From the IMG/VR virus record IMGVR_UViG_3300030419_002557, positions 8,077 to 72,076 of that record: a DNA stretch of 64,000 nucleotides; one strand, 5' to 3'. Positions within the stretch are counted from its first letter, which is position 1. The number at the start of each line of letters is the position of its first letter. This DNA comes from a virus. The position numbers and the translations under genes are program-made. Of the stretch, positions 1 through 64,000 are shown piece after piece. A model generated the notes under the pieces. The model searched no databases, was not told the origin of the DNA, and worked only from the letters and a program-made list of their open reading frames with translations.

Positions 1-2
1 TA

Positions 3-3000
3 GCCACACTCTCCGCACACGAATCTCGGTTGAGGTCAGTCACCAGGGGCCTGAACTGGTCACCCGAGGGTGACGCTTTTAATGATGTGTTCCTTCGTGG
101 AAACAAGGCTTACTCTGGAACAACCGCTGAAACAGCGTTGCACGAGTTGGTACATGCAGCCACCGTGAGGCGGCTTTCTGATGGCAACCTTTCTGCTAAC
201 AAGGGCACTGCGCTTCAAAAAGCTACGTCTGATATTTTTGACCTTCGCAACCAAGTCGTCAAGATTGCCAAACAAGCTCAAAAAGACAAGACTCTTGATC
301 CAGCGATTGAAGACATCCTGATAAGAGCAACAGCAAACGAGAAAGAGTTTGTTGCTTATGGCCTGACAAACAAGACATTCCAAGACTACTTGATGACCAT
401 TAAGGTCGAAGACAAGTCAATGTGGAACGTCTTTGTCGAGAAGATTGCAGACCTTCTTGGTGTTGCCAAGAAGGACCAAAACGCTTTAACGGACTTGGTC
501 CGCATGACGGACGAACTGCTTGACGCGCCACTTGAGGAGCTTCCGTCGCGGCCATTGACCGAATGGCTGACTCTGATGGAGGAGCCTGTTGGCGCTGCCG
601 CTAGAGCGGCTGATGACGTGGAGATTACCGTCGCAGCGGTGGGCATGCGTCCTGAGTTTATGGAAGCGCAGTTGCTAATGAACCGCGCAAACGAAGCTAG
701 AAAGAGCAGGGATGCTGCCACAAATGCTGGCACACGTCGGATGTACCAGCGCCAGCTTGATACGGCGAATAGAAGACTCTACCTCTTGCTTGAACCAGAC
801 CTTAAAAAGGCTTTGACTGAGGGTCTTGACCCTGATGTGGTTCAAATCACAAATCTCACCGAGGCTGGAGGTTTTGAGCGCAGCCTTGGTGCGTTTGCTG
901 ATTATGCCCCAGAGGGTGGGTTCTACGTCACGCTAAAGGGTCCTCGCGACATCATCTTGGGGCGCGTTGCCGAGTATTCGCGGGCCTACAACCAAGACGC
1001 AATGCTGGTTCGTGAGCGAATCAAAACGGTTGACATTGATAAAACCAAGCCCCTGATCGAACAAATATCTTTTGATGACAAAGGTGTTCAGCGCGGAGCC
1101 ACGGCACGAATTGTTATTCCTCGTGCTTTTGAAGGCAAACTTGCTCAAGCGATTATGCAAACAATCGCTAAGAACGAGACCGGCGCAACAATCCGTTTAG
1201 ATACTTTAGAAGACGGAAGAGGTGTAATCGAGTTGGTCCATGTACCAGAGTGGATTCCAGCCCAATACGCCTCAGTTGAGACATTTCGTGACATTGTAGA
1301 GAAGGTCGCGGGTGATATTAAAGAACATACCAAAAAGAAAAAGCTTGGCGACGTAGAGGTCACTTTTGAACAGGAGTCCGTCTACGCTGTTTCACACAGC
1401 AGGGGAGCACCAGATGCCGCAAACAACCCAGGACTCTATGAATACTGGATCGAACGAAGCAGAAACCAACTCAGAAAGCAGGGAAGAGATGCTGCGCCGC
1501 TTTTCGAACTCGCTGAGGAAGGTGTTGGAACTGGACCCGTTACCCGAGGACCACGACTTCAGCCCGGAGGCGACAGACCGGCGGTTAATGGATCTAATTC
1601 CCTCCTCGACATCCCAGGGGCAGCAAGGCGAATTGGACCAGAAATCAGAAGAGTCCTCAATGAGCGTGATGCTTTTGACTCAGGGCACCTTTCAGAAGAA
1701 CTAGCGGCTGAGTTCAATGTTCAATCAGAAATCGCTGGTGGAACGCCTCATGACATTGTTGATTTAGAAGTAGATTCTGGTCTTAAACAACGGATTTCTT
1801 TATCCGAGATCACGCCAAATCAAGCATCAGAAATCAAGTCAAGGCTTGGCACAGCGAACCCTCTTGAGGATGTTTCGTTTGATGTAGAGTTTACTGTTGA
1901 GCGCGTCACCGAAACCCCAGAAGGAAAGGTTGTTGAGCGCTCCAAAGTGTCTGTTCCTGTGTTTCCAGTCTTAAAGGCAACAGACTTCGCTGGAGCAAAG
2001 GGGCAGAAAGTTCTTATTCCGGGTGGAATGGAGGGAACCTTTAGCTTCTCGGACGTTCAATACCTGGCCAGAAGACCTATTGAAATGATTCTGGAGGAAG
2101 CAGCAACCAAGTGGTGGGATGATCTCCCTAAAAATGATGATGGTGTAAACATCTTTGGCAAGAGGGAGGATCTTGGAAACTATGATGAGATCATGGCCCA
2201 GTACAAGGAGGCGTATTCCTCCATGCTGGATCGCATGTATGACAAGCTGCACAACAGCTACGGCCTAGAGAAGCATCGCCCTAAAAACGAAGAAATCTTT
2301 GATGGCGGTAGATTTAAGAGCAAGGAAGCAAAGTTCCAGTGGGAACAAGAAATTGAAATCCACATGATGGATGTCGCTTCTCAGTATGTTTTTGCATACC
2401 TGTCAATGCAAACCAACCTCTTAGACAATCAGGCGTTTGCCGCAGTTGTAAGGCCGAGAAGCTTTGCTGATCTGTCGGATATGGTCAACAGATACCGAAC
2501 GGCTAAGCGAAACAAAGGTTCAGACCTTGATCGGGATGAAGCAAACCACATTCTTGGGTTTTCTCTAACTTTGTCGGAAGGTGTTTTAAAGAACCGTTTT
2601 GGTAAGAAGACAAAGCTTGCTGATGTCGAGACAGACATCCTTCCAATAATCCAGATTCATGATTGGACCAAGCCCGGTGGGCCGTTGATTACTGTGCAGT
2701 CTGTTGACATTGCGCCGCTCAATGCGGACAAAATCGCAGGAAAAACTAGGAAAGCGCTGGCCCGCTACGTCAAATCAAAAGAAAAGGTTGCAAAGAAAGA
2801 AGCGCTTCTTGCAAGAACAAAAGACGCATCGAAAAGAAAAAGGATTCGGGCGGAGCTTAGGGCTGCGATTAAGGAGATGCAGGCCGCCGATGTTCAACAC
2901 CAGGCGCTGCTTAACTCTGTTTCTACCCAAGACGTTGTACAGCTTACCGGCGACATTGCTTTATCAAGCCCAGCAAACACCACCCGTCTGCTGGAAATGT

Positions 3001-6000
3001 ACGAGATGATGCATGAGGACTTCTTAAGAGTCCAAAAAGGAGAACTTAAGCACGGCTTTTTCGAGCGCTATCCTGGCGAAGATTGGGATGCGTTCTCTGA
3101 TAGGGTGTCCAGCATGGTGCCAGGAATGGCAACCAAGATCAGCGCATTCGGAATCTATTGGCAAAACCCTATTGCGGCCTCAATTGGTGCTCTCGACATC
3201 CATATGATTGGAATGATTGGGCCTGAACTCTTTAAGGAGCAGCGCTGGCTGAATAAGGCTGAGGGCTGGTATCGAGACTGGCAGTCGATCAAAAGTGATG
3301 CTGCAAAGAAGCACCTAAAAGAGGTAGCTGAAACCGCGCTTATTAGAGATACAGGCACCGAACCAACAAAGACAGCAATCTCAAAAAAAGCAAAGGAGAT
3401 GCTTTCTTCTGAGCTTAAGGAAAGGGCTCGCGTTTCGTTTGAAGACTTTCTTTCCACAGGCAAATCCAATCCCGCATACACGTTTTGGCGCGAACAGTTG
3501 AGGGGCGAGATTACTGCTCCTGAGAAGTACCTTATTCACCCGACTGGTGTTCCAGAGTACAAAAGAGCTTTTGATCCAAAGCGAATTGATTCTAATAAAA
3601 TCAAAGAGTTATTAGCCGCTGTAAAGGCAAACAAGAAGCTTACACCGAAACAAAGAAAAGAAAGAACCAGAAAGCTTGAAAGAGCACTGTTTGCACATGA
3701 GCACATTGAAAATGCTCAGCGCATGTATGGCGCTGATCATCCAATCATTCAGCGGTTCGTCAAAGAGGCGAGAGTAACAGGCTCAACCGTCGATGTTATG
3801 TCTCCAGAATACAAAAAGGTTTTAGATGGACTTCACTCTAAATCCGTTGATAGAGACATCTTTGGTGATGTGGCGACATTGCAGCACAGGATTTGGGATG
3901 AATGGCGCGGATACCTTGATCCGCATGTGATTGTTCACCCAGGTAGCGCTATGCTTCCGGCTGTAAGGCCAGCGGCCCTCAAGGCCGTGGTGAAAGCTTT
4001 GGAGGATTCTCTCCCAGAAATCCGAGACCCCCGTGTACAGGCAGAGCTTACAAGGCGGCACAGCCGCCTGACAAGCGGCCTGTTTGGTCGTGGATTTAGA
4101 GAGCTACACTCTTCGTTTAAAGAAGGAAGGTTTGGAGGAACCTCTCCGTTCGAAGACAGGCCGCTGCCTACTGAGCTTAGTCGCGGTGCTCTTTACATAG
4201 CTGATTCGTCGCCGCCATCGAGCAGCCTGGACGTGTTCCTTGAGGGCGGCTCTGACATGGCTGATTTTTTCAACCATGGTGACCTCTCTTCTCTGTTTAA
4301 CCGTGGCAGCAATGCGCTCATGATGTTGTTGGGAGAAGAGTTCCCAATGGTTATGGACATCTTTGTAGACAAGTTCGACAGCATAGTTGCTGATGACGGA
4401 TCCCGTGTACTTACAGAGAGGGGTTTTGGCGAACTTAAAGAATCTTTCAGCACTTACTGGCACGATGGGCATGTTCGAGATCCTCGTCTTGATATTGCGT
4501 ATGACAGTGTCAAAGACAGGCTTGCTGTGTTTTGGCGTCGATTGCGGCACAGCGCTGACCGGACAAACCCCGGCGTCAGAAGGTTTTTCGATGAGTGGCT
4601 TGGTGTTCTAAACGATGCAAAGAAAGAAGCGATGCTTGATGTTAAAAACTCTGCTGAGTTTAAAAACATCCCGAAGATACAGATCGAAGAGTTTAAACCA
4701 GGCCAAGCTTCTGAACTGCTTGAAACAGAACAGGTAGCCAAAAGAGGGCGAGCAAGAGAAAAGGCTCGCATCGATATGGACGAGGGACGGATTCGTTATG
4801 CCTTGGGCCTTACCGATGAAGTGACCGAGGTCGATGCTTTTAGCGCGATGGAAAAAGCCGTAGGCTACGTCGCAACTGAAATGTCGAGGCTTAAGCACAC
4901 CAACCACTGGGTTTCTTTTTCAACAAGAAGCGTTGTTCCGGCGCGTCTTCTGCCTAAATACTTGGAAGAAGCACAACTTAGAAACTACTCTGTGTTTGGC
5001 GACCCGCACGTTCTTAAGAAGCAGTTTGAGAGAATCCCGCTTGAGCGGGTAAAGCTTGATGAGTTTGGTGAGCCCGTGATGGACACACCGTATGGTGTAG
5101 TCGAACCACAGCCTGTAATGGAGGTTGTGACAGAGGTTCTTCCAGATGGAACGGAGCGAGTAGTAGAGATTGATGTCATCAATCTTAATGAGCTACAGCA
5201 AGATCGGTTGAAGCAGTTGCTTATTGAACTGGCTGTTGACCCAAGAACAAAACAGTTAACCCAAGAGGTTTTGGGGGAATACCTTCTTCCAAATGCAAAT
5301 CTCGATCAGATTCCTTTTAAGCACTATGAGTTCATCACTCAGGAACTATTGAGAGATCACGTTGTTGGAATCGGGTCAGGCATGACCAAGGAAATCAAGA
5401 ATGTCCCCCGATCTCTCGGGTTTGCCGCCGTTCAGGCTCTTATGGGGCCCAGGGGGCTTGGAATGTTTGACAATATCCAGTCCCTCCAAAAGAGCCTTTC
5501 TCAGAAGTTCAAAACACGAGCCCCTCTTGCACACATGGGCAAGAATAAAGACGGGAAAGTTCGAGACGGCCAAGTTGTAAGCCCCATTGTTCAGGAGCTT
5601 TTTCAGCGTAGAATGCGCCAGATTGATGACATTCCAAACTGGATCAAGCGAGTTCAGAGCGCGTTGGCGAACAGGCAGAACCCTGCTGGCGTTTGGGAGG
5701 TGATTGAAGGTCTTCAAAACGTGCTTGAGCAACCTATTCATCAGCACACATACCGAGTGTTAGACCGGCTTGAGCTTTTGTTTATGGGAGAAGCAAAGGG
5801 CATTAACCCTAATCAGGTCGGTGATGCACTAGATGACATTGCCAGGGCGTTTGCTGACAACAGGTTGATGACCAAGTCTGAGCGTGCAGCAATCAATCTT
5901 CTTAGAGACTTTGAGCGCATCAAGATTTTAGAGCCCGAACGAACAATGGTTAAGGGCGACAAGGTTTATATTAAAGATCCTGCTCAGAGGGAGGCAATAG

Positions 6001-8843
6001 CAGATGCCTATATGGTAATACAAGAGGGTATCGCCAGGCGTCTTGAGATTGCAGATCAACATGCAAGAATCATCATGGAGGGCATGGGTGGTTCTCCAGA
6101 ACAGAAGGTAAAGCTTTTTAGGACTGGAGATGGTCAGCTTTCCACAATCAACAGAGACAGAGCTATTCGCCTTTATGACAGCTTTTATAAAGGCGAGTGG
6201 GGAGCGCTTCTTGACCAACTGGCAAGAGAAGGGCTGTCAACAGGTACTGCCCTGAAGTATCCGGGCAAGTTCAACGTCCTTCACGCAATGCTTGAGACAG
6301 TGATTCGATTGAGGGCTCAAAGCATTTTTATGGACTTGGTCAATGACATGACCGACATGGGTATGTCTGTTCGCATTGAGGACCTGGCTCCAAAAGACAT
6401 CACCAACATGGCCGAAAAGCGAGCCTTTGCTCAGCGCGTAAAACTTTACCTCAATGAGGAGCTTAAGTTTGGTGGCCCGCTTCAAATAGTGGACGAAACT
6501 GGACGAGTTTATGATGCAACAGAAGCATTCGAGCGGGTCAGAACTGAGCCGCTAACTGGACAAAAGATCCAGGGGGCCGGGCCAGGCGCAGAAGATTTTT
6601 CAAGAGAAGCGAGGGCGAGAGCAAGCAAAATCGGTGCCTACAAGCCTATTCATGAAAGAATGGGCGACGTTATTCATAAAACAAAAGTTCACGATCTCGA
6701 AGCCTTTACGGTCGCCACACAGCTAATCGAGCAGTGGGGAATGAAGATTGGCGCTAACATTGAAAACTGGGAGTTGGTGAGGTTTGCGGACGGTTCCGAG
6801 GCCCTGGTTCCAAAGCTTCTTCTTGATGAAGTTCAAGACGCTATGGACAGGGTTGCTGGTCAGGCTTCTGCAAGACAGGGAGTCACCAGCCGCTATCGTT
6901 TGCAGCCGAAAGGCTTCTATGAAGGGTTCCTCCCAGAGGTCGGGCAGCCCCCACTGAAAACAAAAGCAAAGGTTTTTGTTGGCGATGCGATCAACTTGCT
7001 GAGCAACTCATTCAATGTCAGCTATCGACTAATGAAAATGGGCCTTACGTCAGGGCTCTTCATAGTCAATCTCCCTTACTACATGGCAAACGCCTTTGGT
7101 GCTCAACTACAGACGTATCAAGCGCTTGGTTTGAAAGGGTATTTTTCCTCAATGAGTCGACCAATGCTGGCGTTAGAGATTTCCGCAGCTTTGTGGGGTG
7201 ACGCACCAACTATGCGGTGGACAAAGGTAAAGCCTGTTGTAATGCCGGACGGTACAGTCTGGACAAAAGAGTCTTTGACAAGAGCCGCTCACGAACACGG
7301 TTTGTCCGGCTCATTCCTGTCAAAAGAAACAGCAAGGACCGTTGCCGAAGATTTGAAGAAGAAAGAGCCTACCTTCTGGAACAAAATGACTGCCGCGCCA
7401 AAGTTCTATCACGCGCAGCTAATCAACTTTGCGACGTTCCTCGACAACTATCATCGTGTTGCAATCTTCGTTGAGCAGATCGGAAAAGGCGCTTCGGCAA
7501 GAGAAGCAGCAGCCGTGTCAAGGAAAGCGCTGTTTGACTATTCAGACCTCACTGACTTTGAAAAGAAATACATGAGGCAGATCTTCATCTTCTATTCGTT
7601 CCAACGAAAGAACATTGATTTGTTCTGGGACACCTTGTTGACCAACCCCCACAGGGTAATGGGGCAGTTGCGATTTGCCCGTGGTTTAAACCAGACCTTT
7701 TTGGATGGTGATGAACGCCTAATTGAAAGCGACTGGAGTCTTGGCCGCGTTGGTGTGAAATATCAAGATTTTGCAGCCAGCAGATTTGTACAGAAAGCAA
7801 GGTACAATGCGCCTATTTTTCCTGTTCAAGAAGCCTTGCGCGGACAATTAGACTTTCTTAGTTTTCTCGGCAGTTTTCTTCCTGGCGAGGGACTCATGGA
7901 AGGCGAGAAAAGAATGAAGGCACGCTTGAAGTTTTTAGGAAGGCTGAACCCTTGGCTTCAAGCGCCCTTAGCATTAACTCTCAACAAGACATTCTTTGGC
8001 GCAAGACCTATGAGGCCAGAGAGAATTCCGCTGTTTATGGTCCAGCATGACTTATTAACAACAGGTGGAATAGTGATGCGCTCAATCGGCGCTCAAGCCA
8101 AAGCATTGAAGCGATGGGAAGAGCAAGACTACCCAGGGCAAACACATGCATACTATGCCACAAACACCACCGCTTGGTATCTGTTGCAGAACCTGTGGCA
8201 TGGGCCGCTGCCGGTAATGCCTATGCGTGAGGACATTCCAGGCACAAGTAAGATTCGAAAGTTTGTTCCAGGTGGAGAAGCAGTTGGAGAAGCTCTCGAC
8301 CATATGCCTCTTGGATATGTGCTTCGAGCGCGTCCGCTCAAGGGATTGAAAGAGGGAACATTAAGTTACACCACTGCTGGTCGCATGATGGATACGATTG
8401 AGCGCCTAAACAGGGCGGGCGGTGGTGTTCTACGTCCAGATATTGTCGATGCTCAACTTAGAGCAGACATGGCGCACTACAAAGGCCTGGTTGAGTCTGG
8501 AAGAAGAGAGCCTCTCTTTGGCAACATTGGAGAAGAGGAACGCCTTACATCTCAGGAGCTAAACGCAGCAGGGTTCCGTGTTGATCCAGAAACTGGAAAC
8601 GTGGCGTGGCGTGATGACGCGCAAGGCGTTCCCGTTCGTGGGGCAAGAGGCCGACCAGGCATTCAGGAAGGTTGGTTGTCAATCGTGTTTAGTCCCCAAA
8701 AAATCTACACCGAAGAATATGCCATTCTTATGGAGCACTACCGCTATCGACAATTGCTTAAAGCTGCTTTGAAAAAGCAGTTTGCTGTAGACTATGACAA
8801 AGAAATCCTTGAAGGCCGATACATATCAGAAGGTAGTGACTAG
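3..8843 (+). CDS. Giant internal virion / large polyvalent protein, 5'-truncated; zincin HExxH motif, HhH-GPD glycosylase-like region, LPD38-like C-terminal region
   Basis: Frame open from nt 3; TALHELVHAATV at ~nt 132-167; LSMQT, PGMATKISAF and GALDIH motifs; ALFDYSDLTDFEKKYMRQIFIFYSFQRKN typical of C-termini of phage ejection/polyvalent proteins. Confidence 0.75.
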   Translation, partial: ATLSAHESRLRSVTRGLNWSPEGDAFNDVFLRGNKAYSGTTAETALHELVHAATVRRLSDGNLSANKGTALQKATSDIFDLRNQVVKIAKQAQKDKTLDPAIEDILIRATANEKEFVAYGLTNKTFQDYLMTIKVEDKSMWNVFVEKIADLLGVAKKDQNALTDLVRMTDELLDAPLEELPSRPLTEWLTLMEEPVGAAARAADDVEITVAAVGMRPEFMEAQLLMNRANEARKSRDAATNAGTRRMYQRQLDTANRRLYLLLEPDLKKALTEGLDPDVVQITNLTEAGGFERSLGAFADYAPEGGFYVTLKGPRDIILGRVAEYSRAYNQDAMLVRERIKTVDIDKTKPLIEQISFDDKGVQRGATARIVIPRAFEGKLAQAIMQTIAKNETGATIRLDTLEDGRGVIELVHVPEWIPAQYASVETFRDIVEKVAGDIKEHTKKKKLGDVEVTFEQESVYAVSHSRGAPDAANNPGLYEYWIERSRNQLRKQGRDAAPLFELAEEGVGTGPVTRGPRLQPGGDRPAVNGSNSLLDIPGAARRIGPEIRRVLNERDAFDSGHLSEELAAEFNVQSEIAGGTPHDIVDLEVDSGLKQRISLSEITPNQASEIKSRLGTANPLEDVSFDVEFTVERVTETPEGKVVERSKVSVPVFPVLKATDFAGAKGQKVLIPGGMEGTFSFSDVQYLARRPIEMILEEAATKWWDDLPKNDDGVNIFGKREDLGNYDEIMAQYKEAYSSMLDRMYDKLHNSYGLEKHRPKNEEIFDGGRFKSKEAKFQWEQEIEIHMMDVASQYVFAYLSMQTNLLDNQAFAAVVRPRSFADLSDMVNRYRTAKRNKGSDLDRDEANHILGFSLTLSEGVLKNRFGKKTKLADVETDILPIIQIHDWTKPGGPLITVQSVDIAPLNADKIAGKTRKALARYVKSKEKVAKKEALLARTKDASKRKRIRAELRAAIKEMQAADVQHQALLNSVSTQDVVQLTGDIALSSPANTTRLLEMYEMMHEDFLRVQKGELKHGFFERYPGEDWDAFSDRVSSMVPGMATKISAFGIYWQNPIAASIGALDIHMIGMIGPELFKEQRWLNKAEGWYRDWQSIKSDAAKKHLKEVAETALIRDTGTEPTKTAISKKAKEMLSSELKERARVSFEDFLSTGKSNPAYTFWREQLRGEITAPEKYLIHPTGVPEYKRAFDPKRIDSNKIKELLAAVKANKKLTPKQRKERTRKLERALFAHEHIENAQRMYGADHPIIQRFVKEARVTGSTVDVMSPEYKKVLDGLHSKSVDRDIFGDVATLQHRIWDEWRGYLDPHVIVHPGSAMLPAVRPAALKAVVKALEDSLPEIRDPRVQAELTRRHSRLTSGLFGRGFRELHSSFKEGRFGGTSPFEDRPLPTELSRGALYIADSSPPSSSLDVFLEGGSDMADFFNHGDLSSLFNRGSNALMMLLGEEFPMVMDIFVDKFDSIVADDGSRVLTERGFGELKESFSTYWHDGHVRDPRLDIAYDSVKDRLAVFWRRLRHSADRTNPGVRRFFDEWLGVLNDAKKEAMLDVKNSAEFKNIPKIQIEEFKPGQASELLETEQVAKRGRAREKARIDMDEGRIRYALGLTDEVTEVDAFSAMEKAVGYVATEMSRLKHTNHWVSFSTRSVVPARLLPKYLEEAQLRNYSVFGDPHVLKKQFERIPLERVKLDEFGEPVMDTPYGVVEPQPVMEVVTEVLPDGTERVVEIDVINLNELQQDRLKQLLIELAVDPRTKQLTQEVLGEYLLPNANLDQIPFKHYEFITQELLRDHVVGIGSGMTKEIKNVPRSLGFAAVQALMGPRGLGMFDNIQSLQKSLSQKFKTRAPLAHMGKNKDGKVRDGQVVSPIVQELFQRRMRQIDDIPNWIKRVQSALANRQNPAGVWEVIEGLQNVLEQPIHQHTYRVLDRLELLFMGEAKGINPNQVGDALDDIARAFADNRLMTKSERAAINLLRDFERIKILEPERTMVKGDKVYIKDPAQREAIADAYMVIQEGIARRLEIADQHARIIMEGMGGSPEQKVKLFRTGDGQLSTINRDRAIRLYDSFYKGEWGALLDQLAREGLSTGTALKYPGKFNVLHAMLETVIRLRAQSIFMDLVNDMTDMGMSVRIEDLAPKDITNMAEKRAFAQRVKLYLNEELKFGGPLQIVDETGRVYDATEAFERVRTEPLTGQKIQGAGPGAEDFSREARARASKIGAYKPIHERMGDVIHKTKVHDLEAFTVATQLIEQWGMKIGANIENWELVRFADGSEALVPKLLLDEVQDAMDRVAGQASARQGVTSRYRLQPKGFYEGFLPEVGQPPLKTKAKVFVGDAINLLSNSFNVSYRLMKMGLTSGLFIVNLPYYMANAFGAQLQTYQALGLKGYFSSMSRPMLALEISAALWGDAPTMRWTKVKPVVMPDGTVWTKESLTRAAHEHGLSGSFLSKETARTVAEDLKKKEPTFWNKMTAAPKFYHAQLINFATFLDNYHRVAIFVEQIGKGASAREAAAVSRKALFDYSDLTDFEKKYMRQIFIFYSFQRKNIDLFWDTLLTNPHRVMGQLRFARGLNQTFLDGDERLIESDWSLGRVGVKYQDFAASRFVQKARYNAPIFPVQEALRGQLDFLSFLGSFLPGEGLMEGEKRMKARLKFLGRLNPWLQAPLALTLNKTFFGARPMRPERIPLFMVQHDLLTTGGIVMRSIGAQAKALKRWEEQDYPGQTHAYYATNTTAWYLLQNLWHGPLPVMPMREDIPGTSKIRKFVPGGEAVGEALDHMPLGYVLRARPLKGLKEGTLSYTTAGRMMDTIERLNRAGGGVLRPDIVDAQLRADMAHYKGLVESGRREPLFGNIGEEERLTSQELNAAGFRVDPETGNVAWRDDAQGVPVRGARGRPGIQEGWLSIVFSPQKIYTEEYAILMEHYRYRQLLKAALKKQFAVDYDKEILEGRYISEGSD

Positions 8844-8903
8844 AATTGGCTTTCCGTGTTACCCTTTCCACAACCCAACCCAGACTCTCATTAGGAGATA
8901 AGA

Positions 8904-9527
8904 ATGTCCTCAATCCCACAACTTGTAAATGGCAACGCTCTTGAGCATGGAATCACCATGTTTGTAGACCATGGCGCTGGCAGCGCATCTCAGATGCACG
9001 TCGGCGGTCAGGCTAACGCCGATGTTGCCGCAGGCACCGTAATCAACGGTGACGGCGAAGGAACAACCGAGACTGAGACTACCGAGTACACGATTCCAGC
9101 CAACACTCTTGTTGCTGGTTCAACCATCCGGGCCAAGTTCTATGTGCATTGCCCATCAGGAAATGGTTCCGACACAACTCAGATTGGATTGCGATTTGGC
9201 TCAAACACCACCGCAAGCAGCAACTCGGGAATCGAAACCGCTGCTACTGATCTTGACAACAGTGGTGCTGTTTGTGTCGGTGATGCTGTCGTTCAAATCC
9301 GCACTGCCGGGTCTGGTGGAACCGCCGTTATGTTTGGAACCGTCGCTTTGGATACGGCTGCTGCCGTCGCTCTGAGTCACGACGAAAGTGGTGCGCTGGC
9401 AACTTTTGCTGTCGATACAACAGTAGACAACTACTTGAGCGTCACGGTTACGCTTGGATCCACCAACGCATCAATGGTTGCCCAATCCGAAGCCTTCATT
9501 GTAGACATTTACAATCCGTCTACCTGA
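8904..9527 (+). CDS. Virion structural protein (beta-rich)
   Basis: 207 aa, G/T/S/A-rich, AGGAG RBS, late-gene context. Confidence 0.55.
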   Translation: MSSIPQLVNGNALEHGITMFVDHGAGSASQMHVGGQANADVAAGTVINGDGEGTTETETTEYTIPANTLVAGSTIRAKFYVHCPSGNGSDTTQIGLRFGSNTTASSNSGIETAATDLDNSGAVCVGDAVVQIRTAGSGGTAVMFGTVALDTAAAVALSHDESGALATFAVDTTVDNYLSVTVTLGSTNASMVAQSEAFIVDIYNPST

Positions 9528-9552
9528 TTCATCCACCTTCTAATAGGAGGCC

Positions 9553-9984
9553 GTGATGGCTGATCAGGGCTTTGTTGTTAACGATGCAGAGCAGGCGAGC
9601 ATTGGTACGTCTTACTCTGCTGGGCAGGCGATTCTTCTTCATGAGGATTTGACAGCAGATCCTTTGTCGAGAGCAATGCCACAGGCTTGTTATCTATCTC
9701 ACCTTGAGCTTCAGCTTGACGTGACTTCTGGATCTCCAGCTACTGTGTCTTGTTTCTTGACATGGGATTCGTCAGGTGATGACCCGCTTTCTGCGGAGGC
9801 TCAACTTATCAATCTTCATGCTGGTATGACTGACACAAGCCTTAGAAACACCGCAGTTGCGACTGATGTCTATGTTCGTGCTCCGACAGGACAGACAACG
9901 GCAAACAAGTGCTATTTGTTTTTAAAGGTCAATGATGGTGCTGTAACATTGAAAAAAGCCCGTCTTCTTTGGGCTGTGAGGTAG
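9553..9984 (+). CDS. Hypothetical structural protein
   Basis: 143 aa, AGGAGG RBS, co-oriented in late operon. Confidence 0.55.
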   Translation: MMADQGFVVNDAEQASIGTSYSAGQAILLHEDLTADPLSRAMPQACYLSHLELQLDVTSGSPATVSCFLTWDSSGDDPLSAEAQLINLHAGMTDTSLRNTAVATDVYVRAPTGQTTANKCYLFLKVNDGAVTLKKARLLWAVR

Positions 9985-9989
9985 GGTAA

Positions 9990-11165
9990 ATGGGGATTAG
10001 CTCAGGGTTTTTCAATAGATTTGGCAACCAACGAGTAGTTGGAACAGACCTTGAAATCGACACTTCAGACGGCACTGTTTCTGTCGATGAAGTAAACAAT
10101 AGGGTTGGCATTGGTGACACAGCGCCTGGAACGAAGCTTCAGGTTACTGATGCCGCACCTTATGTCACCTTGAAGAACTCAACATCCGAGAACTCAGATG
10201 GTGGCTGTGAATCGAGGCTGATCTTTGAAGATCACGCCAATGTTTCGCTTGGACAGATTGAGGTAAGCCATAGCGGCTCTTCTGATGACACCAAAGGCAA
10301 GATGATCCTGTCTACGCATACAGGGTCCAGTCTTGTTGCCGCCATTACAGTCAATGAAGCCCAGAACGTGGTGTTTGCTGGCGACCTTAGAGTCTCCGGT
10401 AACAACATCGTAGATAACGGTGGGTCTGCGGGCATCTCGTTTGATGGTTCTGGGAACACCCAGGTTGATGGTGACCTCACTGTGAACGGCGGTGATCTTC
10501 AGTATTCAAACGGACAGAACGCAACTATCGGAATTGCTGCTGTTTCTGGCACCAACACTGCCGGTAGGAGCCTGACGATTAGTGGTGGGCAGAGCACAGG
10601 AAACGCCGCTGGTGGCTCTATTGTCTTCAAAAGTTCCGCAGCCGGTCTTTCCGGCAGTAGCGCCAACAGTTTGGCTACCGTGTTTACCATTGAGGAAGAT
10701 GGCGACATTATTGTTCCTGGCGACATTGAAGTCGTTGATGGCAAGGCTGTTGTTGACAGCAATAACGCTAAAGTGCTGAAGTTCTGCACGGTTGGAAGCG
10801 CGGTCAACTACCTTGAAGTTGAGAACGCAGCAGACGGAAGCGCCCCGGCGATTAGCGCTCTTGGTGACTCGGCCAACATTACGATTTCAATGAAACCAAA
10901 AGGCACGGGAGGCCTTCGGGTATACGGGTCAACAGCATCGGCTGCCAGTATTCTTCTGAATGAAGATGCCGATAACGGCACCAACTTTGTTCAGATTCTA
11001 TCAGCCGCAAACATTGGTTCGAACTTCAAAATCATTCTTCCCGCTACAGTTGGGGCTACTGGGAAAGTCCTCCAGTCAACAGTTTCGAGTAACGAGGCGA
11101 CGTTGGATTGGACGGACTTAAGTTCCGACGCCAGCCACATTCTTCACATGCAAGTTTTCTCATAG
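9990..11165 (+). CDS. Tail fibre-like protein
   Basis: NRVGIGDTAPGTKLQV and G/S/T-rich beta repeats typical of phage fibres. Confidence 0.7.
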   Translation: MGISSGFFNRFGNQRVVGTDLEIDTSDGTVSVDEVNNRVGIGDTAPGTKLQVTDAAPYVTLKNSTSENSDGGCESRLIFEDHANVSLGQIEVSHSGSSDDTKGKMILSTHTGSSLVAAITVNEAQNVVFAGDLRVSGNNIVDNGGSAGISFDGSGNTQVDGDLTVNGGDLQYSNGQNATIGIAAVSGTNTAGRSLTISGGQSTGNAAGGSIVFKSSAAGLSGSSANSLATVFTIEEDGDIIVPGDIEVVDGKAVVDSNNAKVLKFCTVGSAVNYLEVENAADGSAPAISALGDSANITISMKPKGTGGLRVYGSTASAASILLNEDADNGTNFVQILSAANIGSNFKIILPATVGATGKVLQSTVSSNEATLDWTDLSSDASHILHMQVFS

Positions 11166-11174
11166 GACTACTAA

Positions 11175-11552
11175 ATGGCCACCATTACTAAAGAAAGACT
11201 AAGCGGATCGACAAACGGTAAGCAGATCCTTATCACTACAACCGCGAGTGATGGAACTGGTGACGCGGGGCTTAGCACGGCCAATGTGATTCACACTGCT
11301 GTTGCTAACGCTACGGACTGGGACGAAGTTTGGCTTTGGGCAAAGAACACCCACAGTGGCGATGTAATGCTGACAATCGAGTGGGGAGAAACAACCGCCA
11401 ACAACATCATCAAAGTAAATCTTGACGAGGACGCTGGCTTAGTTCAGATCATTCCTGGCCTTATTATTCAAAACAGCCTTGAAATACGCTGCTTTGCTGC
11501 GACTGCAAATGTTGTTGCCATTTCAGGTTTTGTAAACAGGATTGATTACTAA
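11175..11552 (+). CDS. Small tail-accessory protein, paralog of 13453..13839
   Basis: DEVWLWAKN...GFVNRI versus DEIWLWATN...GYVNRI. Confidence 0.6.
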   Translation: MATITKERLSGSTNGKQILITTTASDGTGDAGLSTANVIHTAVANATDWDEVWLWAKNTHSGDVMLTIEWGETTANNIIKVNLDEDAGLVQIIPGLIIQNSLEIRCFAATANVVAISGFVNRIDY

Positions 11553-12538
11553 TGCCTAGACGAAGTCGAGCCGACGTTGGGCTTTACGCCCCAAGAGTGA
11601 CAAGACGCGCAGATCACATCCCAAACCGTGGTCCTCGAACTCCAAGTGCAGGCGGCGGGAACGCTTGGAAGGACTGGGTGGACTTTGATTTGTCCAAGAT
11701 TGCTGACGTATCTGAATGGAAGAAGATTGAAGGCGATGGGATTGGTGGCATTAACGTAACGGCGGCGATGTCGGGTGATCAACTCCACATTACGTTTCCT
11801 GATATTGGGAGCAACTACAACGTAAGAAACCAGGGCAACCAACAAAAGGGGCTTTGGTTTATTAAGAAGGTAAAGTTTGCTCCCTGGGCAAATCAGGCGA
11901 CTCCAGCAGGGCAGGCTGCAAACAGCTTTCAAAGTGAGAGCACCCTTTTTAAAATGGAGATGCAGTTCGATCATACCAACGGACCCATCAACGGAACTTC
12001 CGACCAAAACTACGGCCAAAATGTTCACGCTGCATGCGGCATCATTGCCTATGATTCTGATCAGGGCACAGATCCTCCGTTGCCTGGCACGACAAACTAT
12101 GCGGGCGTGTATGTTAGGAAGAACAGGTCAGAGGATCCAAGCGGATCAAGCCACACCAACCAGTATCAATCTGGCCTTTTTTCCCGTAATGGAAAAGCTC
12201 CAGGGGATGGTCGTATTTGGAGGAACCAGGACGGAGGAGACGCAACATCGCATGATGCTATCGTCTTTCAAGCGGGAATCTCCACCAACATTACCTCCCA
12301 TCCTATTGGATCTTACAACGAGAACATGCCTTGCGGTTCTTACGCGACAACGACTCCTTTCGGCCCAATGGTAAAAGGATCGTTGCTTTCAAACAACGCA
12401 TGCAGGTTTGGAGGAAAGCACCTCTATTTGGCATGCTGGTTCGGGTTTGATACAACGAGCCAGAAGGGCGGGGTTATTCGCATCAAGAAGCTTAGGTATT
12501 TGCTTCAGCCTATCGCTGCACGCGCCGCACTGGGGTAG
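11552..12538 (+). CDS. Hypothetical virion / receptor-binding-like protein
   Basis: 328 aa, translationally coupled (TAATG) in tail cluster. Confidence 0.5.
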   Translation: MPRRSRADVGLYAPRVTRRADHIPNRGPRTPSAGGGNAWKDWVDFDLSKIADVSEWKKIEGDGIGGINVTAAMSGDQLHITFPDIGSNYNVRNQGNQQKGLWFIKKVKFAPWANQATPAGQAANSFQSESTLFKMEMQFDHTNGPINGTSDQNYGQNVHAACGIIAYDSDQGTDPPLPGTTNYAGVYVRKNRSEDPSGSSHTNQYQSGLFSRNGKAPGDGRIWRNQDGGDATSHDAIVFQAGISTNITSHPIGSYNENMPCGSYATTTPFGPMVKGSLLSNNACRFGGKHLYLACWFGFDTTSQKGGVIRIKKLRYLLQPIAARAALG

Positions 12539-12541
12539 TTC

Positions 12542-12829
12542 ATGGCTTCAATATGTTTGTTTGAGACAACCGGCACAAGCGCAGCCGACGATATAGTCGC
12601 TGCTGTAGAGGCTGGGGAGTTGTGGGGAGTAAACATGGGCTCCACATCTAAAAGTTCTTCCTATTCTAACTATGCTTTGGTTGAATGCACTGCCAACCGG
12701 GCTCTTCAAATCACGGATTCAATTCCAGATGATGTCCTTCTTCGTATCGTTCAAGACGAAGTCCCCAGTTTTACAGATGCTGGCACCAACGAGAAAGCGT
12801 GGTATTTACTGGGGATGAATGGGGGATAG
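12542..12829 (+). CDS. Hypothetical protein
   Basis: 95 aa, tightly packed in operon. Confidence 0.5.
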   Translation: MASICLFETTGTSAADDIVAAVEAGELWGVNMGSTSKSSSYSNYALVECTANRALQITDSIPDDVLLRIVQDEVPSFTDAGTNEKAWYLLGMNGG

Positions 12830-12832
12830 TGA

Positions 12833-13024
12833 ATGGAACAACGTGTACGAAAACTCGAAACTGATGTAGCAGTCCTTGGTCAGCGCGTTGACACTACGGA
12901 GGCTGAGGTGTCAGCTATTCGAGAAGACATTCAAGGCATCAAGAAAGAGATCCACAAGGCACAAGGGCTGATCCTCGCAACTATCGTCATCATGCAATGC
13001 ATCGCGATCTTTATGGAAGGGTGA
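12833..13024 (+). CDS. Coiled-coil plus C-terminal TM protein (XhlA/holin-like)
   Basis: MEQRVRKLETDVAVL heptads then hydrophobic LILATIVIMQCIAIF. Confidence 0.55.
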   Translation: MEQRVRKLETDVAVLGQRVDTTEAEVSAIREDIQGIKKEIHKAQGLILATIVIMQCIAIFMEG

Positions 13025-13025
13025 T

Positions 13026-13187
13026 GTGGAGGCAGATGTAGTAGCGAGCTACCTAGACTTAGGCATGACTTGCGGCTTCATTGCGTACCTCATCAACACA
13101 AATCGACGACAAGGCAAAGCCCTCACGATGATGACCCGAAAGTATGAAGAGCTTTTCGAGCGGGTCTTAAAGAGGGAACGTGAGTGA
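13026..13187 (+). CDS. Small single-TM holin-like protein (BhlA/UviB-like architecture); not in ORF track
   Basis: GTG start; MEADVVASYLDLGMTCGFIAYLINTNRRQGKALTMMTRKYEELFERVLKRERE (53 aa) fills the gap between neighbours. Confidence 0.5.
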   Translation: MEADVVASYLDLGMTCGFIAYLINTNRRQGKALTMMTRKYEELFERVLKRERE

Positions 13188-13443
13188 AGGCTCGACCAAT
13201 CCCTTTTCCAACATGCCTCCGTGGGGCTGGATACTCGTCTATCTTGCTGGCGGCTCTGCAATAGGTGTTGGGGGTCTTGAGCTTACTCATAGTTCTCATA
13301 GCGAAGAGAAAGAATGCCCCGATCCAGGCTTTGCTCTTCATCAGGCAGAGAAAGAAATAGAAGAGCTAAAGAACGCTCACGAGTCAATGGTCTCCAGTAT
13401 TGGTATGATTTCTGGGTTATTGTCTCAATGTCAACAGCAATAG
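13180..13443 (+). CDS. Membrane-anchored coiled-coil protein
   Basis: N-terminal hydrophobic segment then heptad repeat. Confidence 0.5.
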   Translation: MSEGSTNPFSNMPPWGWILVYLAGGSAIGVGGLELTHSSHSEEKECPDPGFALHQAEKEIEELKNAHESMVSSIGMISGLLSQCQQQ

Positions 13444-13452
13444 GAGGTTGAT

Positions 13453-13839
13453 TTGGCGACCTATACAAAGTTAAATCTGTCCCCTGGTGGCACCGAAGGT
13501 GACGGTAATCCAATTCCAGTTACCGACAATGCAGGAAATGGGTCATTTCTTCACGACACCTCGAATGATGAAACGAAGCAAGACGAGATTTGGCTTTGGG
13601 CAACGAACATTCATACGTCTGCCGTCGAAGTTACGTTGCATGTTGGCTATTTGAACAGCGGCAGTGCCGCTGCAACAGACAGAATGATTGTCACTATTCC
13701 TGCAAAGTCTGGGTGGTCACTGGTCCTGGCTGGAATCCCGCTGCGTAGCAGTGGTAGCACTCCCCGCAGGGTCGCGGCATACGCTGACACGGTGAATGTC
13801 ATTAACTTTGTTGGATATGTGAACAGGATTTCCGCTTGA
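13453..13839 (+). CDS. Small tail-accessory protein, paralog of 11175..11552
   Basis: AGGAGG RBS, TTG start, motifs shared with 11175..11552. Confidence 0.6.
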   Translation: MATYTKLNLSPGGTEGDGNPIPVTDNAGNGSFLHDTSNDETKQDEIWLWATNIHTSAVEVTLHVGYLNSGSAAATDRMIVTIPAKSGWSLVLAGIPLRSSGSTPRRVAAYADTVNVINFVGYVNRISA

Positions 13840-13994
13840 TAAAATGGCAATACCATAAGCCGTTTGTCGACTGGCTTTTGAAGATGCAATATGCGGAGAT
13901 GAAGGACGACAAGATAAGCCCCTACATCAGCCCTGGTCTTGTTCTATACATGTACGAGGCATACCTGGCGGGGTTTAAAGAACGAGGAAAGTAG
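13836..13994 (+). CDS. Small hypothetical protein; not in ORF track
   Basis: TTGA overlap with upstream stop; MIKWQYHKPFVDWLLKMQ...GFKERGK (52 aa) abuts next ATG. Confidence 0.4.
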   Translation: MIKWQYHKPFVDWLLKMQYAEMKDDKISPYISPGLVLYMYEAYLAGFKERGK

Positions 13995-14483
13995 ATGGGT
14001 CATTTCTCTCTTGATGAGTTTGTAGGCGCAATTCAAGAGGCAGTAGTCAAATCAACAGACATTGCCGAGCAGCATGAACTAAACCATATTCGGGAAGAAG
14101 AATACTGGATTGATACTGGTGAGAAGGCACCTGACGGGACTTCTATCTATAAGCCCCGAATGGTAACTGTTCGCTTGCCCATGTGGGAAGATGGCAAGCA
14201 GACTGAAAAAGACATTCAGGTTCCCATGCAAACGCTTGTCACTGGCCAATCTTTAATGATTGAAGCGCTAACTGTTGAGATGAATGTGGAACTCCAAGGA
14301 ATGGAAGACGGTGCTGACGTTGGCTGTACTCATCGCAAGCTCAAGATAAATCCATCTGTTGGTGGAAATGGGTGGTTTGCTAAAAAGCGGAATACTGCTA
14401 AGATTTCGATAACTTTTAAAGGGCAGGAACCACCAGAAGGTTATGCTCGAATTGATAATCAACTCATAAAGCTACTTCCGTAG
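13995..14483 (+). CDS. DUF2589-like protein
   Basis: LDEFVGAIQEAV, IQVPMQTLV...LMIEALTVEM and ITFKGQEPPEGYARI fit recalled DUF2589 pattern. Confidence 0.7.
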   Translation: MGHFSLDEFVGAIQEAVVKSTDIAEQHELNHIREEEYWIDTGEKAPDGTSIYKPRMVTVRLPMWEDGKQTEKDIQVPMQTLVTGQSLMIEALTVEMNVELQGMEDGADVGCTHRKLKINPSVGGNGWFAKKRNTAKISITFKGQEPPEGYARIDNQLIKLLP

Positions 14484-14492
14484 GAGAGATAA

Positions 14493-15131
14493 ATGCCAGA
14501 CGGCCTTGTAAAAATGTCAGACCAGTTTGGCGGCCTGCCAATGGACCAACTGATTGGAGGTCCGCTTAAGGCAGCCTGCGATTCGCAGGTTCAGCTTGCC
14601 AAGGCGACCGCTGACTTTATTCAGAACGTCGGTCTGGAGACCGATTCCAACGGAGTAGTAAAAGCTCGTACTGTTGACTTCACTTACACGAAGCCTGTCA
14701 ATGACGGTAACGGTGGGTACACCGAAGTTACCAACCAACTCGACGTTCCAATCCTGGCGATTCTGAACACTCCTTCACTTCAGGTCAAAGAGGTTGAGGT
14801 GGACTTCACGATGGAAGTGAAGTCAAGCACTTCTGAGAAGTCGAGTCGAGACTATGAAGCTGCAATGGACACCCACGTTAAAGCAGGCTGGGGCCCAGTG
14901 AGTGTGGACGTGAAAATCCACGGGTCTATTTCCGCCAAGAGCGAGAACACCCGCTCATCGGACAACTCCGCTAAGTACAACGTCAAAGTCATTGCCCGCG
15001 ATGATGGTATGCCTGAAGGGTTGAAGCGCTGCTTGGACATCGTACAGGCAGCAATCGCTGAGAAACCAGCGCCAGCACCCCCTGTCAATCAGCCTGCAAA
15101 CCCACCCGCTCCTGCTGTGAGGAATGGATAA
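14493..15131 (+). CDS. DUF2589-family protein
   Basis: QFGGLPMDQLIGGPLKAACDSQ, VPILAILNTPSL, FTMEVK, NTRSSDNSAKY, MPEGLKRCLD. Confidence 0.85.
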   Translation: MPDGLVKMSDQFGGLPMDQLIGGPLKAACDSQVQLAKATADFIQNVGLETDSNGVVKARTVDFTYTKPVNDGNGGYTEVTNQLDVPILAILNTPSLQVKEVEVDFTMEVKSSTSEKSSRDYEAAMDTHVKAGWGPVSVDVKIHGSISAKSENTRSSDNSAKYNVKVIARDDGMPEGLKRCLDIVQAAIAEKPAPAPPVNQPANPPAPAVRNG

Positions 15132-15506
15132 ATGGCGATTACAACTGGAAAGTTATCGATAACAGAAACAGACTACATGTTCATCGACACTGCATCTACA
15201 GCAACTGCTGTGACGGATGTGTTCGGTGGTTCAGCGACAATCCACAGTATCAATATGGTGAATGGCCACTCCAACCCTGCATGGTTGAAAATCTACAACG
15301 CTAGCAGCGCCACTGTTGGGACAACAGACCCAGACATTATTTTGAAGGCAGACGGGTCAGGCACTAATGGTGGTCGAACTGTCTGGCAGATTATCGACGG
15401 AATCGCTCTGACGAATATGACTTACGCTTCCGAGATTTCTGCCGGTACATCTGGAACATCAAACCCTGATGCTGGAAATCTTACCATCAGCATGGTTGTG
15501 AGGTAG
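15132..15506 (+). CDS. Small beta-rich virion protein, paralog of next gene
   Basis: WLKIYN...TVGTT motif similar to YVKLYD in 15509..15904. Confidence 0.55.
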   Translation: MAITTGKLSITETDYMFIDTASTATAVTDVFGGSATIHSINMVNGHSNPAWLKIYNASSATVGTTDPDIILKADGSGTNGGRTVWQIIDGIALTNMTYASEISAGTSGTSNPDAGNLTISMVVR

Positions 15507-15508
15507 AG

Positions 15509-15904
15509 ATGGCATCAGCACTTGTAAAAACGTCCGTAGTCGCCAATGTTGGCACATTTCATTGTGTAAATCTTGACGCCGATCATAATGTCGAAGCGCT
15601 GGATGCCAGTAGCGGTACTCTCTACAAAGTAGAAATCATCAACCCTAATGCAACCGCAGTGTATGTGAAGCTTTATGACTCAACCAGCACTGTAAACATT
15701 GGTGGAGACGCCCCCACTTCTCCCGAATGGGTGTTCATGTGTCCGGGTAATGCAACAAGAGTGTATTCCAATCCATCGGGAACCTCTTACGGAACTGGCT
15801 TGAAGGCAGCGTGCGTTACAACTGCTGGCAGCGCCAGCGGTTCTGTGGCCGCAAGCACGGCACCGACTGACAGCGTCACTTATCGAATCCTTATTGCGAC
15901 GTAG
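15509..15904 (+). CDS. Small beta-rich virion protein
   Basis: INPNATAVYVKLYD...GTGL; paralog of upstream gene. Confidence 0.55.
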   Translation: MASALVKTSVVANVGTFHCVNLDADHNVEALDASSGTLYKVEIINPNATAVYVKLYDSTSTVNIGGDAPTSPEWVFMCPGNATRVYSNPSGTSYGTGLKAACVTTAGSASGSVAASTAPTDSVTYRILIAT

Positions 15905-15906
15905 AA

Positions 15907-16116
15907 ATGAAGTACGGAAAAATCCTTAAGCAAGCAATCCTCATGGCCGAGGATCTCTTCCCCGAACCCAAGACAGGCAAGAAGAAGAGAGCCTGGGTCG
16001 TGAAGTTCATCAACGAGCATGTGAATGTGCCGATCCTGAATGAGCGTCAGGAGGCCAAAGCTATAGGGTTCGCAGTAGATGTAGTGTGTGACCTAATTGA
16101 AGACCTGAAGAAATGA
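15907..16116 (+). CDS. Small lysis-cluster protein
   Basis: AEDLFP..KTGKKKRAWV resembles soluble domain of LL-H-type holins; upstream of endolysin. Confidence 0.4.
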   Translation: MKYGKILKQAILMAEDLFPEPKTGKKKRAWVVKFINEHVNVPILNERQEAKAIGFAVDVVCDLIEDLKK

Positions 16117-16287
16117 AGACGGTTACTCGGTCCTACAGGCATCGCTCTACTGAAAAAATGAAAATTAGAAAGTCATCAGTGACAGTGGTGCGTGTTGGTT
16201 TTAAAGAACACGAGCCTTCTGTTCAGGGTGCCTACAACAACACCGAGGACCAAACGTGTGGTTCTCGTCCTGAGCAGGAGGCATCCC

Positions 16288-17094
16288 ATGTTGATAAAGA
16301 AGGGAAGTAGGGGCGACGAAGTTAAGGAAGTCCAGAAGGCGTTGAACGATAAGGGCTATGGCCAAATCGGCGTCGATGGAATCTTTGGACGAGGCACGGA
16401 GAAGGCCGTTAAGCGCTTCCAGAAGGCGTCAGGACTGGCCGCAGACGGAATCGTAGGGCCTAACACCCTCAAGGCTTTACAGGCCGCTGAGGAGCCAAAG
16501 CAGCCCGAGGTTTCGGATGAGCCCCCCGCCATCATTGGTGTGCTCAAAGCCAAAGGCTACGAGGTGTACACCGATGGCCAGATCAACACGATTGGTGTGC
16601 GCTCGAACAACACTGTTGCCAACAGCTTCGATGATGAGATGCACTTGGTGTGGGTGAAGAACGGATTGTGGCAGCACAAGAAGTACAGAATAACCACGGA
16701 CCCCGGCACTTATTGTTTAGAACATCCTGAAGTCTACGGTCGTGCCGCTGGCACAGCCATCATGGTGCCTGGATCCTACCGCGCCTACAAGTGGGATATG
16801 CACCGTGGAAAGTACGAAACGCTGTGTCAGCGGGCGGCTCCCATCCGCGTCTGGAGGGACAACGATCGAAATAACATTTTGTCGTTTGGCCATGACGACG
16901 ACCCCGGAATCGAGGGGTGGTACGGGGTAAATCTTCATCACGCCGGGGCTAACTCTACGCGAGTAGATAAGTGGTCGGCTGGCTGCCAGGTGTTTGCCCG
17001 AATCGCAGACTGGGAGGAAGCGGTTAAGATCTGGAAGGCATCGGAGGCTGAGGTCTTTACTTATACCCTCATCACCGAAGATGACCTGTCGTAG
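16288..17094 (+). CDS. Endolysin: PG_binding_1 domain plus L,D-transpeptidase-like catalytic domain
   Basis: AGGAGG before ATG 16288; GSRGDEVKEVQKAL, DGIFGRGTEKAVKRFQ, DGIVGPNT; GVNLHH...WSAGCQV. Confidence 0.8.
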   Translation: MLIKKGSRGDEVKEVQKALNDKGYGQIGVDGIFGRGTEKAVKRFQKASGLAADGIVGPNTLKALQAAEEPKQPEVSDEPPAIIGVLKAKGYEVYTDGQINTIGVRSNNTVANSFDDEMHLVWVKNGLWQHKKYRITTDPGTYCLEHPEVYGRAAGTAIMVPGSYRAYKWDMHRGKYETLCQRAAPIRVWRDNDRNNILSFGHDDDPGIEGWYGVNLHHAGANSTRVDKWSAGCQVFARIADWEEAVKIWKASEAEVFTYTLITEDDLS

Positions 17095-17102
17095 GAGACG
17101 TA

Positions 17103-17333
17103 ATGGAAAAGCTCAAAGAACTTTGGAAGAAGCTCAACCCTCGGGTTGCCCTGATTGGAGGAGTCGTGGTTATCTCGACTTCTCTTGGCACTTGTCACCT
17201 AATGGACTCTGGCGATGAAGGAGCAGAAGAAGAAGCTCCCGTCGAAGCTCCTGCTGAGGAGACGCCGGAACCGGAGCCCGCTCCACCGGCTGAAGCTCCT
17301 GAAGAAGCTCCTGGCGCAGACGCAGACGCCTAA
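17103..17333 (+). CDS. Small membrane/lipoprotein-like protein with acidic Pro/Glu tail
   Basis: Basic N-terminus, hydrophobic stretch, SLGTC; follows endolysin (spanin-like position). Confidence 0.45.
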   Translation: MEKLKELWKKLNPRVALIGGVVVISTSLGTCHLMDSGDEGAEEEAPVEAPAEETPEPEPAPPAEAPEEAPGADADA

Positions 17334-17377
17334 GAAAAAACCCCCGGAGACTTAGAGTTTCCGGGGGTTCTTCTTTG
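17334..17377. terminator. Bidirectional intrinsic terminator
   Basis: AACCCCCGGAGAC-ttaga-GTTTCCGGGGGTT with A- and T-tracts between convergent operons. Confidence 0.8.
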
Positions 17378-17477
17378 CTGGAATGGGCTCGCCTGAGAAA
17401 TAACCGCATTTAGGACAGCGCTCGTCTCCGACGTAGCGGTGGTCACACTCGAAGCAAATGCGCTTGATGGGCTTCAT
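17352..17477 (-). CDS. Small zinc-ribbon protein; not in ORF track
   Basis: ATGA overlap with recT stop; MKPIKRICFECDHRYVGDERCPKCGYFSGEPIPAKKNPRKL, two CxxC. Confidence 0.55.
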   Translation of the reverse strand: MKPIKRICFECDHRYVGDERCPKCGYFSGEPIPAKKNPRKL

Positions 17478-18262
17478 GCCAGAGCCGCACCAAGGTCGCT
17501 CATTCCATTTACCTCCTTGGGTTCATCCTCGCCAACGATTGGCGTGATGTCGATAGGAGGCATCTTTGCGTGAGGATCATCTCCATCCGCAGAGACAGCC
17601 GTTGCAAGCTCAAACGACATGGGCACGGTGCCGCCGTTGAAGAGGGCACGGATAGCGCTCTTACGAGCCATGCGAGAGTAGTCGTCTACCCAGGGGCCAC
17701 TACGACCAGCCTTGGAACGACGACGAACCTTGTCGATGTCCACCTTCCAAAGCACCTCAAAGTACGACGATCCGTCCTTAAGAACAGCAACAGCGTAGGC
17801 TGCTACAATCTTGTCGTCTGAGCGGTCTACATCTCCACGGACACTGTGCTCAATGTTGGGGTGAAGTCCAGCGCTAACATCGAACTTCTCGCCTTCATAG
17901 ACAACACGGGCATCGAGGCGGGCCACCTGGCCACTGCGTCGAGCAAGCTCCAAGTATCCTTTGTAGCCAATGATTGGCGTACACTTGTTGCCATAAGGAA
18001 TGAAGTAGATGTGGCCCAGTGTTCCGCCGGGCTCCAAGCCAAGCTGCGCCGACAGCATTACGGATTCTGCCACGGAGATGCTGGTGCATTCCATAAGCTT
18101 TGGATTGCGGCTGGCCTCCACAATCAACACCTTGCACATGCGCTCTGGGGTTAGATGGTTGGGCAAGATGGATGCTACTTGGTCCTTCATCTTGTTGTTG
18201 ATGAGGTCCTTGAACTTCTCCATCTTGGTGGGTGGCTTGTTTGCAATTTCGTTCTTGGCCAT
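17474..18262 (-). CDS. recT: RecT-family ssDNA annealing protein
   Basis: AQLGLEPG, YFIPYG, IIGYKGYLELARRSG, GPWVDDYSRMARKS. Confidence 0.95.
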   Translation of the reverse strand: MAKNEIANKPPTKMEKFKDLINNKMKDQVASILPNHLTPERMCKVLIVEASRNPKLMECTSISVAESVMLSAQLGLEPGGTLGHIYFIPYGNKCTPIIGYKGYLELARRSGQVARLDARVVYEGEKFDVSAGLHPNIEHSVRGDVDRSDDKIVAAYAVAVLKDGSSYFEVLWKVDIDKVRRRSKAGRSGPWVDDYSRMARKSAIRALFNGGTVPMSFELATAVSADGDDPHAKMPPIDITPIVGEDEPKEVNGMSDLGAALA

Positions 18263-19239
18263 TAGTTGCCTCTCTTGTGTTGAATGTTCATTCGAAAGAT
18301 TCGAGATGGTTCGCTGGTCTTAGTAAAATCTTTTGCGATTTCGGGATGTTCTTTACGCAGCGCCTTGGAATCGAGAGATGACCTGCCTTTGTTCATCTTC
18401 CAAGAGACGGTGCCAAAGACGCCGTTGAGACCGGCATTGTCAGCGATGCGCTCTTTGATTTGATTTTTAAGCAGGGCTTCCCTCTCCTTCATTGATTTGA
18501 TTTCCGTCTGGAGATCATGAAGGTCAAAGATAAGCTCTTCTTCTACCGGGTCAGCAGTCCTGTACTCTTCACTTGGATCGCCAAACTTGTCCTGTAAAAA
18601 TTTGTCAGCAGCAGGCGAGCCATCGATTGGTGGTGGTTCTCCACCTACAACGTGCTTTTTCCACCAGTCGCCGCACTTCTTGACCAGCTTCTTCTCAGTC
18701 TTCTTATTTCGAAGCAACGTGTATCGACGAAACTCATCGTTGACTAGGAACAGAACAGCAAAGTCCCAGCGGTCAATGTTTGTACAGGCCATGTACCATG
18801 CCGCCTGTGTGGCATAGTAGACAGGCACGCCAGAACCAAGGTCTTCTCCCCAACCGTCGACGCTACGCGCCGTTTTGATTTCCAACCCGAACCGGCTCTC
18901 CCCGGAACTGACGTACCTGTCAGGTGATGCAAGCATGAATGACTTGGGGCCAACGATTGGCATCTCGTTGCCATCTAAAACCTCAAAGCCTGTCTCTTCC
19001 TGATACCATGTCGCGATTGCGGACTCTAGTAGGCGGCCTCTCCGCATCGCGTTTGTTTCTGGAATCTCCTCAGCGAGCCCTCGCTTTGCTGCCCACACGT
19101 CCATGGGCGAGGACCACTTTGATAATCCAAGGACTGCGGCAATATCAGACCCGCCGAGCCCTTTCATTCTAGCTTCGTACCAACCATCAGGTTTAGGCAA
19201 AACACCCTCCATGCGATATGATGTTTCTATGAAAGACAA
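18262..19239 (-). CDS. YqaJ-like (lambda-exonuclease family) recombination nuclease
   Basis: RMKGLGGSDIAAVLGLSKW, LASPDR, LEIKT, YYATQAAWYM; start may be 19212. Confidence 0.92.
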   Translation of the reverse strand: MSFIETSYRMEGVLPKPDGWYEARMKGLGGSDIAAVLGLSKWSSPMDVWAAKRGLAEEIPETNAMRRGRLLESAIATWYQEETGFEVLDGNEMPIVGPKSFMLASPDRYVSSGESRFGLEIKTARSVDGWGEDLGSGVPVYYATQAAWYMACTNIDRWDFAVLFLVNDEFRRYTLLRNKKTEKKLVKKCGDWWKKHVVGGEPPPIDGSPAADKFLQDKFGDPSEEYRTADPVEEELIFDLHDLQTEIKSMKEREALLKNQIKERIADNAGLNGVFGTVSWKMNKGRSSLDSKALRKEHPEIAKDFTKTSEPSRIFRMNIQHKRGN

Positions 19240-19429
19240 AATTAGTCATCAAGGAATCGCAAGAGCGGCCAAGTACGCACAAAAAGCCATGGACTCTGGA
19301 GACGTTCCAGAGCGTGCCTTGGCGCGAGGCAAGAGCCTCGAACGTCAAGGGATGCTTAGAGATGATGGGTCGGTCCAAAAGATTCATCCTGACGAGCGAC
19401 GATCAAGCCGTAGGCGTCTTACGGACTAG
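19229..19429 (+). CDS. Hypothetical protein
   Basis: 66 aa filling gap between two minus-strand genes. Confidence 0.3.
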   Translation: MKDKISHQGIARAAKYAQKAMDSGDVPERALARGKSLERQGMLRDDGSVQKIHPDERRSSRRRLTD

Positions 19430-20044
19430 CTTACGCTTTCCCGATCTTGGGTTGTTCTTCTTAGCAGTAGGCTCTATCGCTGCTTTAATTTCGATGTCCT
19501 CATCTTCCGTTTTGTTAATGGAACCTTCAAGCTTGGCGATGGCTTCGTTTGCGCTCAACTGTCCAGCAGCAAGCATCTTGAGAAGCGCAAGCGTTGCTTC
19601 GTTGTTCGTGGTGTCAGCCTTTACACTCACGTTCACAGCGGGCGCACCGTTGTGATACTGCACGTCTTCTTCGCCTCGCTCGTCTGTCCAGCGAACGCCT
19701 AACAAAAGAATAGCTTCGCCGTTGTCTTCACGAATCTCTACCTCAAACTCGCAGGGCTGCCAGTCTCCGTTGGGCTGGATGTTGAGCAGGGTCTTTCGTT
19801 GGCCGTCCAGTGCAGCGGAGATCATGTTGTGCCAGGTGGCCTCGTCAACAGCGCTAAGAAGATTCACAACTCGCCATCGAGCAATCATCTCTTTAGACCG
19901 ATGCGCCTTGTCTTCCTCGACAACAACTTTGTTTACCATTCGGTTTGCAATGGTGATCAGCACCGAGGGGTCGGTGACCTTCTTGGTGTTTCGCTTGTCA
20001 TCCATCAAGGACTCTGGCTTTTCTGGAAGGATCGACACGGGCAT
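19403..20044 (-). CDS. Hypothetical protein
   Basis: 213 aa, AGGAG RBS, first gene of leftward recombination operon. Confidence 0.6.
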   Translation of the reverse strand: MPVSILPEKPESLMDDKRNTKKVTDPSVLITIANRMVNKVVVEEDKAHRSKEMIARWRVVNLLSAVDEATWHNMISAALDGQRKTLLNIQPNGDWQPCEFEVEIREDNGEAILLLGVRWTDERGEEDVQYHNGAPAVNVSVKADTTNNEATLALLKMLAAGQLSANEAIAKLEGSINKTEDEDIEIKAAIEPTAKKNNPRSGKRKLVRKTPTA

Positions 20045-20049
20045 CTCCT

Positions 20050-20165
20050 GTTTTTAATCTAAGTTGTTGCCGGTCCAAAAACTGACCGGCCCAAAGAACT
20101 TGGCGCATTTTGTGTCCCCTGTCAAGGGTGGGTTCGCATTTTGCGCCCAATCTGGTATAAGGTCT
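20050..20165. promoter_or_regulatory. Divergent promoter/operator region
   Basis: TGG-TATAAG extended -10 facing the HTH gene, TTGACA on minus strand (20120-20125), CGCATTTTG repeated at 20104 and 20135. Confidence 0.45.
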
Positions 20166-20170
20166 ATGAA

Positions 20171-20428
20171 ATGAACACTTCATACAGAATCTTCGGTCAA
20201 AATCTTCACTACCTTATTCGCGCAAAAGGCGTGGGAATGAGGGCTTTTGCACGCGAGGCAGGCATAGACTACTCGCTTCTTAAGCGGTACATGTCTGGTC
20301 AGGTTGCTCCTCGTAAGCAGCGACTTGAACAGCTATCTGTTCTACTTGGCGTCAGTCCGGGTTCTTTGATGTTTGATGACCTTGTGCCTGAAATAGAGGA
20401 GAGCACCAATGTTGTTTGTGGGGATTGA
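20171..20428 (+). CDS. XRE-family HTH transcriptional regulator
   Basis: FGQNL, MRAFAREAGIDYSLLKRYMSG, P...LEQLSVLLGVSPGSL. Confidence 0.85.
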   Translation: MNTSYRIFGQNLHYLIRAKGVGMRAFAREAGIDYSLLKRYMSGQVAPRKQRLEQLSVLLGVSPGSLMFDDLVPEIEESTNVVCGD

Positions 20429-20921
20429 TCCAGGGAAGGACGGAGCACTTGTCGCCATTGATGAAGAAGGCGTTGTGCGTGATGTAGTGCTGACCAAGTC
20501 TAAGTTCACTGTGCCTATTGGTAAGGGGTCTAAGCGAGAGTACGACGCAACCGCCATGGGTGACTATCTGACCAAGCTACACGCCACTCAAGGGGTGAAG
20601 CTCGTCGCAATTGAAAAGCAGCAGGCTCGCCCTGGACAGGGGAGGACATCGATGTTTTCAATCGGGGTAGGCTATGGGCTTTGGCTTGGCGTAGTTGGAA
20701 CTCTTGGTATTCCTTTCTCAGTCGTTCACCCCACTACTTGGCAAAGAGATGTTCTTCGAGATGTCCCTGGTGTTGGGAAGGGCCGGGCGATTTTGCTTTG
20801 CAAGCAACGGCTGCCGGACTTAGAGCTTGCACCTGGCCGGAGGCAAAAATCTCACGACGGGATTGCTGATGCAGCCTGTCTTGCAATGTGGGGGTTCAAG
20901 TCGATGATTGGAAAGATGTAA
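20409..20921 (+). CDS. RuvC-like Holliday junction resolvase
   Basis: VGIDPGKDGA, AIEKQQARPGQG..SMF, PTTWQ, HDGIADA. Confidence 0.9.
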   Translation: MLFVGIDPGKDGALVAIDEEGVVRDVVLTKSKFTVPIGKGSKREYDATAMGDYLTKLHATQGVKLVAIEKQQARPGQGRTSMFSIGVGYGLWLGVVGTLGIPFSVVHPTTWQRDVLRDVPGVGKGRAILLCKQRLPDLELAPGRRQKSHDGIADAACLAMWGFKSMIGKM

Positions 20922-20993
20922 TGATTTGTCAGTGTCGTTGACACGAAAACAGTTTTCGCTATGGATTAGAGACAGAGAAGGACCGATGGAAAG

Positions 20994-21935
20994 ATGAGCG
21001 ACGAGGCAGGACCGACAGGCGTATTGATTGATGTAGATGAGTGGAAAGCTGTTCGAGACGCCATGGAGGGACCTTGGCCTACACGCTTAGCTGAAATCGA
21101 CTTAGCGTTTATTGAGCTTGAAACAGGGGCCGTACCGCCACGTCGAAAGCTTATGAAGAGGTGGGGCATTACCGAAAGAAAAGCCCGCACCATCGTGCAG
21201 CGACATAAGGCAAAGCGTCCCAAGCTCACTACTGAACCGTCCCAAAAACACACCGTTGAGGACACCCAAGTTATTGGAATCACTACTGTGGACGAGTCAA
21301 CACCGTCCCAAGTTAATGTGGTTAGCGTCCCAAAACCAAAAGACATATTTGCTGATAAGATACAGCTTGTGTTCAAAGCATGGGAGGTGGCTCAGTTTCA
21401 GAGAACGCGCCGCCGCAACAAGCTTACTGCTGGAAGAAAGAAGATAATCAAGTCAGCGCTGACAGCCGGGCACACTGTGGAAGATCTTGTGCTTGTGGTG
21501 CGTATGGCCTTTGAGTACCCAGAGGGAGACTACCTCGTCGATAGCTGGAGAAGTGGTGGGTACATGGACATTGCCAACCTGCTCAACCGGGACAAGGTCG
21601 ATAGGAACGTGACCCTGGCTATGGAGCGATGGGATGGAAATGAATGGGTGTTCAGTGGAAAGAAGCAGCACAGCTTTGAACCCAAGTATCACAAGCTTTG
21701 GGAAAACATTGTGTTCTTGGTGGGTGCGTACCCTGACAAGCCAGACACTCTTCATCGAATCCAAAGCGTGAATGAAGCGATGCACAAAGCGCTCGATGTG
21801 GTTGGCGGCTGGCGATACCTTGGCTCGCTCCGCCCTGGCAAGCAGCAAGAGCAAATCAAAAACGACTTTCTTTCTGAGGTTCGTTCTGAACTTCAACAAC
21901 AACGACCGACGCTACAAAGAGGCAACCACAAATGA
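20994..21935 (+). CDS. Replication initiator / helicase-loader-like protein
   Basis: N-terminal HTH-like (KLMKRWGITERKAR), linker, phage initiator-like C-terminus; coupled to dnaB. Confidence 0.6.
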   Translation: MSDEAGPTGVLIDVDEWKAVRDAMEGPWPTRLAEIDLAFIELETGAVPPRRKLMKRWGITERKARTIVQRHKAKRPKLTTEPSQKHTVEDTQVIGITTVDESTPSQVNVVSVPKPKDIFADKIQLVFKAWEVAQFQRTRRRNKLTAGRKKIIKSALTAGHTVEDLVLVVRMAFEYPEGDYLVDSWRSGGYMDIANLLNRDKVDRNVTLAMERWDGNEWVFSGKKQHSFEPKYHKLWENIVFLVGAYPDKPDTLHRIQSVNEAMHKALDVVGGWRYLGSLRPGKQQEQIKNDFLSEVRSELQQQRPTLQRGNHK

Positions 21936-23326
21936 AGCCATTCCCTAAGAGTATACCAAGCGAGAGGTTTGTCCTTGGCGCTCTACTATTAGACAACACC
22001 TTGATTCATGAGGTCCAAGGCGAGATTGAGCCTGAAGATTTCTATAGGTCATCACATAAAGAGATTTACCTTCTGATTCGATCTTGGATTCACAAGGGCA
22101 AAAACATTGATGTGATGCTGCTGGTCGACAACTTGATGACGTTAGACCAAAGCCAAAAGTATGGAGATATTCTTGAGGTGATGTCGCTACCGGAAGCGGT
22201 TGGCTCAACCATGCTGACGGAGCATCACGCAAAAAACGTGCGTGAGAAAGCGATTCGTCGGCGCATGATCCTTGCTTCAGACAAGCTGAAGCACAACGCA
22301 ACAGATGGCCAACTGGACATCGACGAGCTTATTGAGCAAGGCCAAAGGGACTTGCTTGAGATCGCTGGCAGACAGCGCGGGGACGATTGGTTCGTGGGGC
22401 CACAGCTAGTAGAGCGTGCCCAGACAAGGTGGGAGAAGCTTGCAGAACTCAAGGCAAACAACTGTGTGACGGCTTTGTCCACCGGCTTGGTGGCGCTCGA
22501 CAATGTTCTGAGTGGGCTGCACCCAGGCCTGACGCTGCTAGCTGCACGTCCATCCATGGGGAAAACAGCCATGGCTCTGAACCTGACAGTAGCAGCATTG
22601 GAAAAGCAGGTTCCTGTAGCTTTCTTTTCTCTTGAGATGAGTGCTGACCAACTAACAGATCGTATGGCTTCGTCCTTGGCGAAGGTCAATGCCTGGAACA
22701 TCAAGACTGGTGACCTCGGATCAAGAGACTGGGACAAACTGGAAGCGGGTGCGTTGGATTTTTTGCACGACTCACCACTATTTGTTTCCGACAAAGCTGG
22801 TGTAAGCATTTCAAAGATTACTGCTCAGGCACGCAGGCTGAAGTCTAAGGAGCCCAAGCTCGGCTTGATCGTCATTGATTACCTGCAACTCATTCGCCAA
22901 CCCAAAGCGGAAAGCATGGAGCAGGGTGTGTCCCAGGTGTCGAGCGCTTTGAAGGTGTTGTCTCGGGACTTGAACGTGCCTGTTCTCTGCTTGGCTCAAC
23001 TCAACCGTGGTTGCGAGCAGCGCACCAACAAGCGCCCAATGTTGTCTGACCTTCGGGGCTCGGGCTCGTTGGAGCAGGACGCTGACGTGGTCATGTTCCT
23101 CTACAGGCACCACTACTACGATGAGCGAGCCGACCCATCAGATGCGGAGATCCTTGTGGCCAAGCACCGCAGTGGGCCGACAGGTACAGTCCATGCAGAA
23201 TGGAACGCAACCAATCAAAAGTTTGAGGACAAGACTCGCCATGCTCCAAGGGCGGTTGAGTTCGCACAGGTTAAGAGAATCAGGCGCGACCTCGACGACG
23301 AGGATAGCGAGCCAACCTGGCTGTGA
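21932..23326 (+). CDS. dnaB: Replicative DNA helicase
   Basis: LAARPSMGKT, FFSLEMS, IVIDYLQLI, LAQLNR, SDLRGSGSLEQDAD, AKHRSGPTG. Confidence 0.97.
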   Translation: MKPFPKSIPSERFVLGALLLDNTLIHEVQGEIEPEDFYRSSHKEIYLLIRSWIHKGKNIDVMLLVDNLMTLDQSQKYGDILEVMSLPEAVGSTMLTEHHAKNVREKAIRRRMILASDKLKHNATDGQLDIDELIEQGQRDLLEIAGRQRGDDWFVGPQLVERAQTRWEKLAELKANNCVTALSTGLVALDNVLSGLHPGLTLLAARPSMGKTAMALNLTVAALEKQVPVAFFSLEMSADQLTDRMASSLAKVNAWNIKTGDLGSRDWDKLEAGALDFLHDSPLFVSDKAGVSISKITAQARRLKSKEPKLGLIVIDYLQLIRQPKAESMEQGVSQVSSALKVLSRDLNVPVLCLAQLNRGCEQRTNKRPMLSDLRGSGSLEQDADVVMFLYRHHYYDERADPSDAEILVAKHRSGPTGTVHAEWNATNQKFEDKTRHAPRAVEFAQVKRIRRDLDDEDSEPTWL

Positions 23327-23402
23327 TGGGGCGTGGTCCAATTGGAAGGACGCCCGACTGTTACTCGGGAAGGTGGTGGTTCGAGTCCACCCGCCCCAGC
23401 CA
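23327..23402 (+). tRNA. tRNA-Asn (GTT)
   Basis: 76 nt cloverleaf: TGGGGCG/CGCCCCA acceptor, GTCC/GGAC D stem, CCCGA-CTGTTAC-TCGGG, GGTGG-TTCGAGT-CCACC, G73, encoded CCA. Confidence 0.92.
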
Positions 23403-23411
23403 GACGCAAAA

Positions 23412-23442
23412 CGGCCCCGGTGGACCGACTCTACCGGGGCCG
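23412..23442. terminator. GC hairpin after tRNA between convergent units
   Basis: CGGCCCCGGTGG...CTACCGGGGCCG; U-tract only on minus strand. Confidence 0.6.
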
Positions 23443-23506
23443 CAAATGTCAAAGTTGGAGGCAACCAACAACTGACCGTGTCAGTCTAACAGACTTTCTC
23501 CAGCCA

Positions 23507-23806
23507 TCAACGCTTTTCAACTAAATAAGGGTTGGTTTCAAGAGGTTCGTCGGGTCGGCCAGGAATCCAACCTCGACGCATGCCACCGCTTTTAGTCGGC
23601 CATCTTCCGTAAACCATTCCTGATTCGTTTGCCTTCTTTCTTAGGGCTCTTCTAGGAGAGACAATCTCCATGATGGGAGCACCTGTATTCGTAAAGGCTA
23701 CGACGGAAAGCCTGTCGCCTATGAAGATTTCATAAGACGCAACAATGCTCGATAGCTTTGGGTCCTCTCTCCAGTTTGCCCAATACTTAGGCCTGCTCGA
23801 CCTCAA
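23507..23806 (-). CDS. Hypothetical protein
   Basis: 99 aa, coupled to upstream gene. Confidence 0.5.
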   Translation of the reverse strand: MRSSRPKYWANWREDPKLSSIVASYEIFIGDRLSVVAFTNTGAPIMEIVSPRRALRKKANESGMVYGRWPTKSGGMRRGWIPGRPDEPLETNPYLVEKR

Positions 23807-24062
23807 AGGTCACCTCCCCATCAGGCCACAATCCAATGGCGATTGATGGTCCTCCGTTTTGTTTGATGCTTTGTGCCCACTGATGAAGTGCTGGAATAGG
23901 TGCAGGCCGCCAACTTTTTCTGTCAGACGGTAGCAAGTAAGTCCTGATCGTTACGGGGTGGAAGTCTGTCTGTCTGGCAAACTCAGCCATTGACTTGCAT
24001 TCGGAAAGTCTATAAAACTTTTGAGCATATGTTTCTTTTGGTTTAGGTGTAGGTCTTGACAT
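23787..24062 (-). CDS. HTH-like protein, paralog of 24330..24713
   Basis: SMAEFARQTDFHPVTIRTYL; ALHQW...LWPDGEV. Confidence 0.55.
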   Translation of the reverse strand: MSRPTPKPKETYAQKFYRLSECKSMAEFARQTDFHPVTIRTYLLPSDRKSWRPAPIPALHQWAQSIKQNGGPSIAIGLWPDGEVTFEVEQA

Positions 24063-24329
24063 GGTTGTGTCTCTTTTTCCTCGGGTAGATGAGGGTTCAT
24101 CGTTTGAGGTAATGAATGTAGGTGAACGTGTTTTTGTAGGGAGTCATGTAGCCAAGGTCATTGACCGCGTGTGCCCTCACTGCTATCGGTTTGGACCGCC
24201 CTTTCTCCCGCATTTCGAGATTGCTGGCGGCGACTTCAAGGGCCAACGCTGGTGCCCCAAACATCAGTATTTGACTCCTCGAAGGTTTGCGTGTGTGAAT
24301 GATTGATTGCCTCCTTGTGTATGCGTACA

Positions 24330-24713
24330 CTATACAGTTTCGCTGTTCCCGCCAAGCCTTTGTTTAGCTTTTGCTCCAATGGTTCCGTCCGGCCTGGCCA
24401 GTAGCCACATCTCATAAGGAACCCCTCTCTCTTTCCAAGACGCTGAGATCTCAATGCACCACTTGTGTATGGCATCGAATGACCCTGACCCCTTGTTCAA
24501 GCCAGACAGGAGCGCAACAACGCGCACCATTGTGCTGCTGCAATCTGCTGCAAAGTCTTTGAGCAGGATGCTGTCTCCCATCTCTTGCTGCACCTTGCGC
24601 CAGGACAGCCACGCTTGGACTGCGCCATAATGCCAGGGTGCTGCTGGCACATCCGTTCCGTCAGCGACATTGATCGCTCGGGACTCTGCATTTCTAATAG
24701 TGGATCGTCTCAT
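24330..24713 (-). CDS. HTH-like protein, paralog of 23787..24062
   Basis: LLKDFAADCSSTMVRVVALLSG; AIHKW...ARPDGTI. Confidence 0.5.
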   Translation of the reverse strand: MRRSTIRNAESRAINVADGTDVPAAPWHYGAVQAWLSWRKVQQEMGDSILLKDFAADCSSTMVRVVALLSGLNKGSGSFDAIHKWCIEISASWKERGVPYEMWLLARPDGTIGAKAKQRLGGNSETV

Positions 24714-25245
24714 GGGTCGTCGTCTCTGGAAGAGTGAACATCAGCATATTGTTAGAGAGATGAAGCTCGATGGCTTCTCTCGTGCGGAGATCACCAGGGC
24801 GTTGAGAGAGTTCTGTGGGCTGACTCAGAAGTCGGCCATTGGTTGCTACCTCTCCGTTGTTCCCCGGCGTCCATGGCCTATCAAGACTGGTTGGCGTAGG
24901 ATCTCTGCATCGTTCATTGACCAGGCTCTTGATTGGGATGACTTCGATGACGAGGTCTTGGAAGACTTGAGGGTCTTGCCAGAGGACACCCGCTCATTGT
25001 CAGACATGCTGTACAACCAAGACGGGCCGCTGTTCCGTGTTCTCTTGTCATCGTCTGACGCTGCCCTTGCCTACCGGGTTTGCCGGAAAAGCAGAAGGCA
25101 GAAGTCTGCTGACTTCTCAAACGTCAGGACGATTGACAGGAGAGACACAAAGAAAGCACGGTCTAAGACCGTCAAGATCCTTGAGAGGTACGCCAAGGCA
25201 CGCACTCAAGAATCCAGGGGCACTGCCTGGGCCCGGAATCGTTAG
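24712..25245 (+). CDS. Hypothetical protein, possibly DNA-binding
   Basis: 177 aa lone plus-strand ORF in a gap free of minus-strand genes; DGFSRAEITRAL HTH-like. Confidence 0.5.
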   Translation: MGRRLWKSEHQHIVREMKLDGFSRAEITRALREFCGLTQKSAIGCYLSVVPRRPWPIKTGWRRISASFIDQALDWDDFDDEVLEDLRVLPEDTRSLSDMLYNQDGPLFRVLLSSSDAALAYRVCRKSRRQKSADFSNVRTIDRRDTKKARSKTVKILERYAKARTQESRGTAWARNR

Positions 25246-25643
25246 TCCGTGAACGTGGGTTTTGGTGGAGCGCAGATGCCTGATTGAATCAGGTTGACCG
25301 CTGTTCTTCCAAAGGACCCTTGCAGTTGCCAAGCCAAGCCGGTGTCGATCAGTTGCTGCCAAGCGCGAATACGCTCCGCATCAGTTCCTTCGACAAAGCC
25401 CTCGGCCAGGCCGATGGCGTCGTGATTAGATAGTGGTTCCATAGTTGCCTCTGTTGTGAAACCGGGGAGGTCGGTCCCCGTAAGTTTTTTATAGGTTCTG
25501 TTCTTCTCTTCTTCTGCAATCAGCGCGGCCTCTTGTCCTGTAGAACCGTTGGCCTTCGCTTCCTTGAGCGCTCTCATTCCTTCAGCGTGTGCCGCCTCCA
25601 ATGCGTGGCTATCAATCTGCTGGCGGTCGAACGTCGGGAACAT
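25242..25643 (-). CDS. Hypothetical early protein; internal GAGGCAAC-ATG start at 25442
   Basis: GAGGAG RBS; C-terminal AWQQLIDTGLAWQLQGSFGRTA module recalled from small phage proteins. Confidence 0.6.
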   Translation of the reverse strand: MFPTFDRQQIDSHALEAAHAEGMRALKEAKANGSTGQEAALIAEEEKNRTYKKLTGTDLPGFTTEATMEPLSNHDAIGLAEGFVEGTDAERIRAWQQLIDTGLAWQLQGSFGRTAVNLIQSGICAPPKPTFTD

Positions 25644-25836
25644 CTTTGAGTTCCTCCTCGGTAAAGATGGTTGTACGGATTGCCCAAATAATATCAAGGT
25701 TCCGCTGAATGTCTTCATCCAGTCTACCCTTTCCTCTAAGGAAAGCCACCTGTCTTTGTAGGCCAGTCATTACAGCCAGCCATTGCAAGTTGGTTAGCTC
25801 GATGCTGTTCATGTCTTCTAGCTTGAACCCATTCAT
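25612..25836 (-). CDS. Hypothetical early protein
   Basis: 74 aa, GGAGGCAGC RBS, ATGA coupling. Confidence 0.5.
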   Translation of the reverse strand: MNGFKLEDMNSIELTNLQWLAVMTGLQRQVAFLRGKGRLDEDIQRNLDIIWAIRTTIFTEEELKDVPDVRPPAD

Positions 25837-26525
25837 TTGCTGCCTCCTGCGGTCAATAGGTCACAGATGTCGCGAAGGGTTTGACGGATGTCATCTACCG
25901 ATGCAACGACTGATTCCCTGAACTCACGAATGCCTGCCATTTCGGTGAGGATCTCGGAGATGTCATCTCGCATATCCTGCACCTCATGGCCAATCTGGGT
26001 GTAGTTCTCTGCCAACGGCCCACCGGGCTTGGTATCGCTTTCCCGCTGCTCCCGTTGTCTTTTGTTGTACCAAGACTTAAGCGCCCCTGCCCCTCGATGG
26101 TAATCTGAATCGTGCCACAGAATAGTGGACACCTCCTCCCAAAACTTCAAGTTCTTTGGGTTGGTCTTCACACCAGGGCCAGGGTTCTTTTCAACTCTGT
26201 CTATAGCCCGAAGAATGGCGCGGACCTCATCGTTTGTGTAAGCCTTGTTTGGGCTGCTCTTTTTATCTTTCTTTGCCATGATTGCCTCCAATCTTTCGTT
26301 GTACATACATTCAACCTCTGACATCTTTTGTTTCATGTCGATGCAATCAATCAAGAAGTCTTCACTCGGGTCGGTCTGTCTTTCCTTTTTTTGTTTTCGT
26401 CTATGCTTTTGGTAGTGAATTGAGCACAAGCCCTTCGCTCGGTGCGGCTTATTACAGCCCCTCACGCTGCACGTTAGGTGCCTCATGCTCGGCCTGCCCC
26501 GGCCTCGCTTTACTGTCTGCTTCAT
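25833..26525 (-). CDS. Protein with AT-hook-like RGRGRP, C3H zinc finger and Myb/trihelix-like region
   Basis: CSVRGCNKPHRAKGLCSIHY; YTNDEVRAIL...FWEEVS...LKSWY; C-terminal coiled coil. Confidence 0.55.
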   Translation of the reverse strand: MKQTVKRGRGRPSMRHLTCSVRGCNKPHRAKGLCSIHYQKHRRKQKKERQTDPSEDFLIDCIDMKQKMSEVECMYNERLEAIMAKKDKKSSPNKAYTNDEVRAILRAIDRVEKNPGPGVKTNPKNLKFWEEVSTILWHDSDYHRGAGALKSWYNKRQREQRESDTKPGGPLAENYTQIGHEVQDMRDDISEILTEMAGIREFRESVVASVDDIRQTLRDICDLLTAGGSK

Positions 26526-28006
26526 TTTTTGCCTCCGTTAAACCATTCGGGTAGTCCAGCGTCTGATAGGTGGACAGCAATGGCGGCACCGATACGGGTG
26601 CAGCCTTTGGAGAAATCAAGGTCGTAGTGAGAGTTCGCGTGCTTGTGAGCAAACTCATGGATGATGAGGTCAAGATACTTCTCGAAGCCACGCCGGGTAC
26701 TGACAGCTTGAGTTGGCCAGCGCTTGCCAAGTCGACGCTTGTTTAGCAACACTGTACCTCCTCCGTAGCAAGCGCTATAGCCCCGTGGGTCACTGACCCA
26801 GTTCACATGGCAAGTGGTGTTATGCACAAGGGTGTGAAGCTTTTCTGCGTACTCGCTCAAGTTCCTCATGTCTTCTGTCCACTTGTCTCTTGGGATGGTG
26901 ACATCCTTGCCATCAGCCGCAAAGTCAACGCCAGCGTCCTTGAACTTGGTTGTGGCACTGGTCACGGGTTTATTGTTGCGAATGGTATCGTGTGCCTTCT
27001 TTGACCAACTGCCGCCGTAGACTACGGCGTAGCCTTGTGCTGCGGCAGCGGCTGAAGCAGCCGGGTTGGTCGGGTCGTGCATGACTCTCTTCTTCCCGTG
27101 CTTCTGATCCAAGACCCTCGAAACTGATTCGGCTTCGATAAAGTCCGACTCCATAGCCTCAGCAACCCAAGCCTGTGACGCTTCTTCCTTAGTCAACAAG
27201 TCGCGGGTTGCATTGAGAACAAGAGCGCAGAGCTTCCGACTGTAGGCTGGAGTGACTGAGTCCCTCTCCATGTTCAACGGAACCTTCTGCTTGACGTTGA
27301 TGTGGTACTTGGTCGGGTTCTCCACAACGGGAATCCCAAGCTCGTAGATCATCGGTGTCTCACCGTCGAGGGTCTCGTAGACTTCGATGGTTGTCTTGCG
27401 GCTCGTTCGAATGAGGTCGCCCTCATCGTTCACGACAACTGTTGGCATCGACTCCTTGAACTCACTGAGTGAATCTCGCGTCACCAGTTCCTCACCATTG
27501 ACTGTAGTGACAAAGCCACTCGGAGCGACAAAGGTGTGGACGTGCTCGGTCATCATAGCCAGCACTTCTTTCGAAGCCCTGAACTCAGCGGTGACCTTTG
27601 AGCCCTCCTCTGTCTTGCGGCGCAGTCGTTTACGCCCTCCCTCTTTTGAGAAGGAGTACCCACCAGTGGTTGTGAGGATCTCCACGGACCCGCCAGTCTC
27701 GATGCAGTGCGCGATAACCAGCTTCTCTCCCATGTTGAACCGACCACGAAGGTTAGCGTTGCCCTTCTTGTTTGACTCAGCGAACAAGGTGTACGCATGG
27801 CTCAAGTCGAGGAACCCGTCAGGGTCATCGTCGACGATGGTGATGCGGCCCTTGCCGTGGCCTATTGACTCAATGGTCATAGTCACCTTGGAAACCTGCT
27901 GGTCCCAGGCGTTTTGGATTAGCTCAGTGGGGATCCAGTTGAGCCCGTTGCGGGACGTAAGCTTGCTTAGCCCCTTTGTAGATACTGTTAGAACTGGCGA
28001 TGCCAT
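26522..28006 (-). CDS. GHKL ATPase fused to C-terminal HExxH metallopeptidase-like domain
   Basis: ELIQNAWD, VDDDPDG, RGRFNMGEK, GSKV; IIHEFAHKHANSH...F. Confidence 0.8.
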   Translation of the reverse strand: MASPVLTVSTKGLSKLTSRNGLNWIPTELIQNAWDQQVSKVTMTIESIGHGKGRITIVDDDPDGFLDLSHAYTLFAESNKKGNANLRGRFNMGEKLVIAHCIETGGSVEILTTTGGYSFSKEGGRKRLRRKTEEGSKVTAEFRASKEVLAMMTEHVHTFVAPSGFVTTVNGEELVTRDSLSEFKESMPTVVVNDEGDLIRTSRKTTIEVYETLDGETPMIYELGIPVVENPTKYHINVKQKVPLNMERDSVTPAYSRKLCALVLNATRDLLTKEEASQAWVAEAMESDFIEAESVSRVLDQKHGKKRVMHDPTNPAASAAAAAQGYAVVYGGSWSKKAHDTIRNNKPVTSATTKFKDAGVDFAADGKDVTIPRDKWTEDMRNLSEYAEKLHTLVHNTTCHVNWVSDPRGYSACYGGGTVLLNKRRLGKRWPTQAVSTRRGFEKYLDLIIHEFAHKHANSHYDLDFSKGCTRIGAAIAVHLSDAGLPEWFNGGKK

Positions 28007-28233
28007 TAGTTGCCTCCTTGAATGTATTTGAAATGATTCTCTTGAACCTTCGCGTATTCGTTAGGTTCATCGTGTAGCCATACCACCCAAAGGTGGAATG
28101 GATAGGTCCACTGCCCAAGCAGTGTCCCTACCTTTCCTTTGTGCTCACCGTATGTGATCTCAACAAAGGGTTTCTTGTCCAGTGAAGTGCAGTGGATGAA
28201 GTTGTCAGGGTTGTACTCGTCGAGTTCCATCAC
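28006..28233 (-). CDS. Hypothetical early protein (KOW/SH3-like)
   Basis: VEITYGEHKGKVGT motif, coupled gene. Confidence 0.5.
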   Translation of the reverse strand: MMELDEYNPDNFIHCTSLDKKPFVEITYGEHKGKVGTLLGQWTYPFHLWVVWLHDEPNEYAKVQENHFKYIQGGN

Positions 28234-28475
28234 TCTTCCTCCTCCTCTTCTTCCTCAACAGGCCATGTGCCAGCCTCCATTGCCTCTCGGAAGAAATACT
28301 GGGCCATGCAGAGTTCGTGGTCGTCAAGCATGCGAGCGTCTCTTCCCTGGTAGTGGTGCGAAACGTAGTTCAAGAACTCATTCGCCTCGTCGTGGTCATC
28401 AAACACTGGGCCGAATGCGGTCCCAGTGGTTGTGCAAACAAGCACAGCACCTTGCTCTGTTTCAACAGCCATCAC
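28230..28475 (-). CDS. Hypothetical early protein, acidic tail
   Basis: 81 aa, CTTTGTAFGPVF, coupled gene. Confidence 0.6.
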   Translation of the reverse strand: MMAVETEQGAVLVCTTTGTAFGPVFDDHDEANEFLNYVSHHYQGRDARMLDDHELCMAQYFFREAMEAGTWPVEEEEEEEE

Positions 28476-28693
28476 TCCTCCTCACATTCGGTGACGTGTC
28501 CACCGCTACAGCTACCACCGTGGTATGCCTCGACCAGCAGGGCAGGATGTTCGACATCAAACTCTACCGAGGTCCCGCATTCTTGTTCGCTTGTCATTTC
28601 ATGGGCAAGCTCGATTGCCTTCTCTTTCGAGTCGGCCTCGACCTCGACGATGACGAACACAGTGTGCTCCATTTCAACATGATAGGTCGCCAT
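28472..28693 (-). CDS. Hypothetical early protein
   Basis: VEVEADSKEKAIELA motif common in small phage proteins. Confidence 0.6.
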   Translation of the reverse strand: MATYHVEMEHTVFVIVEVEADSKEKAIELAHEMTSEQECGTSVEFDVEHPALLVEAYHGGSCSGGHVTECEEE

Positions 28694-29250
28694 TATTCAC
28701 CTCCTTCTTCTTTGCGTGGTTTGAGCTTACGCTCAGTGGCCTCGGCTGGAGCCTCGGCTGGGGCAGGGAACAGGGCCTCGGCCTCGGCGCGAGTCAACTC
28801 ACGTTGCTCGATCACCAGCCCTTCGCTCTGAACCTTGACCACACCCTTGACGTTGATGGGTGGTAGACCTTCCTTCACAATCCTACGGACTGTGGAGAGG
28901 GCCTCGTCCAGGCCGTACTGCTCTTCGAGCAGCTTTGCCGCGTCCTTATCCATGGTGTGAGCTTCCTTGAACAACTTGATAAGCGTCCGAGTAGAAGACT
29001 CTTTGGTGTACCCTGCATGCTTGAGCATGAGGGCCAACACCCTGGTGTAAGGAATGCGTGCTGTACCAGCCCTCGGGCTGGGGTCCTCGGCCACGTCAAC
29101 CTGTACGGTTCCGTGGACGAGCACAGGCACATCGTATGAACCTGCTTCCAGATTGCTACGCGCTGCCTTGAACGTCTTGTCGTTGATAAGTTTACCGATT
29201 GCCACGATGAGCAAGTCGGTCATGTCTTGGGGGGGGATAGATTGTCCCAT
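28693..29250 (-). CDS. Hypothetical early protein
   Basis: 185 aa, GGAGGCAAC upstream. Confidence 0.6.
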   Translation of the reverse strand: MGQSIPPQDMTDLLIVAIGKLINDKTFKAARSNLEAGSYDVPVLVHGTVQVDVAEDPSPRAGTARIPYTRVLALMLKHAGYTKESSTRTLIKLFKEAHTMDKDAAKLLEEQYGLDEALSTVRRIVKEGLPPINVKGVVKVQSEGLVIEQRELTRAEAEALFPAPAEAPAEATERKLKPRKEEGGE

Positions 29251-29300
29251 AGTTATGTTGCCTCCGTGGATACATAGTAACCACGATGTTTATGTTTGAG

Positions 29301-29326
29301 TGTCACGAAATGTCACAGCATGTCAC
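29301..29326 (-). promoter_or_regulatory. Triple GTGACA direct repeat, 10-bp period
   Basis: TGTCAC at 29301, 29311, 29321 on +; TACTAT -10-like hexamer downstream on minus strand. Confidence 0.6.
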
Positions 29327-29787
29327 AGCATGCTGTCTTCTACGATTATCGGTTCTGTTTTCTCCTCCATCATGAGTTGTCGGTACATGATAAACGGTTG
29401 AAGTTTCACGGGTTTATTCTCTCCTCCGTTGTGATTGACGCGGGTGCATCTGATGTCTGGCAGGTTGGTCAGCGGTCCCAGGTGGTCGCAGTTGATGTCG
29501 AACACATAGTCCGCAAAAACATACCGTTCGTTTGAGACTACACCTATGTTCTCTACACTTAGTGGACGCCTCTTGTTCTGCTGCTGGCATGCCCACACCA
29601 CCCACCTTGTCGCAAGGATTGTTGGGCTGGTGAAGCGGGGCTTTGTTTGCCCCTGGTAGAGATCGACCATGAACTTCAAGAGCATGTCGCCCACCGTCCT
29701 GGCGTCTCCACCTTCGGGTAGCCAGTGGCAGACCTTTGCATAGGTCTCCACCCCTACGTTGAATCGCACAAGGTAGACCTTTGTCAT
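29323..29787 (-). CDS. Hypothetical early protein
   Basis: 154 aa, GAAGGAAG RBS. Confidence 0.55.
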   Translation of the reverse strand: MTKVYLVRFNVGVETYAKVCHWLPEGGDARTVGDMLLKFMVDLYQGQTKPRFTSPTILATRWVVWACQQQNKRRPLSVENIGVVSNERYVFADYVFDINCDHLGPLTNLPDIRCTRVNHNGGENKPVKLQPFIMYRQLMMEEKTEPIIVEDSML

Positions 29788-29935
29788 GGCTTCTTCCTTT
29801 CGCGTGGGTCTTTGGGCAGCAGTTCCCAGATGTCTGGTTCGTACTGCACAAAGGTTTTTTGTCCAGGCTCAAGGATCTTCTTAGACTCCACCCACTTTCG
29901 TCGGTGTGTCGGGTTGAGTTTTTTGTCTAAGAGTT

Positions 29936-30349
29936 TCATTTGAACCCCCCGTCATTCATCGATGGGGGCTCCTGCATCTGCTCACTGAGCCTATCCATGT
30001 AGTCATTCGTCCATGCATAAAGAGCCCGCTCGATCAGGATGGCTGCTCGCTTGCTTGGAACCTTCGTCAGGAATCCCTTGCGAGTGCCTTTGTCGTATGG
30101 GACAGGGGTTGCAAACTGTTCTGCCGTGATGTCCAGTACCTGCCCGCTCGGGTCGATTAGATACCAGTGCGGCGCACCTTCGTGACGGACAAAGCAGGGC
30201 GTGTACCCTGCATCCTTCCCGCCAAGCAAGTGGTAGGCCGCCTCGGATGCGACGTAGCAGTGGCCTGTGACGGGGCAATCGCTGCCCCGCCAAGGCTCAC
30301 GCCTCAAGTCGTCGCTTACTTCAAGCGCATCGAGTAGTGCGTTCATCAT
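29936..30349 (-). CDS. YunG-like protein (Cys-His-Asp, papain/transglutaminase-like)
   Basis: GHCYVASEA, HWYL, VLDITAEQF. Confidence 0.65.
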   Translation of the reverse strand: MMNALLDALEVSDDLRREPWRGSDCPVTGHCYVASEAAYHLLGGKDAGYTPCFVRHEGAPHWYLIDPSGQVLDITAEQFATPVPYDKGTRKGFLTKVPSKRAAILIERALYAWTNDYMDRLSEQMQEPPSMNDGGFK

Positions 30350-30840
30350 TGCTTACCTCCAATCATGTGCATGATTGAGATGGGAGCATCGACAAGGTCA
30401 CGGGGATGCATGTCGTCCATGCCCCATGGTGCGTCCTCGTAGCCCCGGACTCGCTCTTGAGTTGACTTCGAGATGATCCGCAGCAGCCTGTAGCCGTCGC
30501 TATCGTAGTAGTCGTTCGACTCGCATGACTGGTACTCAAGGCAGCCGATGGCCTTGAACATCTCGCCTGGTGTGAGAGGGTTGACCTCAAAGTATTGGAG
30601 CAGCTTGTCACGGAAGATGTAGGTGTCGTCGCCGCCACTGACCCGTTCGTGGTCGTGGTTGGGGTAGCGAGTGTCAAGACTCCTGACGTTCTCCTTGTCA
30701 AGGATAGTGACGAGCAGCCTGCCTTCATCCATGAAGGAGTTGGAAGGGTCCTCAAAGGTGTATTGGCGGTACTGGCGGGTGCCGATGTAGCTCCCGACGA
30801 TAGCGCATAGGTGGGTAAGGGTGCATTGAAATGCTGACAT
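30346..30840 (-). CDS. Hypothetical early protein
   Basis: Start at MSAFQC after GAGGCAAC; ENVRSLDTRY...CLEYQSCE motif recalled from phage early proteins. Confidence 0.65.
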   Translation of the reverse strand: MSAFQCTLTHLCAIVGSYIGTRQYRQYTFEDPSNSFMDEGRLLVTILDKENVRSLDTRYPNHDHERVSGGDDTYIFRDKLLQYFEVNPLTPGEMFKAIGCLEYQSCESNDYYDSDGYRLLRIISKSTQERVRGYEDAPWGMDDMHPRDLVDAPISIMHMIGGKQ

Positions 30841-30916
30841 GGTTGCCTCAATAGTTGTTAGTCGGTTGAAAGATGGGCAGTTTCGTGACGTGCCCAGGTC
30901 TTGCCTCACGTTTTGT

Positions 30917-31459
30917 TCAGGCCAGCCTGACTGGCATGACCACTGCTGACACAAGCCTCTCCACGTTTGTGACCAGGATTGGTCCGAGTGGATCGGTTGG
31001 CTTCTGGGTGACGGTGATCTCTCCATCGCCTACCCACTTGAGTGCGGCGTTGAGCAGTACAGCGTTCACCCCTGCCTTCTCATGGTGCAGCTTCTGGATA
31101 GGCCAGCCGTGTTGGTCGAGGATCTCAGGGTTGATACCCAGGGTCTGCTTCTCCCATGAGGGTCCAGTCGCGGCGTGGACATCGGCGTGGGTTCGAAGCC
31201 ACTCATCATGGCGCTCGCTTCCAATGAGGTCGAGTGCGATGCTGCCATTGGTCACTGCAATGCGCGGTGCGTTGAATCCTTTGGCGAGCATAAGCCCTCC
31301 GATTCCCGTGCTCTTGAACGTGAACCGCTTCAGGCCCAGGTCCTTTGGGTTCCACACCCTTTCGCTTTCCCGCTGACGGATAAGCTCCTCAGCGGCCTGT
31401 CGGAATGCGCGGGCCATTGCGGTCCCGGCTCGGTTGATTGTCTTGTCATGGTTGAACAT
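30917..31459 (-). CDS. Protein with DnaN (beta-clamp) C-terminal-domain-like region
   Basis: GVNAVLLNAALK, DPLGPILV, SAVVMPVRL resemble DnaN domain III. Confidence 0.55.
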   Translation of the reverse strand: MFNHDKTINRAGTAMARAFRQAAEELIRQRESERVWNPKDLGLKRFTFKSTGIGGLMLAKGFNAPRIAVTNGSIALDLIGSERHDEWLRTHADVHAATGPSWEKQTLGINPEILDQHGWPIQKLHHEKAGVNAVLLNAALKWVGDGEITVTQKPTDPLGPILVTNVERLVSAVVMPVRLA

Positions 31460-31510
31460 GGTTGCCTCCGTTTGTTCATAGTGTAAGTAGCATAGCTACG
31501 GTTTGTGAGT

Positions 31511-31526
31511 TGTCACGGTATGTCAC
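31511..31526 (-). promoter_or_regulatory. GTGACA-N4-GTGACA direct repeat
   Basis: TGTCACggtaTGTCAC on + in intergenic gap upstream of 31459. Confidence 0.6.
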
Positions 31527-31528
31527 AA

Positions 31529-31774
31529 CTATTTGAATGCAGCCTGCACCACCCGTCCTTCCGGGCTGATGACTGCGTGCAGTGTCCAGCCTGGTTTCGG
31601 TGTGGCCGTCTTACTGTTCGCCTGCCTTGTCCACTTGAGGATCATGACCAGGCACACGTTGCCTGAGTCATCCATTGCTGGTGTGTCCCAGTTGATAGCG
31701 CTTGTGCCTGTGTCCTTTCGGTACGAGTCCACTAAGGCGGTGATGATCTTTTCCTGGGCTTTGGTCTTACCCAT
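31529..31774 (-). CDS. Hypothetical early protein
   Basis: 81 aa, GGAGGTG RBS. Confidence 0.55.
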   Translation of the reverse strand: MGKTKAQEKIITALVDSYRKDTGTSAINWDTPAMDDSGNVCLVMILKWTRQANSKTATPKPGWTLHAVISPEGRVVQAAFK

Positions 31775-32129
31775 AGATCACCTCCCCAAAGCAAGCCATC
31801 TGGATGATGGCGTCGGCAATGTCGGAGCCGACATCGCTACTGTCTCCCTCTGCTACCAGTCTTCTGATTGCGGACATGTAGTAGTCGTTGAGCGGTGCCT
31901 TCACGAACAGGTCGAGCGCGGCCTGCTCTACCTTCTCTCGGGTCAGGCTGTACGATGTTTCATCATCATCCGAATCGATGACAAGGTAGGACTTGTATGC
32001 CCCGTCCTCGCCCGTGTTGTCGATGGCTCCAGCCATGGCCCAGTAGCCAATGCCGTAGCCTGCCATGTCTACGATGCCTTCGTAGTCGTCTTGTGACAGT
32101 TCAAAAGTGATTGCTGATGTCGCCATCAC
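31767..32129 (-). CDS. Hypothetical early protein
   Basis: GYGIGYWA...ADAIIQMACFGEVIYG motif recalled from phage early genes. Confidence 0.65.
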   Translation of the reverse strand: MMATSAITFELSQDDYEGIVDMAGYGIGYWAMAGAIDNTGEDGAYKSYLVIDSDDDETSYSLTREKVEQAALDLFVKAPLNDYYMSAIRRLVAEGDSSDVGSDIADAIIQMACFGEVIYG

Positions 32130-32566
32130 TCACCTCCTTCTTCGGCTTTGTTGGGCCGGTCAAGATTGTTGTAGTGGACATAGAGTTGCGTGCGAACATC
32201 GCGCTTCCCTGTCGGATCGAACACCGTCCACTTCTCGTAGTGCGAAGACCAGCGGGTGATGTCCATCGCTTGGCGCTCCTCGTCACTCAGGGCATCCCAC
32301 TCCTCTACGGTGTATCCCTCATCAGTCCCCTGTGGAGTTTCAACCCACGTCGTAAGACCTGTGAACTCAAAGCCACAAGCCTTGACCTCTTCGTGCAGTT
32401 CTTCAAGCACCTCCGTTTGGTGCCTCCCGCCCCATGGGAGTCCGCCGTCTCGCACAAGCAGATGGATGGTGACGCTCCCGCAGGGGTGAATCATGAGTGA
32501 AAGCACTTTAGTGCCAGGGTTTGTCAAACTCGCAATGACTTGCGTTGGTTGCTTCTCAGCTTCCAT
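32126..32566 (-). CDS. Hypothetical early protein
   Basis: Start MEAEKQ after GAGGCAAC. Confidence 0.55.
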   Translation of the reverse strand: MEAEKQPTQVIASLTNPGTKVLSLMIHPCGSVTIHLLVRDGGLPWGGRHQTEVLEELHEEVKACGFEFTGLTTWVETPQGTDEGYTVEEWDALSDEERQAMDITRWSSHYEKWTVFDPTGKRDVRTQLYVHYNNLDRPNKAEEGGE

Positions 32567-32977
32567 TGTTGCCTCAGTGTTGTTGTTGTTGTTGTCGGTC
32601 AAGTTCTTGTCCTACGATATACAAAACGAAACGAATCGGGTTTAGCGGACAAAGAAAGTTTATTTTATTTTCGGCAGGCTCTCAGTCCCTCATCGAGATG
32701 ATGAAGCAGAACACTGCCACCAAGAGGAAAGCACCTGCCAGGGTGTCCAAGATGACATGCCCTTGCTGGGCTGGCTGGTCAATCATCTGGTATTGGATCT
32801 TCATAGATATACCGTGGGATCTTAGAGTATATATATATAAATTAATTATCTAACTAATAGCTTTTGAGAGTAGAGGGGAGTGTGAGGGGAGAAGAGAACT
32901 TTGATTCCCGCTCTCGCTCTCCGTTTGGACGGTGACCAAACAGGAACCTAATGATTCCAGACGGTTGGCCACCGCCC

Positions 32978-33110
32978 TTGGGACGCCTGTCCTCCCCTTG
33001 GGACGGTTGCGCTTCACACTTGGGACGCTTTGTTTCATGCACCGCAGTCATTTCAATGGTTTACGATTGTCTTTTGGGACACTATCGTCTCGCGACTGGG
33101 ACGCTTTGTT
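32978..33110. repeat. Iteron-like TGGGAC repeats
   Basis: TTGGGACG at 32978, 32998, 33020; TTGGGACA 33074; CTGGGACG 33096; beside AT-rich 32825-32860. Confidence 0.55.
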
Positions 33111-33266
33111 ACCACGCAGCCAATGAGCAAGTGCTCGTGCAACGATCTTCTCAAGGGGGGAAGGCTTACTCACGTTCTTGTTCCTCGATTGACTTGATGA
33201 ATCCATGTGCCTCACTAACAGCCCAAGCAAACACAAGTATCCACAAGACTTGAAGTGTGAGCCAGA

Positions 33267-33560
33267 TCATTCCTCACCTCCTTTGAATGCTGGTTGGTAT
33301 GAGTGAATGACAATCCAAGTCGTGTCGTGGTTGGTCCATCCTTTCAGGAAGGCCTTGCCCCACAGCATGAGGGCGGCCTGGTCTGAGTCCAGGTTGTGGA
33401 CCACTTCAAACCTGGCCACGGGGCTTGGCTCTCCATCGACAGGCCACGTCGTGTAGCATCGTTGCAGTTGTTCGCACCCGACTTGGTCGGGCAGGTTCTC
33501 CAACTCTGCGATGTAAAGGTGGGACACCTTGTCGACTGGTGCTTTGTATTGACTATTCAT
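33267..33560 (-). CDS. Hypothetical early protein
   Basis: 97 aa after GAGGCAAC. Confidence 0.55.
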   Translation of the reverse strand: MNSQYKAPVDKVSHLYIAELENLPDQVGCEQLQRCYTTWPVDGEPSPVARFEVVHNLDSDQAALMLWGKAFLKGWTNHDTTWIVIHSYQPAFKGGEE

Positions 33561-33669
33561 TAGTTGCCTCGGTGCCCATTGCTGGGCGTGTGTTGGGTTC
33601 TAAGGTGGGGGTCAGGGCTTGGGTAGGGGAATGCCTACCCTCACCCCTTGGTCGCCGTTAGAGGGCATT

Positions 33670-33987
33670 CTACGCGCTCTCGCTAATGGTTGGCGCGGTA
33701 GCCTGGTTTGCTTTCTCCCATGCTACTTCTGCCTCTTCTTCTTCCAAGCACTCCTCGCACATGAAGGCATCGCCTATCGTAATCGATGGACTGAGCCACT
33801 CACGATTGAAGAGTTCACCGCATCCGTCGCAGCATTCGGCGCAGTCTTCGCAGACATCGCCTTCCTCTAAGGTTTCGAACCAGCCCTCGCATTGCTCGCA
33901 CTGTTCCCAGTCACGGGGGATAGGTTGCTCATAGGTGGCCCTGAAGCAGGCCTCGGTGTACTCATCGCATAGGTGTCGGTCGCTCAT
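33670..33987 (-). CDS. Cys-rich acidic zinc-finger protein
   Basis: Four CxxC pairs; start after GGAGGCAAC. Confidence 0.6.
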   Translation of the reverse strand: MSDRHLCDEYTEACFRATYEQPIPRDWEQCEQCEGWFETLEEGDVCEDCAECCDGCGELFNREWLSPSITIGDAFMCEECLEEEEAEVAWEKANQATAPTISESA

Positions 33988-34277
33988 GGTTGCCTCCAAA
34001 GGTTGGGGTCGTCGGGTAGCACTTCAAGCACATCGTCGCCCCAGTTGTTCCAGATGTCCCGCACACTCTCGACCTCGCACCGTTCAAGGCGTCGGACAAT
34101 CAGTAGGGAGCCTACTCCGTTGCCGTTCCGGCCTGAGTGTTTCGCGTTGCCGCTACCGAATCGGTTCACTTGAACCATGAAGCCAGCATCGGCCAGCCTG
34201 TCGGCCAGTGCCTCGCGCTCCTGGTGTGACATGGGAAGGTTCTCCCCGGTTAGCAGGATGGGAAAGGTGTCGGTCAT
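33984..34277 (-). CDS. Hypothetical early protein
   Basis: 97 aa after GGAGGCAAC. Confidence 0.55.
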   Translation of the reverse strand: MTDTFPILLTGENLPMSHQEREALADRLADAGFMVQVNRFGSGNAKHSGRNGNGVGSLLIVRRLERCEVESVRDIWNNWGDDVLEVLPDDPNLWRQP

Positions 34278-34330
34278 AGTTGCCTCCAGTGTTAGCTGTT
34301 TGTTTATACTGTCGCAGTGCGACTATGTCT

Positions 34331-34346
34331 TGTCACGAAATGTCAC
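34331..34346 (-). promoter_or_regulatory. GTGACA-N4-GTGACA direct repeat
   Basis: TGTCACgaaaTGTCAC on +, identical to 29301-29316, intergenic. Confidence 0.6.
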
Positions 34347-34349
34347 GGG

Positions 34350-34772
34350 TCAGTAGCCCATAGCCTCGGCGTACTGGTCGTAGTGTCGAGAGCTTTCATA
34401 CTCCTGCCAGTTCGGCCAGCCTGGGTCGTCCTCGTACTTGTTCACCCATTCGGTGCCGGTGTGGACAGTGCCGTCCGGGTCAACCTCTTTCCATTCCTGC
34501 CACTTGCCACCCAGGTAGCGTTGTGTGGTCCTGGCTTTCATCTCAGACCAGGGGCAGAAGTCCACACTCTCGGATGAGATCTTGCCATCGCAGTCCTTTC
34601 CGTAGGTGTAGTAGGTCCGGTAGACTCCCTCGATGTCAGCATCAAAGGTGACGCAGCCTCCTTCGTAGCCTTCATCGGTGGGTTGATGCCACCCGTGCTG
34701 GATGGTGTCGCCGGGTTTCATAGTGAGGATCACCTCGCCGTCGTTTATCCATGCTTTGAATCTCATTGTCAT
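34350..34772 (-). CDS. Hypothetical early protein
   Basis: PTDEGY...DCDG...YDQYAEAMGY motif; ATGA coupling. Confidence 0.6.
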   Translation of the reverse strand: MTMRFKAWINDGEVILTMKPGDTIQHGWHQPTDEGYEGGCVTFDADIEGVYRTYYTYGKDCDGKISSESVDFCPWSEMKARTTQRYLGGKWQEWKEVDPDGTVHTGTEWVNKYEDDPGWPNWQEYESSRHYDQYAEAMGY

Positions 34773-35044
34773 TCTCCCTCGTAGCCCTGTGACCAGGGCG
34801 AGTAGCTGGTGTCCCACCCCTCCTCTTCAAGCTCCTCCTGCACCTCATTGGCGAAGTCGTAGAACTTTCTGATTCGGTCGTAGCTGTTGCTCAACAAGAC
34901 CTGCTCGGCGCGGTTCAGACACTCGTCTGCTCCGTTGTCGAAGGCCAAGTCGATGTTCGAGACCATGCCCATCAATCCGCTGATGAGTTCACCGAATCGG
35001 TGGTGGTCTTCAAAGTAGATCGCTTTCAAGTTCTTCTTGTTCAT
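34769..35044 (-). CDS. Hypothetical early protein
   Basis: Start MNKKNLK after GAGGCAAC. Confidence 0.55.
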   Translation of the reverse strand: MNKKNLKAIYFEDHHRFGELISGLMGMVSNIDLAFDNGADECLNRAEQVLLSNSYDRIRKFYDFANEVQEELEEEGWDTSYSPWSQGYEGE

Positions 35045-35063
35045 TGGTTGCCTCGTTGGTTGG

Positions 35064-35261
35064 TTAGAGTCCAGGTTGGCGAGCGTCGGCAGCAGCACAC
35101 CAGATGTCTTCTGGTACGCAGCTATGGTGAGCTACAATCCACCCACGGTCATCTTGCCCGACGAGCGAGCCTTGCCTTTCGCCTACCCTGCGCTTGCAGT
35201 AGCGGCACCAGCCTGCGAATTTGTTGCGTCGGAACGGGGTCTCACGGTCGATGCGGTTCAT
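35064..35261 (-). CDS. Small zinc-binding protein
   Basis: RNKFAGWCRYC...HHSC; GAGGCAAC upstream. Confidence 0.55.
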   Translation of the reverse strand: MNRIDRETPFRRNKFAGWCRYCKRRVGERQGSLVGQDDRGWIVAHHSCVPEDIWCAAADARQPGL

Positions 35262-35276
35262 TGGTTGCCTCTCAGG

Positions 35277-35600
35277 TTAGCCAGCGTTGAAGCTGGCAAT
35301 GATCACAGGGTTTTCTGGGGTGAAGTCAGCGACTCCGATCTTGGTCACCTCAAGTTGCTCCGGGTCGTCAACCCAGCCGTGGTACATGCCAGATCGTGGC
35401 TCAGTGGTCCCGTCTTGGAAGACCATCACCCATCCTGCCTTCTGGGTGCGATCCCACTTGCGGTCATCCCACTCGTGGTAGGGGCCGGGGTAGGTGTATC
35501 GAGCCTCGGTTTCATCGGTCGCAATGACGACGAATGAATCCCATTCATCGTAGCCACCGTTGTCAAGCCTCTTTACGAGGTAGATGTTCTTGCTGTTCAT
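35277..35600 (-). CDS. Hypothetical early protein
   Basis: YDEWDSFVVIA...EAR...IIASFNAG; GAGGCAAC upstream. Confidence 0.65.
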   Translation of the reverse strand: MNSKNIYLVKRLDNGGYDEWDSFVVIATDETEARYTYPGPYHEWDDRKWDRTQKAGWVMVFQDGTTEPRSGMYHGWVDDPEQLEVTKIGVADFTPENPVIIASFNAG

Positions 35601-35690
35601 TGTTGCCTCTCACTTAGAAAGACGATGCCCGCCCTGGTAGGCGGACAAAGTCTTTCAGTTTTTTTTTGATAGGCTCGCAGCCTATCGTTT

Positions 35691-36068
35691 TTATGCGGAC
35701 ACCACGGTCATCACCGCTGGGTTGGGTCCGAAGTTCCACACCAGTCCGTGCTCGGTAAGCACATCGAAGATTCTGTTCCAACCTTCGATGACCTCGGTGC
35801 CTTCGTAGGTCGGGTTGGGGATGTAGTCCTCGGTGAGGATCACCACCAGCGCATCCGGTTCCCACTGGCTGGGGTCCTCCTCTCCGAGGTAGGTGCGGTG
35901 GATGATGGCTGCACGCACTTGCTTTCTGAGGTGGGAGTGAGTGAGCGGTGAGCTACCGTCCTTGGTATCCAGTCCAAGGTCCGCAGCGATGCGTTCACCG
36001 AACTCGTTGTAGATGGCCTGCCTTACTTGGAGCAGCGTGTTTAGTTTATGGATCGATGGTTCAATCAT
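35691..36068 (-). CDS. Hypothetical early protein
   Basis: Start MIEPSIH after GAGGCAAC. Confidence 0.55.
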   Translation of the reverse strand: MIEPSIHKLNTLLQVRQAIYNEFGERIAADLGLDTKDGSSPLTHSHLRKQVRAAIIHRTYLGEEDPSQWEPDALVVILTEDYIPNPTYEGTEVIEGWNRIFDVLTEHGLVWNFGPNPAVMTVVSA

Positions 36069-36158
36069 TGGTTGCCTCGCTTGTTGAAAGTGGTGGGGGC
36101 ATCGCACCCCCAAGGACCGCTCGTGTCTTCTTGCCAGTGGTCTGTAGGCGGGTAGGGA

Positions 36159-36515
36159 TCATCCGGTGTAGACCATCCCTGCGGTTTCAAGGGCTTCTCG
36201 AAAGCCACCCTTCATCACTGAGCAGCCTTCTGCATACTGGGATGACACCAGCCAGATGTCCTGGTCAACAAACCAGAACAGGATGGGCCCTCGCTCGTAG
36301 TTGCAGGTGACCTCCCAGGCGGGGCCGCTGATCTCCTTGTAGCGGTAGTCGGGCGCTCCCCATGGGTCGGTGTAGTATTCCTTGACTCGCCTCTCCTCCT
36401 TCGGGTCGAAGCTCACATAGCAGGAGTCGTCTGGCATGCCTGCCTCTTTGGCGTTGGCACGCCATTCTGCTGCTACATGCTCGATCTTTTCCGGGGTAGG
36501 TGGTTTCCACTTCAT
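36159..36515 (-). CDS. Hypothetical early protein
   Basis: 118 aa, GGAG RBS. Confidence 0.55.
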   Translation of the reverse strand: MKWKPPTPEKIEHVAAEWRANAKEAGMPDDSCYVSFDPKEERRVKEYYTDPWGAPDYRYKEISGPAWEVTCNYERGPILFWFVDQDIWLVSSQYAEGCSVMKGGFREALETAGMVYTG

Positions 36516-36518
36516 GGT

Positions 36519-36650
36519 CTATTCTCCTGCGTTGTAAACGTGGTAGCGCCCATCCAACTCACGTTGGACGAACAAGGTTGCCCAGGCCGGGTGGTGGTCA
36601 CAGAATGTGATCGCTTCCCTGAGCGTCAAGAATGCTTTGATTGAATCCAT
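36519..36650 (-). CDS. Small hypothetical protein; not in ORF track
   Basis: 43 aa MDSIKAFLTLREAITF..., GGAG RBS, 3 nt from both neighbours. Confidence 0.5.
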   Translation of the reverse strand: MDSIKAFLTLREAITFCDHHPAWATLFVQRELDGRYHVYNAGE

Positions 36651-36653
36651 GGT

Positions 36654-36803
36654 CTACTCCCCCACTTGGTAGGTGAACTCAAGGTTCCCCCAGGTCAAGC
36701 GGGCTTCAAGCTCCGCGCGTCGACGTGTCGCAAAGCGACCGCCAAGGTTCTTGCCATTGAGAATCGCTTCCCATCTGCCGTGTCGTGAAATGATCGTGAT
36801 CAT
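36654..36803 (-). CDS. Small hypothetical protein; not in ORF track
   Basis: 49 aa MITIISRHGRWEAILNGKNLGGRFATRRRA..., GAGGCAAC upstream. Confidence 0.55.
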   Translation of the reverse strand: MITIISRHGRWEAILNGKNLGGRFATRRRAELEARLTWGNLEFTYQVGE

Positions 36804-36820
36804 TGTTGCCTCTTGGTTGC

Positions 36821-36900
36821 GGATCTATTAGATCCATTGACTGTATACTCAATAAAGGATCTATATATGGTGTGTGTGTTTATATATAGATCCTTGGATC
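36821..36900. repeat. AT-rich, GATC-rich inverted repeats
   Basis: GGATCTA-T-TAGATCC; AAGGATCTATATAT-N13-ATATATAGATCCTT. Confidence 0.7.
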
Positions 36901-36958
36901 AGTATAGAATCCAGGGGTTAGGTAAGGGTTAGTGGTAGGGTCAGTGTGTAGAGCACTG

Positions 36959-37141
36959 TCAATGCAATGGCCATGGGGTTGCCTCCTTAGTTTCGAGTTG
37001 GATGATGTCGGTTGTTTCACAGATGACTTGGGCCTTGGCGTAGGCAGCCTTGGTCGCTATGCCCCAGGCAACTGCATACAGCAGGCCAGTGCGGACAGTA
37101 GGGTAGCCACCCAAGTGGTTCCAGGTTTTCAAGGTGTACAT
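36959..37141 (-). CDS. Small hypothetical early protein
   Basis: 60 aa, AGGAG RBS. Confidence 0.45.
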   Translation of the reverse strand: MYTLKTWNHLGGYPTVRTGLLYAVAWGIATKAAYAKAQVICETTDIIQLETKEATPWPLH

Positions 37142-37150
37142 CGTTCTCCT

Positions 37151-37171
37151 TGTGGATAAGCCTGTGGATAA
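37151..37171 (-). promoter_or_regulatory. Two tandem consensus DnaA boxes (TTATCCACA)
   Basis: TGTGGATAA at 37151-37159 and 37163-37171, intergenic. Confidence 0.65.
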
Positions 37172-37199
37172 GTCAGGCGGGTTGTTGACAATCTCAGTC

Positions 37200-37993
37200 T
37201 CAGTCAGCCTGTCAGCGTGGTGCTGCTCAAGCTCACGGAGACCGGCAGGACACCCTTAGTAGAGTGCCTGCTGGTTGCCTCCATTCCCCCCCACTGTTCC
37301 TCGGGGTGCCAGGTGTCATCGTGACCTACTCGGACTTGGATGCACCGCCCGTCAATGGGCCGTGGGGGTCGTTCACCGCAACACATCCAGGCTATTTGAG
37401 GGTCTTCGCATGGTCGCTCGCCTCGCGGATCGGTCTCTTGCTTGCGTGTTCCTTGGCGTCGGGGCTCCTTGCAGGCACCGACCCTGTACTATGGCAAGCT
37501 CAACAGCAGCCCATCCTATGCCCCCTTCTCAGGGAGTCCCTATCACTATGGTGACCAGGGGGAGTGGGCTTTCACTCCTAACTCAGTCCGGCTTCCCTGC
37601 TCGAAAGCAGCATCCGGCTCGATGTGTTCAGCTTCTGTGCGCTACTGACTGCGTGTCTGGTCCCTCTCTACTTGCGGGGCCCGGTCTCTCACTTCTCGCC
37701 TACCCTTGCGGGGGTCTGGTACTCGGAGTGCTTAGGGGCGATCCGGCTTACGATAGCCAGGGTGCCTTGCAGTGTTCGCGATGTCAAAGAGCGTCACTCA
37801 CCCCCCGTAGGGGTCCGGTTCGTCGCCATGCTTGCGAGCCCCCCGGATATGGGGTCCATCTCTGAGCACTTCTCCGAAGAGCGCCGCCGTAGCTCAGGTC
37901 CTGCACCCCAGTTGGGGTTGGAGCAGCCTGTCGAGATGAATCATTGATGAGTGATTGAAAGAGCGTGTCGAGTGGGGTGTTTCCCAGCGACAC
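37200..37993 (-). ncRNA. Candidate large structured non-coding RNA (~800 nt; 3' end uncertain)
   Basis: No credible ORF; many hairpins whose loops read UUCG, UACG, GCAA and GAGA on the minus strand; sigma70-like promoter directly upstream. Confidence 0.6.
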
Positions 37994-37997
37994 AAGG

Positions 37998-38057
37998 ATT
38001 GTATCCGGTCTGCTTACACTGTCTAATCGATGTACTGCGAGGAAGTTGGGCTGTAAA
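37998..38057 (-). promoter_or_regulatory. Tandem leftward sigma70-like promoters
   Basis: TAGACA-N16-TACAAT and TTTACA-N17-TACATC with AT-rich UP-like region upstream. Confidence 0.6.
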
Positions 38058-38145
38058 CCCCTGGAATCATTGAATAAAAAAAATGCATTTTATTTGATTT
38101 TATTTTTGGTGCAGGCTCCCCGTCTATCGTTTAGCTTTTTTTCTT

Positions 38146-38184
38146 GTGTATTCATTTGCAATACACTCAAGCCTTAGTTATCAT
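38146..38184 (+). promoter_or_regulatory. Rightward sigma70-like promoter with palindrome over the -35
   Basis: TTGCAA-N17-TATCAT; GTGTATT-N7-AATACAC; ATG 7 nt after -10. Confidence 0.6.
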
Positions 38185-38190
38185 ACACAC

Positions 38191-38625
38191 ATGAACTTGA
38201 TTCTCGCCTTTGCTGCTCTCGACGCCGGGTCCCCCCGGCAACGGGCCCGGTGCGCCAAGACTGGACGATTCGTCGCCTGGTCCAAGGCTGCCCCGCTCCG
38301 TCGTGCTGTGGCTGGTCAGGTCTTGTTCGTTCCCCAGTCCCCCGCTGAGGCCCCCCAGGTCCCTGCCCCTGTGGCAGTGATTGACGAGGCCCCGGTAGTG
38401 GGGGGGGATAGCCCAGTGGCTGCTGCTGCTGCTGCTGTAGTCGATGGTGCTCGTCACCTGGTGGCTGCTGCTGGTCGCTGGTTCAGCCGGGCTGCTCGGT
38501 TGGCTGGGGCTGCTGCCCTTGCCGCTACCCTGGCCGCAGGTGCTGGCTGCATCGATGCCACCCCGGTCCAAGGTAGGTCAACCCTGGTCGACGGTCCCCG
38601 ATCCGCGCATGGGGGTGCCCCATGA
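38191..38625 (+). CDS. Ala-rich hypothetical protein, probably leaderless
   Basis: 144 aa; ATG at predicted TSS; ARCAKTGRFV; late hydrophobic stretch ending AGAGC. Confidence 0.5.
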   Translation: MNLILAFAALDAGSPRQRARCAKTGRFVAWSKAAPLRRAVAGQVLFVPQSPAEAPQVPAPVAVIDEAPVVGGDSPVAAAAAAVVDGARHLVAAAGRWFSRAARLAGAAALAATLAAGAGCIDATPVQGRSTLVDGPRSAHGGAP

Positions 38626-38774
38626 CGTAGCAGCGGCGATCCCCTTGACTCGCACGGCCCCACCCGCATCGGTGGCGGGGTGCCGACCTCTGATCCCCGG
38701 GGGTGGGGGGGGGAGGCCCAACAATCGTCGCGGTGAAGCCCGAGGGAGGGGGGGGATAACCCATATAGGGTTAA

Positions 38775-39647
38775 TTATGAGCGTTTACGCATAGCGTTCA
38801 TCAGTTCGAGCCACTCAGGCATCTTCACAAGCTTTAGGCCACCATCGAGGATTGGAAGAGGCTCTGGAGAGTAGTGAGCGTGCGTAATCGTCGAAATCCA
38901 GGCCAAAGAGCCATTGTTGTTGCGTTTAGGCCGCTGTAGGCGTCTTCTAAGCGAGAAGTTCAATGGACCCCAAGCAGGACAGTTGGTGTGCCATGGATGA
39001 GCCATTCTGCCGACTGTTCCACCGTGTTTTACCAGCCAATCGCGACCAATAGTGTTGCGTATACTGTCTCTGCTCACACACCAGGCTCCTGTGTGCGATT
39101 TGTTGGACTTATCCATAAGGTTATCCATACCTCTCCAATACCTACAAGTAGAGCAGTTTTTGCCCTGTACACGGTTGGCTTCGCGAGGATCTAAGGGGTC
39201 ATTTGGCGATATTTGCCACCAAACCACACCAATAGAGCGCCAACGGCACTTTTTCGCCTGTCTTGGACGCAAACCAGCAGCCCAGCGACGAACGTCATAA
39301 GCACGCTCTAAGGCTCCGTTTTGAGCCATTACACGCACCAAAGGGCCAACAATCTTCTCCACATAGCGCTCTTTGGACAGCGTCATGGGTGGTGCAGCGA
39401 TGATTCTGCGTGCGTTGACGACCTCATGGACTTCAAGGCCAAACTGGCGAGCAAGCTTGGCGTCAGGCCACATGCCAAGCAAGGCTATGAAGTCTTTGGT
39501 GCCTGCTTTGGCCTCAAGCTCGTCCAAGAATGAGTGGATGACATCGTGATGGTCAGCGCAGACCCAATCAACGTAAGGTCTGTCGTGACGAGTCCGATTG
39601 TTAGCGAACTCTTTTGCCCACTTACGAACCTTCAGGCGCTTCTTCAT
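38775..39647 (-). CDS. Hypothetical protein with Cys-rich C-terminal region
   Basis: 290 aa; LLGMWPDAKLARQFG HTH-like; CSTCRYW...WC...CPAW. Confidence 0.6.
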   Translation of the reverse strand: MKKRLKVRKWAKEFANNRTRHDRPYVDWVCADHHDVIHSFLDELEAKAGTKDFIALLGMWPDAKLARQFGLEVHEVVNARRIIAAPPMTLSKERYVEKIVGPLVRVMAQNGALERAYDVRRWAAGLRPRQAKKCRWRSIGVVWWQISPNDPLDPREANRVQGKNCSTCRYWRGMDNLMDKSNKSHTGAWCVSRDSIRNTIGRDWLVKHGGTVGRMAHPWHTNCPAWGPLNFSLRRRLQRPKRNNNGSLAWISTITHAHYSPEPLPILDGGLKLVKMPEWLELMNAMRKRS

Positions 39648-39810
39648 CGAAGACCTGCTTGACCCTAACCTCGACGATGACTCGACTTACTTCAGGGTGA
39701 TCAATCAAAACGAGAGAGTCTCGAAGCCTTGTGACCACTTCATCAGTGATGTCACTCATCTTGTTGACTGTCTTCATTGCTGAGCGAGTAACAGAAGGCA
39801 TTATGCCCAA
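39622..39810 (-). CDS. Hypothetical protein
   Basis: 62 aa, overlaps both neighbours. Confidence 0.45.
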   Translation of the reverse strand: MGIMPSVTRSAMKTVNKMSDITDEVVTRLRDSLVLIDHPEVSRVIVEVRVKQVFDEEAPEGS

Positions 39811-40031
39811 ATCCCTTCTTCTGGCACAATGACATCAAGCCAAGCCATCGTAGCGCCAACCAGGCGTAGTTCGAGGCTTACTTGAAGAGCATCGAGAGCT
39901 TCATCGACGCTGTTTCCTTCAGCCACGACCTCATCATCCTCAATGAGCGCAAAGGTTCCGTCTTCTCGTTCTTGGAGAAAGAAACCCTCTGCAAGGTGAA
40001 CAGTGTTTATGTCTTCCTGTAGTGAGTTCAT
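39801..40031 (-). CDS. Hypothetical protein (HicB-like VAEGNSVDEAL motif)
   Basis: GGAGG RBS before MNSLQ. Confidence 0.5.
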   Translation of the reverse strand: MNSLQEDINTVHLAEGFFLQEREDGTFALIEDDEVVAEGNSVDEALDALQVSLELRLVGATMAWLDVIVPEEGIWA

Positions 40032-40084
40032 TTCTTTCCTCCCTTCTTCTTGCCTTTGCATTTGTAAACCGGCATGTTCTCTCC

Positions 40085-40351
40085 TTATGATTCTCCGTTC
40101 TCACCAGTCCAGATGACCTGTTTGTCTTCATCGAGACCCAAGTCATCCATGTAGAATGGATCAAATTTGCTGGTCGTATCGGTGACATCGTAGACGACAT
40201 CATCGAGTACGCTTGCTGGATTGTGTTGAAGCTCTTCAATCACAGTAGCGAAGGCGTCTTCGACATCATGAGACTCGACAGCGAGCCTGATGGTGAATGT
40301 GAATAGCTTGGGTGTTTTTTCGCGCATTGTCTTGGTAGAAGGATAACGCAT
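40085..40351 (-). CDS. Hypothetical acidic protein
   Basis: 88 aa in operon. Confidence 0.5.
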   Translation of the reverse strand: MRYPSTKTMREKTPKLFTFTIRLAVESHDVEDAFATVIEELQHNPASVLDDVVYDVTDTTSKFDPFYMDDLGLDEDKQVIWTGENGES

Positions 40352-40534
40352 TTAGTCACCCTTCTTTGCACCAAACAACGATGGAGTTGCATCAAAGTCT
40401 TCTTTGAGCTTCCAGTGTTTGGGAGCATTGTGAAAGGCACAAACGGCTTTCCATTCTCCTTGTCGATTGACAACGACATCAGAGAGCCGCTTGCAGCCTT
40501 CTATTTCACATTCGCCTGGCTTGTCATCAGCCAT
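40352..40534 (-). CDS. Small Cys/His zinc-binding protein
   Basis: CEIEGC...VCAFH, coupled to methyltransferase. Confidence 0.5.
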   Translation of the reverse strand: MADDKPGECEIEGCKRLSDVVVNRQGEWKAVCAFHNAPKHWKLKEDFDATPSLFGAKKGD

Positions 40535-41174
40535 CGTACTGATCGAAATGCCACGAGAAAAACTTCTTACTGTTTTTCCCATCACCTTGTCTGAAGACCA
40601 AGATTGCCGAACCCTTCGGTGCGCTTGATGCTTTCGAGCCATCTTCACGCAAGAACGGGACACGGCCTTTCATCAGACGAATCTGGTCAGCTTGCCAAGC
40701 CCAGTTGTGCCACCAAATGGTATCGGTGCAAGCCATGACGAGCATGACAACCGTTTTCCCTTTGAGTGACTCTTCCCAACCTTTCCTGACCCAATCACCA
40801 ACGCTTCGACCGTAAGGAGGATTGACGAAGATGCTTTGACCTTCCCAGTCTTCTAGAGCGAGAGCATCGGTACGAGAACCATCTTCATGGTCAGGACCGT
40901 AATAGCTGTCGAGAAGAGCAGTATGTTTTAGGGCAGCAGCATCGAGTTCGAATCCAAACTCACGGTTGAGTCGATCAAACAGAGGCTTTGGCGTTCGCCA
41001 AGTGTCATTCTCTGATGAGTGGATTGCTTTCCAAGCTGGAGACTTCTCCGCTTTCTTTGGAGCGGCTTTAGCCTTTGGCTTAGCAGGAGCCTTTGCTTTG
41101 GCCTTTGCGGGTGCTTTGGCTTTGGCTTTTGGCTTAGCGGCTGGTTTCTTGGCTGGTTTCTTAGCAGTTGGCAT
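40527..41174 (-). CDS. Phage DNA N6-adenine methyltransferase (phage Dam family) with histone-H1-like N-terminal tail
   Basis: WRTP, FELDAAA, FVNPPYG, TDTIWW, GRVPF; N-terminal KKPAKKPAAKPKAKAK. Confidence 0.9.
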   Translation of the reverse strand: MPTAKKPAKKPAAKPKAKAKAPAKAKAKAPAKPKAKAAPKKAEKSPAWKAIHSSENDTWRTPKPLFDRLNREFGFELDAAALKHTALLDSYYGPDHEDGSRTDALALEDWEGQSIFVNPPYGRSVGDWVRKGWEESLKGKTVVMLVMACTDTIWWHNWAWQADQIRLMKGRVPFLREDGSKASSAPKGSAILVFRQGDGKNSKKFFSWHFDQYDG

Positions 41175-41183
41175 CGTATCTCC

Positions 41184-41600
41184 TTAGAACGGAACTTCTT
41201 CGTCCCAATCGTCATCTACATTAACAGATTCGGGTGTATACGAAGCTTGTGGCTTCTTGTAGGAGTTGCCTTGAGAATCGCCTTGCTTGGTGTTTTTAGC
41301 CAAGAACTGTACTGTAAACGCGACAATCATAGTGTTTGAGCGTTCCTGACCGTTCTTGTCAGTGTACTTTTGGGTCTCGATACGCCCTTCAACGAAGACC
41401 GTTTGCCCTTTAGTGCAGTATTTGGCGAGAGCTTCGCCGGTTTTACCGAAAGCAGTGCAGCGATGCCACTCTGTTTTCTTTTCCCCACGCGAAACAGACG
41501 TGGTTGCTACGGAAAAGCGACAGTAAGACGTACCGCTTTTGCCAGTTTGAAGTTCGGGATCGGCACCGAGGTTGCCGAGAAGAAATGCTTTGTTTACCAT
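41184..41600 (-). CDS. ssb: Single-stranded DNA-binding protein
   Basis: NKAFLLGNLGADPE, TEWH, KGQTVFVEGRI, acidic DEEVPF tail. Confidence 0.96.
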   Translation of the reverse strand: MVNKAFLLGNLGADPELQTGKSGTSYCRFSVATTSVSRGEKKTEWHRCTAFGKTGEALAKYCTKGQTVFVEGRIETQKYTDKNGQERSNTMIVAFTVQFLAKNTKQGDSQGNSYKKPQASYTPESVNVDDDWDEEVPF

Positions 41601-41655
41601 TTTGGTTTACCTCCACCGAAAAGCTATCACATGGTGCAAAGTATGCACCCAGCCC

Positions 41656-41671
41656 GTGACAAATCGTGACA
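41656..41671 (+). promoter_or_regulatory. GTGACA-N4-GTGACA direct repeat in ssb/terminase divergent gap
   Basis: GTGACAaatcGTGACA, same 10-bp spacing as early-region sites. Confidence 0.55.
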
Positions 41672-41690
41672 TTTCCGGTAGTTTGGAGAC

Positions 41691-42245
41691 ATGGAAGATG
41701 TAAAAGAGAAGCCTTTGGTTTTCGATGGCGAGCCGATGTCTGCATTGTTGAACGGACAGCTTGTGAAATCGGAGCCGAACGAGGTCATTAAGCGAGAGGC
41801 TGAGGAACTTGTAGGATTCACGCCTACAGAACGCATGGAAGTGATGCAAGCTATTGCTATTACATGTGAAGAACAGGGCCTTGGTTACTTGAGAGACTGG
41901 ATAAAGTCGGCCCGGAGTCATGATTTCTTCCGAAAAGAGGCCTTTTCCATGAAGGAATGGAACGAATGGGTTGAAATTAAGGGGTTTAACGGGTGGTTTT
42001 ACGGTGGATTTCCGCTTCCCAGAACGATGTCGAAAGAGGATATTGAGGGCTTAGATGCGCTATTTTGGGACCAAATGCGTACAATGATGCGTGATGGGGA
42101 CACGAAGGTGATGGATTTGTACGCGAAGATCACGGGTAAGACCGACCGAGCGCCGGAAGAAGCGGAGACCAACACCGAGATTGTTGAGTGGCTGCAAGTG
42201 AATGCTGGTTCGGTGGGTTGGAAGTCTGTTCGGAAGTTGAAATGA
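41691..42245 (+). CDS. Putative terminase small subunit
   Basis: Helical 184 aa protein coupled (ATGA) to terL; positional call. Confidence 0.45.
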   Translation: MEDVKEKPLVFDGEPMSALLNGQLVKSEPNEVIKREAEELVGFTPTERMEVMQAIAITCEEQGLGYLRDWIKSARSHDFFRKEAFSMKEWNEWVEIKGFNGWFYGGFPLPRTMSKEDIEGLDALFWDQMRTMMRDGDTKVMDLYAKITGKTDRAPEEAETNTEIVEWLQVNAGSVGWKSVRKLK

Positions 42246-43783
42246 AAGGCGTATCCACCGCGATGGTGAATCGCTTGATGGAGTTGGGCAACGACCCTGT
42301 CGAGTTTATCAGTCGACTGAAGATTATCGACAACAAGGGAATGGAGCGTTTCTTCAACGAGCCGTTCTTAGAGCAGCAGATTGCGTTGTCTGACTTCATG
42401 GCTGGTCATCAGACGATTGTTCACTGCAAGCCACGTCAGATTGGTGACACGACAGTGGGTTGTGCTTGGAACTTTACCTATGGGTATTGGTCAGCCGACC
42501 CTGTACGAACATTGATTGTAGCGAACGACCACGATGCGACCGATTCGATTTTCCGAAGGCTGAAGTATTTCCACGACAGTCTTCCGAGTGTGATGAAGAG
42601 ACCGATGGCGAGGTCGAACCGAAAGGAGATGGAGTTCTCCGACACGGGTGTGATGTTCCGATGCCTGACTGCTGGTGGTCGAGGGCACGGTCGTTCATTT
42701 ACCTTTCAGCGGCTGCACGCAGACGAGGTAGCCTTCTGGCCGAACGCCGACGACGTGTGGGCCTCAGTGACCTCTACGCTCCATGACGGGCCACACAAAA
42801 GTATTTTTGTCACGTCTACACCAAACGGACCCGGTAATCTATTTCACAGGAAGGTACTCGATGCACAGAATGATCCAAATGCTTGCTTTCGGTTCTTTCG
42901 TTGGGCTGATCATCATGCGTACAGCCTTGAGCCGCCAAAAGACTGGGAGCCCACACAAGAAGAGTGGGACCTCAAAGAGTTGCACGACCTTAGTATTAAC
43001 CAACTCTACTGGCGTAATCAGAAGATCAGTGGCGCGGACGGTATTGGTGCGGACAGGTTTCGGAAGGAGTACCCCCTTACCGTTGAAGAGGGGTTCATGG
43101 AGGTCAGCGGTTCGTGGTTTAACGTCGCGTACCTGAACGAAGTCATTTGCACCTTACGTCCACCGGACCTTTCTAAGGAACTTCGGATACATAAACAGCC
43201 CCAAACAGGAGTTGCATACGCGATTGGAGCCGACCCGAGTTGGGGAACAGGTAACGATTACGCTGTTGCACAGGTTTTGAGTGAGGATGGAGAGCTTGTA
43301 GCGACGTTTACAACGAACAAAAGAACGCCAGAAGACTTCGCAATGCGAGTTGGAGAGCTTTCTTACTACTACAACAAGGCCAGGGTGCTGTGTGAATACA
43401 ACACAGGTGGTGGTGGACCCGTTGTAATCCAGAAGATTCGAGAGATGGGCGTGCCATTGTGGTTCGATCCACAGACCGGGGACCACTTTAAGATGACTGG
43501 AGGGCGATCCTCAGTGGGTAAGAAGACCCAAGTTTATAGTCATTTAAGGTATTTAGTCGATGGTGACGGCCTGACCCTGACAGATTTGCCGACCGTTCAG
43601 CAGTTAATGCACATCCGAGAAGAAGACGGAAAGATTGAAGGTCGAGACGGATACCATGACGACTTGGCAGATGCGCTGGCGCTCGCAGCTTGGAATGCGA
43701 AGAATCTTCCGCGCCCCGTAAGCTTAGGAGCCTTTCCCTTTAAACGCAGGAGAAAAGCACTGCCTCATCCGTTCGGAGTGTGA
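42242..43783 (+). CDS. terL: Terminase large subunit
   Basis: CKPRQIGDTT, LHADEVAFW, STPNG, IGADPSWG..DY, CEYN, HDDLADALALA. Confidence 0.93.
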   Translation: MKGVSTAMVNRLMELGNDPVEFISRLKIIDNKGMERFFNEPFLEQQIALSDFMAGHQTIVHCKPRQIGDTTVGCAWNFTYGYWSADPVRTLIVANDHDATDSIFRRLKYFHDSLPSVMKRPMARSNRKEMEFSDTGVMFRCLTAGGRGHGRSFTFQRLHADEVAFWPNADDVWASVTSTLHDGPHKSIFVTSTPNGPGNLFHRKVLDAQNDPNACFRFFRWADHHAYSLEPPKDWEPTQEEWDLKELHDLSINQLYWRNQKISGADGIGADRFRKEYPLTVEEGFMEVSGSWFNVAYLNEVICTLRPPDLSKELRIHKQPQTGVAYAIGADPSWGTGNDYAVAQVLSEDGELVATFTTNKRTPEDFAMRVGELSYYYNKARVLCEYNTGGGGPVVIQKIREMGVPLWFDPQTGDHFKMTGGRSSVGKKTQVYSHLRYLVDGDGLTLTDLPTVQQLMHIREEDGKIEGRDGYHDDLADALALAAWNAKNLPRPVSLGAFPFKRRRKALPHPFGV

Positions 43784-43809
43784 TAGCTTCTCTTACATAG
43801 GAGTTTCAA

Positions 43810-44508
43810 ATGCCCAACAAACCGAAAACACCTCGCCCTAGTTTTGCCGTTCCTCTTGATCCTGCCGCAGAAGCTGCCGCAGAAGCCGCGCAGAGTCTGC
43901 GTTTTAATCCTGTCCCAGAATCGAGGCGACAGGATCAACGGAACCAAGAGCGGATGGATAGGGCCCGCCGCAGTGGTGAACAGGCGAGTGCTGGCTTAGC
44001 CGTAGCGCCGGTTGGTGGTGCAGGCCTCAGCCGTTCTCACCGTGCTGAACGGGAAATGTCTAACTTGGAAATGCTCGGAAGGGCCCGCCAAAACGAAAGG
44101 GGCCGCCTCAGCCGTTCTCACCGTGCTGAACGGGAACAGGGCCTACCTCAAACTGCGGCTGAAATAGAGGAGTACAACCGTCAGGTTCGCATATGGAACC
44201 AACAAAACCCAAACTCAAAATACAAGAAGCAAGAACTGTTCGTTCGCACCGCCAGTGATCTAAGTCACTTACCGCCTCTCACGCGGGAAGCTGCCGGGGA
44301 AATGGAGGCTGAAAGAGCGGCTGAAATTGAGAGGTTGCGGAATGCTATTGAAATTGGGAAACAAGGATTGCAGAGGAATCCCAACAATGCCGAACTCCTC
44401 CGAAGAGTAAAAGAAGGCGAGATGCGGCTTCAAGAACTGCAAAGCCAGGGCATGAATCAGACGCTTCAGGAAGCTATGCCCGTTAATCCAGGCCAAACTA
44501 TTCGATAA
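43810..44508 (+). CDS. Hypothetical R/Q/E-rich protein with internal duplication
   Basis: AGGAG RBS; LSRSHRAERE twice (32-bp exact repeat at 44024 and 44105). Confidence 0.6.
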   Translation: MPNKPKTPRPSFAVPLDPAAEAAAEAAQSLRFNPVPESRRQDQRNQERMDRARRSGEQASAGLAVAPVGGAGLSRSHRAEREMSNLEMLGRARQNERGRLSRSHRAEREQGLPQTAAEIEEYNRQVRIWNQQNPNSKYKKQELFVRTASDLSHLPPLTREAAGEMEAERAAEIERLRNAIEIGKQGLQRNPNNAELLRRVKEGEMRLQELQSQGMNQTLQEAMPVNPGQTIR

Positions 44509-44528
44509 CCTTCTGAGGAACAGAGACC

Positions 44529-46634
44529 ATGCCATTAACCAGCGGCCAAGACCTCTTAACGCAACGTGTACTGAACCTTTTTCGCTTGCATGACGAGCAG
44601 GCCGCTGAAGTTCGAAGAATAAAGCAAGAGATTGCGGAGGGTGGCCCGAATTGGCTTTGGGAAAGTCTTGAGGACGCAGAGGGTGCGCTTCGTGAGATCG
44701 AAACAGAGTTTAGCGGGGCAAAACGTCTTCTTGAGGAGCGCCGAAATCGCACCTGGAGCGCTCTTGAAGAGAGGTATGCGTCTGCTGTTGCGGAGCCATA
44801 CATTGAAGGAGAAGTGTTTGAAAGTGAGATGGACTGGCAATCCAAAGAAGCTGGGGTCAGGCGAGGGGAGGCGGCTGCTGAAGGTAGAGCCGCAAGGTCT
44901 GGTCGACAGAGCTTAGACGATCTCCTTCAAAGCGAGGGTATTCCAAGAGAGGGCTTCTTAGACTTCATGGAAATTCCAGAGAATCGTCGCTCTGGAAAAT
45001 CAATCCCACAGTTAATCGAGGATTACAAAATTGCAGGCGAGCTTCCTGGGTCCGCTGGTATGCCTGCCAGTCGTCCCACGGCGCGTATGCCTGTTGAAGG
45101 ATTGTCTTCCGACCCAGGCTTGCAGTCGGGAACATACATCGATGAGTTCGGTGAAACTGTTCGACGACCCACGTCCTCGATTGTTTCTCCAACCTCAGAT
45201 CAAAAGGCGTTCAGTGCCTTAGATCCAGAAGGTGGACTTAACGTCTTCACCCCGACTGACGTTGAGGCAGAGTGGACAGGTAGTCCCCAAATGCTTGCTG
45301 ACGAAATACTTGATGACGAAGATGTTCTCGCGCGAGCAATCGCACCGAAAAAAGATTTGCTAGAGGGTGCAACACTTGGAATGGACCCAGAAACTGGGGA
45401 TTTCCGTCCTATTACACCTTCAGGTGAGCGCCAGATGATTGTTGGCGGCAGCAATATCCCAGAGCGCCAGATGGTTGTGCCAGGCGGCAATGTACCAGAG
45501 AGTTATTGGATTGAAAGCGCCGCAGACGCACTGAATCTTGAACCTGGGCAAGTTCGACAGGACATCAGGTCTCAGGCAGACTTTTACAAAGGGCTTCTCA
45601 GGGAGAACAAAACACCAGCAATCGCTTTTGATGACCCCATTATGAGAGCAGCATACGAGATTGCGGAAGCAGAAGTTGCTGCTGAACGAAGGACTGCCTC
45701 CCCCCGACCGGGGCGCAGCGCACGAGGCGCTGCAAGTGTCCCTGCTGACTCTGAGTTCGCTCGTATTAATAGGCCCTTTTTGGATGCTGCAAGGACTTCC
45801 GGTGGCAGAGCCGCAGCAGAAGCTGAAGCTAGGCGTCTTTTGGATTTGTTGAAAGACCCAAACATCGAGGCAAGAATTGGCCCAGAGGGATTCAGTCAGC
45901 TTAAGACTAAGGCATCGGGGCTTAGTGCAGCCCTTGATGCGGTGGGCAGCGCAGCGCTTGCAGCCGAGCTTGGGTATTTCGTTGTCCAAGAAGGAGATAT
46001 TGGTCGCGGCGTGATGGCCCAGGGGGCCGCAAGCATCGAAGGGACGGGCGCACTATTACAGCTTCCTCAACAAGCCATGGAGCAAATCCCTGGCTACGGA
46101 GAAGTCGGTGTCCATCCTGGCGCTGAGGGTCTCGCTTGGGCGGGCCGAAAAATCAGTAGACTCGCGGAACCGTACCGTCGAATGAAAGACCGCGAGGCCT
46201 ATTGGGCTTTTGAAGAACGCAATGTTCCTGAAAGGATGCGAATGAATCCTGCCCTTACTGAAGCTGAAGCGAAAACTTTAGTTAGAAACGAGTGGAACAC
46301 CCTTCAAGCCGCCCCTCCTGGGGGCTACCCACAGCAAATCCTAACGGGAACCCAGCAGCGAGCCTTGTTGGACGCAGGCTATGACCCTCTCACTCGGACT
46401 TGGGGAAATGTTCCCACGCCCAACTGGTTTGGTTTGTCAGCAAATGAGCCGGTTAGTCAGCGAGAGGCCGAGAAGCAGCGCTACATGAACTGGCTTGTCG
46501 ACCAGGGATACATGAAGTGGGGAACTGGTAAGTATGAAGGCGCACTTTTGCAGGACACGAGGGCCCGAGAAGAAGGCAGCTACCCCACCATGAGTGACTG
46601 GGAAACAGAACAATCCTTAGCAGGTGGAATGTAA
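44529..46634 (+). CDS. Large hypothetical protein, possibly internal virion
   Basis: 701 aa between terL and portal. Confidence 0.6.
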   Translation: MPLTSGQDLLTQRVLNLFRLHDEQAAEVRRIKQEIAEGGPNWLWESLEDAEGALREIETEFSGAKRLLEERRNRTWSALEERYASAVAEPYIEGEVFESEMDWQSKEAGVRRGEAAAEGRAARSGRQSLDDLLQSEGIPREGFLDFMEIPENRRSGKSIPQLIEDYKIAGELPGSAGMPASRPTARMPVEGLSSDPGLQSGTYIDEFGETVRRPTSSIVSPTSDQKAFSALDPEGGLNVFTPTDVEAEWTGSPQMLADEILDDEDVLARAIAPKKDLLEGATLGMDPETGDFRPITPSGERQMIVGGSNIPERQMVVPGGNVPESYWIESAADALNLEPGQVRQDIRSQADFYKGLLRENKTPAIAFDDPIMRAAYEIAEAEVAAERRTASPRPGRSARGAASVPADSEFARINRPFLDAARTSGGRAAAEAEARRLLDLLKDPNIEARIGPEGFSQLKTKASGLSAALDAVGSAALAAELGYFVVQEGDIGRGVMAQGAASIEGTGALLQLPQQAMEQIPGYGEVGVHPGAEGLAWAGRKISRLAEPYRRMKDREAYWAFEERNVPERMRMNPALTEAEAKTLVRNEWNTLQAAPPGGYPQQILTGTQQRALLDAGYDPLTRTWGNVPTPNWFGLSANEPVSQREAEKQRYMNWLVDQGYMKWGTGKYEGALLQDTRAREEGSYPTMSDWETEQSLAGGM

Positions 46635-47293
46635 TGGCTGGCTACGATCCACTAACAGGAAATGCACGATGGCCCCTCCCAGGCGAGAGCCTGATGGAGC
46701 GTCCTTCAGAGGCGAGCCCCGCTAAGCCGAAGGCTCCTAAACGCACAGAAGACTGGGGTCTTTTCCACCAGTTTGATGAAGAAGAAAGAGATGACCTTCT
46801 TCGACGGATTGGTCAATCTTGGTTGGGTCCTGAAGAAGAAGCGAGCGCGACAGGAGAGGCTCCTTTTGATTTTGACCAAACGAACGAATACACTCGCCGC
46901 ATAATGGAGTTGATTGGTAGCTCGCAGAGCGCCGCAAGAAGAGGCGCAGGAGCCCCTGTCGACCCCTCTGAAGCACATGGTGGCTCTCCGCCGCGAGGGA
47001 TTGATCATCTTATGAATGAGATCGACAACGCCGCAGATCAACACGACTGGCCTGAAGAAGAAAAAGAGAACGCACGAAAAGCCATTGAAGCCTTCATGGA
47101 CGACGATGAAGACCTTTATTACGAGGACCTCGCCCTGGCGTGGACTGGTGATTTACCGGGCGGTCATGGAATAGCGTATAAAACCAACGCATCTGGCGAG
47201 TTCGAAAACGATGAGGTTGCCGTTTACTACCCAGAAACAGGGCAAACCGAATACTTCACCAGTTCCGAATGGGCTGACATGATTAGGGGATAA
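46634..47293 (+). CDS. Acidic hypothetical protein
   Basis: 219 aa, TAATG coupling. Confidence 0.6.
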   Translation: MAGYDPLTGNARWPLPGESLMERPSEASPAKPKAPKRTEDWGLFHQFDEEERDDLLRRIGQSWLGPEEEASATGEAPFDFDQTNEYTRRIMELIGSSQSAARRGAGAPVDPSEAHGGSPPRGIDHLMNEIDNAADQHDWPEEEKENARKAIEAFMDDDEDLYYEDLALAWTGDLPGGHGIAYKTNASGEFENDEVAVYYPETGQTEYFTSSEWADMIRG

Positions 47294-47691
47294 TGATGGC
47301 TGAAGATAAGTTTCATGACGCAATGCTAAAGCGTGGTTCAGTTATGAACCGTTTGAAAGATGGTGATTCTTATGCAGAGGCCCCGGACAAACCCGAGCAG
47401 AGTCTGGAGCAACACGCCAAAAAGGCAAACGAGAGTTTTCCAGCCTTCAACAAACAGTACGTTGCAGACCAGAAAGAAAAAATGAGGGTGCTGAAGGCCT
47501 CCGTGACACAGGTCCTTGTAGGGAGCGGTCTGGATGAATTACAATCCAACACTGTAATGGAGGATGTAATGACTAATTATCCAGAACTAGCTCCTCGCAT
47601 TATGGAGGGTTTGGTAAGCGGTGATTTGCGTTATGTCTCAAAAGATGACTATGAGGCAATCAAAGATCGTTTTCCTTTATTGAAAACGTAA
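47293..47691 (+). CDS. Hypothetical protein
   Basis: 132 aa, coupled. Confidence 0.6.
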   Translation: MMAEDKFHDAMLKRGSVMNRLKDGDSYAEAPDKPEQSLEQHAKKANESFPAFNKQYVADQKEKMRVLKASVTQVLVGSGLDELQSNTVMEDVMTNYPELAPRIMEGLVSGDLRYVSKDDYEAIKDRFPLLKT

Positions 47692-47701
47692 TAGGCAAAT
47701 C

Positions 47702-49981
47702 ATGGCTGAAAATGACATCCTTACTCCCAAAGTCATGCGTGCTCATCTTGATGCACACGACAAGACAACAAGAAACCAGGCGAAGGATTGGCGTCTCTAC
47801 AAAGAGACCTATCTAACTCGGTTTTGGGAGACCTATCAGGCAGGAAATGTCCGCACAATGCAGGACCTTCCAAGCCAGATTCAGATTGAAGTTAACCGGC
47901 TATACGGAATCATTGAAGCGTATGTCGCAGCCTTATACCCAAAGGCTGCCCGCGTTGTTGTGGGGCCTGGTCCTACGTTAGGTGGCGATGCAACCAAAGT
48001 CGAGATGGTTGCCAACAAGTGGCTCACTCAAAACAGGACACACCTTCGGGTGCTTAAAGCTATCCGACAGGGTCTGTTGTACCCAGGTTCGGGCATTAAA
48101 GTGGGTGTTGATGACGGCCCTGGTGACGTTTTGGACCGGGTTTGGTTCCGGGTAATCCCATATTGGGAGATGATTCTGGACTCAGATGTCTATGACGAAG
48201 ACGACTCTAGGTTTATTGGTCACGTTTACTACCGGCCACTGCGAGAAGTCGAGGATCAATACGGCGTCAGTGGTCTTGTTGGCCAGCCCAGAGAGGATTT
48301 TCTGGACGGAAACGCTGGCGCGGTGACCAGAAATAACCGTCGTGGCTCTAAAAAAGGCAACAAAGGTGGGGAATACGACCCAGATGATGACCTTTTTGTG
48401 CGGGTTATGGAGGTCTGTAATCTGATTGACACCTATCAATCAGAAGAAGGAGCGATGCGCGGCAAGTTTGAAGTCTTTCTTCTTGATCAGGGAGAAGAAT
48501 ACGAGGAGCCTATTTTTTCAGGGCCGATGCCGTACTCTACCCGTGCAGGCGATCCCCTTCCTCACATCGTTCCGTTGATTTTTAATCAAGAACCTGAGTT
48601 CCCTTTAAGGGGAATTAGCCACGCATCTCGATTGTTTCCGCAGATTCAAGAGATAAACGTGTTCCGTTCCTTCCGAGCTAACGCCGCGCGTCGAGATTCT
48701 CGACAGTATTTGGCGCTAGATGGTGTGCTGACAGCCGACCAAATGAGCCTTATTACCGCTGGTGTGGACGGACTTGTGATTCCTGTAGAGGATGCAAGGA
48801 TGCAGGGTCGTGATTTGAACGGTGTGGTTGTTCCTATTCAGAACGCGCAAGTATCTCCAAACATCATGAACTATGAAATGCAGGCGGAGGCCGATCTTGA
48901 GCGTGCTGCTGGCACAAGCCCCAATGCATATGGCGGGGTTACCCAGGCAACGGCAACAGAAGTCATGAATCTTCGCGACTATACGGAGTCAGAGTACGGT
49001 CGACACGCGATGATCAAGGACAACTGGGTTGCACAGGTGGTTCAGGTATTCCTGCGAGCAATCGTAGCTTCTATGGAAGCGCCGCTTCGAGACTTCGGAA
49101 TGGAGTACAAGCGCGAAATTGTTGGCGTTGATGACGTTGAGCAGAAGGAAGACCAGACCGAAGACGCCATCGAGGAAGCCGAGGACCAGATCGAAGAGGT
49201 CGAGGAAGAGGTTCAAGAGATTGCAGAAGAGGCTGCGGAAGAAGCCGAGGAAGGGGAGGCTGTAGTTGTTCAGGCTACCGCTGAGATTGATGTTGAAATG
49301 CCTCCCGAGCCTGACGTTATTCGCATTAAGTCTGGACCAGACATCATTGAGATTACGGTTGAAGACCTTGAGGGTGATTTCCAGATTGAAGTTGTCGACT
49401 CGCGTCGAACCCCGTTTTCGGACCAGGCTGTTCGTGACGCTGTGCTGCAACTAATGCAGCCACTTCAGCAGCTTTGGAGCCTCGTTCAAAAGGGCGGCCC
49501 TGAAGCCGTGCTTGCCAAGGCGCAAATGGAAGCCTTGGTTGAAAAGTTTGATTTGCCACAAGACATGCACCCTGATGCTTTGGAAGTTGCGCTAGAGGAA
49601 ATGACAGCGGAACAAGCAAAGAAAGAAGCAGAGATGGGCGGTCAAGCTCCACCGCAAGGACAACCACCGGGACCGCCGCAAGGACAACCACCGGGACCGC
49701 CGCCACCGGGTCCTCCTCCACAAGGACCGCCTCCCCCACCGCAGGCAGCCCCGCCACAAGGCCCTCCGCCCCCTCCACAGGGCGGGGGGCTACCCCCTGA
49801 AGTGGTTCAGCAACTGATGGCTATGCCGCCAGCGCAGGCTATTGAGCAGTTGGCTCAGATTTTAGAGCAAGCTGGGGCACCACCAGAAATTTTGCAGCAG
49901 CTTGAGCAAGCGCTCCAACTGCCAGAAAACGAGCAGCGCCAGTTTCTACTGGGGATTCTTGAACAGCTTGGGGGACAGTAA
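47702..49981 (+). CDS. Portal protein
   Basis: 759 aa; EVNRLYGIIEAYVAALYPKA, ATATEV, DLEGDFQIEV; Pro/Gln/Gly-rich tail as in P22-like portals; position. Confidence 0.8.
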   Translation: MAENDILTPKVMRAHLDAHDKTTRNQAKDWRLYKETYLTRFWETYQAGNVRTMQDLPSQIQIEVNRLYGIIEAYVAALYPKAARVVVGPGPTLGGDATKVEMVANKWLTQNRTHLRVLKAIRQGLLYPGSGIKVGVDDGPGDVLDRVWFRVIPYWEMILDSDVYDEDDSRFIGHVYYRPLREVEDQYGVSGLVGQPREDFLDGNAGAVTRNNRRGSKKGNKGGEYDPDDDLFVRVMEVCNLIDTYQSEEGAMRGKFEVFLLDQGEEYEEPIFSGPMPYSTRAGDPLPHIVPLIFNQEPEFPLRGISHASRLFPQIQEINVFRSFRANAARRDSRQYLALDGVLTADQMSLITAGVDGLVIPVEDARMQGRDLNGVVVPIQNAQVSPNIMNYEMQAEADLERAAGTSPNAYGGVTQATATEVMNLRDYTESEYGRHAMIKDNWVAQVVQVFLRAIVASMEAPLRDFGMEYKREIVGVDDVEQKEDQTEDAIEEAEDQIEEVEEEVQEIAEEAAEEAEEGEAVVVQATAEIDVEMPPEPDVIRIKSGPDIIEITVEDLEGDFQIEVVDSRRTPFSDQAVRDAVLQLMQPLQQLWSLVQKGGPEAVLAKAQMEALVEKFDLPQDMHPDALEVALEEMTAEQAKKEAEMGGQAPPQGQPPGPPQGQPPGPPPPGPPPQGPPPPPQAAPPQGPPPPPQGGGLPPEVVQQLMAMPPAQAIEQLAQILEQAGAPPEILQQLEQALQLPENEQRQFLLGILEQLGGQ

Positions 49982-50604
49982 TGCCCATTTACAGCTTCGA
50001 TTGCGTTGAATGCCAACACGAGACAGAGATTTTCTGCGGCATTGAGTCTAGGCCGGATGTCATTGAGTGTGAAGAGTGCAGTGCTGATGCAAAGTGGAGA
50101 AGCATTAACTGGCAGCCACCACCTAAAAAGAAGAACCAACATGTCATTTACGGGTCTGGAAAAAGCCCCGATGAATACATGAAGAAAGAAAGGCTAATTC
50201 AGTACAAGTGCGCCAAGTGTAGTCACGGAACCTTCGAATGGTTTAAAGGAAAACCACCAGAGGAAGTCGATTGCGAGTATGAGACTTGTTCTGGAAAAGC
50301 CGCTCGTGTTTACAAAGTAAAGCTCGACATGCACTGGGCTCGTTTTCCGTACTATGACCGTGGTCTTGGGGTCATGCTTACATCGGAGAAGCATCGACGA
50401 GAGGTCTGTCGGCAGCAAGGACTAACCCCAGTAGATGGTGATTGGGACCTTGCAGGCGAGATTGCTAAGAACGAAGCAAAAGTTGAAGAGGAAAAAGAAA
50501 CTTATAGGGATTATTATGACAGGGTTCATAATGATCCTGCGTACAAGGACTTTCGAAAAGCCCAAGATGAAGGTCAAATCGACCAACTACTTCCCCCAGA
50601 TTGA
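49981..50604 (+). CDS. FmdB-like tandem zinc-ribbon protein
   Basis: MPIYSFDCVECQH...CEEC, second YKCAKC...C unit; YYDRGLG...HRREVC. Confidence 0.75.
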   Translation: MPIYSFDCVECQHETEIFCGIESRPDVIECEECSADAKWRSINWQPPPKKKNQHVIYGSGKSPDEYMKKERLIQYKCAKCSHGTFEWFKGKPPEEVDCEYETCSGKAARVYKVKLDMHWARFPYYDRGLGVMLTSEKHRREVCRQQGLTPVDGDWDLAGEIAKNEAKVEEEKETYRDYYDRVHNDPAYKDFRKAQDEGQIDQLLPPD

Positions 50605-50621
50605 TTTGAAGGAGAGAGCAA

Positions 50622-51269
50622 ATGCCTACTGACCCCGTAACTGGAGAACGACTCCCATACCCAGGTGAGCCTGGTGGACCACCAATGGGGCCTCCCCCAG
50701 GAGGTGCTCAAATGGGACCTCCCCCTGGTGGAGATATGGGTCCAAGCGTAGAAGAAATGGAACAACTTCGTGCTCAAGAAGCAGACTTACAAATGCAAGA
50801 GCTTGCGATGGGTGCTCCACCTCCAGATAAACCGTACAAGATTAAGACCATCAAAATGTTTTCGGACCAGATGGATAAGACTCTTGATGCTTTGTCTGGT
50901 ACTGATGTCGAAATCCCTGCATGGGAACCCAACCCAGACGTAGTTGAAAAGGGAGATAGGTGGCCAGACCCGCTTCCTCCAGAGGTTTTTGCGCCAGCGG
51001 TTGCCTTGGTTGAAGCCATTCGCTTCATCGACCCAGAAGGTAACTACGAAAAATATATGTTTGATCCAGATGGCTTGGTTGGTGACAGTGAGTTGAAGGC
51101 TGCTGCTGGAAAACTCAAAATGATGGAGAAGGACAAGCAGCTTGCACAAGATCTCCAGTCGCCCCCAGGTGAAGAGGCCATGGTAGAGGGTGAAGAACCC
51201 CCACCAATGCCGGAGGGTGAAGAGGAGCCAATGTCGCCTGACGATGAGCTTCTTTCGGAAAACATGTAG
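50622..51269 (+). CDS. Pro/Glu-rich head-cluster protein
   Basis: 215 aa, AAGGAG RBS. Confidence 0.6.
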   Translation: MPTDPVTGERLPYPGEPGGPPMGPPPGGAQMGPPPGGDMGPSVEEMEQLRAQEADLQMQELAMGAPPPDKPYKIKTIKMFSDQMDKTLDALSGTDVEIPAWEPNPDVVEKGDRWPDPLPPEVFAPAVALVEAIRFIDPEGNYEKYMFDPDGLVGDSELKAAAGKLKMMEKDKQLAQDLQSPPGEEAMVEGEEPPPMPEGEEEPMSPDDELLSENM

Positions 51270-51278
51270 CTTACACTC

Positions 51279-51307
51279 TTGCTTCACATGCTGTGGAGCT
51301 TTACAAT
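51279..51307 (+). promoter_or_regulatory. Sigma70-like promoter upstream of scaffold/capsid genes
   Basis: TTGCTT-N17-TACAAT, then TGTGCAG/CTGCACA hairpin and AAGGAG RBS. Confidence 0.55.
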
Positions 51308-51348
51308 CGTTCTGTGCAGGGCCCTTGAACTGCACATAAGGAGAAAAA

Positions 51349-52341
51349 ATGGCAGATACGGAACTGAGCAACTCTACCGCTGATGGTGGAGCCGTTGCGT
51401 CTAACGGTGTCTCAGCCCAACCTGTAGCCGATGTGGCTACCAATGATGCAGCCTCGGGCAACATCATCGAGCAGGTTAATGCGGCTGGAACTCGCGATAG
51501 CGCGGCAACATCTGAAAGTGAGTCAGGGACTCGGGGCACCAATAATGCTGACGCTGGTGCTCAACCAGATCGTGCATTCGATCTATTGACATCAGAGTTA
51601 CCGGCTGACGAGACTTTCTCGTTAGATGGTTTCTACAAGGGAATCAAACCGGAGCATCTGGAGAAGTTGGACCCGCTTTCGAAGCAGGTCATCCACAATC
51701 TACGTCGCGACTACCACAATAAACGCCAGCGTGATTCCGCAAAGGCTCGTGAGGCTGAGGCTTCATTTGCTGACAAACTAAACCAGTTGAAGGAGAAAGA
51801 GCGTGCTCTTACTACTCGGCAGGCAGCGTTTGCGAAGCTTATTGAAGACCCCAACCTTAAAGAGGTGTTAGCGAAGCCCGAATCCGAGCTTCCTGATCTT
51901 CTGAGCCCAGAAGGAATCGAGGCACGCATTGAGCGTGCTGCTGCTGAAAAGCTTAGTCAATTGGTCCAGCCAATTGCTGAGCATTCCCAGCAGGAAACGC
52001 GCCGACTAGCTCTCAGCGACTTTACGGAAGCACATCCCGAAATGAAGGATGCAAGCTTTCGTGGAGAGGTTGCCGAGCTTATTCGTCAGCGAAAGGCGTC
52101 AGGTTTCGACATTAGTACACCGGACGCCTATGAGCTTGTCAGAGGCCAGCGTGAAGTAGAGGCGCGTAAGCGCCACGAAGCGCGGCAGCGGCAAGTTCGA
52201 GCGGCTAGTGCGCGACAGATTGGGAAGTCCAAAGCGAATGCGGCAAAGTCTTCAGGTCCTCCAAAAGGAGCCAAGGCCCATGAGATATACGCTTGGGTCA
52301 AGGCCAACCCCGAAGAGGCGAAACGTCGCCGTCTTAAATAA
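51349..52341 (+). CDS. Capsid scaffolding protein
   Basis: Disordered N-terminus, coiled coils, LRRDYHNKRQ; directly before MCP. Confidence 0.7.
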   Translation: MADTELSNSTADGGAVASNGVSAQPVADVATNDAASGNIIEQVNAAGTRDSAATSESESGTRGTNNADAGAQPDRAFDLLTSELPADETFSLDGFYKGIKPEHLEKLDPLSKQVIHNLRRDYHNKRQRDSAKAREAEASFADKLNQLKEKERALTTRQAAFAKLIEDPNLKEVLAKPESELPDLLSPEGIEARIERAAAEKLSQLVQPIAEHSQQETRRLALSDFTEAHPEMKDASFRGEVAELIRQRKASGFDISTPDAYELVRGQREVEARKRHEARQRQVRAASARQIGKSKANAAKSSGPPKGAKAHEIYAWVKANPEEAKRRRLK

Positions 52342-52360
52342 CTAAGCCCCGAGGATTAAA

Positions 52361-53413
52361 ATGGCTGTTACCCAGGCCACTGGCCTAAATATCACCGACG
52401 AGCTTCTCTCGTCGACCTTGTATTTGCTCGCGGAAGACTTCCGTGACAACCTTGCCCGCACCACGGCGTTGATTGACGTTCATGAAGAAGTTCATGGCAA
52501 AGGTCAGCCCAAGGTTGAGGGTGGAACCCGCTACATCGAGCCACTTGGCTTTGGTGAGCACAGTAACGCGACTCGTATGCAGACTGGATACGAGAAGCTT
52601 AACTTGACCGTGGCCGATGTTCTTCTGCCAGCGGTGTACACTCCTGCACACACCACGATGCCGATTGCCATCTCTAAGGATGAGGAAATCAAAAACCGTG
52701 GTGAAGCTGCTGTGATTAGCATCCTTGATGCTCGCACTAAGGCTGTGATGGGTGCTATGCGCCGTAACCTCCTCCGCAAGACGGTTGAGGGTGTGGACGC
52801 AGGCGGTTTTGCTGATTGGGCAACGCTCAACGGTATTACCTATGCTACTGGTTACCTTGAGGAGAACGCTATTGGAGCGCAAGCCAACTCTGTTGGTGGT
52901 GTTTCTAAGGCTACCTACTCTGGTATTCCCGGCTGGAACAACCAACGCGCCAACATCAACAACAGCTTCAACGCTAACGGTCTTCAAGCTCTTGTTGACT
53001 TGCGTGTTGAAACTTCTGCTGTGTCCCCTGGTGGCGAGCCTCACATCTGGCTGGCGTCTCGTGCAGGAGCGAAGAACCTCAAGCGTTCTCTCCGTGCATT
53101 CGAGCGCTACGTCGACGAGGCTAAGCTCGACGGTGGCCGTATGGTTCAGATGTGGGACGGTATCCGCATGGAAACCGAATACTACATGCCCACCAACACT
53201 GCTACTCACACTACTGCTACCATCAGCTTCTACTTGTTGAATCTTGATGACATCCACTACGTCTTCGATAGCGAAGGATACTTCGATGTATCTCCGTTCG
53301 AGAAGATCAGCGGTGAGTACGATGTTCGTTCGGCAAATGTTCGTCTCTACGGACAGCTTGTTGCTAAGCACCTCGGTTCGTCAGGCATTGCCTATGACGG
53401 TGAAACCTTCTAA
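52361..53413 (+). CDS. Major capsid protein
   Basis: 350 aa, strong codon bias, LLSSTL...DN, GGTRYIEPL, IAIS..E..KNRGE, YLLN; position. Confidence 0.85.
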   Translation: MAVTQATGLNITDELLSSTLYLLAEDFRDNLARTTALIDVHEEVHGKGQPKVEGGTRYIEPLGFGEHSNATRMQTGYEKLNLTVADVLLPAVYTPAHTTMPIAISKDEEIKNRGEAAVISILDARTKAVMGAMRRNLLRKTVEGVDAGGFADWATLNGITYATGYLEENAIGAQANSVGGVSKATYSGIPGWNNQRANINNSFNANGLQALVDLRVETSAVSPGGEPHIWLASRAGAKNLKRSLRAFERYVDEAKLDGGRMVQMWDGIRMETEYYMPTNTATHTTATISFYLLNLDDIHYVFDSEGYFDVSPFEKISGEYDVRSANVRLYGQLVAKHLGSSGIAYDGETF

Positions 53414-53437
53414 TCATAGTCTTTAAGGAGATTTAAA

Positions 53438-53890
53438 ATGGCTGTATTGAAGCGAGATGGCGGCAACGGCGTCATTGCATACCCAAAGAAGATCTATACT
53501 GCGCTTGCTAATGGCACTATTGCTGTTGGTGACGTGGTAAAGGTTGAAACCGACGTAAGTCAAACCCCTGACCCCGACACCTACGGTGCGGCTGGTTTCA
53601 TTGTTGCACCCACCGCAGAGTCGAACTCGGCTTTGGCTGTTGGTGTTGCAACAACCGCTGCTGCTGATGGTGAAGAGGTCCAGGTCCAGGTTTCTGGATT
53701 CAACGATGCTTGCACCTCTGCTGAGGCTATTGCAATCGGTGAAATGGTTGGCGGCTCTGCCAACGGTGACGTGCGTCAGTGGGACACTGAGAGTGCAACA
53801 GCACAACCCTTCGCGGTATGTGTGAATGCATTCGCAGGCACCACTAACGACGGCGCGATTCTTATTATCGATAAGGGTTGGCTGGGCTAA
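53438..53890 (+). CDS. Capsid cement/decoration protein
   Basis: IAVGDVV, AVGVA..AAADGEEVQVQVSG; follows MCP, precedes terminator. Confidence 0.75.
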   Translation: MAVLKRDGGNGVIAYPKKIYTALANGTIAVGDVVKVETDVSQTPDPDTYGAAGFIVAPTAESNSALAVGVATTAAADGEEVQVQVSGFNDACTSAEAIAIGEMVGGSANGDVRQWDTESATAQPFAVCVNAFAGTTNDGAILIIDKGWLG

Positions 53891-53912
53891 TCGTCCACCT
53901 TTGTGTGACTTT

Positions 53913-53952
53913 AAGGCCCCTCGGGAGATATACTCTCGGGGGGCTTTCTTTT
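53913..53952 (+). terminator. Intrinsic terminator after capsid genes
   Basis: GGCCCCTCGGGAG-atata-CTCTCGGGGGGCT followed by TTCTTTT. Confidence 0.85.
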
Positions 53953-53962
53953 AGGAAGGAAC

Positions 53963-55252
53963 ATGATTCTCAAAGATATTATCGAAGAAGTGAATGGTCT
54001 TCTCGACCACAACCCAAATGTTAGTACGCATGAGACTCATGTGGTGCGACTTGTCAACAGACACTACGAGGAGCTTTGCAGCGCCCATCCGTGGCGATTC
54101 TTGCAAGAACGCGCTGAGCAACAGCTTTACGCCGACATCGACGGTGCGGCAGGAACAACCCTTACTTTGGCGAACAACAGCAAGCTTGTGACCGCAGCGG
54201 CAGGAGCCTGGCTGCACACGGGTATGGAAGGCGCTGTAATCGAAGACACCACTAATAGTGTTGAATACCGGATTGATTCTGTCGCAAATACTACTACGGC
54301 TTATTTAGCAGAAGCAACAGGCGCTTCTGGCGCTTTGAGTGCAACGACAGCCTTTAAGGTAAAGTGGGACAAGATTAAACTGCCAAGAGATATGGTTGAT
54401 TTTCTCGGCATTACCATTCGCGATGAAATCTTTGGACAAGCAGCAAACGCTCGCGACCGTCGACTGGTGTACGTTGATTCACGCACAGAAGAAGACTTGT
54501 TGCTTGAGCACACATCTTCCGGTGACACCATCATCATTACAGATGACGATGCAGATCGGACGCTCAACAACGACCTTACGATTACAGCTACGGTTACCGT
54601 GGGTGGGTCGCTGACTTACAGCACAAAGTACGAATACTGTGCAACTATTGAAAGAGAAGGTATTGAATCTGCTCCAAGCCCTGTTGTAAGCGGCACGATT
54701 GCTGCTTCAGGGTCTGAGCGGACCATTACTATTGCTGGGCTTCCAGCGGTCAGCGGTACTGATGTGTATCGAAAACGGATTTACCGCAGGAACGCGACAG
54801 CAAATACGGGCTGGTATCAAGTCTACGAGATCGTGCCCGCTACGTCACCTTCTACATTTTTTAATGATGACGGGTCCTTTCCATTAGACTACGACCGCCC
54901 TCTTTACTACGAGGGCCCTCGCGACACTATGCGTCTGTACAAACGCCCAGATGCTGACATTAAGTGCGAGATTCGGTATATGCGCCGCCCTTCAAGGCTT
55001 GTTGGATACAATGACGAGCCCCAGATTCCGCCACAATATCATGTGATTCTTGTCTACAAGACAGTCGCAGACCTTTATCTGCAATACGGACAAGGGTCTA
55101 TTTCCAACATCTACGAGGTCAAGGCTCAACAACGAATCGAGCAAATGAAGAAGCGTTACTTAGACCGTACTGATAGACTCTATCGTAAGGGACAATTTCA
55201 AGAAATGCCGAGTGGTTATGCATACCTGTACGGCGATCCGGTGAAAACCTAA
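53963..55252 (+). CDS. Head-tail adaptor protein with inserted beta domains
   Basis: LVNRHYEELCSAHPWRFL; EIRY...LV...EPQIPPQYHVILVY. Confidence 0.7.
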   Translation: MILKDIIEEVNGLLDHNPNVSTHETHVVRLVNRHYEELCSAHPWRFLQERAEQQLYADIDGAAGTTLTLANNSKLVTAAAGAWLHTGMEGAVIEDTTNSVEYRIDSVANTTTAYLAEATGASGALSATTAFKVKWDKIKLPRDMVDFLGITIRDEIFGQAANARDRRLVYVDSRTEEDLLLEHTSSGDTIIITDDDADRTLNNDLTITATVTVGGSLTYSTKYEYCATIEREGIESAPSPVVSGTIAASGSERTITIAGLPAVSGTDVYRKRIYRRNATANTGWYQVYEIVPATSPSTFFNDDGSFPLDYDRPLYYEGPRDTMRLYKRPDADIKCEIRYMRRPSRLVGYNDEPQIPPQYHVILVYKTVADLYLQYGQGSISNIYEVKAQQRIEQMKKRYLDRTDRLYRKGQFQEMPSGYAYLYGDPVKT

Positions 55253-55524
55253 TGGGAAAATTTTACGAAATTCAAATGAGGCGGTTTGGTCTTCTTGGTT
55301 CTAAGGCCAAACCAGAGGAGCCAAAGGCTTTTGAAGAACGCCCAGCCGAGCCTTCTGAACAAGAAAAGCTGATGGCTCAGGAACGTCGACGCAGAGAAAA
55401 GTTCAAAGAGGTTTTTGGAGACATTGGTTCCCAGCAAGTCTCTACAACACCACCTCCACAAACTGTGGAGTCAATAGAAACAGACGACGACGTTTTGCTT
55501 GGCGGTCTTAGGGGGCATTTGTAA
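55252..55524 (+). CDS. Hypothetical protein
   Basis: 90 aa, TAATG coupling on both sides. Confidence 0.55.
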   Translation: MGKFYEIQMRRFGLLGSKAKPEEPKAFEERPAEPSEQEKLMAQERRRREKFKEVFGDIGSQQVSTTPPPQTVESIETDDDVLLGGLRGHL

Positions 55525-55952
55525 TGGCCAGAAAACCAATGACAAACATCCCAGTGCAAACCGCCAACCAGTCAGGCGCTAAAGCCTTTCAAGCTGCATC
55601 AAAGAGCAGCGGCGACTTGCCAGGAAACTCCTTTATGAACCGAAGTGGTGGAAAGTCACGATTCCCTGGTAGAAAGTCTGTTGGTGTAGAGCCAACCCAG
55701 AAGTCTACTCAGGCCCCTGAGCTTTCTCAAAGAATCAACGCTCCACGGTTAAGCCAAGCCAGGGTTGAAGGCTATCGAAACCGGATTCAGACTTTGGCTC
55801 AACAAGCAGATGAAGAGCAAATCTTGCAGGAATACGGAAAGATTTTAGAAGAGGCTCGTGGTCATCAAGACTCATTCGCATTCGAAACAATGCAAAATGA
55901 CATGGAAAAGTTCAAAGCGGATTCGTCAGAACTCCAAAGAGGGATGTTCTAA
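55524..55952 (+). CDS. Hypothetical protein
   Basis: 142 aa, coupled. Confidence 0.55.
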   Translation: MARKPMTNIPVQTANQSGAKAFQAASKSSGDLPGNSFMNRSGGKSRFPGRKSVGVEPTQKSTQAPELSQRINAPRLSQARVEGYRNRIQTLAQQADEEQILQEYGKILEEARGHQDSFAFETMQNDMEKFKADSSELQRGMF

Positions 55953-55954
55953 TA

Positions 55955-56638
55955 ATGCCGGGGACTAAATCTTATGAACAGAGAATGGATGAGTGGTGGC
56001 AGAAGCACTACGCTGATGTGTACATCAATGAAGAGCAGCAGGCCCCTGAGCTTTCCGACGAGGACGATGACGTTGTTCCAGTAATCGACGAACCGCTTCA
56101 GCCGTTTGTGACTTTTGGTCATGGCTCCGAAACATTAGCTCAGATTGCACCGCCTTTCGATGACCCGGAAGTTCTGCGTCGAGGTAATCACTCTTACCAG
56201 GGCGCTTTAAATGCGTGGGAAAAGTACAGCGAAAAGTTCATAGAATATGGGAACGAATACAATGTAGATCCGCTTATTCTGGCTGCGATAGCGGGCCATG
56301 AGTCTGGTGGGCAGGCTGATGCCGTTGGCAAGACAGAAGATCTTGGGCTCATGCAGTTTACAGTGAGAACTTGGAGAAGGATTATGCCCGGCAGGCCCTT
56401 AGAAGAAAGGCTTGATCCGAATCTGTCTATCGAAGCAGCGGCCAAACTGTTCGACAGTGATCGCTCTATTCTTAAGAACGAAGACCTTGCGCTGCTTGCG
56501 TACAACATTGGGCACGCCAGGGTGACATCGGTGATTCAAGGAGAATCGGATTTTCCGGGCCGCTCTCGTTTTTATTGGCCAACAGTCACTCTGACGCATG
56601 AGCGTCTTACCCAAACATTGGGTCAGCAACAGGAGTAG
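55955..56638 (+). CDS. Lytic transglycosylase (SLT domain)
   Basis: VDPLILAAIAGHESGG, GLMQF, DPNLSIEAAA, ALLAYNIG. Confidence 0.92.
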   Translation: MPGTKSYEQRMDEWWQKHYADVYINEEQQAPELSDEDDDVVPVIDEPLQPFVTFGHGSETLAQIAPPFDDPEVLRRGNHSYQGALNAWEKYSEKFIEYGNEYNVDPLILAAIAGHESGGQADAVGKTEDLGLMQFTVRTWRRIMPGRPLEERLDPNLSIEAAAKLFDSDRSILKNEDLALLAYNIGHARVTSVIQGESDFPGRSRFYWPTVTLTHERLTQTLGQQQE

Positions 56639-56641
56639 GAC

Positions 56642-58732
56642 ATGAAAACTACAAAGTTACAGTTCGCTCCTCTTCGTGGGATTGACAATTCCTGGCGGCC
56701 AAGCGCCTCGCCTCAGAAAGCTCGTCGCATTCGTGACATGTTGTTCAACGATAAAGACGCCTGGCAGAACTCTGGTGGGTACAAGGCGCTTATTCCAGAC
56801 GACATCGAGGGCCCTGCTTGGATTAGCTTTGATGAGATTGAAAGCGTGCATTGGTATTCAGAGCATTCTGGGAACAGGCAGCACCTGATTTTTGAGGGCA
56901 AAGACTCTACTGATATGCGTCTTTACCTGTTTGACGGCAGCAAAGCCGGAACTCAGAAGTGGCGACCAATGATGATGTCTGATGGAACTCAGGTTCCCGC
57001 TCGAAGTGAATCGGACGCTCCGCACTTGAGAACAACTTCTGTGGCTCAAAATGGTCGAATCTATTTGTTTAATGGCAAAGACCCACCATTAGTTTTCAAT
57101 GGCAGATACGCTGAGACGGCTGGTTTTGATGCTGGGCCAGCCGCTCCAAGTGGAGAGTCTCTTCGGGCGTCCAAGACAGGCATTGCAGAGCTTGGATTAG
57201 GAAGAAAGCCTTACGCAGGTTCTACTGCTCCAGAACCTGACGACCCAATTCGAAAGTGGGGGTATCGATACAAAGTAACTTTTGTCAACGAAAGAGGACA
57301 GGAGTCCCCTCCCTCCGAGCCATCTAAGACGGTAACAGGATCTAACGATGAAAATGGATTCCGAACAATGGCTATTCTTTCCATACCGCGTGGCGGGGAT
57401 GGTGTTGTAGCACGAAGAATCTACAGAACCCGCCAAGTCATGGATAGTGATGGCGACCTGCTTAGTAGGTCGATTGGTTCTAATTTTTATTTCCATACTG
57501 AAATCACCAACAACGTGCAGACTACTTTTGAAGATTGTTTGCAAGATGCGTTTCTTGGCCCACTGCTAGATGAAGATGACTTTGGTGCGTGGCCTCCTCG
57601 CGCAACCATGGGTGCGTCATTTAAGAACCGCTTGTTCTTGGCGGGAGCGAACAGTTCGGACGTGCAGTTTTCCGCACAGTTGAGGCCCGAAATATTTCCG
57701 GTAGATAATGTTCTTAGCTTCGGCCAGGACGAGTGTGGCCCGATTACCGGCCTCTATACTACCCAAAACGCTTTGTTGGTCTTTAAGCAGCGCGGAGTCT
57801 TCTTGATTAAGTCCCAGCAGACTCAAGACGGAACAACCTTCTTTACGCAAAACATTTCAAAAGACATCGGGTGCATTGCTCCAAACTCTATCGCGGAGGT
57901 TCCTGGCATTGGAATCATGTTCCTTAGTATGGAGGGTGTTTACGCTATTGACGGCTCTTTAGAAAATGTTGGTGCAAAAACAAGCCTGATTAGGTACTCC
58001 ACCCCTATTCCTGACTTGGTTGGTAGAATCAACAATGCCGCATCGATTCAAGCTTGTGGAAGGTATTACCCAAAAGACAAAGAGTATTGGCTCGCTGTGC
58101 CTGTTGATGGAAGCGATAAGAACAACTTTGTTCTCGTGTACCACGGCGCTGTGGGCTCTTGGTCTTTTAGGGAAAACTTTCCGATTGCGGACGCAATCAT
58201 AACCCAAGACCATCGTGGCTATTTCATTTTTGGATCCAACGACTCCAGCAATAAGGGCCTGCACGTTTACACTCTCGGAGCCTCTACCAAAGGGACCGCC
58301 GCGATTGAGCCATTGTGGGAGACGACCGATATTGATTTTAATGGCCCGTTTGCAGCCTTTAATCCAAAGTATGTTGTTTGTGATGTGGTCGGGTATGGAG
58401 ACAATGATTTTGAATTGAGCTACCAAATCAATCGAAACATTACATACGTCGAGTCTGCAAAGTCAGTAGACCAGCAGGACCTGACTAACGTCTATTCTGT
58501 GTACGATACGGCAACGTGGTCTACGAGTTCTTTGTGGTATGAGCACCGCCCTATTCCTATTCGGTTTGACATTACAACCTCTGGCCAGCCCGCATGTCGT
58601 GAGCTTCGCCTGACGTTTGAGTCTTCTGGAAGAAGAATGCAGATTCTAATGTTTCAGATCGGCGTTGTTGCTGGCGCGGCTTACGAGAAAGTGATCCCCA
58701 TCAGTTCGGTTGTAGAGGAGCAAAGAGGATAA
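56642..58732 (+). CDS. Tail tubular/nozzle (DNA stabilization) protein
   Basis: 696 aa; FKNRLFLAG, ITGL...LLVFK, DIGCIAPNSI, FLSMEGVY as in P22 gp10/T7 gp12-like proteins. Confidence 0.8.
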   Translation: MKTTKLQFAPLRGIDNSWRPSASPQKARRIRDMLFNDKDAWQNSGGYKALIPDDIEGPAWISFDEIESVHWYSEHSGNRQHLIFEGKDSTDMRLYLFDGSKAGTQKWRPMMMSDGTQVPARSESDAPHLRTTSVAQNGRIYLFNGKDPPLVFNGRYAETAGFDAGPAAPSGESLRASKTGIAELGLGRKPYAGSTAPEPDDPIRKWGYRYKVTFVNERGQESPPSEPSKTVTGSNDENGFRTMAILSIPRGGDGVVARRIYRTRQVMDSDGDLLSRSIGSNFYFHTEITNNVQTTFEDCLQDAFLGPLLDEDDFGAWPPRATMGASFKNRLFLAGANSSDVQFSAQLRPEIFPVDNVLSFGQDECGPITGLYTTQNALLVFKQRGVFLIKSQQTQDGTTFFTQNISKDIGCIAPNSIAEVPGIGIMFLSMEGVYAIDGSLENVGAKTSLIRYSTPIPDLVGRINNAASIQACGRYYPKDKEYWLAVPVDGSDKNNFVLVYHGAVGSWSFRENFPIADAIITQDHRGYFIFGSNDSSNKGLHVYTLGASTKGTAAIEPLWETTDIDFNGPFAAFNPKYVVCDVVGYGDNDFELSYQINRNITYVESAKSVDQQDLTNVYSVYDTATWSTSSLWYEHRPIPIRFDITTSGQPACRELRLTFESSGRRMQILMFQIGVVAGAAYEKVIPISSVVEEQRG

Positions 58733-59385
58733 TGGCTTGGCGATACATACAACGAGACTTCCAGGCGGGGGACATTCTTGATCCTGAAGACTGGAATCAA
58801 AACGTCAGGGAGTACATAGAGGAGATTAACGGTGCCCTGGACCGCGACAACATTCCAACAGCTTCTGTTGTTGTTGGTGAAGAAGTTGCCTCTGAGACCT
58901 TCAATGCCTTTGTGTCTGATGGTTTGAGTTCTACCCAAGAGTTGGAGATGGACACCACGTCTTTCCAAGACATTGATATGACAGTCAATCTCACTGCTGT
59001 GTCTGACGAGCTTTTAATCTGCGAAACGTCGATTCAGTTTGATACTGCCGATCCGACACAGACTTATAATGGTACAAACTATGATGACGGGTACGTCAAG
59101 TTTACGACAGGCACACTCCGTGACTGGCTTCGTTATGAATTCATAATGACGCTGGACGGTTACCAAATAGCATATGCAGGCCCCTTCACGGCTTATCACA
59201 AAAGACAGCCTGTCTATATGGTAGGAGCATTACCTGTTGAGGCCGGGGCTCATGCCGTGAGATGTGCTGTCCGGCTTTTTGCTGCGAAGGATGGTGGGGA
59301 TACAGTCACCTGGGATTCAAGCGCCCAAGACTTTTCTCCACGAATTGAGAAAGGCCAACTGATTGTCAACAGGAGAAAGCGATGA
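58732..59385 (+). CDS. Tail structural protein
   Basis: FQAGDILDPEDWNQN...INGALDRDNI fibre-anchor-like N-terminus. Confidence 0.6.
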   Translation: MAWRYIQRDFQAGDILDPEDWNQNVREYIEEINGALDRDNIPTASVVVGEEVASETFNAFVSDGLSSTQELEMDTTSFQDIDMTVNLTAVSDELLICETSIQFDTADPTQTYNGTNYDDGYVKFTTGTLRDWLRYEFIMTLDGYQIAYAGPFTAYHKRQPVYMVGALPVEAGAHAVRCAVRLFAAKDGGDTVTWDSSAQDFSPRIEKGQLIVNRRKR

Positions 59386-60083
59386 GCAAGATTTCTTTTA
59401 CTCCGATACAGCCTGGTGACGCAGCTTCTATTACTTCACCAAATAGCCTTATGTCGGCCACCGCTACAGCGACGGCGGCCATAAATGGCGAAAATGTTCG
59501 ACCAGAAGGAATCGATGAAAGGAACTTGACCTTTCCTCTGATTGCTACTGAAACCGCCACATCTCATGACAGGCGTGTAAATCTTGGTTCGGGAACGCTG
59601 GGCAGTTGGGTGCAGATACCACAAGGCAGCACTTGGATCGGCACTGGAACCTCCGCGACCTTCAGTGCAGGAGCACCGTTTACCCTTACTCTCGGCTCAA
59701 CTTATAGCTACGCTATTATCAGGTATTCATTTGAAGCAGTCATCGAGGGTCGAGTAGGAAGCGGAAACTTTGTAAATGAAGATGTTGGTTTTGCCCTTTA
59801 TCGAGATGGCTCTCGTTTGACGGCCACAGAGCGCCATGTACAAAACGCAGTGGCAAACTCAGCGGCTGCCACAACCAGCGGAGCGTGCCGATCCGTGCAA
59901 AGCGTAAACATCATTTTCCACCATTCCCTTAATGGCACATATACTTTTGATCTTCGCTACCACATCGACAACCACGGGCATGGTACGCTGAATCCAGACG
60001 TAACAAACATTGGCTTCATTTCATCTGTAGATGAAGCCGTTGTAGTCAAAAGGCTTTTTGCATCCGTAATTAAATACAAGTGA
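59382..60083 (+). CDS. Tail structural protein
   Basis: Similar N-terminus (PGD...INGENVRPEGID), beta-rich. Confidence 0.55.
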   Translation: MSKISFTPIQPGDAASITSPNSLMSATATATAAINGENVRPEGIDERNLTFPLIATETATSHDRRVNLGSGTLGSWVQIPQGSTWIGTGTSATFSAGAPFTLTLGSTYSYAIIRYSFEAVIEGRVGSGNFVNEDVGFALYRDGSRLTATERHVQNAVANSAAATTSGACRSVQSVNIIFHHSLNGTYTFDLRYHIDNHGHGTLNPDVTNIGFISSVDEAVVVKRLFASVIKYK

Positions 60084-60086
60084 ACT

Positions 60087-60869
60087 ATGGCTTTTACAAA
60101 CACACCATTTGTTGATGGAAACGCGATTACTGAAGCGGACCTTAAAGGTCGTATTGAGAACTTTGAAACCTACCTGAATGGTGGTGTAAGCTCGGCTGAC
60201 TTGTCTCATGGTATGTGGGTTAAAAAAGAGCACATTCTAAGGCCTGAGTTCCGTGGCGGGTCAGATGACCGCGCAGAGTTCTGCACCGGAACGGCACGCT
60301 ACAGGATTCACGGCCCGGATTCTGCTGGCTGTGAAGTCTTCCATGCTGAGGCGCGTGGCGGCGGAGGAAGATCGGGCTCAGAAAACTGGGAGCCAGTCAA
60401 TGGCCTCAATGTAACCATTAAGGCTTATCGGCCAATGACTGTGATTTACATGGCAAGCTGGTGGGCGTGGGAAACAGGGTCTAACTATTCAAATCAAAAC
60501 AACTCAGCGTCGGGCGTTTTATACGGAGAGAGCATCAACAATGCTAGTAATGTGTGTGCTCATTTTGGATTGTTCTCTCAAAAAAACGATGGGTCATCGT
60601 TGACATACCACAATCAAACACGACGCAGTTTGTATCCCAGCCCTAACATTGCAACAGACCAAGTAAACACTGACATTTCTGGTTACATTCAAAGCACTGC
60701 AAAACAGATGTCGATTCATCACGTTTTTGATCTTACTGCTGGGATTTGGAATGTCGGCATTCGCTGTCACGCCCAAGATCAGGGCTCTAGTGCGGGTGAC
60801 CACAGTCAAAACATCTTCATCCGTTCTCGCTCATGCGTTGTTGACGCCCATTTCAATTCGGCAACCTGA
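60087..60869 (+). CDS. Tail structural protein
   Basis: FVDGNAITEADL...YLNGGV N-terminus like the two upstream genes. Confidence 0.55.
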   Translation: MAFTNTPFVDGNAITEADLKGRIENFETYLNGGVSSADLSHGMWVKKEHILRPEFRGGSDDRAEFCTGTARYRIHGPDSAGCEVFHAEARGGGGRSGSENWEPVNGLNVTIKAYRPMTVIYMASWWAWETGSNYSNQNNSASGVLYGESINNASNVCAHFGLFSQKNDGSSLTYHNQTRRSLYPSPNIATDQVNTDISGYIQSTAKQMSIHHVFDLTAGIWNVGIRCHAQDQGSSAGDHSQNIFIRSRSCVVDAHFNSAT

Positions 60870-61546
60870 TGGCTTGGAAGGGAGGGTTTTCGGTAAAGTC
60901 TGTTGATCCGGCAGATCTTCAAGAGTTGGTTGAAGATTTAGAATCCGCAAGCATGCGGAAATCCAGGGTTGCTGCTCGCGACATTCCTACTGGGACAATT
61001 CAAAAAAGTTCGCTATCAAACGACTTACAGCAAGAACTCGATAATAGCCAGCAGCTTGCTTTGCGTGCCAACAGCCCGGTCCAAATGGCTGGCTCTATTC
61101 CAAAGCAGGCGCTTTCAGTAGAGCTACAGCATGACATTGATAACAGCGAAGGTCTCGCTGTAATGGCCAACAGCCCGGTCCAAATGGCTGGCTCTATTCC
61201 TGCCGCAGCGGCAGACCTTACAGACGATTGGTCGTTTAAGAGACTTGGTCTTCATGTAGGCACAACCATCTCTTCTTCTGGCAGCGTATCTGTTGGTGCA
61301 GGGACATTCTATTTAGTCGCTACCGCCGGAGGGCATGTCACGGTTGGGTTGCCTGCCGCTGCTACTTGCACCAACATGGTGCTAAGTTTTAAAAAACTGA
61401 CCGCTGCAAACAACATGATCTTAGATCCGAATAGCTCTGAGACCATTGACGGAGCAACGACTAAAACCTTTAGTGATCAATGGTCATGGGTTACTATTAT
61501 TTCGAACGGTACTAACTGGTTTATCATTTCTCAGGGGAATCCATAA
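60869..61546 (+). CDS. Tail fibre-like protein with internal 33-aa duplication
   Basis: VTVGLPAA, ETIDG, ISNGTNW; ANSPVQMAGSIP twice (35-bp exact repeat at 61067 and 61166). Confidence 0.7.
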   Translation: MAWKGGFSVKSVDPADLQELVEDLESASMRKSRVAARDIPTGTIQKSSLSNDLQQELDNSQQLALRANSPVQMAGSIPKQALSVELQHDIDNSEGLAVMANSPVQMAGSIPAAAADLTDDWSFKRLGLHVGTTISSSGSVSVGAGTFYLVATAGGHVTVGLPAAATCTNMVLSFKKLTAANNMILDPNSSETIDGATTKTFSDQWSWVTIISNGTNWFIISQGNP

Positions 61547-62040
61547 TGTCTGAAGGATATGGCGGCACTGGACTCACTGAGGAGCAGAAAAAGAAGTACG
61601 GTGACCCGGACGCGAAGTGGTGGCAACCATCCGACACAGGAACCGATCAGCTTAAGGCCGGTTTTAAGGGTGGTGTCGAGATGGGCACCACAGGGGCAAC
61701 CATTGGCGGGGCTTTTGGTCCAGTGGGCGCAGCTATCGGTGCTGGAATAGGGTTTCTGGTGGGATCAGTTGCTGGCCATTTGGCCTATGATGAAGACGCA
61801 GAACAGCAAAGAATCATTAATGAAAACAAGAGCAGGCGCAAAGCGGAAGACGCAGCAAGGGCCGAGGCTGACGCCGCAGCGACTGCAAGTAAAAGTGCAG
61901 GGGGCACACGGATACAAGCGCTTCCTCCTGCGCCATCGGATGAGAGCGTTCTAATGGGAAGCATGCCAACCACTGCCGGTGCAGCCATGCCAATGGACCC
62001 ATATCGTAGAACAGTGATGAACAAGTTTGGATGGAGTTGA
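61546..62040 (+). CDS. Glycine-zipper internal virion (ejection) protein
   Basis: GATIGGAFGPVGAAIGAGIGFLVG then coiled coil. Confidence 0.7.
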   Translation: MSEGYGGTGLTEEQKKKYGDPDAKWWQPSDTGTDQLKAGFKGGVEMGTTGATIGGAFGPVGAAIGAGIGFLVGSVAGHLAYDEDAEQQRIINENKSRRKAEDAARAEADAAATASKSAGGTRIQALPPAPSDESVLMGSMPTTAGAAMPMDPYRRTVMNKFGWS

Positions 62041-62041
62041 A

Positions 62042-63331
62042 ATGCCCTACGACGAATACGGAAATTTTATCCCGACCTATGACCCGTACAGTATGGTTGG
62101 TAGCGATGTTATGGCGACGGATCCGATGGCAAGACTTGAGGCTCTTCGGGGCCGTCTTCCACAGCACCGTCAACGAGCGTTTGAGGCACGATCCGACAAA
62201 GCCTTTCAAGACATTATGGCCCAACCTCAGCAGGATCGATATGACAGCATGGGTCGATTGATTTCTGAGTTTGATGTCACGCCTGGTGAGGACGATCTCG
62301 ATTTCTTTCCGGCACAGCCAGCACAGCCAGCACAGCCGGGGTACATGGGTCAAGATCCTTCGCCCGGAATGCCTGGCCCTGCGGCGGTGAATATCGGCGG
62401 CTTGAGGTTGTCGCCTGAGCAATTTACGCAAATGTACACTGACGCTGAAGTTCGATCAGTAGACGAAGGACTCCAGCCCGGAACGGCAGCGCTCCCCACT
62501 CACCCTGGAAAAGATCCAAACGCGCCTGACCCAGCGACTGGAAAGCGGAGACCTCTAACCCTTACCCAGGAGCAAGCTCTTGGACAAACCCCCGGTCCTA
62601 CGCAGGAACCGCCAATGTCTTTTGCTGAAGCGGACAAAAGGGCGCGAGGAAAGGCCCTCGGATGGCAGATGGCTGGAGCCCTAGGGCTTGGTGTGGCTCA
62701 GACCGTAATGGACTACATCCCTACGGATGCCGAGACTCAAGCTAAGGAGTGGAAAGAACAGTGGGCCGGGGACGCTCCAGAGAAAGAGGGGGAACGCCAA
62801 GCGCAAGAATACCGTGAGAAAGTCCGAGCACAGGTGAACAGGCGTCTTGCCATGGGTCGTGAAAGCCAAGAAGACATTCAAGCATCAATGGGTGATTACG
62901 ATGCTGGCTCGCAACAGGACATTCGTGATGCGGTAATGAGGGCGTATGTCGAGAACGAGGCAGATCTTGAGAAAAATGCACGGGAGATTGCGGATCGGGT
63001 AGCAGACGAAAAGAGGGGAATGTACAACTCAGCAATTTCGTACATTTCTCAACTACAGTCTCAACGCATGAAAAACCTTCAAGCGACACTTAGTAACTTT
63101 GCTCCAATCGCGGCTCAGTTTGCTGTAAACAAAGGCGTTCGAGCATTGGATGACCGCATTGCCCAGCTTGATCCAGAGTTTCAAGAGATGTTCTACGATC
63201 TTTCAGCAGGGGCAACAGATACGTCGCAACTGGCGAGACTGTACGCATACTCTGAACGCCAGAATGATGCAGCGAGAGCGAGGGCACAGCAAAACAGCCA
63301 GAACCAAGCAACTTTGCAGAATGAGGCGTAG
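62042..63331 (+). CDS. Putative internal virion (ejection) protein
   Basis: GGAG RBS; Q/A/R-rich helical; position after glycine-zipper gene. Confidence 0.6.
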   Translation: MPYDEYGNFIPTYDPYSMVGSDVMATDPMARLEALRGRLPQHRQRAFEARSDKAFQDIMAQPQQDRYDSMGRLISEFDVTPGEDDLDFFPAQPAQPAQPGYMGQDPSPGMPGPAAVNIGGLRLSPEQFTQMYTDAEVRSVDEGLQPGTAALPTHPGKDPNAPDPATGKRRPLTLTQEQALGQTPGPTQEPPMSFAEADKRARGKALGWQMAGALGLGVAQTVMDYIPTDAETQAKEWKEQWAGDAPEKEGERQAQEYREKVRAQVNRRLAMGRESQEDIQASMGDYDAGSQQDIRDAVMRAYVENEADLEKNAREIADRVADEKRGMYNSAISYISQLQSQRMKNLQATLSNFAPIAAQFAVNKGVRALDDRIAQLDPEFQEMFYDLSAGATDTSQLARLYAYSERQNDAARARAQQNSQNQATLQNEA

Positions 63332-63339
63332 GAGACATC

Positions 63340-64000
63340 ATGGCTTTTAAAACAATTCAGCCGATGCACTCTCGGCAGACGTTTGCCCACCTTGAGGGAC
63401 AGGAACAAAGACCCAACTTTTTTCTTCGCTACCTGCATGATCGCATTCGCTTAACAGACGCCAAACGCAAGGAGCGAGCACAGCACGAGCTAAACGCTTT
63501 ATCTCAAGATGAGCGGCGCTGGAAGGACGAGGAGATTCGTCTTCGGCAGAACATTACAAACCTTCGCCGGTCTCTTTTGAATCGCGAACAAGCTTGGTTG
63601 TCACGTTCTCACAAAGACGAGCGCAACTCAAGCTCTGTACGAATAGCAGAAGGAGCCTCTGGAGGAAGCGCAGGCTCAGATCTCGCAGACCTTCGATCAA
63701 AACAACGGCGGGATGCTAACAAACAACAATCCGACTGGAACACAGCCTTTGGGCAGGTGCAGCAAGGGGAGCAAACTTGGACCGATAGGGGCGGCAGCTT
63801 TCGCACTGAAATAGGCAGCTTGCTTGGCTCTTTAGGAGACAGGCTTTGGCGTATAGATGACGGTGAAAGACAAAAAGAACTTCTAAACGCCTACAAGATT
63901 TTAAACAACGGCACAGCCCCCCGAGCTAACGGGCCCAATGGCGCTTCTTTTGTTGAGGCTTATAAATGGATTAAGAAAACCCATGGGGATGATGCGGCTC
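63340..64000 (+). CDS. Putative internal virion protein, 3'-truncated; not in ORF track
   Basis: AGGAG RBS, MAFKTIQPMHSRQ..., frame open to window end. Confidence 0.6.
   Translation, partial: MAFKTIQPMHSRQTFAHLEGQEQRPNFFLRYLHDRIRLTDAKRKERAQHELNALSQDERRWKDEEIRLRQNITNLRRSLLNREQAWLSRSHKDERNSSSVRIAEGASGGSAGSDLADLRSKQRRDANKQQSDWNTAFGQVQQGEQTWTDRGGSFRTEIGSLLGSLGDRLWRIDDGERQKELLNAYKILNNGTAPRANGPNGASFVEAYKWIKKTHGDDAA

Follow-up and report, generated by a model that had tools for sequence, protein, structure and literature searches.

Does the region at about positions 37,200 to 38,057 of the window (the whole 64,000-nucleotide stretch of the virus record IMGVR_UViG_3300030419_002557 analysed here) encode a folded RNA, a protein, or something that acts as DNA? 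An earlier note, made from the sequence alone, had proposed that a large and highly structured RNA of no known family is transcribed from its minus strand, and had described the region as the longest stretch without a credible gene. This last description is not mechanically demonstrable because a spurious frame of 196 codons (37275-37865, plus strand) crosses the region in G+C-rich DNA, but that frame is neither kept in relatives nor matched in Pfam. In a Pfam search with 5 frames of the region no match was obtained.

The promoter TAGACA-N16-TACAAT, which the note had placed before the RNA, was located there, with 10 of 12 matches, and is the best of 6 promoter-like sites in the 6.8 kb between 35000 and 41800. 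One of the hexamers TACAAT, TACATT or TACTTA occupies the same position in 10/11 full-length rows of alignment A4, L011 being off register. The further claims that the RNA heads the early transcription unit and is made first in infection are unproven. Co-oriented genes stand upstream (at 38775-41600: SSB, methyltransferase, an 86-aa ORF and a 290-aa ORF), and the RNA heads only a sub-unit extending from about 37993 to 35647-35626. No terminator for the upstream gene was found in 38600-38790. The 290-aa upstream protein has only 5 close relatives and no match in Pfam, PHROG or phage records; its AlphaFold model has a mean pLDDT of 38.9, and the scores of its atlas look-alikes, helix-turn-helix families, lie at 0.75-0.79, under the meaningful level. 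The divergent 144-aa ORF has no Pfam or PHROG match, is preceded by a TTGCAA-17-TATCAT promoter ending 6 nt ahead of its ATG, and its N-terminus recurs in 7 of the 11 loci covering that place. Just upstream of the RNA, at 38058-38190, there is a conserved A+T-rich tract with divergent promoter-like sites. On the other side of the RNA, neither a terminator nor a recognisable processing site was found before the 60-aa next gene, which has weak matches to DUF7170 and phrog_4653. This gene is co-transcribed with the RNA, judging from the lack of a terminator in between, the transcription itself being inferred. Inside the unit headed by the RNA no terminator was found before the minus-strand terminator-like site at 35647-35626, with which a plus-strand one at 35667-35687 is paired.

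When motif coordinates were rechecked, every hairpin listed in the earlier note was present at its place on the minus strand (Table 1). The CUGAGC/GCUCAG stem exists as well, but it competes with a GGCRC/GUGCU helix that is backed by relatives (helix 7 of the 5' domain). On the minus strand, UNCG or GNRA loops cap seven hairpins whose stems have 3 bp or more, versus 1.95 +/- 1.41 in dinucleotide shuffles, 1/500 of which reaches 7, and three whose stems have 4 bp or more, versus 0.64 in shuffles (10/500); the corresponding plus-strand counts are 5 and 1. Only some of the tetraloops stay tetraloops in relatives. For the minimum free energy, z values of -1.09 (2/20 shuffles as good) or -1.95 (1/40) were obtained on the minus strand and of +0.39 or -0.36 on the plus strand. 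Folding is therefore weakly better than that of shuffled sequence (z -1.1 to -1.95), but folding no better than shuffled, which would have refuted the proposal, was nearly what was observed. The thermodynamic signal is weak and not convincing alone, and the case is carried by covariation, not by folding energy.

Twelve other distinct copies were identified, in 3 IMG/VR records and on 9 further metagenome contigs, all within one clade of uncultivated marine phages of ~70 kb. Including the window, 13 distinct copies remained after the same-contig duplicates L006, L007, L008 and L013 had been dropped together with L016 (identical to L002), and their sizes range from about 690 to 875 nt. The family profile (nhmmer) matches the window at 38003-37173 (equivalent to L001 2344-1514); a pattern scan of metagenome contigs returned 14 stretches, of which this profile matches 11 and misses 3. 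Two pattern scans of viral contigs gave known relatives only, a scan of genome contigs gave 2 stretches, neither of them matching the profile, and blastn in its distant mode with 37100-38200 found no match in 50,697 phage records. Searching via the neighbouring SSB gene led to 11 loci, and the 7 distant ones (39-47% identity) gave no match to the RNA at E<=10. The 827-nt gap of L030 was rejected as a homologue, being unrelated and A+T-rich with an apparent tRNA-like stretch when read by eye. The phages of this clade also carry a giant ORF with weak likeness to the N4-type virion RNA polymerase.

Conservation of pairing in these homologues was analysed for three domains. In the 3' domain (alignment A5, 13 sequences), 17/41 pairs had changed on both sides versus 1-6 in slid controls, 97.6% of 533 cells were paired versus 84.5% in shuffles, and the covariation score was 0.452 versus 0.07-0.10. 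For the core (alignment A7, 10 sequences), two-sided change was detected in 12/63 pairs versus 0-2 when partners were slid, with 98.4% of cells paired and a covariation score of 0.193 versus 0.03-0.05. The 5' domain (alignment A6, 9 sequences) showed two-sided change in 15/39 pairs versus 1-5 in slid controls, 86.3% of cells paired, and a covariation score of 0.286 versus 0.05-0.10. When the three domains are pooled, 44 of the 143 predicted pairs have two-sided changes, and slid controls do not exceed 6 per domain. The shuffle control of the pair counting ignores relatedness, whereas the slid control corrects for it. From these data it is evident that pairing is kept by compensatory changes. 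Because the 13 copies represent one narrow clade in which some copies are 94-98% identical to one another, these changes correspond to fewer independent events than the cells counted. MAFFT misaligns parts of the 5' domain and of the type-B core, and for this reason the structure model remains partial there. A scan of all column pairs for pseudoknots or long-range pairs gave one uncatalogued 4-bp candidate, in which GACA of the 5' domain pairs with UGUC just after hairpin A with three two-sided changes; it was not counted because about half a million column pairs were tested and there are two main lineages, and no pseudoknot or tertiary contact was established. Internal domain duplication was indicated only by 6 short two-copy families of 71-85% identity, taken as chance.

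A conserved reading frame in the place of conserved base pairs would likewise have refuted the earlier proposal, and the reverse was observed: pairs are kept, no frame is conserved, the longest open frame differs from copy to copy, and indels are mostly not multiples of three (15/18 between the window and L005, for example). Although the window's copy has open frames, of 69-196 codons, that might suggest small or overlapping genes, the absence of a conserved frame and of Pfam matches together with the type of indels speaks against a coding function, and the excess of two-sided changes over slid controls speaks equally against a chance cluster of hairpins. We give these two explanations practically no credence and consider them already refuted as far as comparison can refute them.

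The minus strand is favoured as the strand that folds because G-U cells outnumber A-C cells (106 versus 21), so that 95.4% of cells are paired on this strand versus 89.7% on the other. It is also supported because UNCG/GNRA caps are enriched and because the promoter and flanking genes have the same direction. The strand asymmetry bears on whether the hairpins might function in single-stranded DNA, at an origin of replication or a packaging site or as promoters of the hairpin type for a virion polymerase. N4-type virion RNA polymerase uses DNA hairpin promoters, and the giant ORF as well as the A+T-rich tract with its divergent promoter-like sites would be compatible with such an element. We regard it as very improbable in view of the asymmetric pairing, the enriched UNCG and GNRA caps, and helices spanning about 250 nt that are kept by compensatory change, which are not known to us from origins or packaging sites. 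Comparative evidence from sequence thus identifies window positions 37993-37180 (minus strand) as the gene for a large structured non-coding RNA of about 814 nt, the transcript itself being inferred. As no RNA sequencing run was listed, expression, RNA ends, and processing are all inferred.

Table 1. Positions of the structured RNA, its parts, and neighbouring elements in the window, listed along the minus strand.
Feature	Position	Strand	Description
Divergent ORF	38191-38625	plus	144 aa; conserved N-terminal 40-57 aa, low-complexity tail
Sigma-70-like promoter	37998-38025	minus	TAGACA 38025-38020, 16-nt spacer, TACAAT 38003-37998; predicted start G37993 to G37991
Whole structured RNA	37180-37993	minus	~814 nt, from predicted start at first hairpin to CA-rich tail before next RBS
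P1, 5'-terminal compound hairpin	37965-37993	minus	Basal GUGUCG/CGACAC, apical GGG-AAACA-CCC
Conserved unpaired block ACGCUCUUUCAA	37955-37966	minus	ACGCUCUUU invariant, same in all 11 covering rows of A4
5' multi-branch domain	37857-37938	minus	Closed by CAUCUC/GAGAUG (MFE fold)
Enclosing stem CAUCUC/GAGAUG	37938-37933 / 37862-37857	minus	
CUC-UUCG-GAG hairpin	37881-37872	minus	
P3 helix UCCGG/CCGGA	37847-37843 with 37818-37814	minus	With inner UCGC/GCGA hairpin
CCCC-UACG-GGGG hairpin	37813-37802	minus	After P3
Conserved junction block CUCUUUGACAU	37781-37791	minus	UCUUUGA invariant in 11/11 covering rows
Optional peripheral domain	37648-37773	minus	126 nt; closed by ACUGC/GCAGU
CCC-GCAA-GGG hairpin	37712-37703	minus	
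Core domain	37376-37632	minus	Closed by 12-bp long-range helix, GCUGAACACAUCGAG with CUGGAUGUGUUGCGG
CUGCU-UUCG-AGCAG hairpin	37610-37597	minus	
CUCCCU-GAGA-AGGGGG hairpin	37536-37521	minus	
GCAA loop inside GUCGG/CCGAC	~37483-37458	minus	
3' junction domain	37286-37369	minus	Closed by ACCCCCAC/GUGGGGG; short CCC/GGG hairpin
3' end	37180-37281	minus	Conserved GAGGCAACC, hairpins A and B, CA-rich tail; based on helices 5-8
Hairpin A	37268-37249	minus	GGCACUCU-ACUA-AGGGUGUC; UUCG-capped in close relatives
Long hairpin B	37243-37196	minus	
Next gene	36959-37151	minus	RBS AAGGAG 37151-37146, ATG 37141, 60 aa
Terminator-like hairpin and T-run	35626-35647	minus	Likely end of the unit headed by the RNA

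The alignments reveal that the RNA is composed of separately closed domains, namely a 5' hairpin, a 5' multi-branch domain, an optional 126-nt domain, a core, a 3' junction, and two terminal hairpins, which are joined by short invariant unpaired blocks. P1 folds in 12/12 full-length rows (11 distinct, as L016 repeats L002) with differing basal stems (GUCAG/CUGAC, UGUC/GACA, GCC/GGC, UGUGA/UCACA, UGUCG/CGACA, UUGUUGA/UCAACAA, UGUGG/CCACA). The 5' multi-branch domain contains CCCC-AACU-GGGG and a GGCGC/GUGCU helix capped by CUC-UUCG-GAG; its homologous helices 3-7 covary in relatives, and the window's copy is shifted by MAFFT by a few columns. In helices 8-10 (the P3 region, 37802-37847) 96-100% of cells are paired, and P3 reads UCCGG/CCGGA, CCUGG/CCAGG or AUCGG/CCGAU depending on the lineage. 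The optional domain, with CUGGCU-AUCGUA-AGCCGG, CCC-GCAA-GGG and a conserved UAGAGAGGGACC loop, is present in 7/12 covering copies and cleanly absent from the other 5 (L005, L002, L019, L017, L020), so that the window's copy is a long form; its closing helix and inner hairpins covary, with 7/24 pairs changed on both sides. The core includes the conserved CUGCU-UUCG-AGCAG, an AGCCCA/UGGGCU helix, CUCCCU-GAGA-AGGGGG, GAGCUUGC/GCAAGC, a GCCUGCAAGG hairpin, and the invariant GGCGAGCGA. In the 3' junction domain a strongly covarying stem GGUGCAU/AUGACACC is capped by the conserved 20-nt loop CCAAGUCCGAGUAGGUCACG and followed by the conserved UGGCACCC; 6/8 pairs of helix 2 show two-sided change, and in type-B copies, whose rows were read by eye, the closing helix is CAAAGCG/CGCUUUG or GUAGAGCA/UGCUCUAC. 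Two-sided change was also detected in 8/13 pairs of helix 8 at the 3' end, including changes that distinguish the window lineage from all others.

A gathering scan of the whole window against Rfam 15 detected tRNA only. At E<=10 the region 36800-38400 gave 7 weak unrelated matches, and at E<=5 eight relatives gave 5 scattered matches, none of them recurrent. The comparison with GOLLD, ROOL, HEARO, group I/II introns, RNase P and tmRNA that the note had recommended thus yielded no family match; for the introns, RNase P RNA, tmRNA, HEARO and also OLE, this holds for Rfam searches with the window, the region and the 8 relatives, and ARAGORN found no tmRNA. No description of this RNA was found in the literature, in a search that did not extend to the supplement of PMC10690425, where 10,006 candidate structured RNAs, 8,495 of them from IMG/VR, are tabulated. 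These results show that the family, with 12 further distinct copies and no Rfam match, is uncatalogued. The central proposal of the earlier note, a large and highly structured minus-strand RNA of no known family, is therefore borne out by the additional copies, the compensatory changes in three domains, and the lack of a conserved frame and of an Rfam match.

GOLLD (RF01998) is a large many-helix phage RNA of unknown function in marine metagenomes, with many members >800 nt, a universally conserved 3' region, a less conserved 5' region, and a frequent location near tRNA islands (PMC12286853). The same source describes ROOL (RF03087) as an ornate phage or prophage RNA with a poorly conserved linker and no known protein partner or function, and reports that both RNAs turned out to be RNA-only nanocages, still without a known function (PMC12286853). 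The window RNA resembles GOLLD in being a large, many-helix RNA of a marine phage, and likewise its 3' half is best conserved. It differs in that no sequence or structure match to RF01998 was obtained at gathering, at E<=10 (region) or at E<=5 (8 relatives); moreover, whereas GOLLD is described there as often near tRNA islands, the window RNA is situated behind a promoter heading an operon of small genes, ~13.8 kb from the only tRNA gene in the window (tRNA-Asn, 23327-23402). With ROOL it shares the character of an ornate phage RNA of unknown function. Unlike ROOL, which is about 580 nt long, it has no RF03087 match, another genomic setting, and a position not beside tRNA genes. Membership among RNA-only multimers of the GOLLD and ROOL type would require homo-oligomeric assembly by way of kissing loops and A-minor contacts; no palindrome-switching loop was seen by eye in the alignments, without a formal count.

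Unpaired invariant blocks, a modular periphery, and a long-range closing helix belong to the general look of large ribozymes, and the window RNA has all three, its invariant blocks being located between covarying helices. It might accordingly be a ribozyme, or a degenerate self-splicing or self-cleaving element missed by standard models, which might free itself from the operon transcript. This seems improbable to us: no model of a group I or group II intron, RNase P or a self-cleaving RNA matched even at E<=10, and the RNA is not inserted in a gene, its flanks being separate complete ORFs, so that there are no exons to join. Two other ideas were rejected. A sponge for a CsrA-type protein or a ribosome decoy was not supported, as GGA, ANGGA, AGGAG and GGAGG show no enrichment in 5 copies. 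Mimicry of rRNA, to which a loop reminiscent of the sarcin-ricin module had pointed, was not supported either, since local alignments to the rRNAs of E. coli did not do better than shuffles (best scores of 16-25 for 23S, 16S and 5S rRNA; shuffle null mean of 24.1, determined for the window copy versus 23S only).

The main rival is a cis-acting leader, that is, a folded 5' UTR that acts on its own transcript by antitermination, as a shield against decay from the 5' end, or on translation of the first gene. HK022 put RNA, of ~70 nt and two stem-loops, makes RNA polymerase termination-resistant on a much smaller scale. Like put, the window RNA is structured and stands first in its predicted transcript, with a host-type promoter ahead of it and no terminator between it and the genes; unlike put, it is ten times larger, has five or six domains plus optional modules, and no antitermination target was found for it. 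The promoter common to the RNA and the downstream genes, the next minus-strand terminator-like site only at 35647-35626, and the stable hairpin at the very 5' end agree with a leader. So does the spacing, as in 13/13 copies 9-31 nt separate the last helix from the start codon of the next ORF, and the first downstream gene belongs to the same 59-aa family (3 relatives of the protein, no Pfam match) in 10/13 copies. However, in the remaining 3/13 a different 60-aa gene is found, and the window lineage has lost the 59-aa gene, of which there is no copy anywhere in its genome, and has kept the RNA. The 126-nt domain and a 51-nt hairpin come and go with flanking genes unchanged, the latter as an extra insert in L010, whose flanking proteins are 100% identical. 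No terminator to override was found inside the unit, and we know of no leader or antiterminator RNA that approaches 690-875 nt in five or six closed domains. On balance, a leader appears unlikely to us, without being negligible.

We favour action through the fold over a switch dedicated to a single downstream gene, because an entire domain is either there or missing, with a clean junction, because the insert in L010 occurs between identical flanking proteins, and because the first downstream gene differs, the window genome lacking the 59-aa gene. Our best guess is that it works by its fold and is made as the 5' part of an operon of small genes that measures 2.4 kb. Overall, a promoter-headed, domain-built RNA acting through its three-dimensional fold, as a stable RNA or an RNA-protein particle comparable to GOLLD and ROOL, whose binding partner and action are unknown, is the best explanation and in our judgement a reasonably probable one. 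Host RNA polymerase would start at the sigma-70-type promoter (38025-37998) and the RNA would fold during its own synthesis. Transcription is inferred to continue into ~1.5 kb of small genes, because there is no terminator behind the RNA, and would stop near 35626-35647. We can only guess that the RNA may be cut from the 5' end of the operon transcript within the unstructured CA-rich linker.

It is possible, and we offer this only tentatively, that a new class of large RNA machine of marine lytic phages is involved, either RNA-only or an RNA-protein particle (a multimer similar to the GOLLD and ROOL cages, or a ribozyme), which would be freed from the front of an early transcript and would have its target, of the host or of the phage, in trans. 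The optional peripheral domains would then be swappable functional add-ons, and the RNA would be one case of a wider, undescribed habit of marine phages to place large ornate RNAs directly behind strong host-type promoters. To our knowledge, few RNAs >500 nt other than those of ribosomes, introns and RNase P have an ornate fold that is well supported. With one more unrelated family, there would be more large natural RNA folds on which structures can be determined and RNA structure prediction can be benchmarked. The promoter of this RNA is clear, its place in a phage operon is fixed, and its modular design is clean, with natural variants that lack a domain. It would also be a tractable case for learning what such RNAs do for a phage, as its long, short and type-B natural forms are ready-made deletion mutants.

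The window carries the long form of a large structured phage RNA that is real, well supported and uncatalogued. An earlier note had read a minus-strand RNA of about 800 nt from the sequence alone, and all the hairpins, loops and stems that it listed were found on that strand at the proposed coordinates. The site from which it had transcription begin, TAGACA-16-TACAAT (38025-37998, minus strand), is the best promoter-like site within 35000-41800, with 10/12 matches (six sites in this interval versus 3.1 ± 1.6 in shuffles), and the predicted start, G37993-G37991, coincides with the beginning of the GUGUCG/CGACAC hairpin. The minus strand has seven UNCG- or GNRA-capped hairpins whose stem is 3 bp or longer, versus 1.95 ± 1.41 in shuffles, a count reached by 1/500 shuffles, and three whose stem is 4 bp or longer, versus 0.64; the plus strand has five and one, respectively. 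Folding energy by itself is weak evidence: the minus strand gave a z of -1.09, or -1.95 with exact ends (1/40 shuffles as good), and the plus strand +0.39 or -0.36.

Predicted features of the RNA and its surroundings (P1, 5'-terminal hairpin; P3, a helix)
Feature	Position	Strand	Remark
P1	37993-37965	-	5' end
Invariant block ACGCUCUUU		-	after P1 in 5'-to-3' order
Multi-branch domain closed by CAUCUC/GAGAUG	37938-37857	-	
P3 with inner hairpin, then UACG hairpin	37847-37802	-	
Invariant UCUUUGA block		-	between UACG hairpin and 126-nt domain
126-nt domain closed by ACUGC/GCAGU	37773-37648	-	
257-nt core, 12-bp long-range closing helix	37632-37376	-	holds invariant GGCGAGCGA
Junction domain closed by ACCCCCAC/GUGGGGG	37369-37286	-	
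GAGGCAACC and two hairpins	37281-37196	-	
CA-rich tail		-	RNA 3' end, after the two hairpins
SSB	41184-41600	-	upstream of the RNA
DNA methyltransferase	40527-41174	-	upstream of the RNA
86-aa ORF		-	between methyltransferase and 290-aa ORF
290-aa ORF	38775-39647	-	upstream of the RNA
144-aa ORF	38191-38625	+	between 290-aa gene and the RNA
Promoter-like TTGCAA-17-TATCAT	38156-38184	+	ends 6 nt before 144-aa ORF ATG
Small ORFs	36959-37141, 36654-36803, 36519-36650, 36159-36515, 35691-36113	-	downstream of the RNA
Terminator-like hairpins, back-to-back	35647-35626 (-), 35667-35687 (+)		mark end of RNA-headed unit

Through the 290-aa protein, four IMG/VR contigs were reached, three of which carry related RNA sequence in the corresponding position, whereas the fourth stops 269 nt past the 290-aa gene. 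Metagenome contigs were scanned with a degenerate pattern made of the blocks common to all four copies, and 11 of the 14 stretches obtained matched an nhmmer profile of the RNA family; L012, L015 and L022 did not. A similar pattern gave only two chance matches in 185,579 prokaryotic genomes, and seven more distant phage loci found via the SSB gene (39-47% identity) gave no RNA match. Once duplicates of contigs already included (L006, L007, L008, L013) and L016, identical to L002, were dropped, 13 distinct copies remained, window included, which look marine from record names and IMG/VR sample types.

Pairing within three alignments of these copies is far better than in slid controls, in which pairing partners were shifted along the alignment.

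Pairing and covariation in the alignments (slid-control ranges in brackets)
Domain	Paired cells	Shuffle mean	Two-sided changes	Covariation score
3' domain, A5 (13 sequences)	97.6% of 533 (34-53%)	84.5%	17/41 pairs (1-6)	0.452 (0.07-0.10)
Core, A7 (10 type-A)	98.4% of 630 (34-47%)	93.7%	12/63 pairs (0-2)	0.193 (0.03-0.05)
5' domain, A6 (9 sequences)	86.3% of 336 (26-51%)	78.3%	15/39 pairs (1-5)	0.286 (0.05-0.10)

The first hairpin of the 5' domain scores only 34% because MAFFT places it out of register; folded singly, it forms in 12/12 full-length rows (11 distinct), and its basal stem occurs in seven variants other than the window's. The stem at 37346-37312, which surrounds a conserved 20-nt loop, is paired by lineage as GGUGCAU/AUGACACC, GGCCAUC/GAUGAGCC, GACCCGCG/CGCCGGUC or GGCGGCA/GGUAUCGCC. 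Since the copies belong to a single clade, with three of them 94-100% alike, counted cells overstate independent events; the slid controls retain this relatedness and still fail. Pairing is strand-specific: 95.4% of pairs are intact on the minus strand versus 89.7% if read on the other strand, because G-U cells (106) outnumber A-C cells (21) in the predicted pairs. Most indels have lengths not divisible by three (15/18, 15/19 and 25/31 for the window against L005, L002 and L004), no open frame common to the RNA copies was found, and five frames of the stretch had no Pfam match. By all these sequence comparisons, the stretch is a folded RNA and no protein gene.

The predicted architecture is modular, and three forms were distinguished. 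The long form occurs in the window, L018, L010, L009 and L014, whereas in the short form (L005, L002, L019, L017, L020) a clean junction stands where the 126-nt domain is missing. Type B (L004, L011, L021) keeps this optional domain, has a reduced core and an extra junction-domain hairpin and, from alignment rows read by eye, closes the junction domain by CAAAGCG/CGCUUUG or GUAGAGCA/UGCUCUAC in place of the window's closing pair. The flanking proteins of L010 are 98-100% identical to those of the window, the upstream four being identical; its RNA has a 51-nt extra insert, and most other differences between the two also lie in the RNA.

The source virus record (72,076 bases, of which the window takes up 8077-72076) is rated complete by CheckV and the phage has no cultured relative, the best identity of its large terminase being 25.9%, to Roseobacter phage CRP-7. 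A giant ORF (3-8843, plus strand), open at the window start and hence no shorter than 2,946 aa, has no Pfam match; its single match, weak and partial, covers residues 39-179 and is to phrog_2206, the N4-type virion RNA polymerase family. The tRNA-Asn (GTT) gene at 23327-23402 (plus strand) is the window's sole tRNA and only Rfam gathering-level match. Genes around the RNA lie on the minus strand, and the order SSB, methyltransferase, 86-aa ORF, 290-aa ORF, RNA is kept wherever contigs extend far enough, with the 290-aa gene upstream in 8/8 loci reaching it. The 290-aa protein, with conserved motifs rich in Cys, His and Trp, has only five close relatives, no match in Pfam, PHROG or phage records, and an unusable AlphaFold model (pLDDT 38.9).

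The 144-aa ORF, divergent and flanked by the 290-aa gene and the RNA promoter, has no family match; its arginine-rich N-terminal 40-57 aa are conserved in 7/11 loci covering the place and its tail is variable and rich in Ala, Gly, Pro and Val. Its mRNA may be leaderless, given how close the promoter-like site ends to the ATG; an inverted repeat, GTGTATT-N7-AATACAC (38166-38146), overlaps the -35 hexamer. The start of this ORF (38191-38343, 150 nt) is 96% identical in protein to L005 7274-7423, with only few bases differing by eye, whereas the adjacent 290-aa gene has 72.7% DNA identity between the two. As contigs also break near the RNA and many metagenome contigs are short, this suggests a mosaic, recombining region.

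GOLLD and ROOL, two large and ornate RNAs of phages whose function is unknown, are nearest in kind; GOLLD is conserved in its 3' part and variable in its 5' part, and tRNA islands are often close to either RNA (PMC12286853). The RNA described here matches neither Rfam model and is not near its phage's single tRNA gene; thus it is no member of either, though it could, like them, work as a multimer. A full-text literature search returned no description of such an RNA, but did not cover the supplementary tables of PMC10690425, which possibly hold an overlapping model; that source reports 8,495 predicted candidate structured RNAs from IMG/VR, each with at least three matching regions.

The RNA is followed by no terminator-like site ahead of the next gene, and since the first on the minus strand lies at 35647-35626, the RNA probably makes up the leading 0.8 kb of a transcript some 2.4 kb long. 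In 13/13 copies a start codon follows the last helix by 9-31 nt, an arrangement in which the RNA could be a cis-acting leader. In 10/13 copies the following ORF, starting 9-17 nt after the RNA, encodes a clade-only 59-aa protein family; the window, L010 and L018 lack this gene, have a different 60-aa gene with a weak DUF7170 match, and the window-lineage last hairpin (3' domain helix 8) differs in sequence with its pairs kept. No copy of the 59-aa gene was found across the window's whole genome. The protein (for example L004 4373-4552, at the same place in nine other loci) ends in a DPATDEF-like motif in most copies and has no Pfam match; among 5.8 billion proteins it has only three relatives. 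It may be a partner of the RNA.

Conservation of the promoter-like site and of the multi-domain fold is established, as are the fixed genomic position and the absence of a terminator behind the RNA. That the host polymerase transcribes the RNA together with the small downstream genes, and that the RNA acts through its fold, is inferred. Its size, its separately closed domains, invariant unpaired blocks and whole optional domains, and its indifference to the following gene are typical of RNAs that do their work through folding, and to our knowledge gene-specific leaders do not look like this. For these reasons we lean towards an RNA functioning as a folded particle, which might be released by a cut in an unstructured linker and might have protein partners, and regard the cis-acting leader as possible but unlikely; a ribozyme, a DNA element or an error share what little remains.
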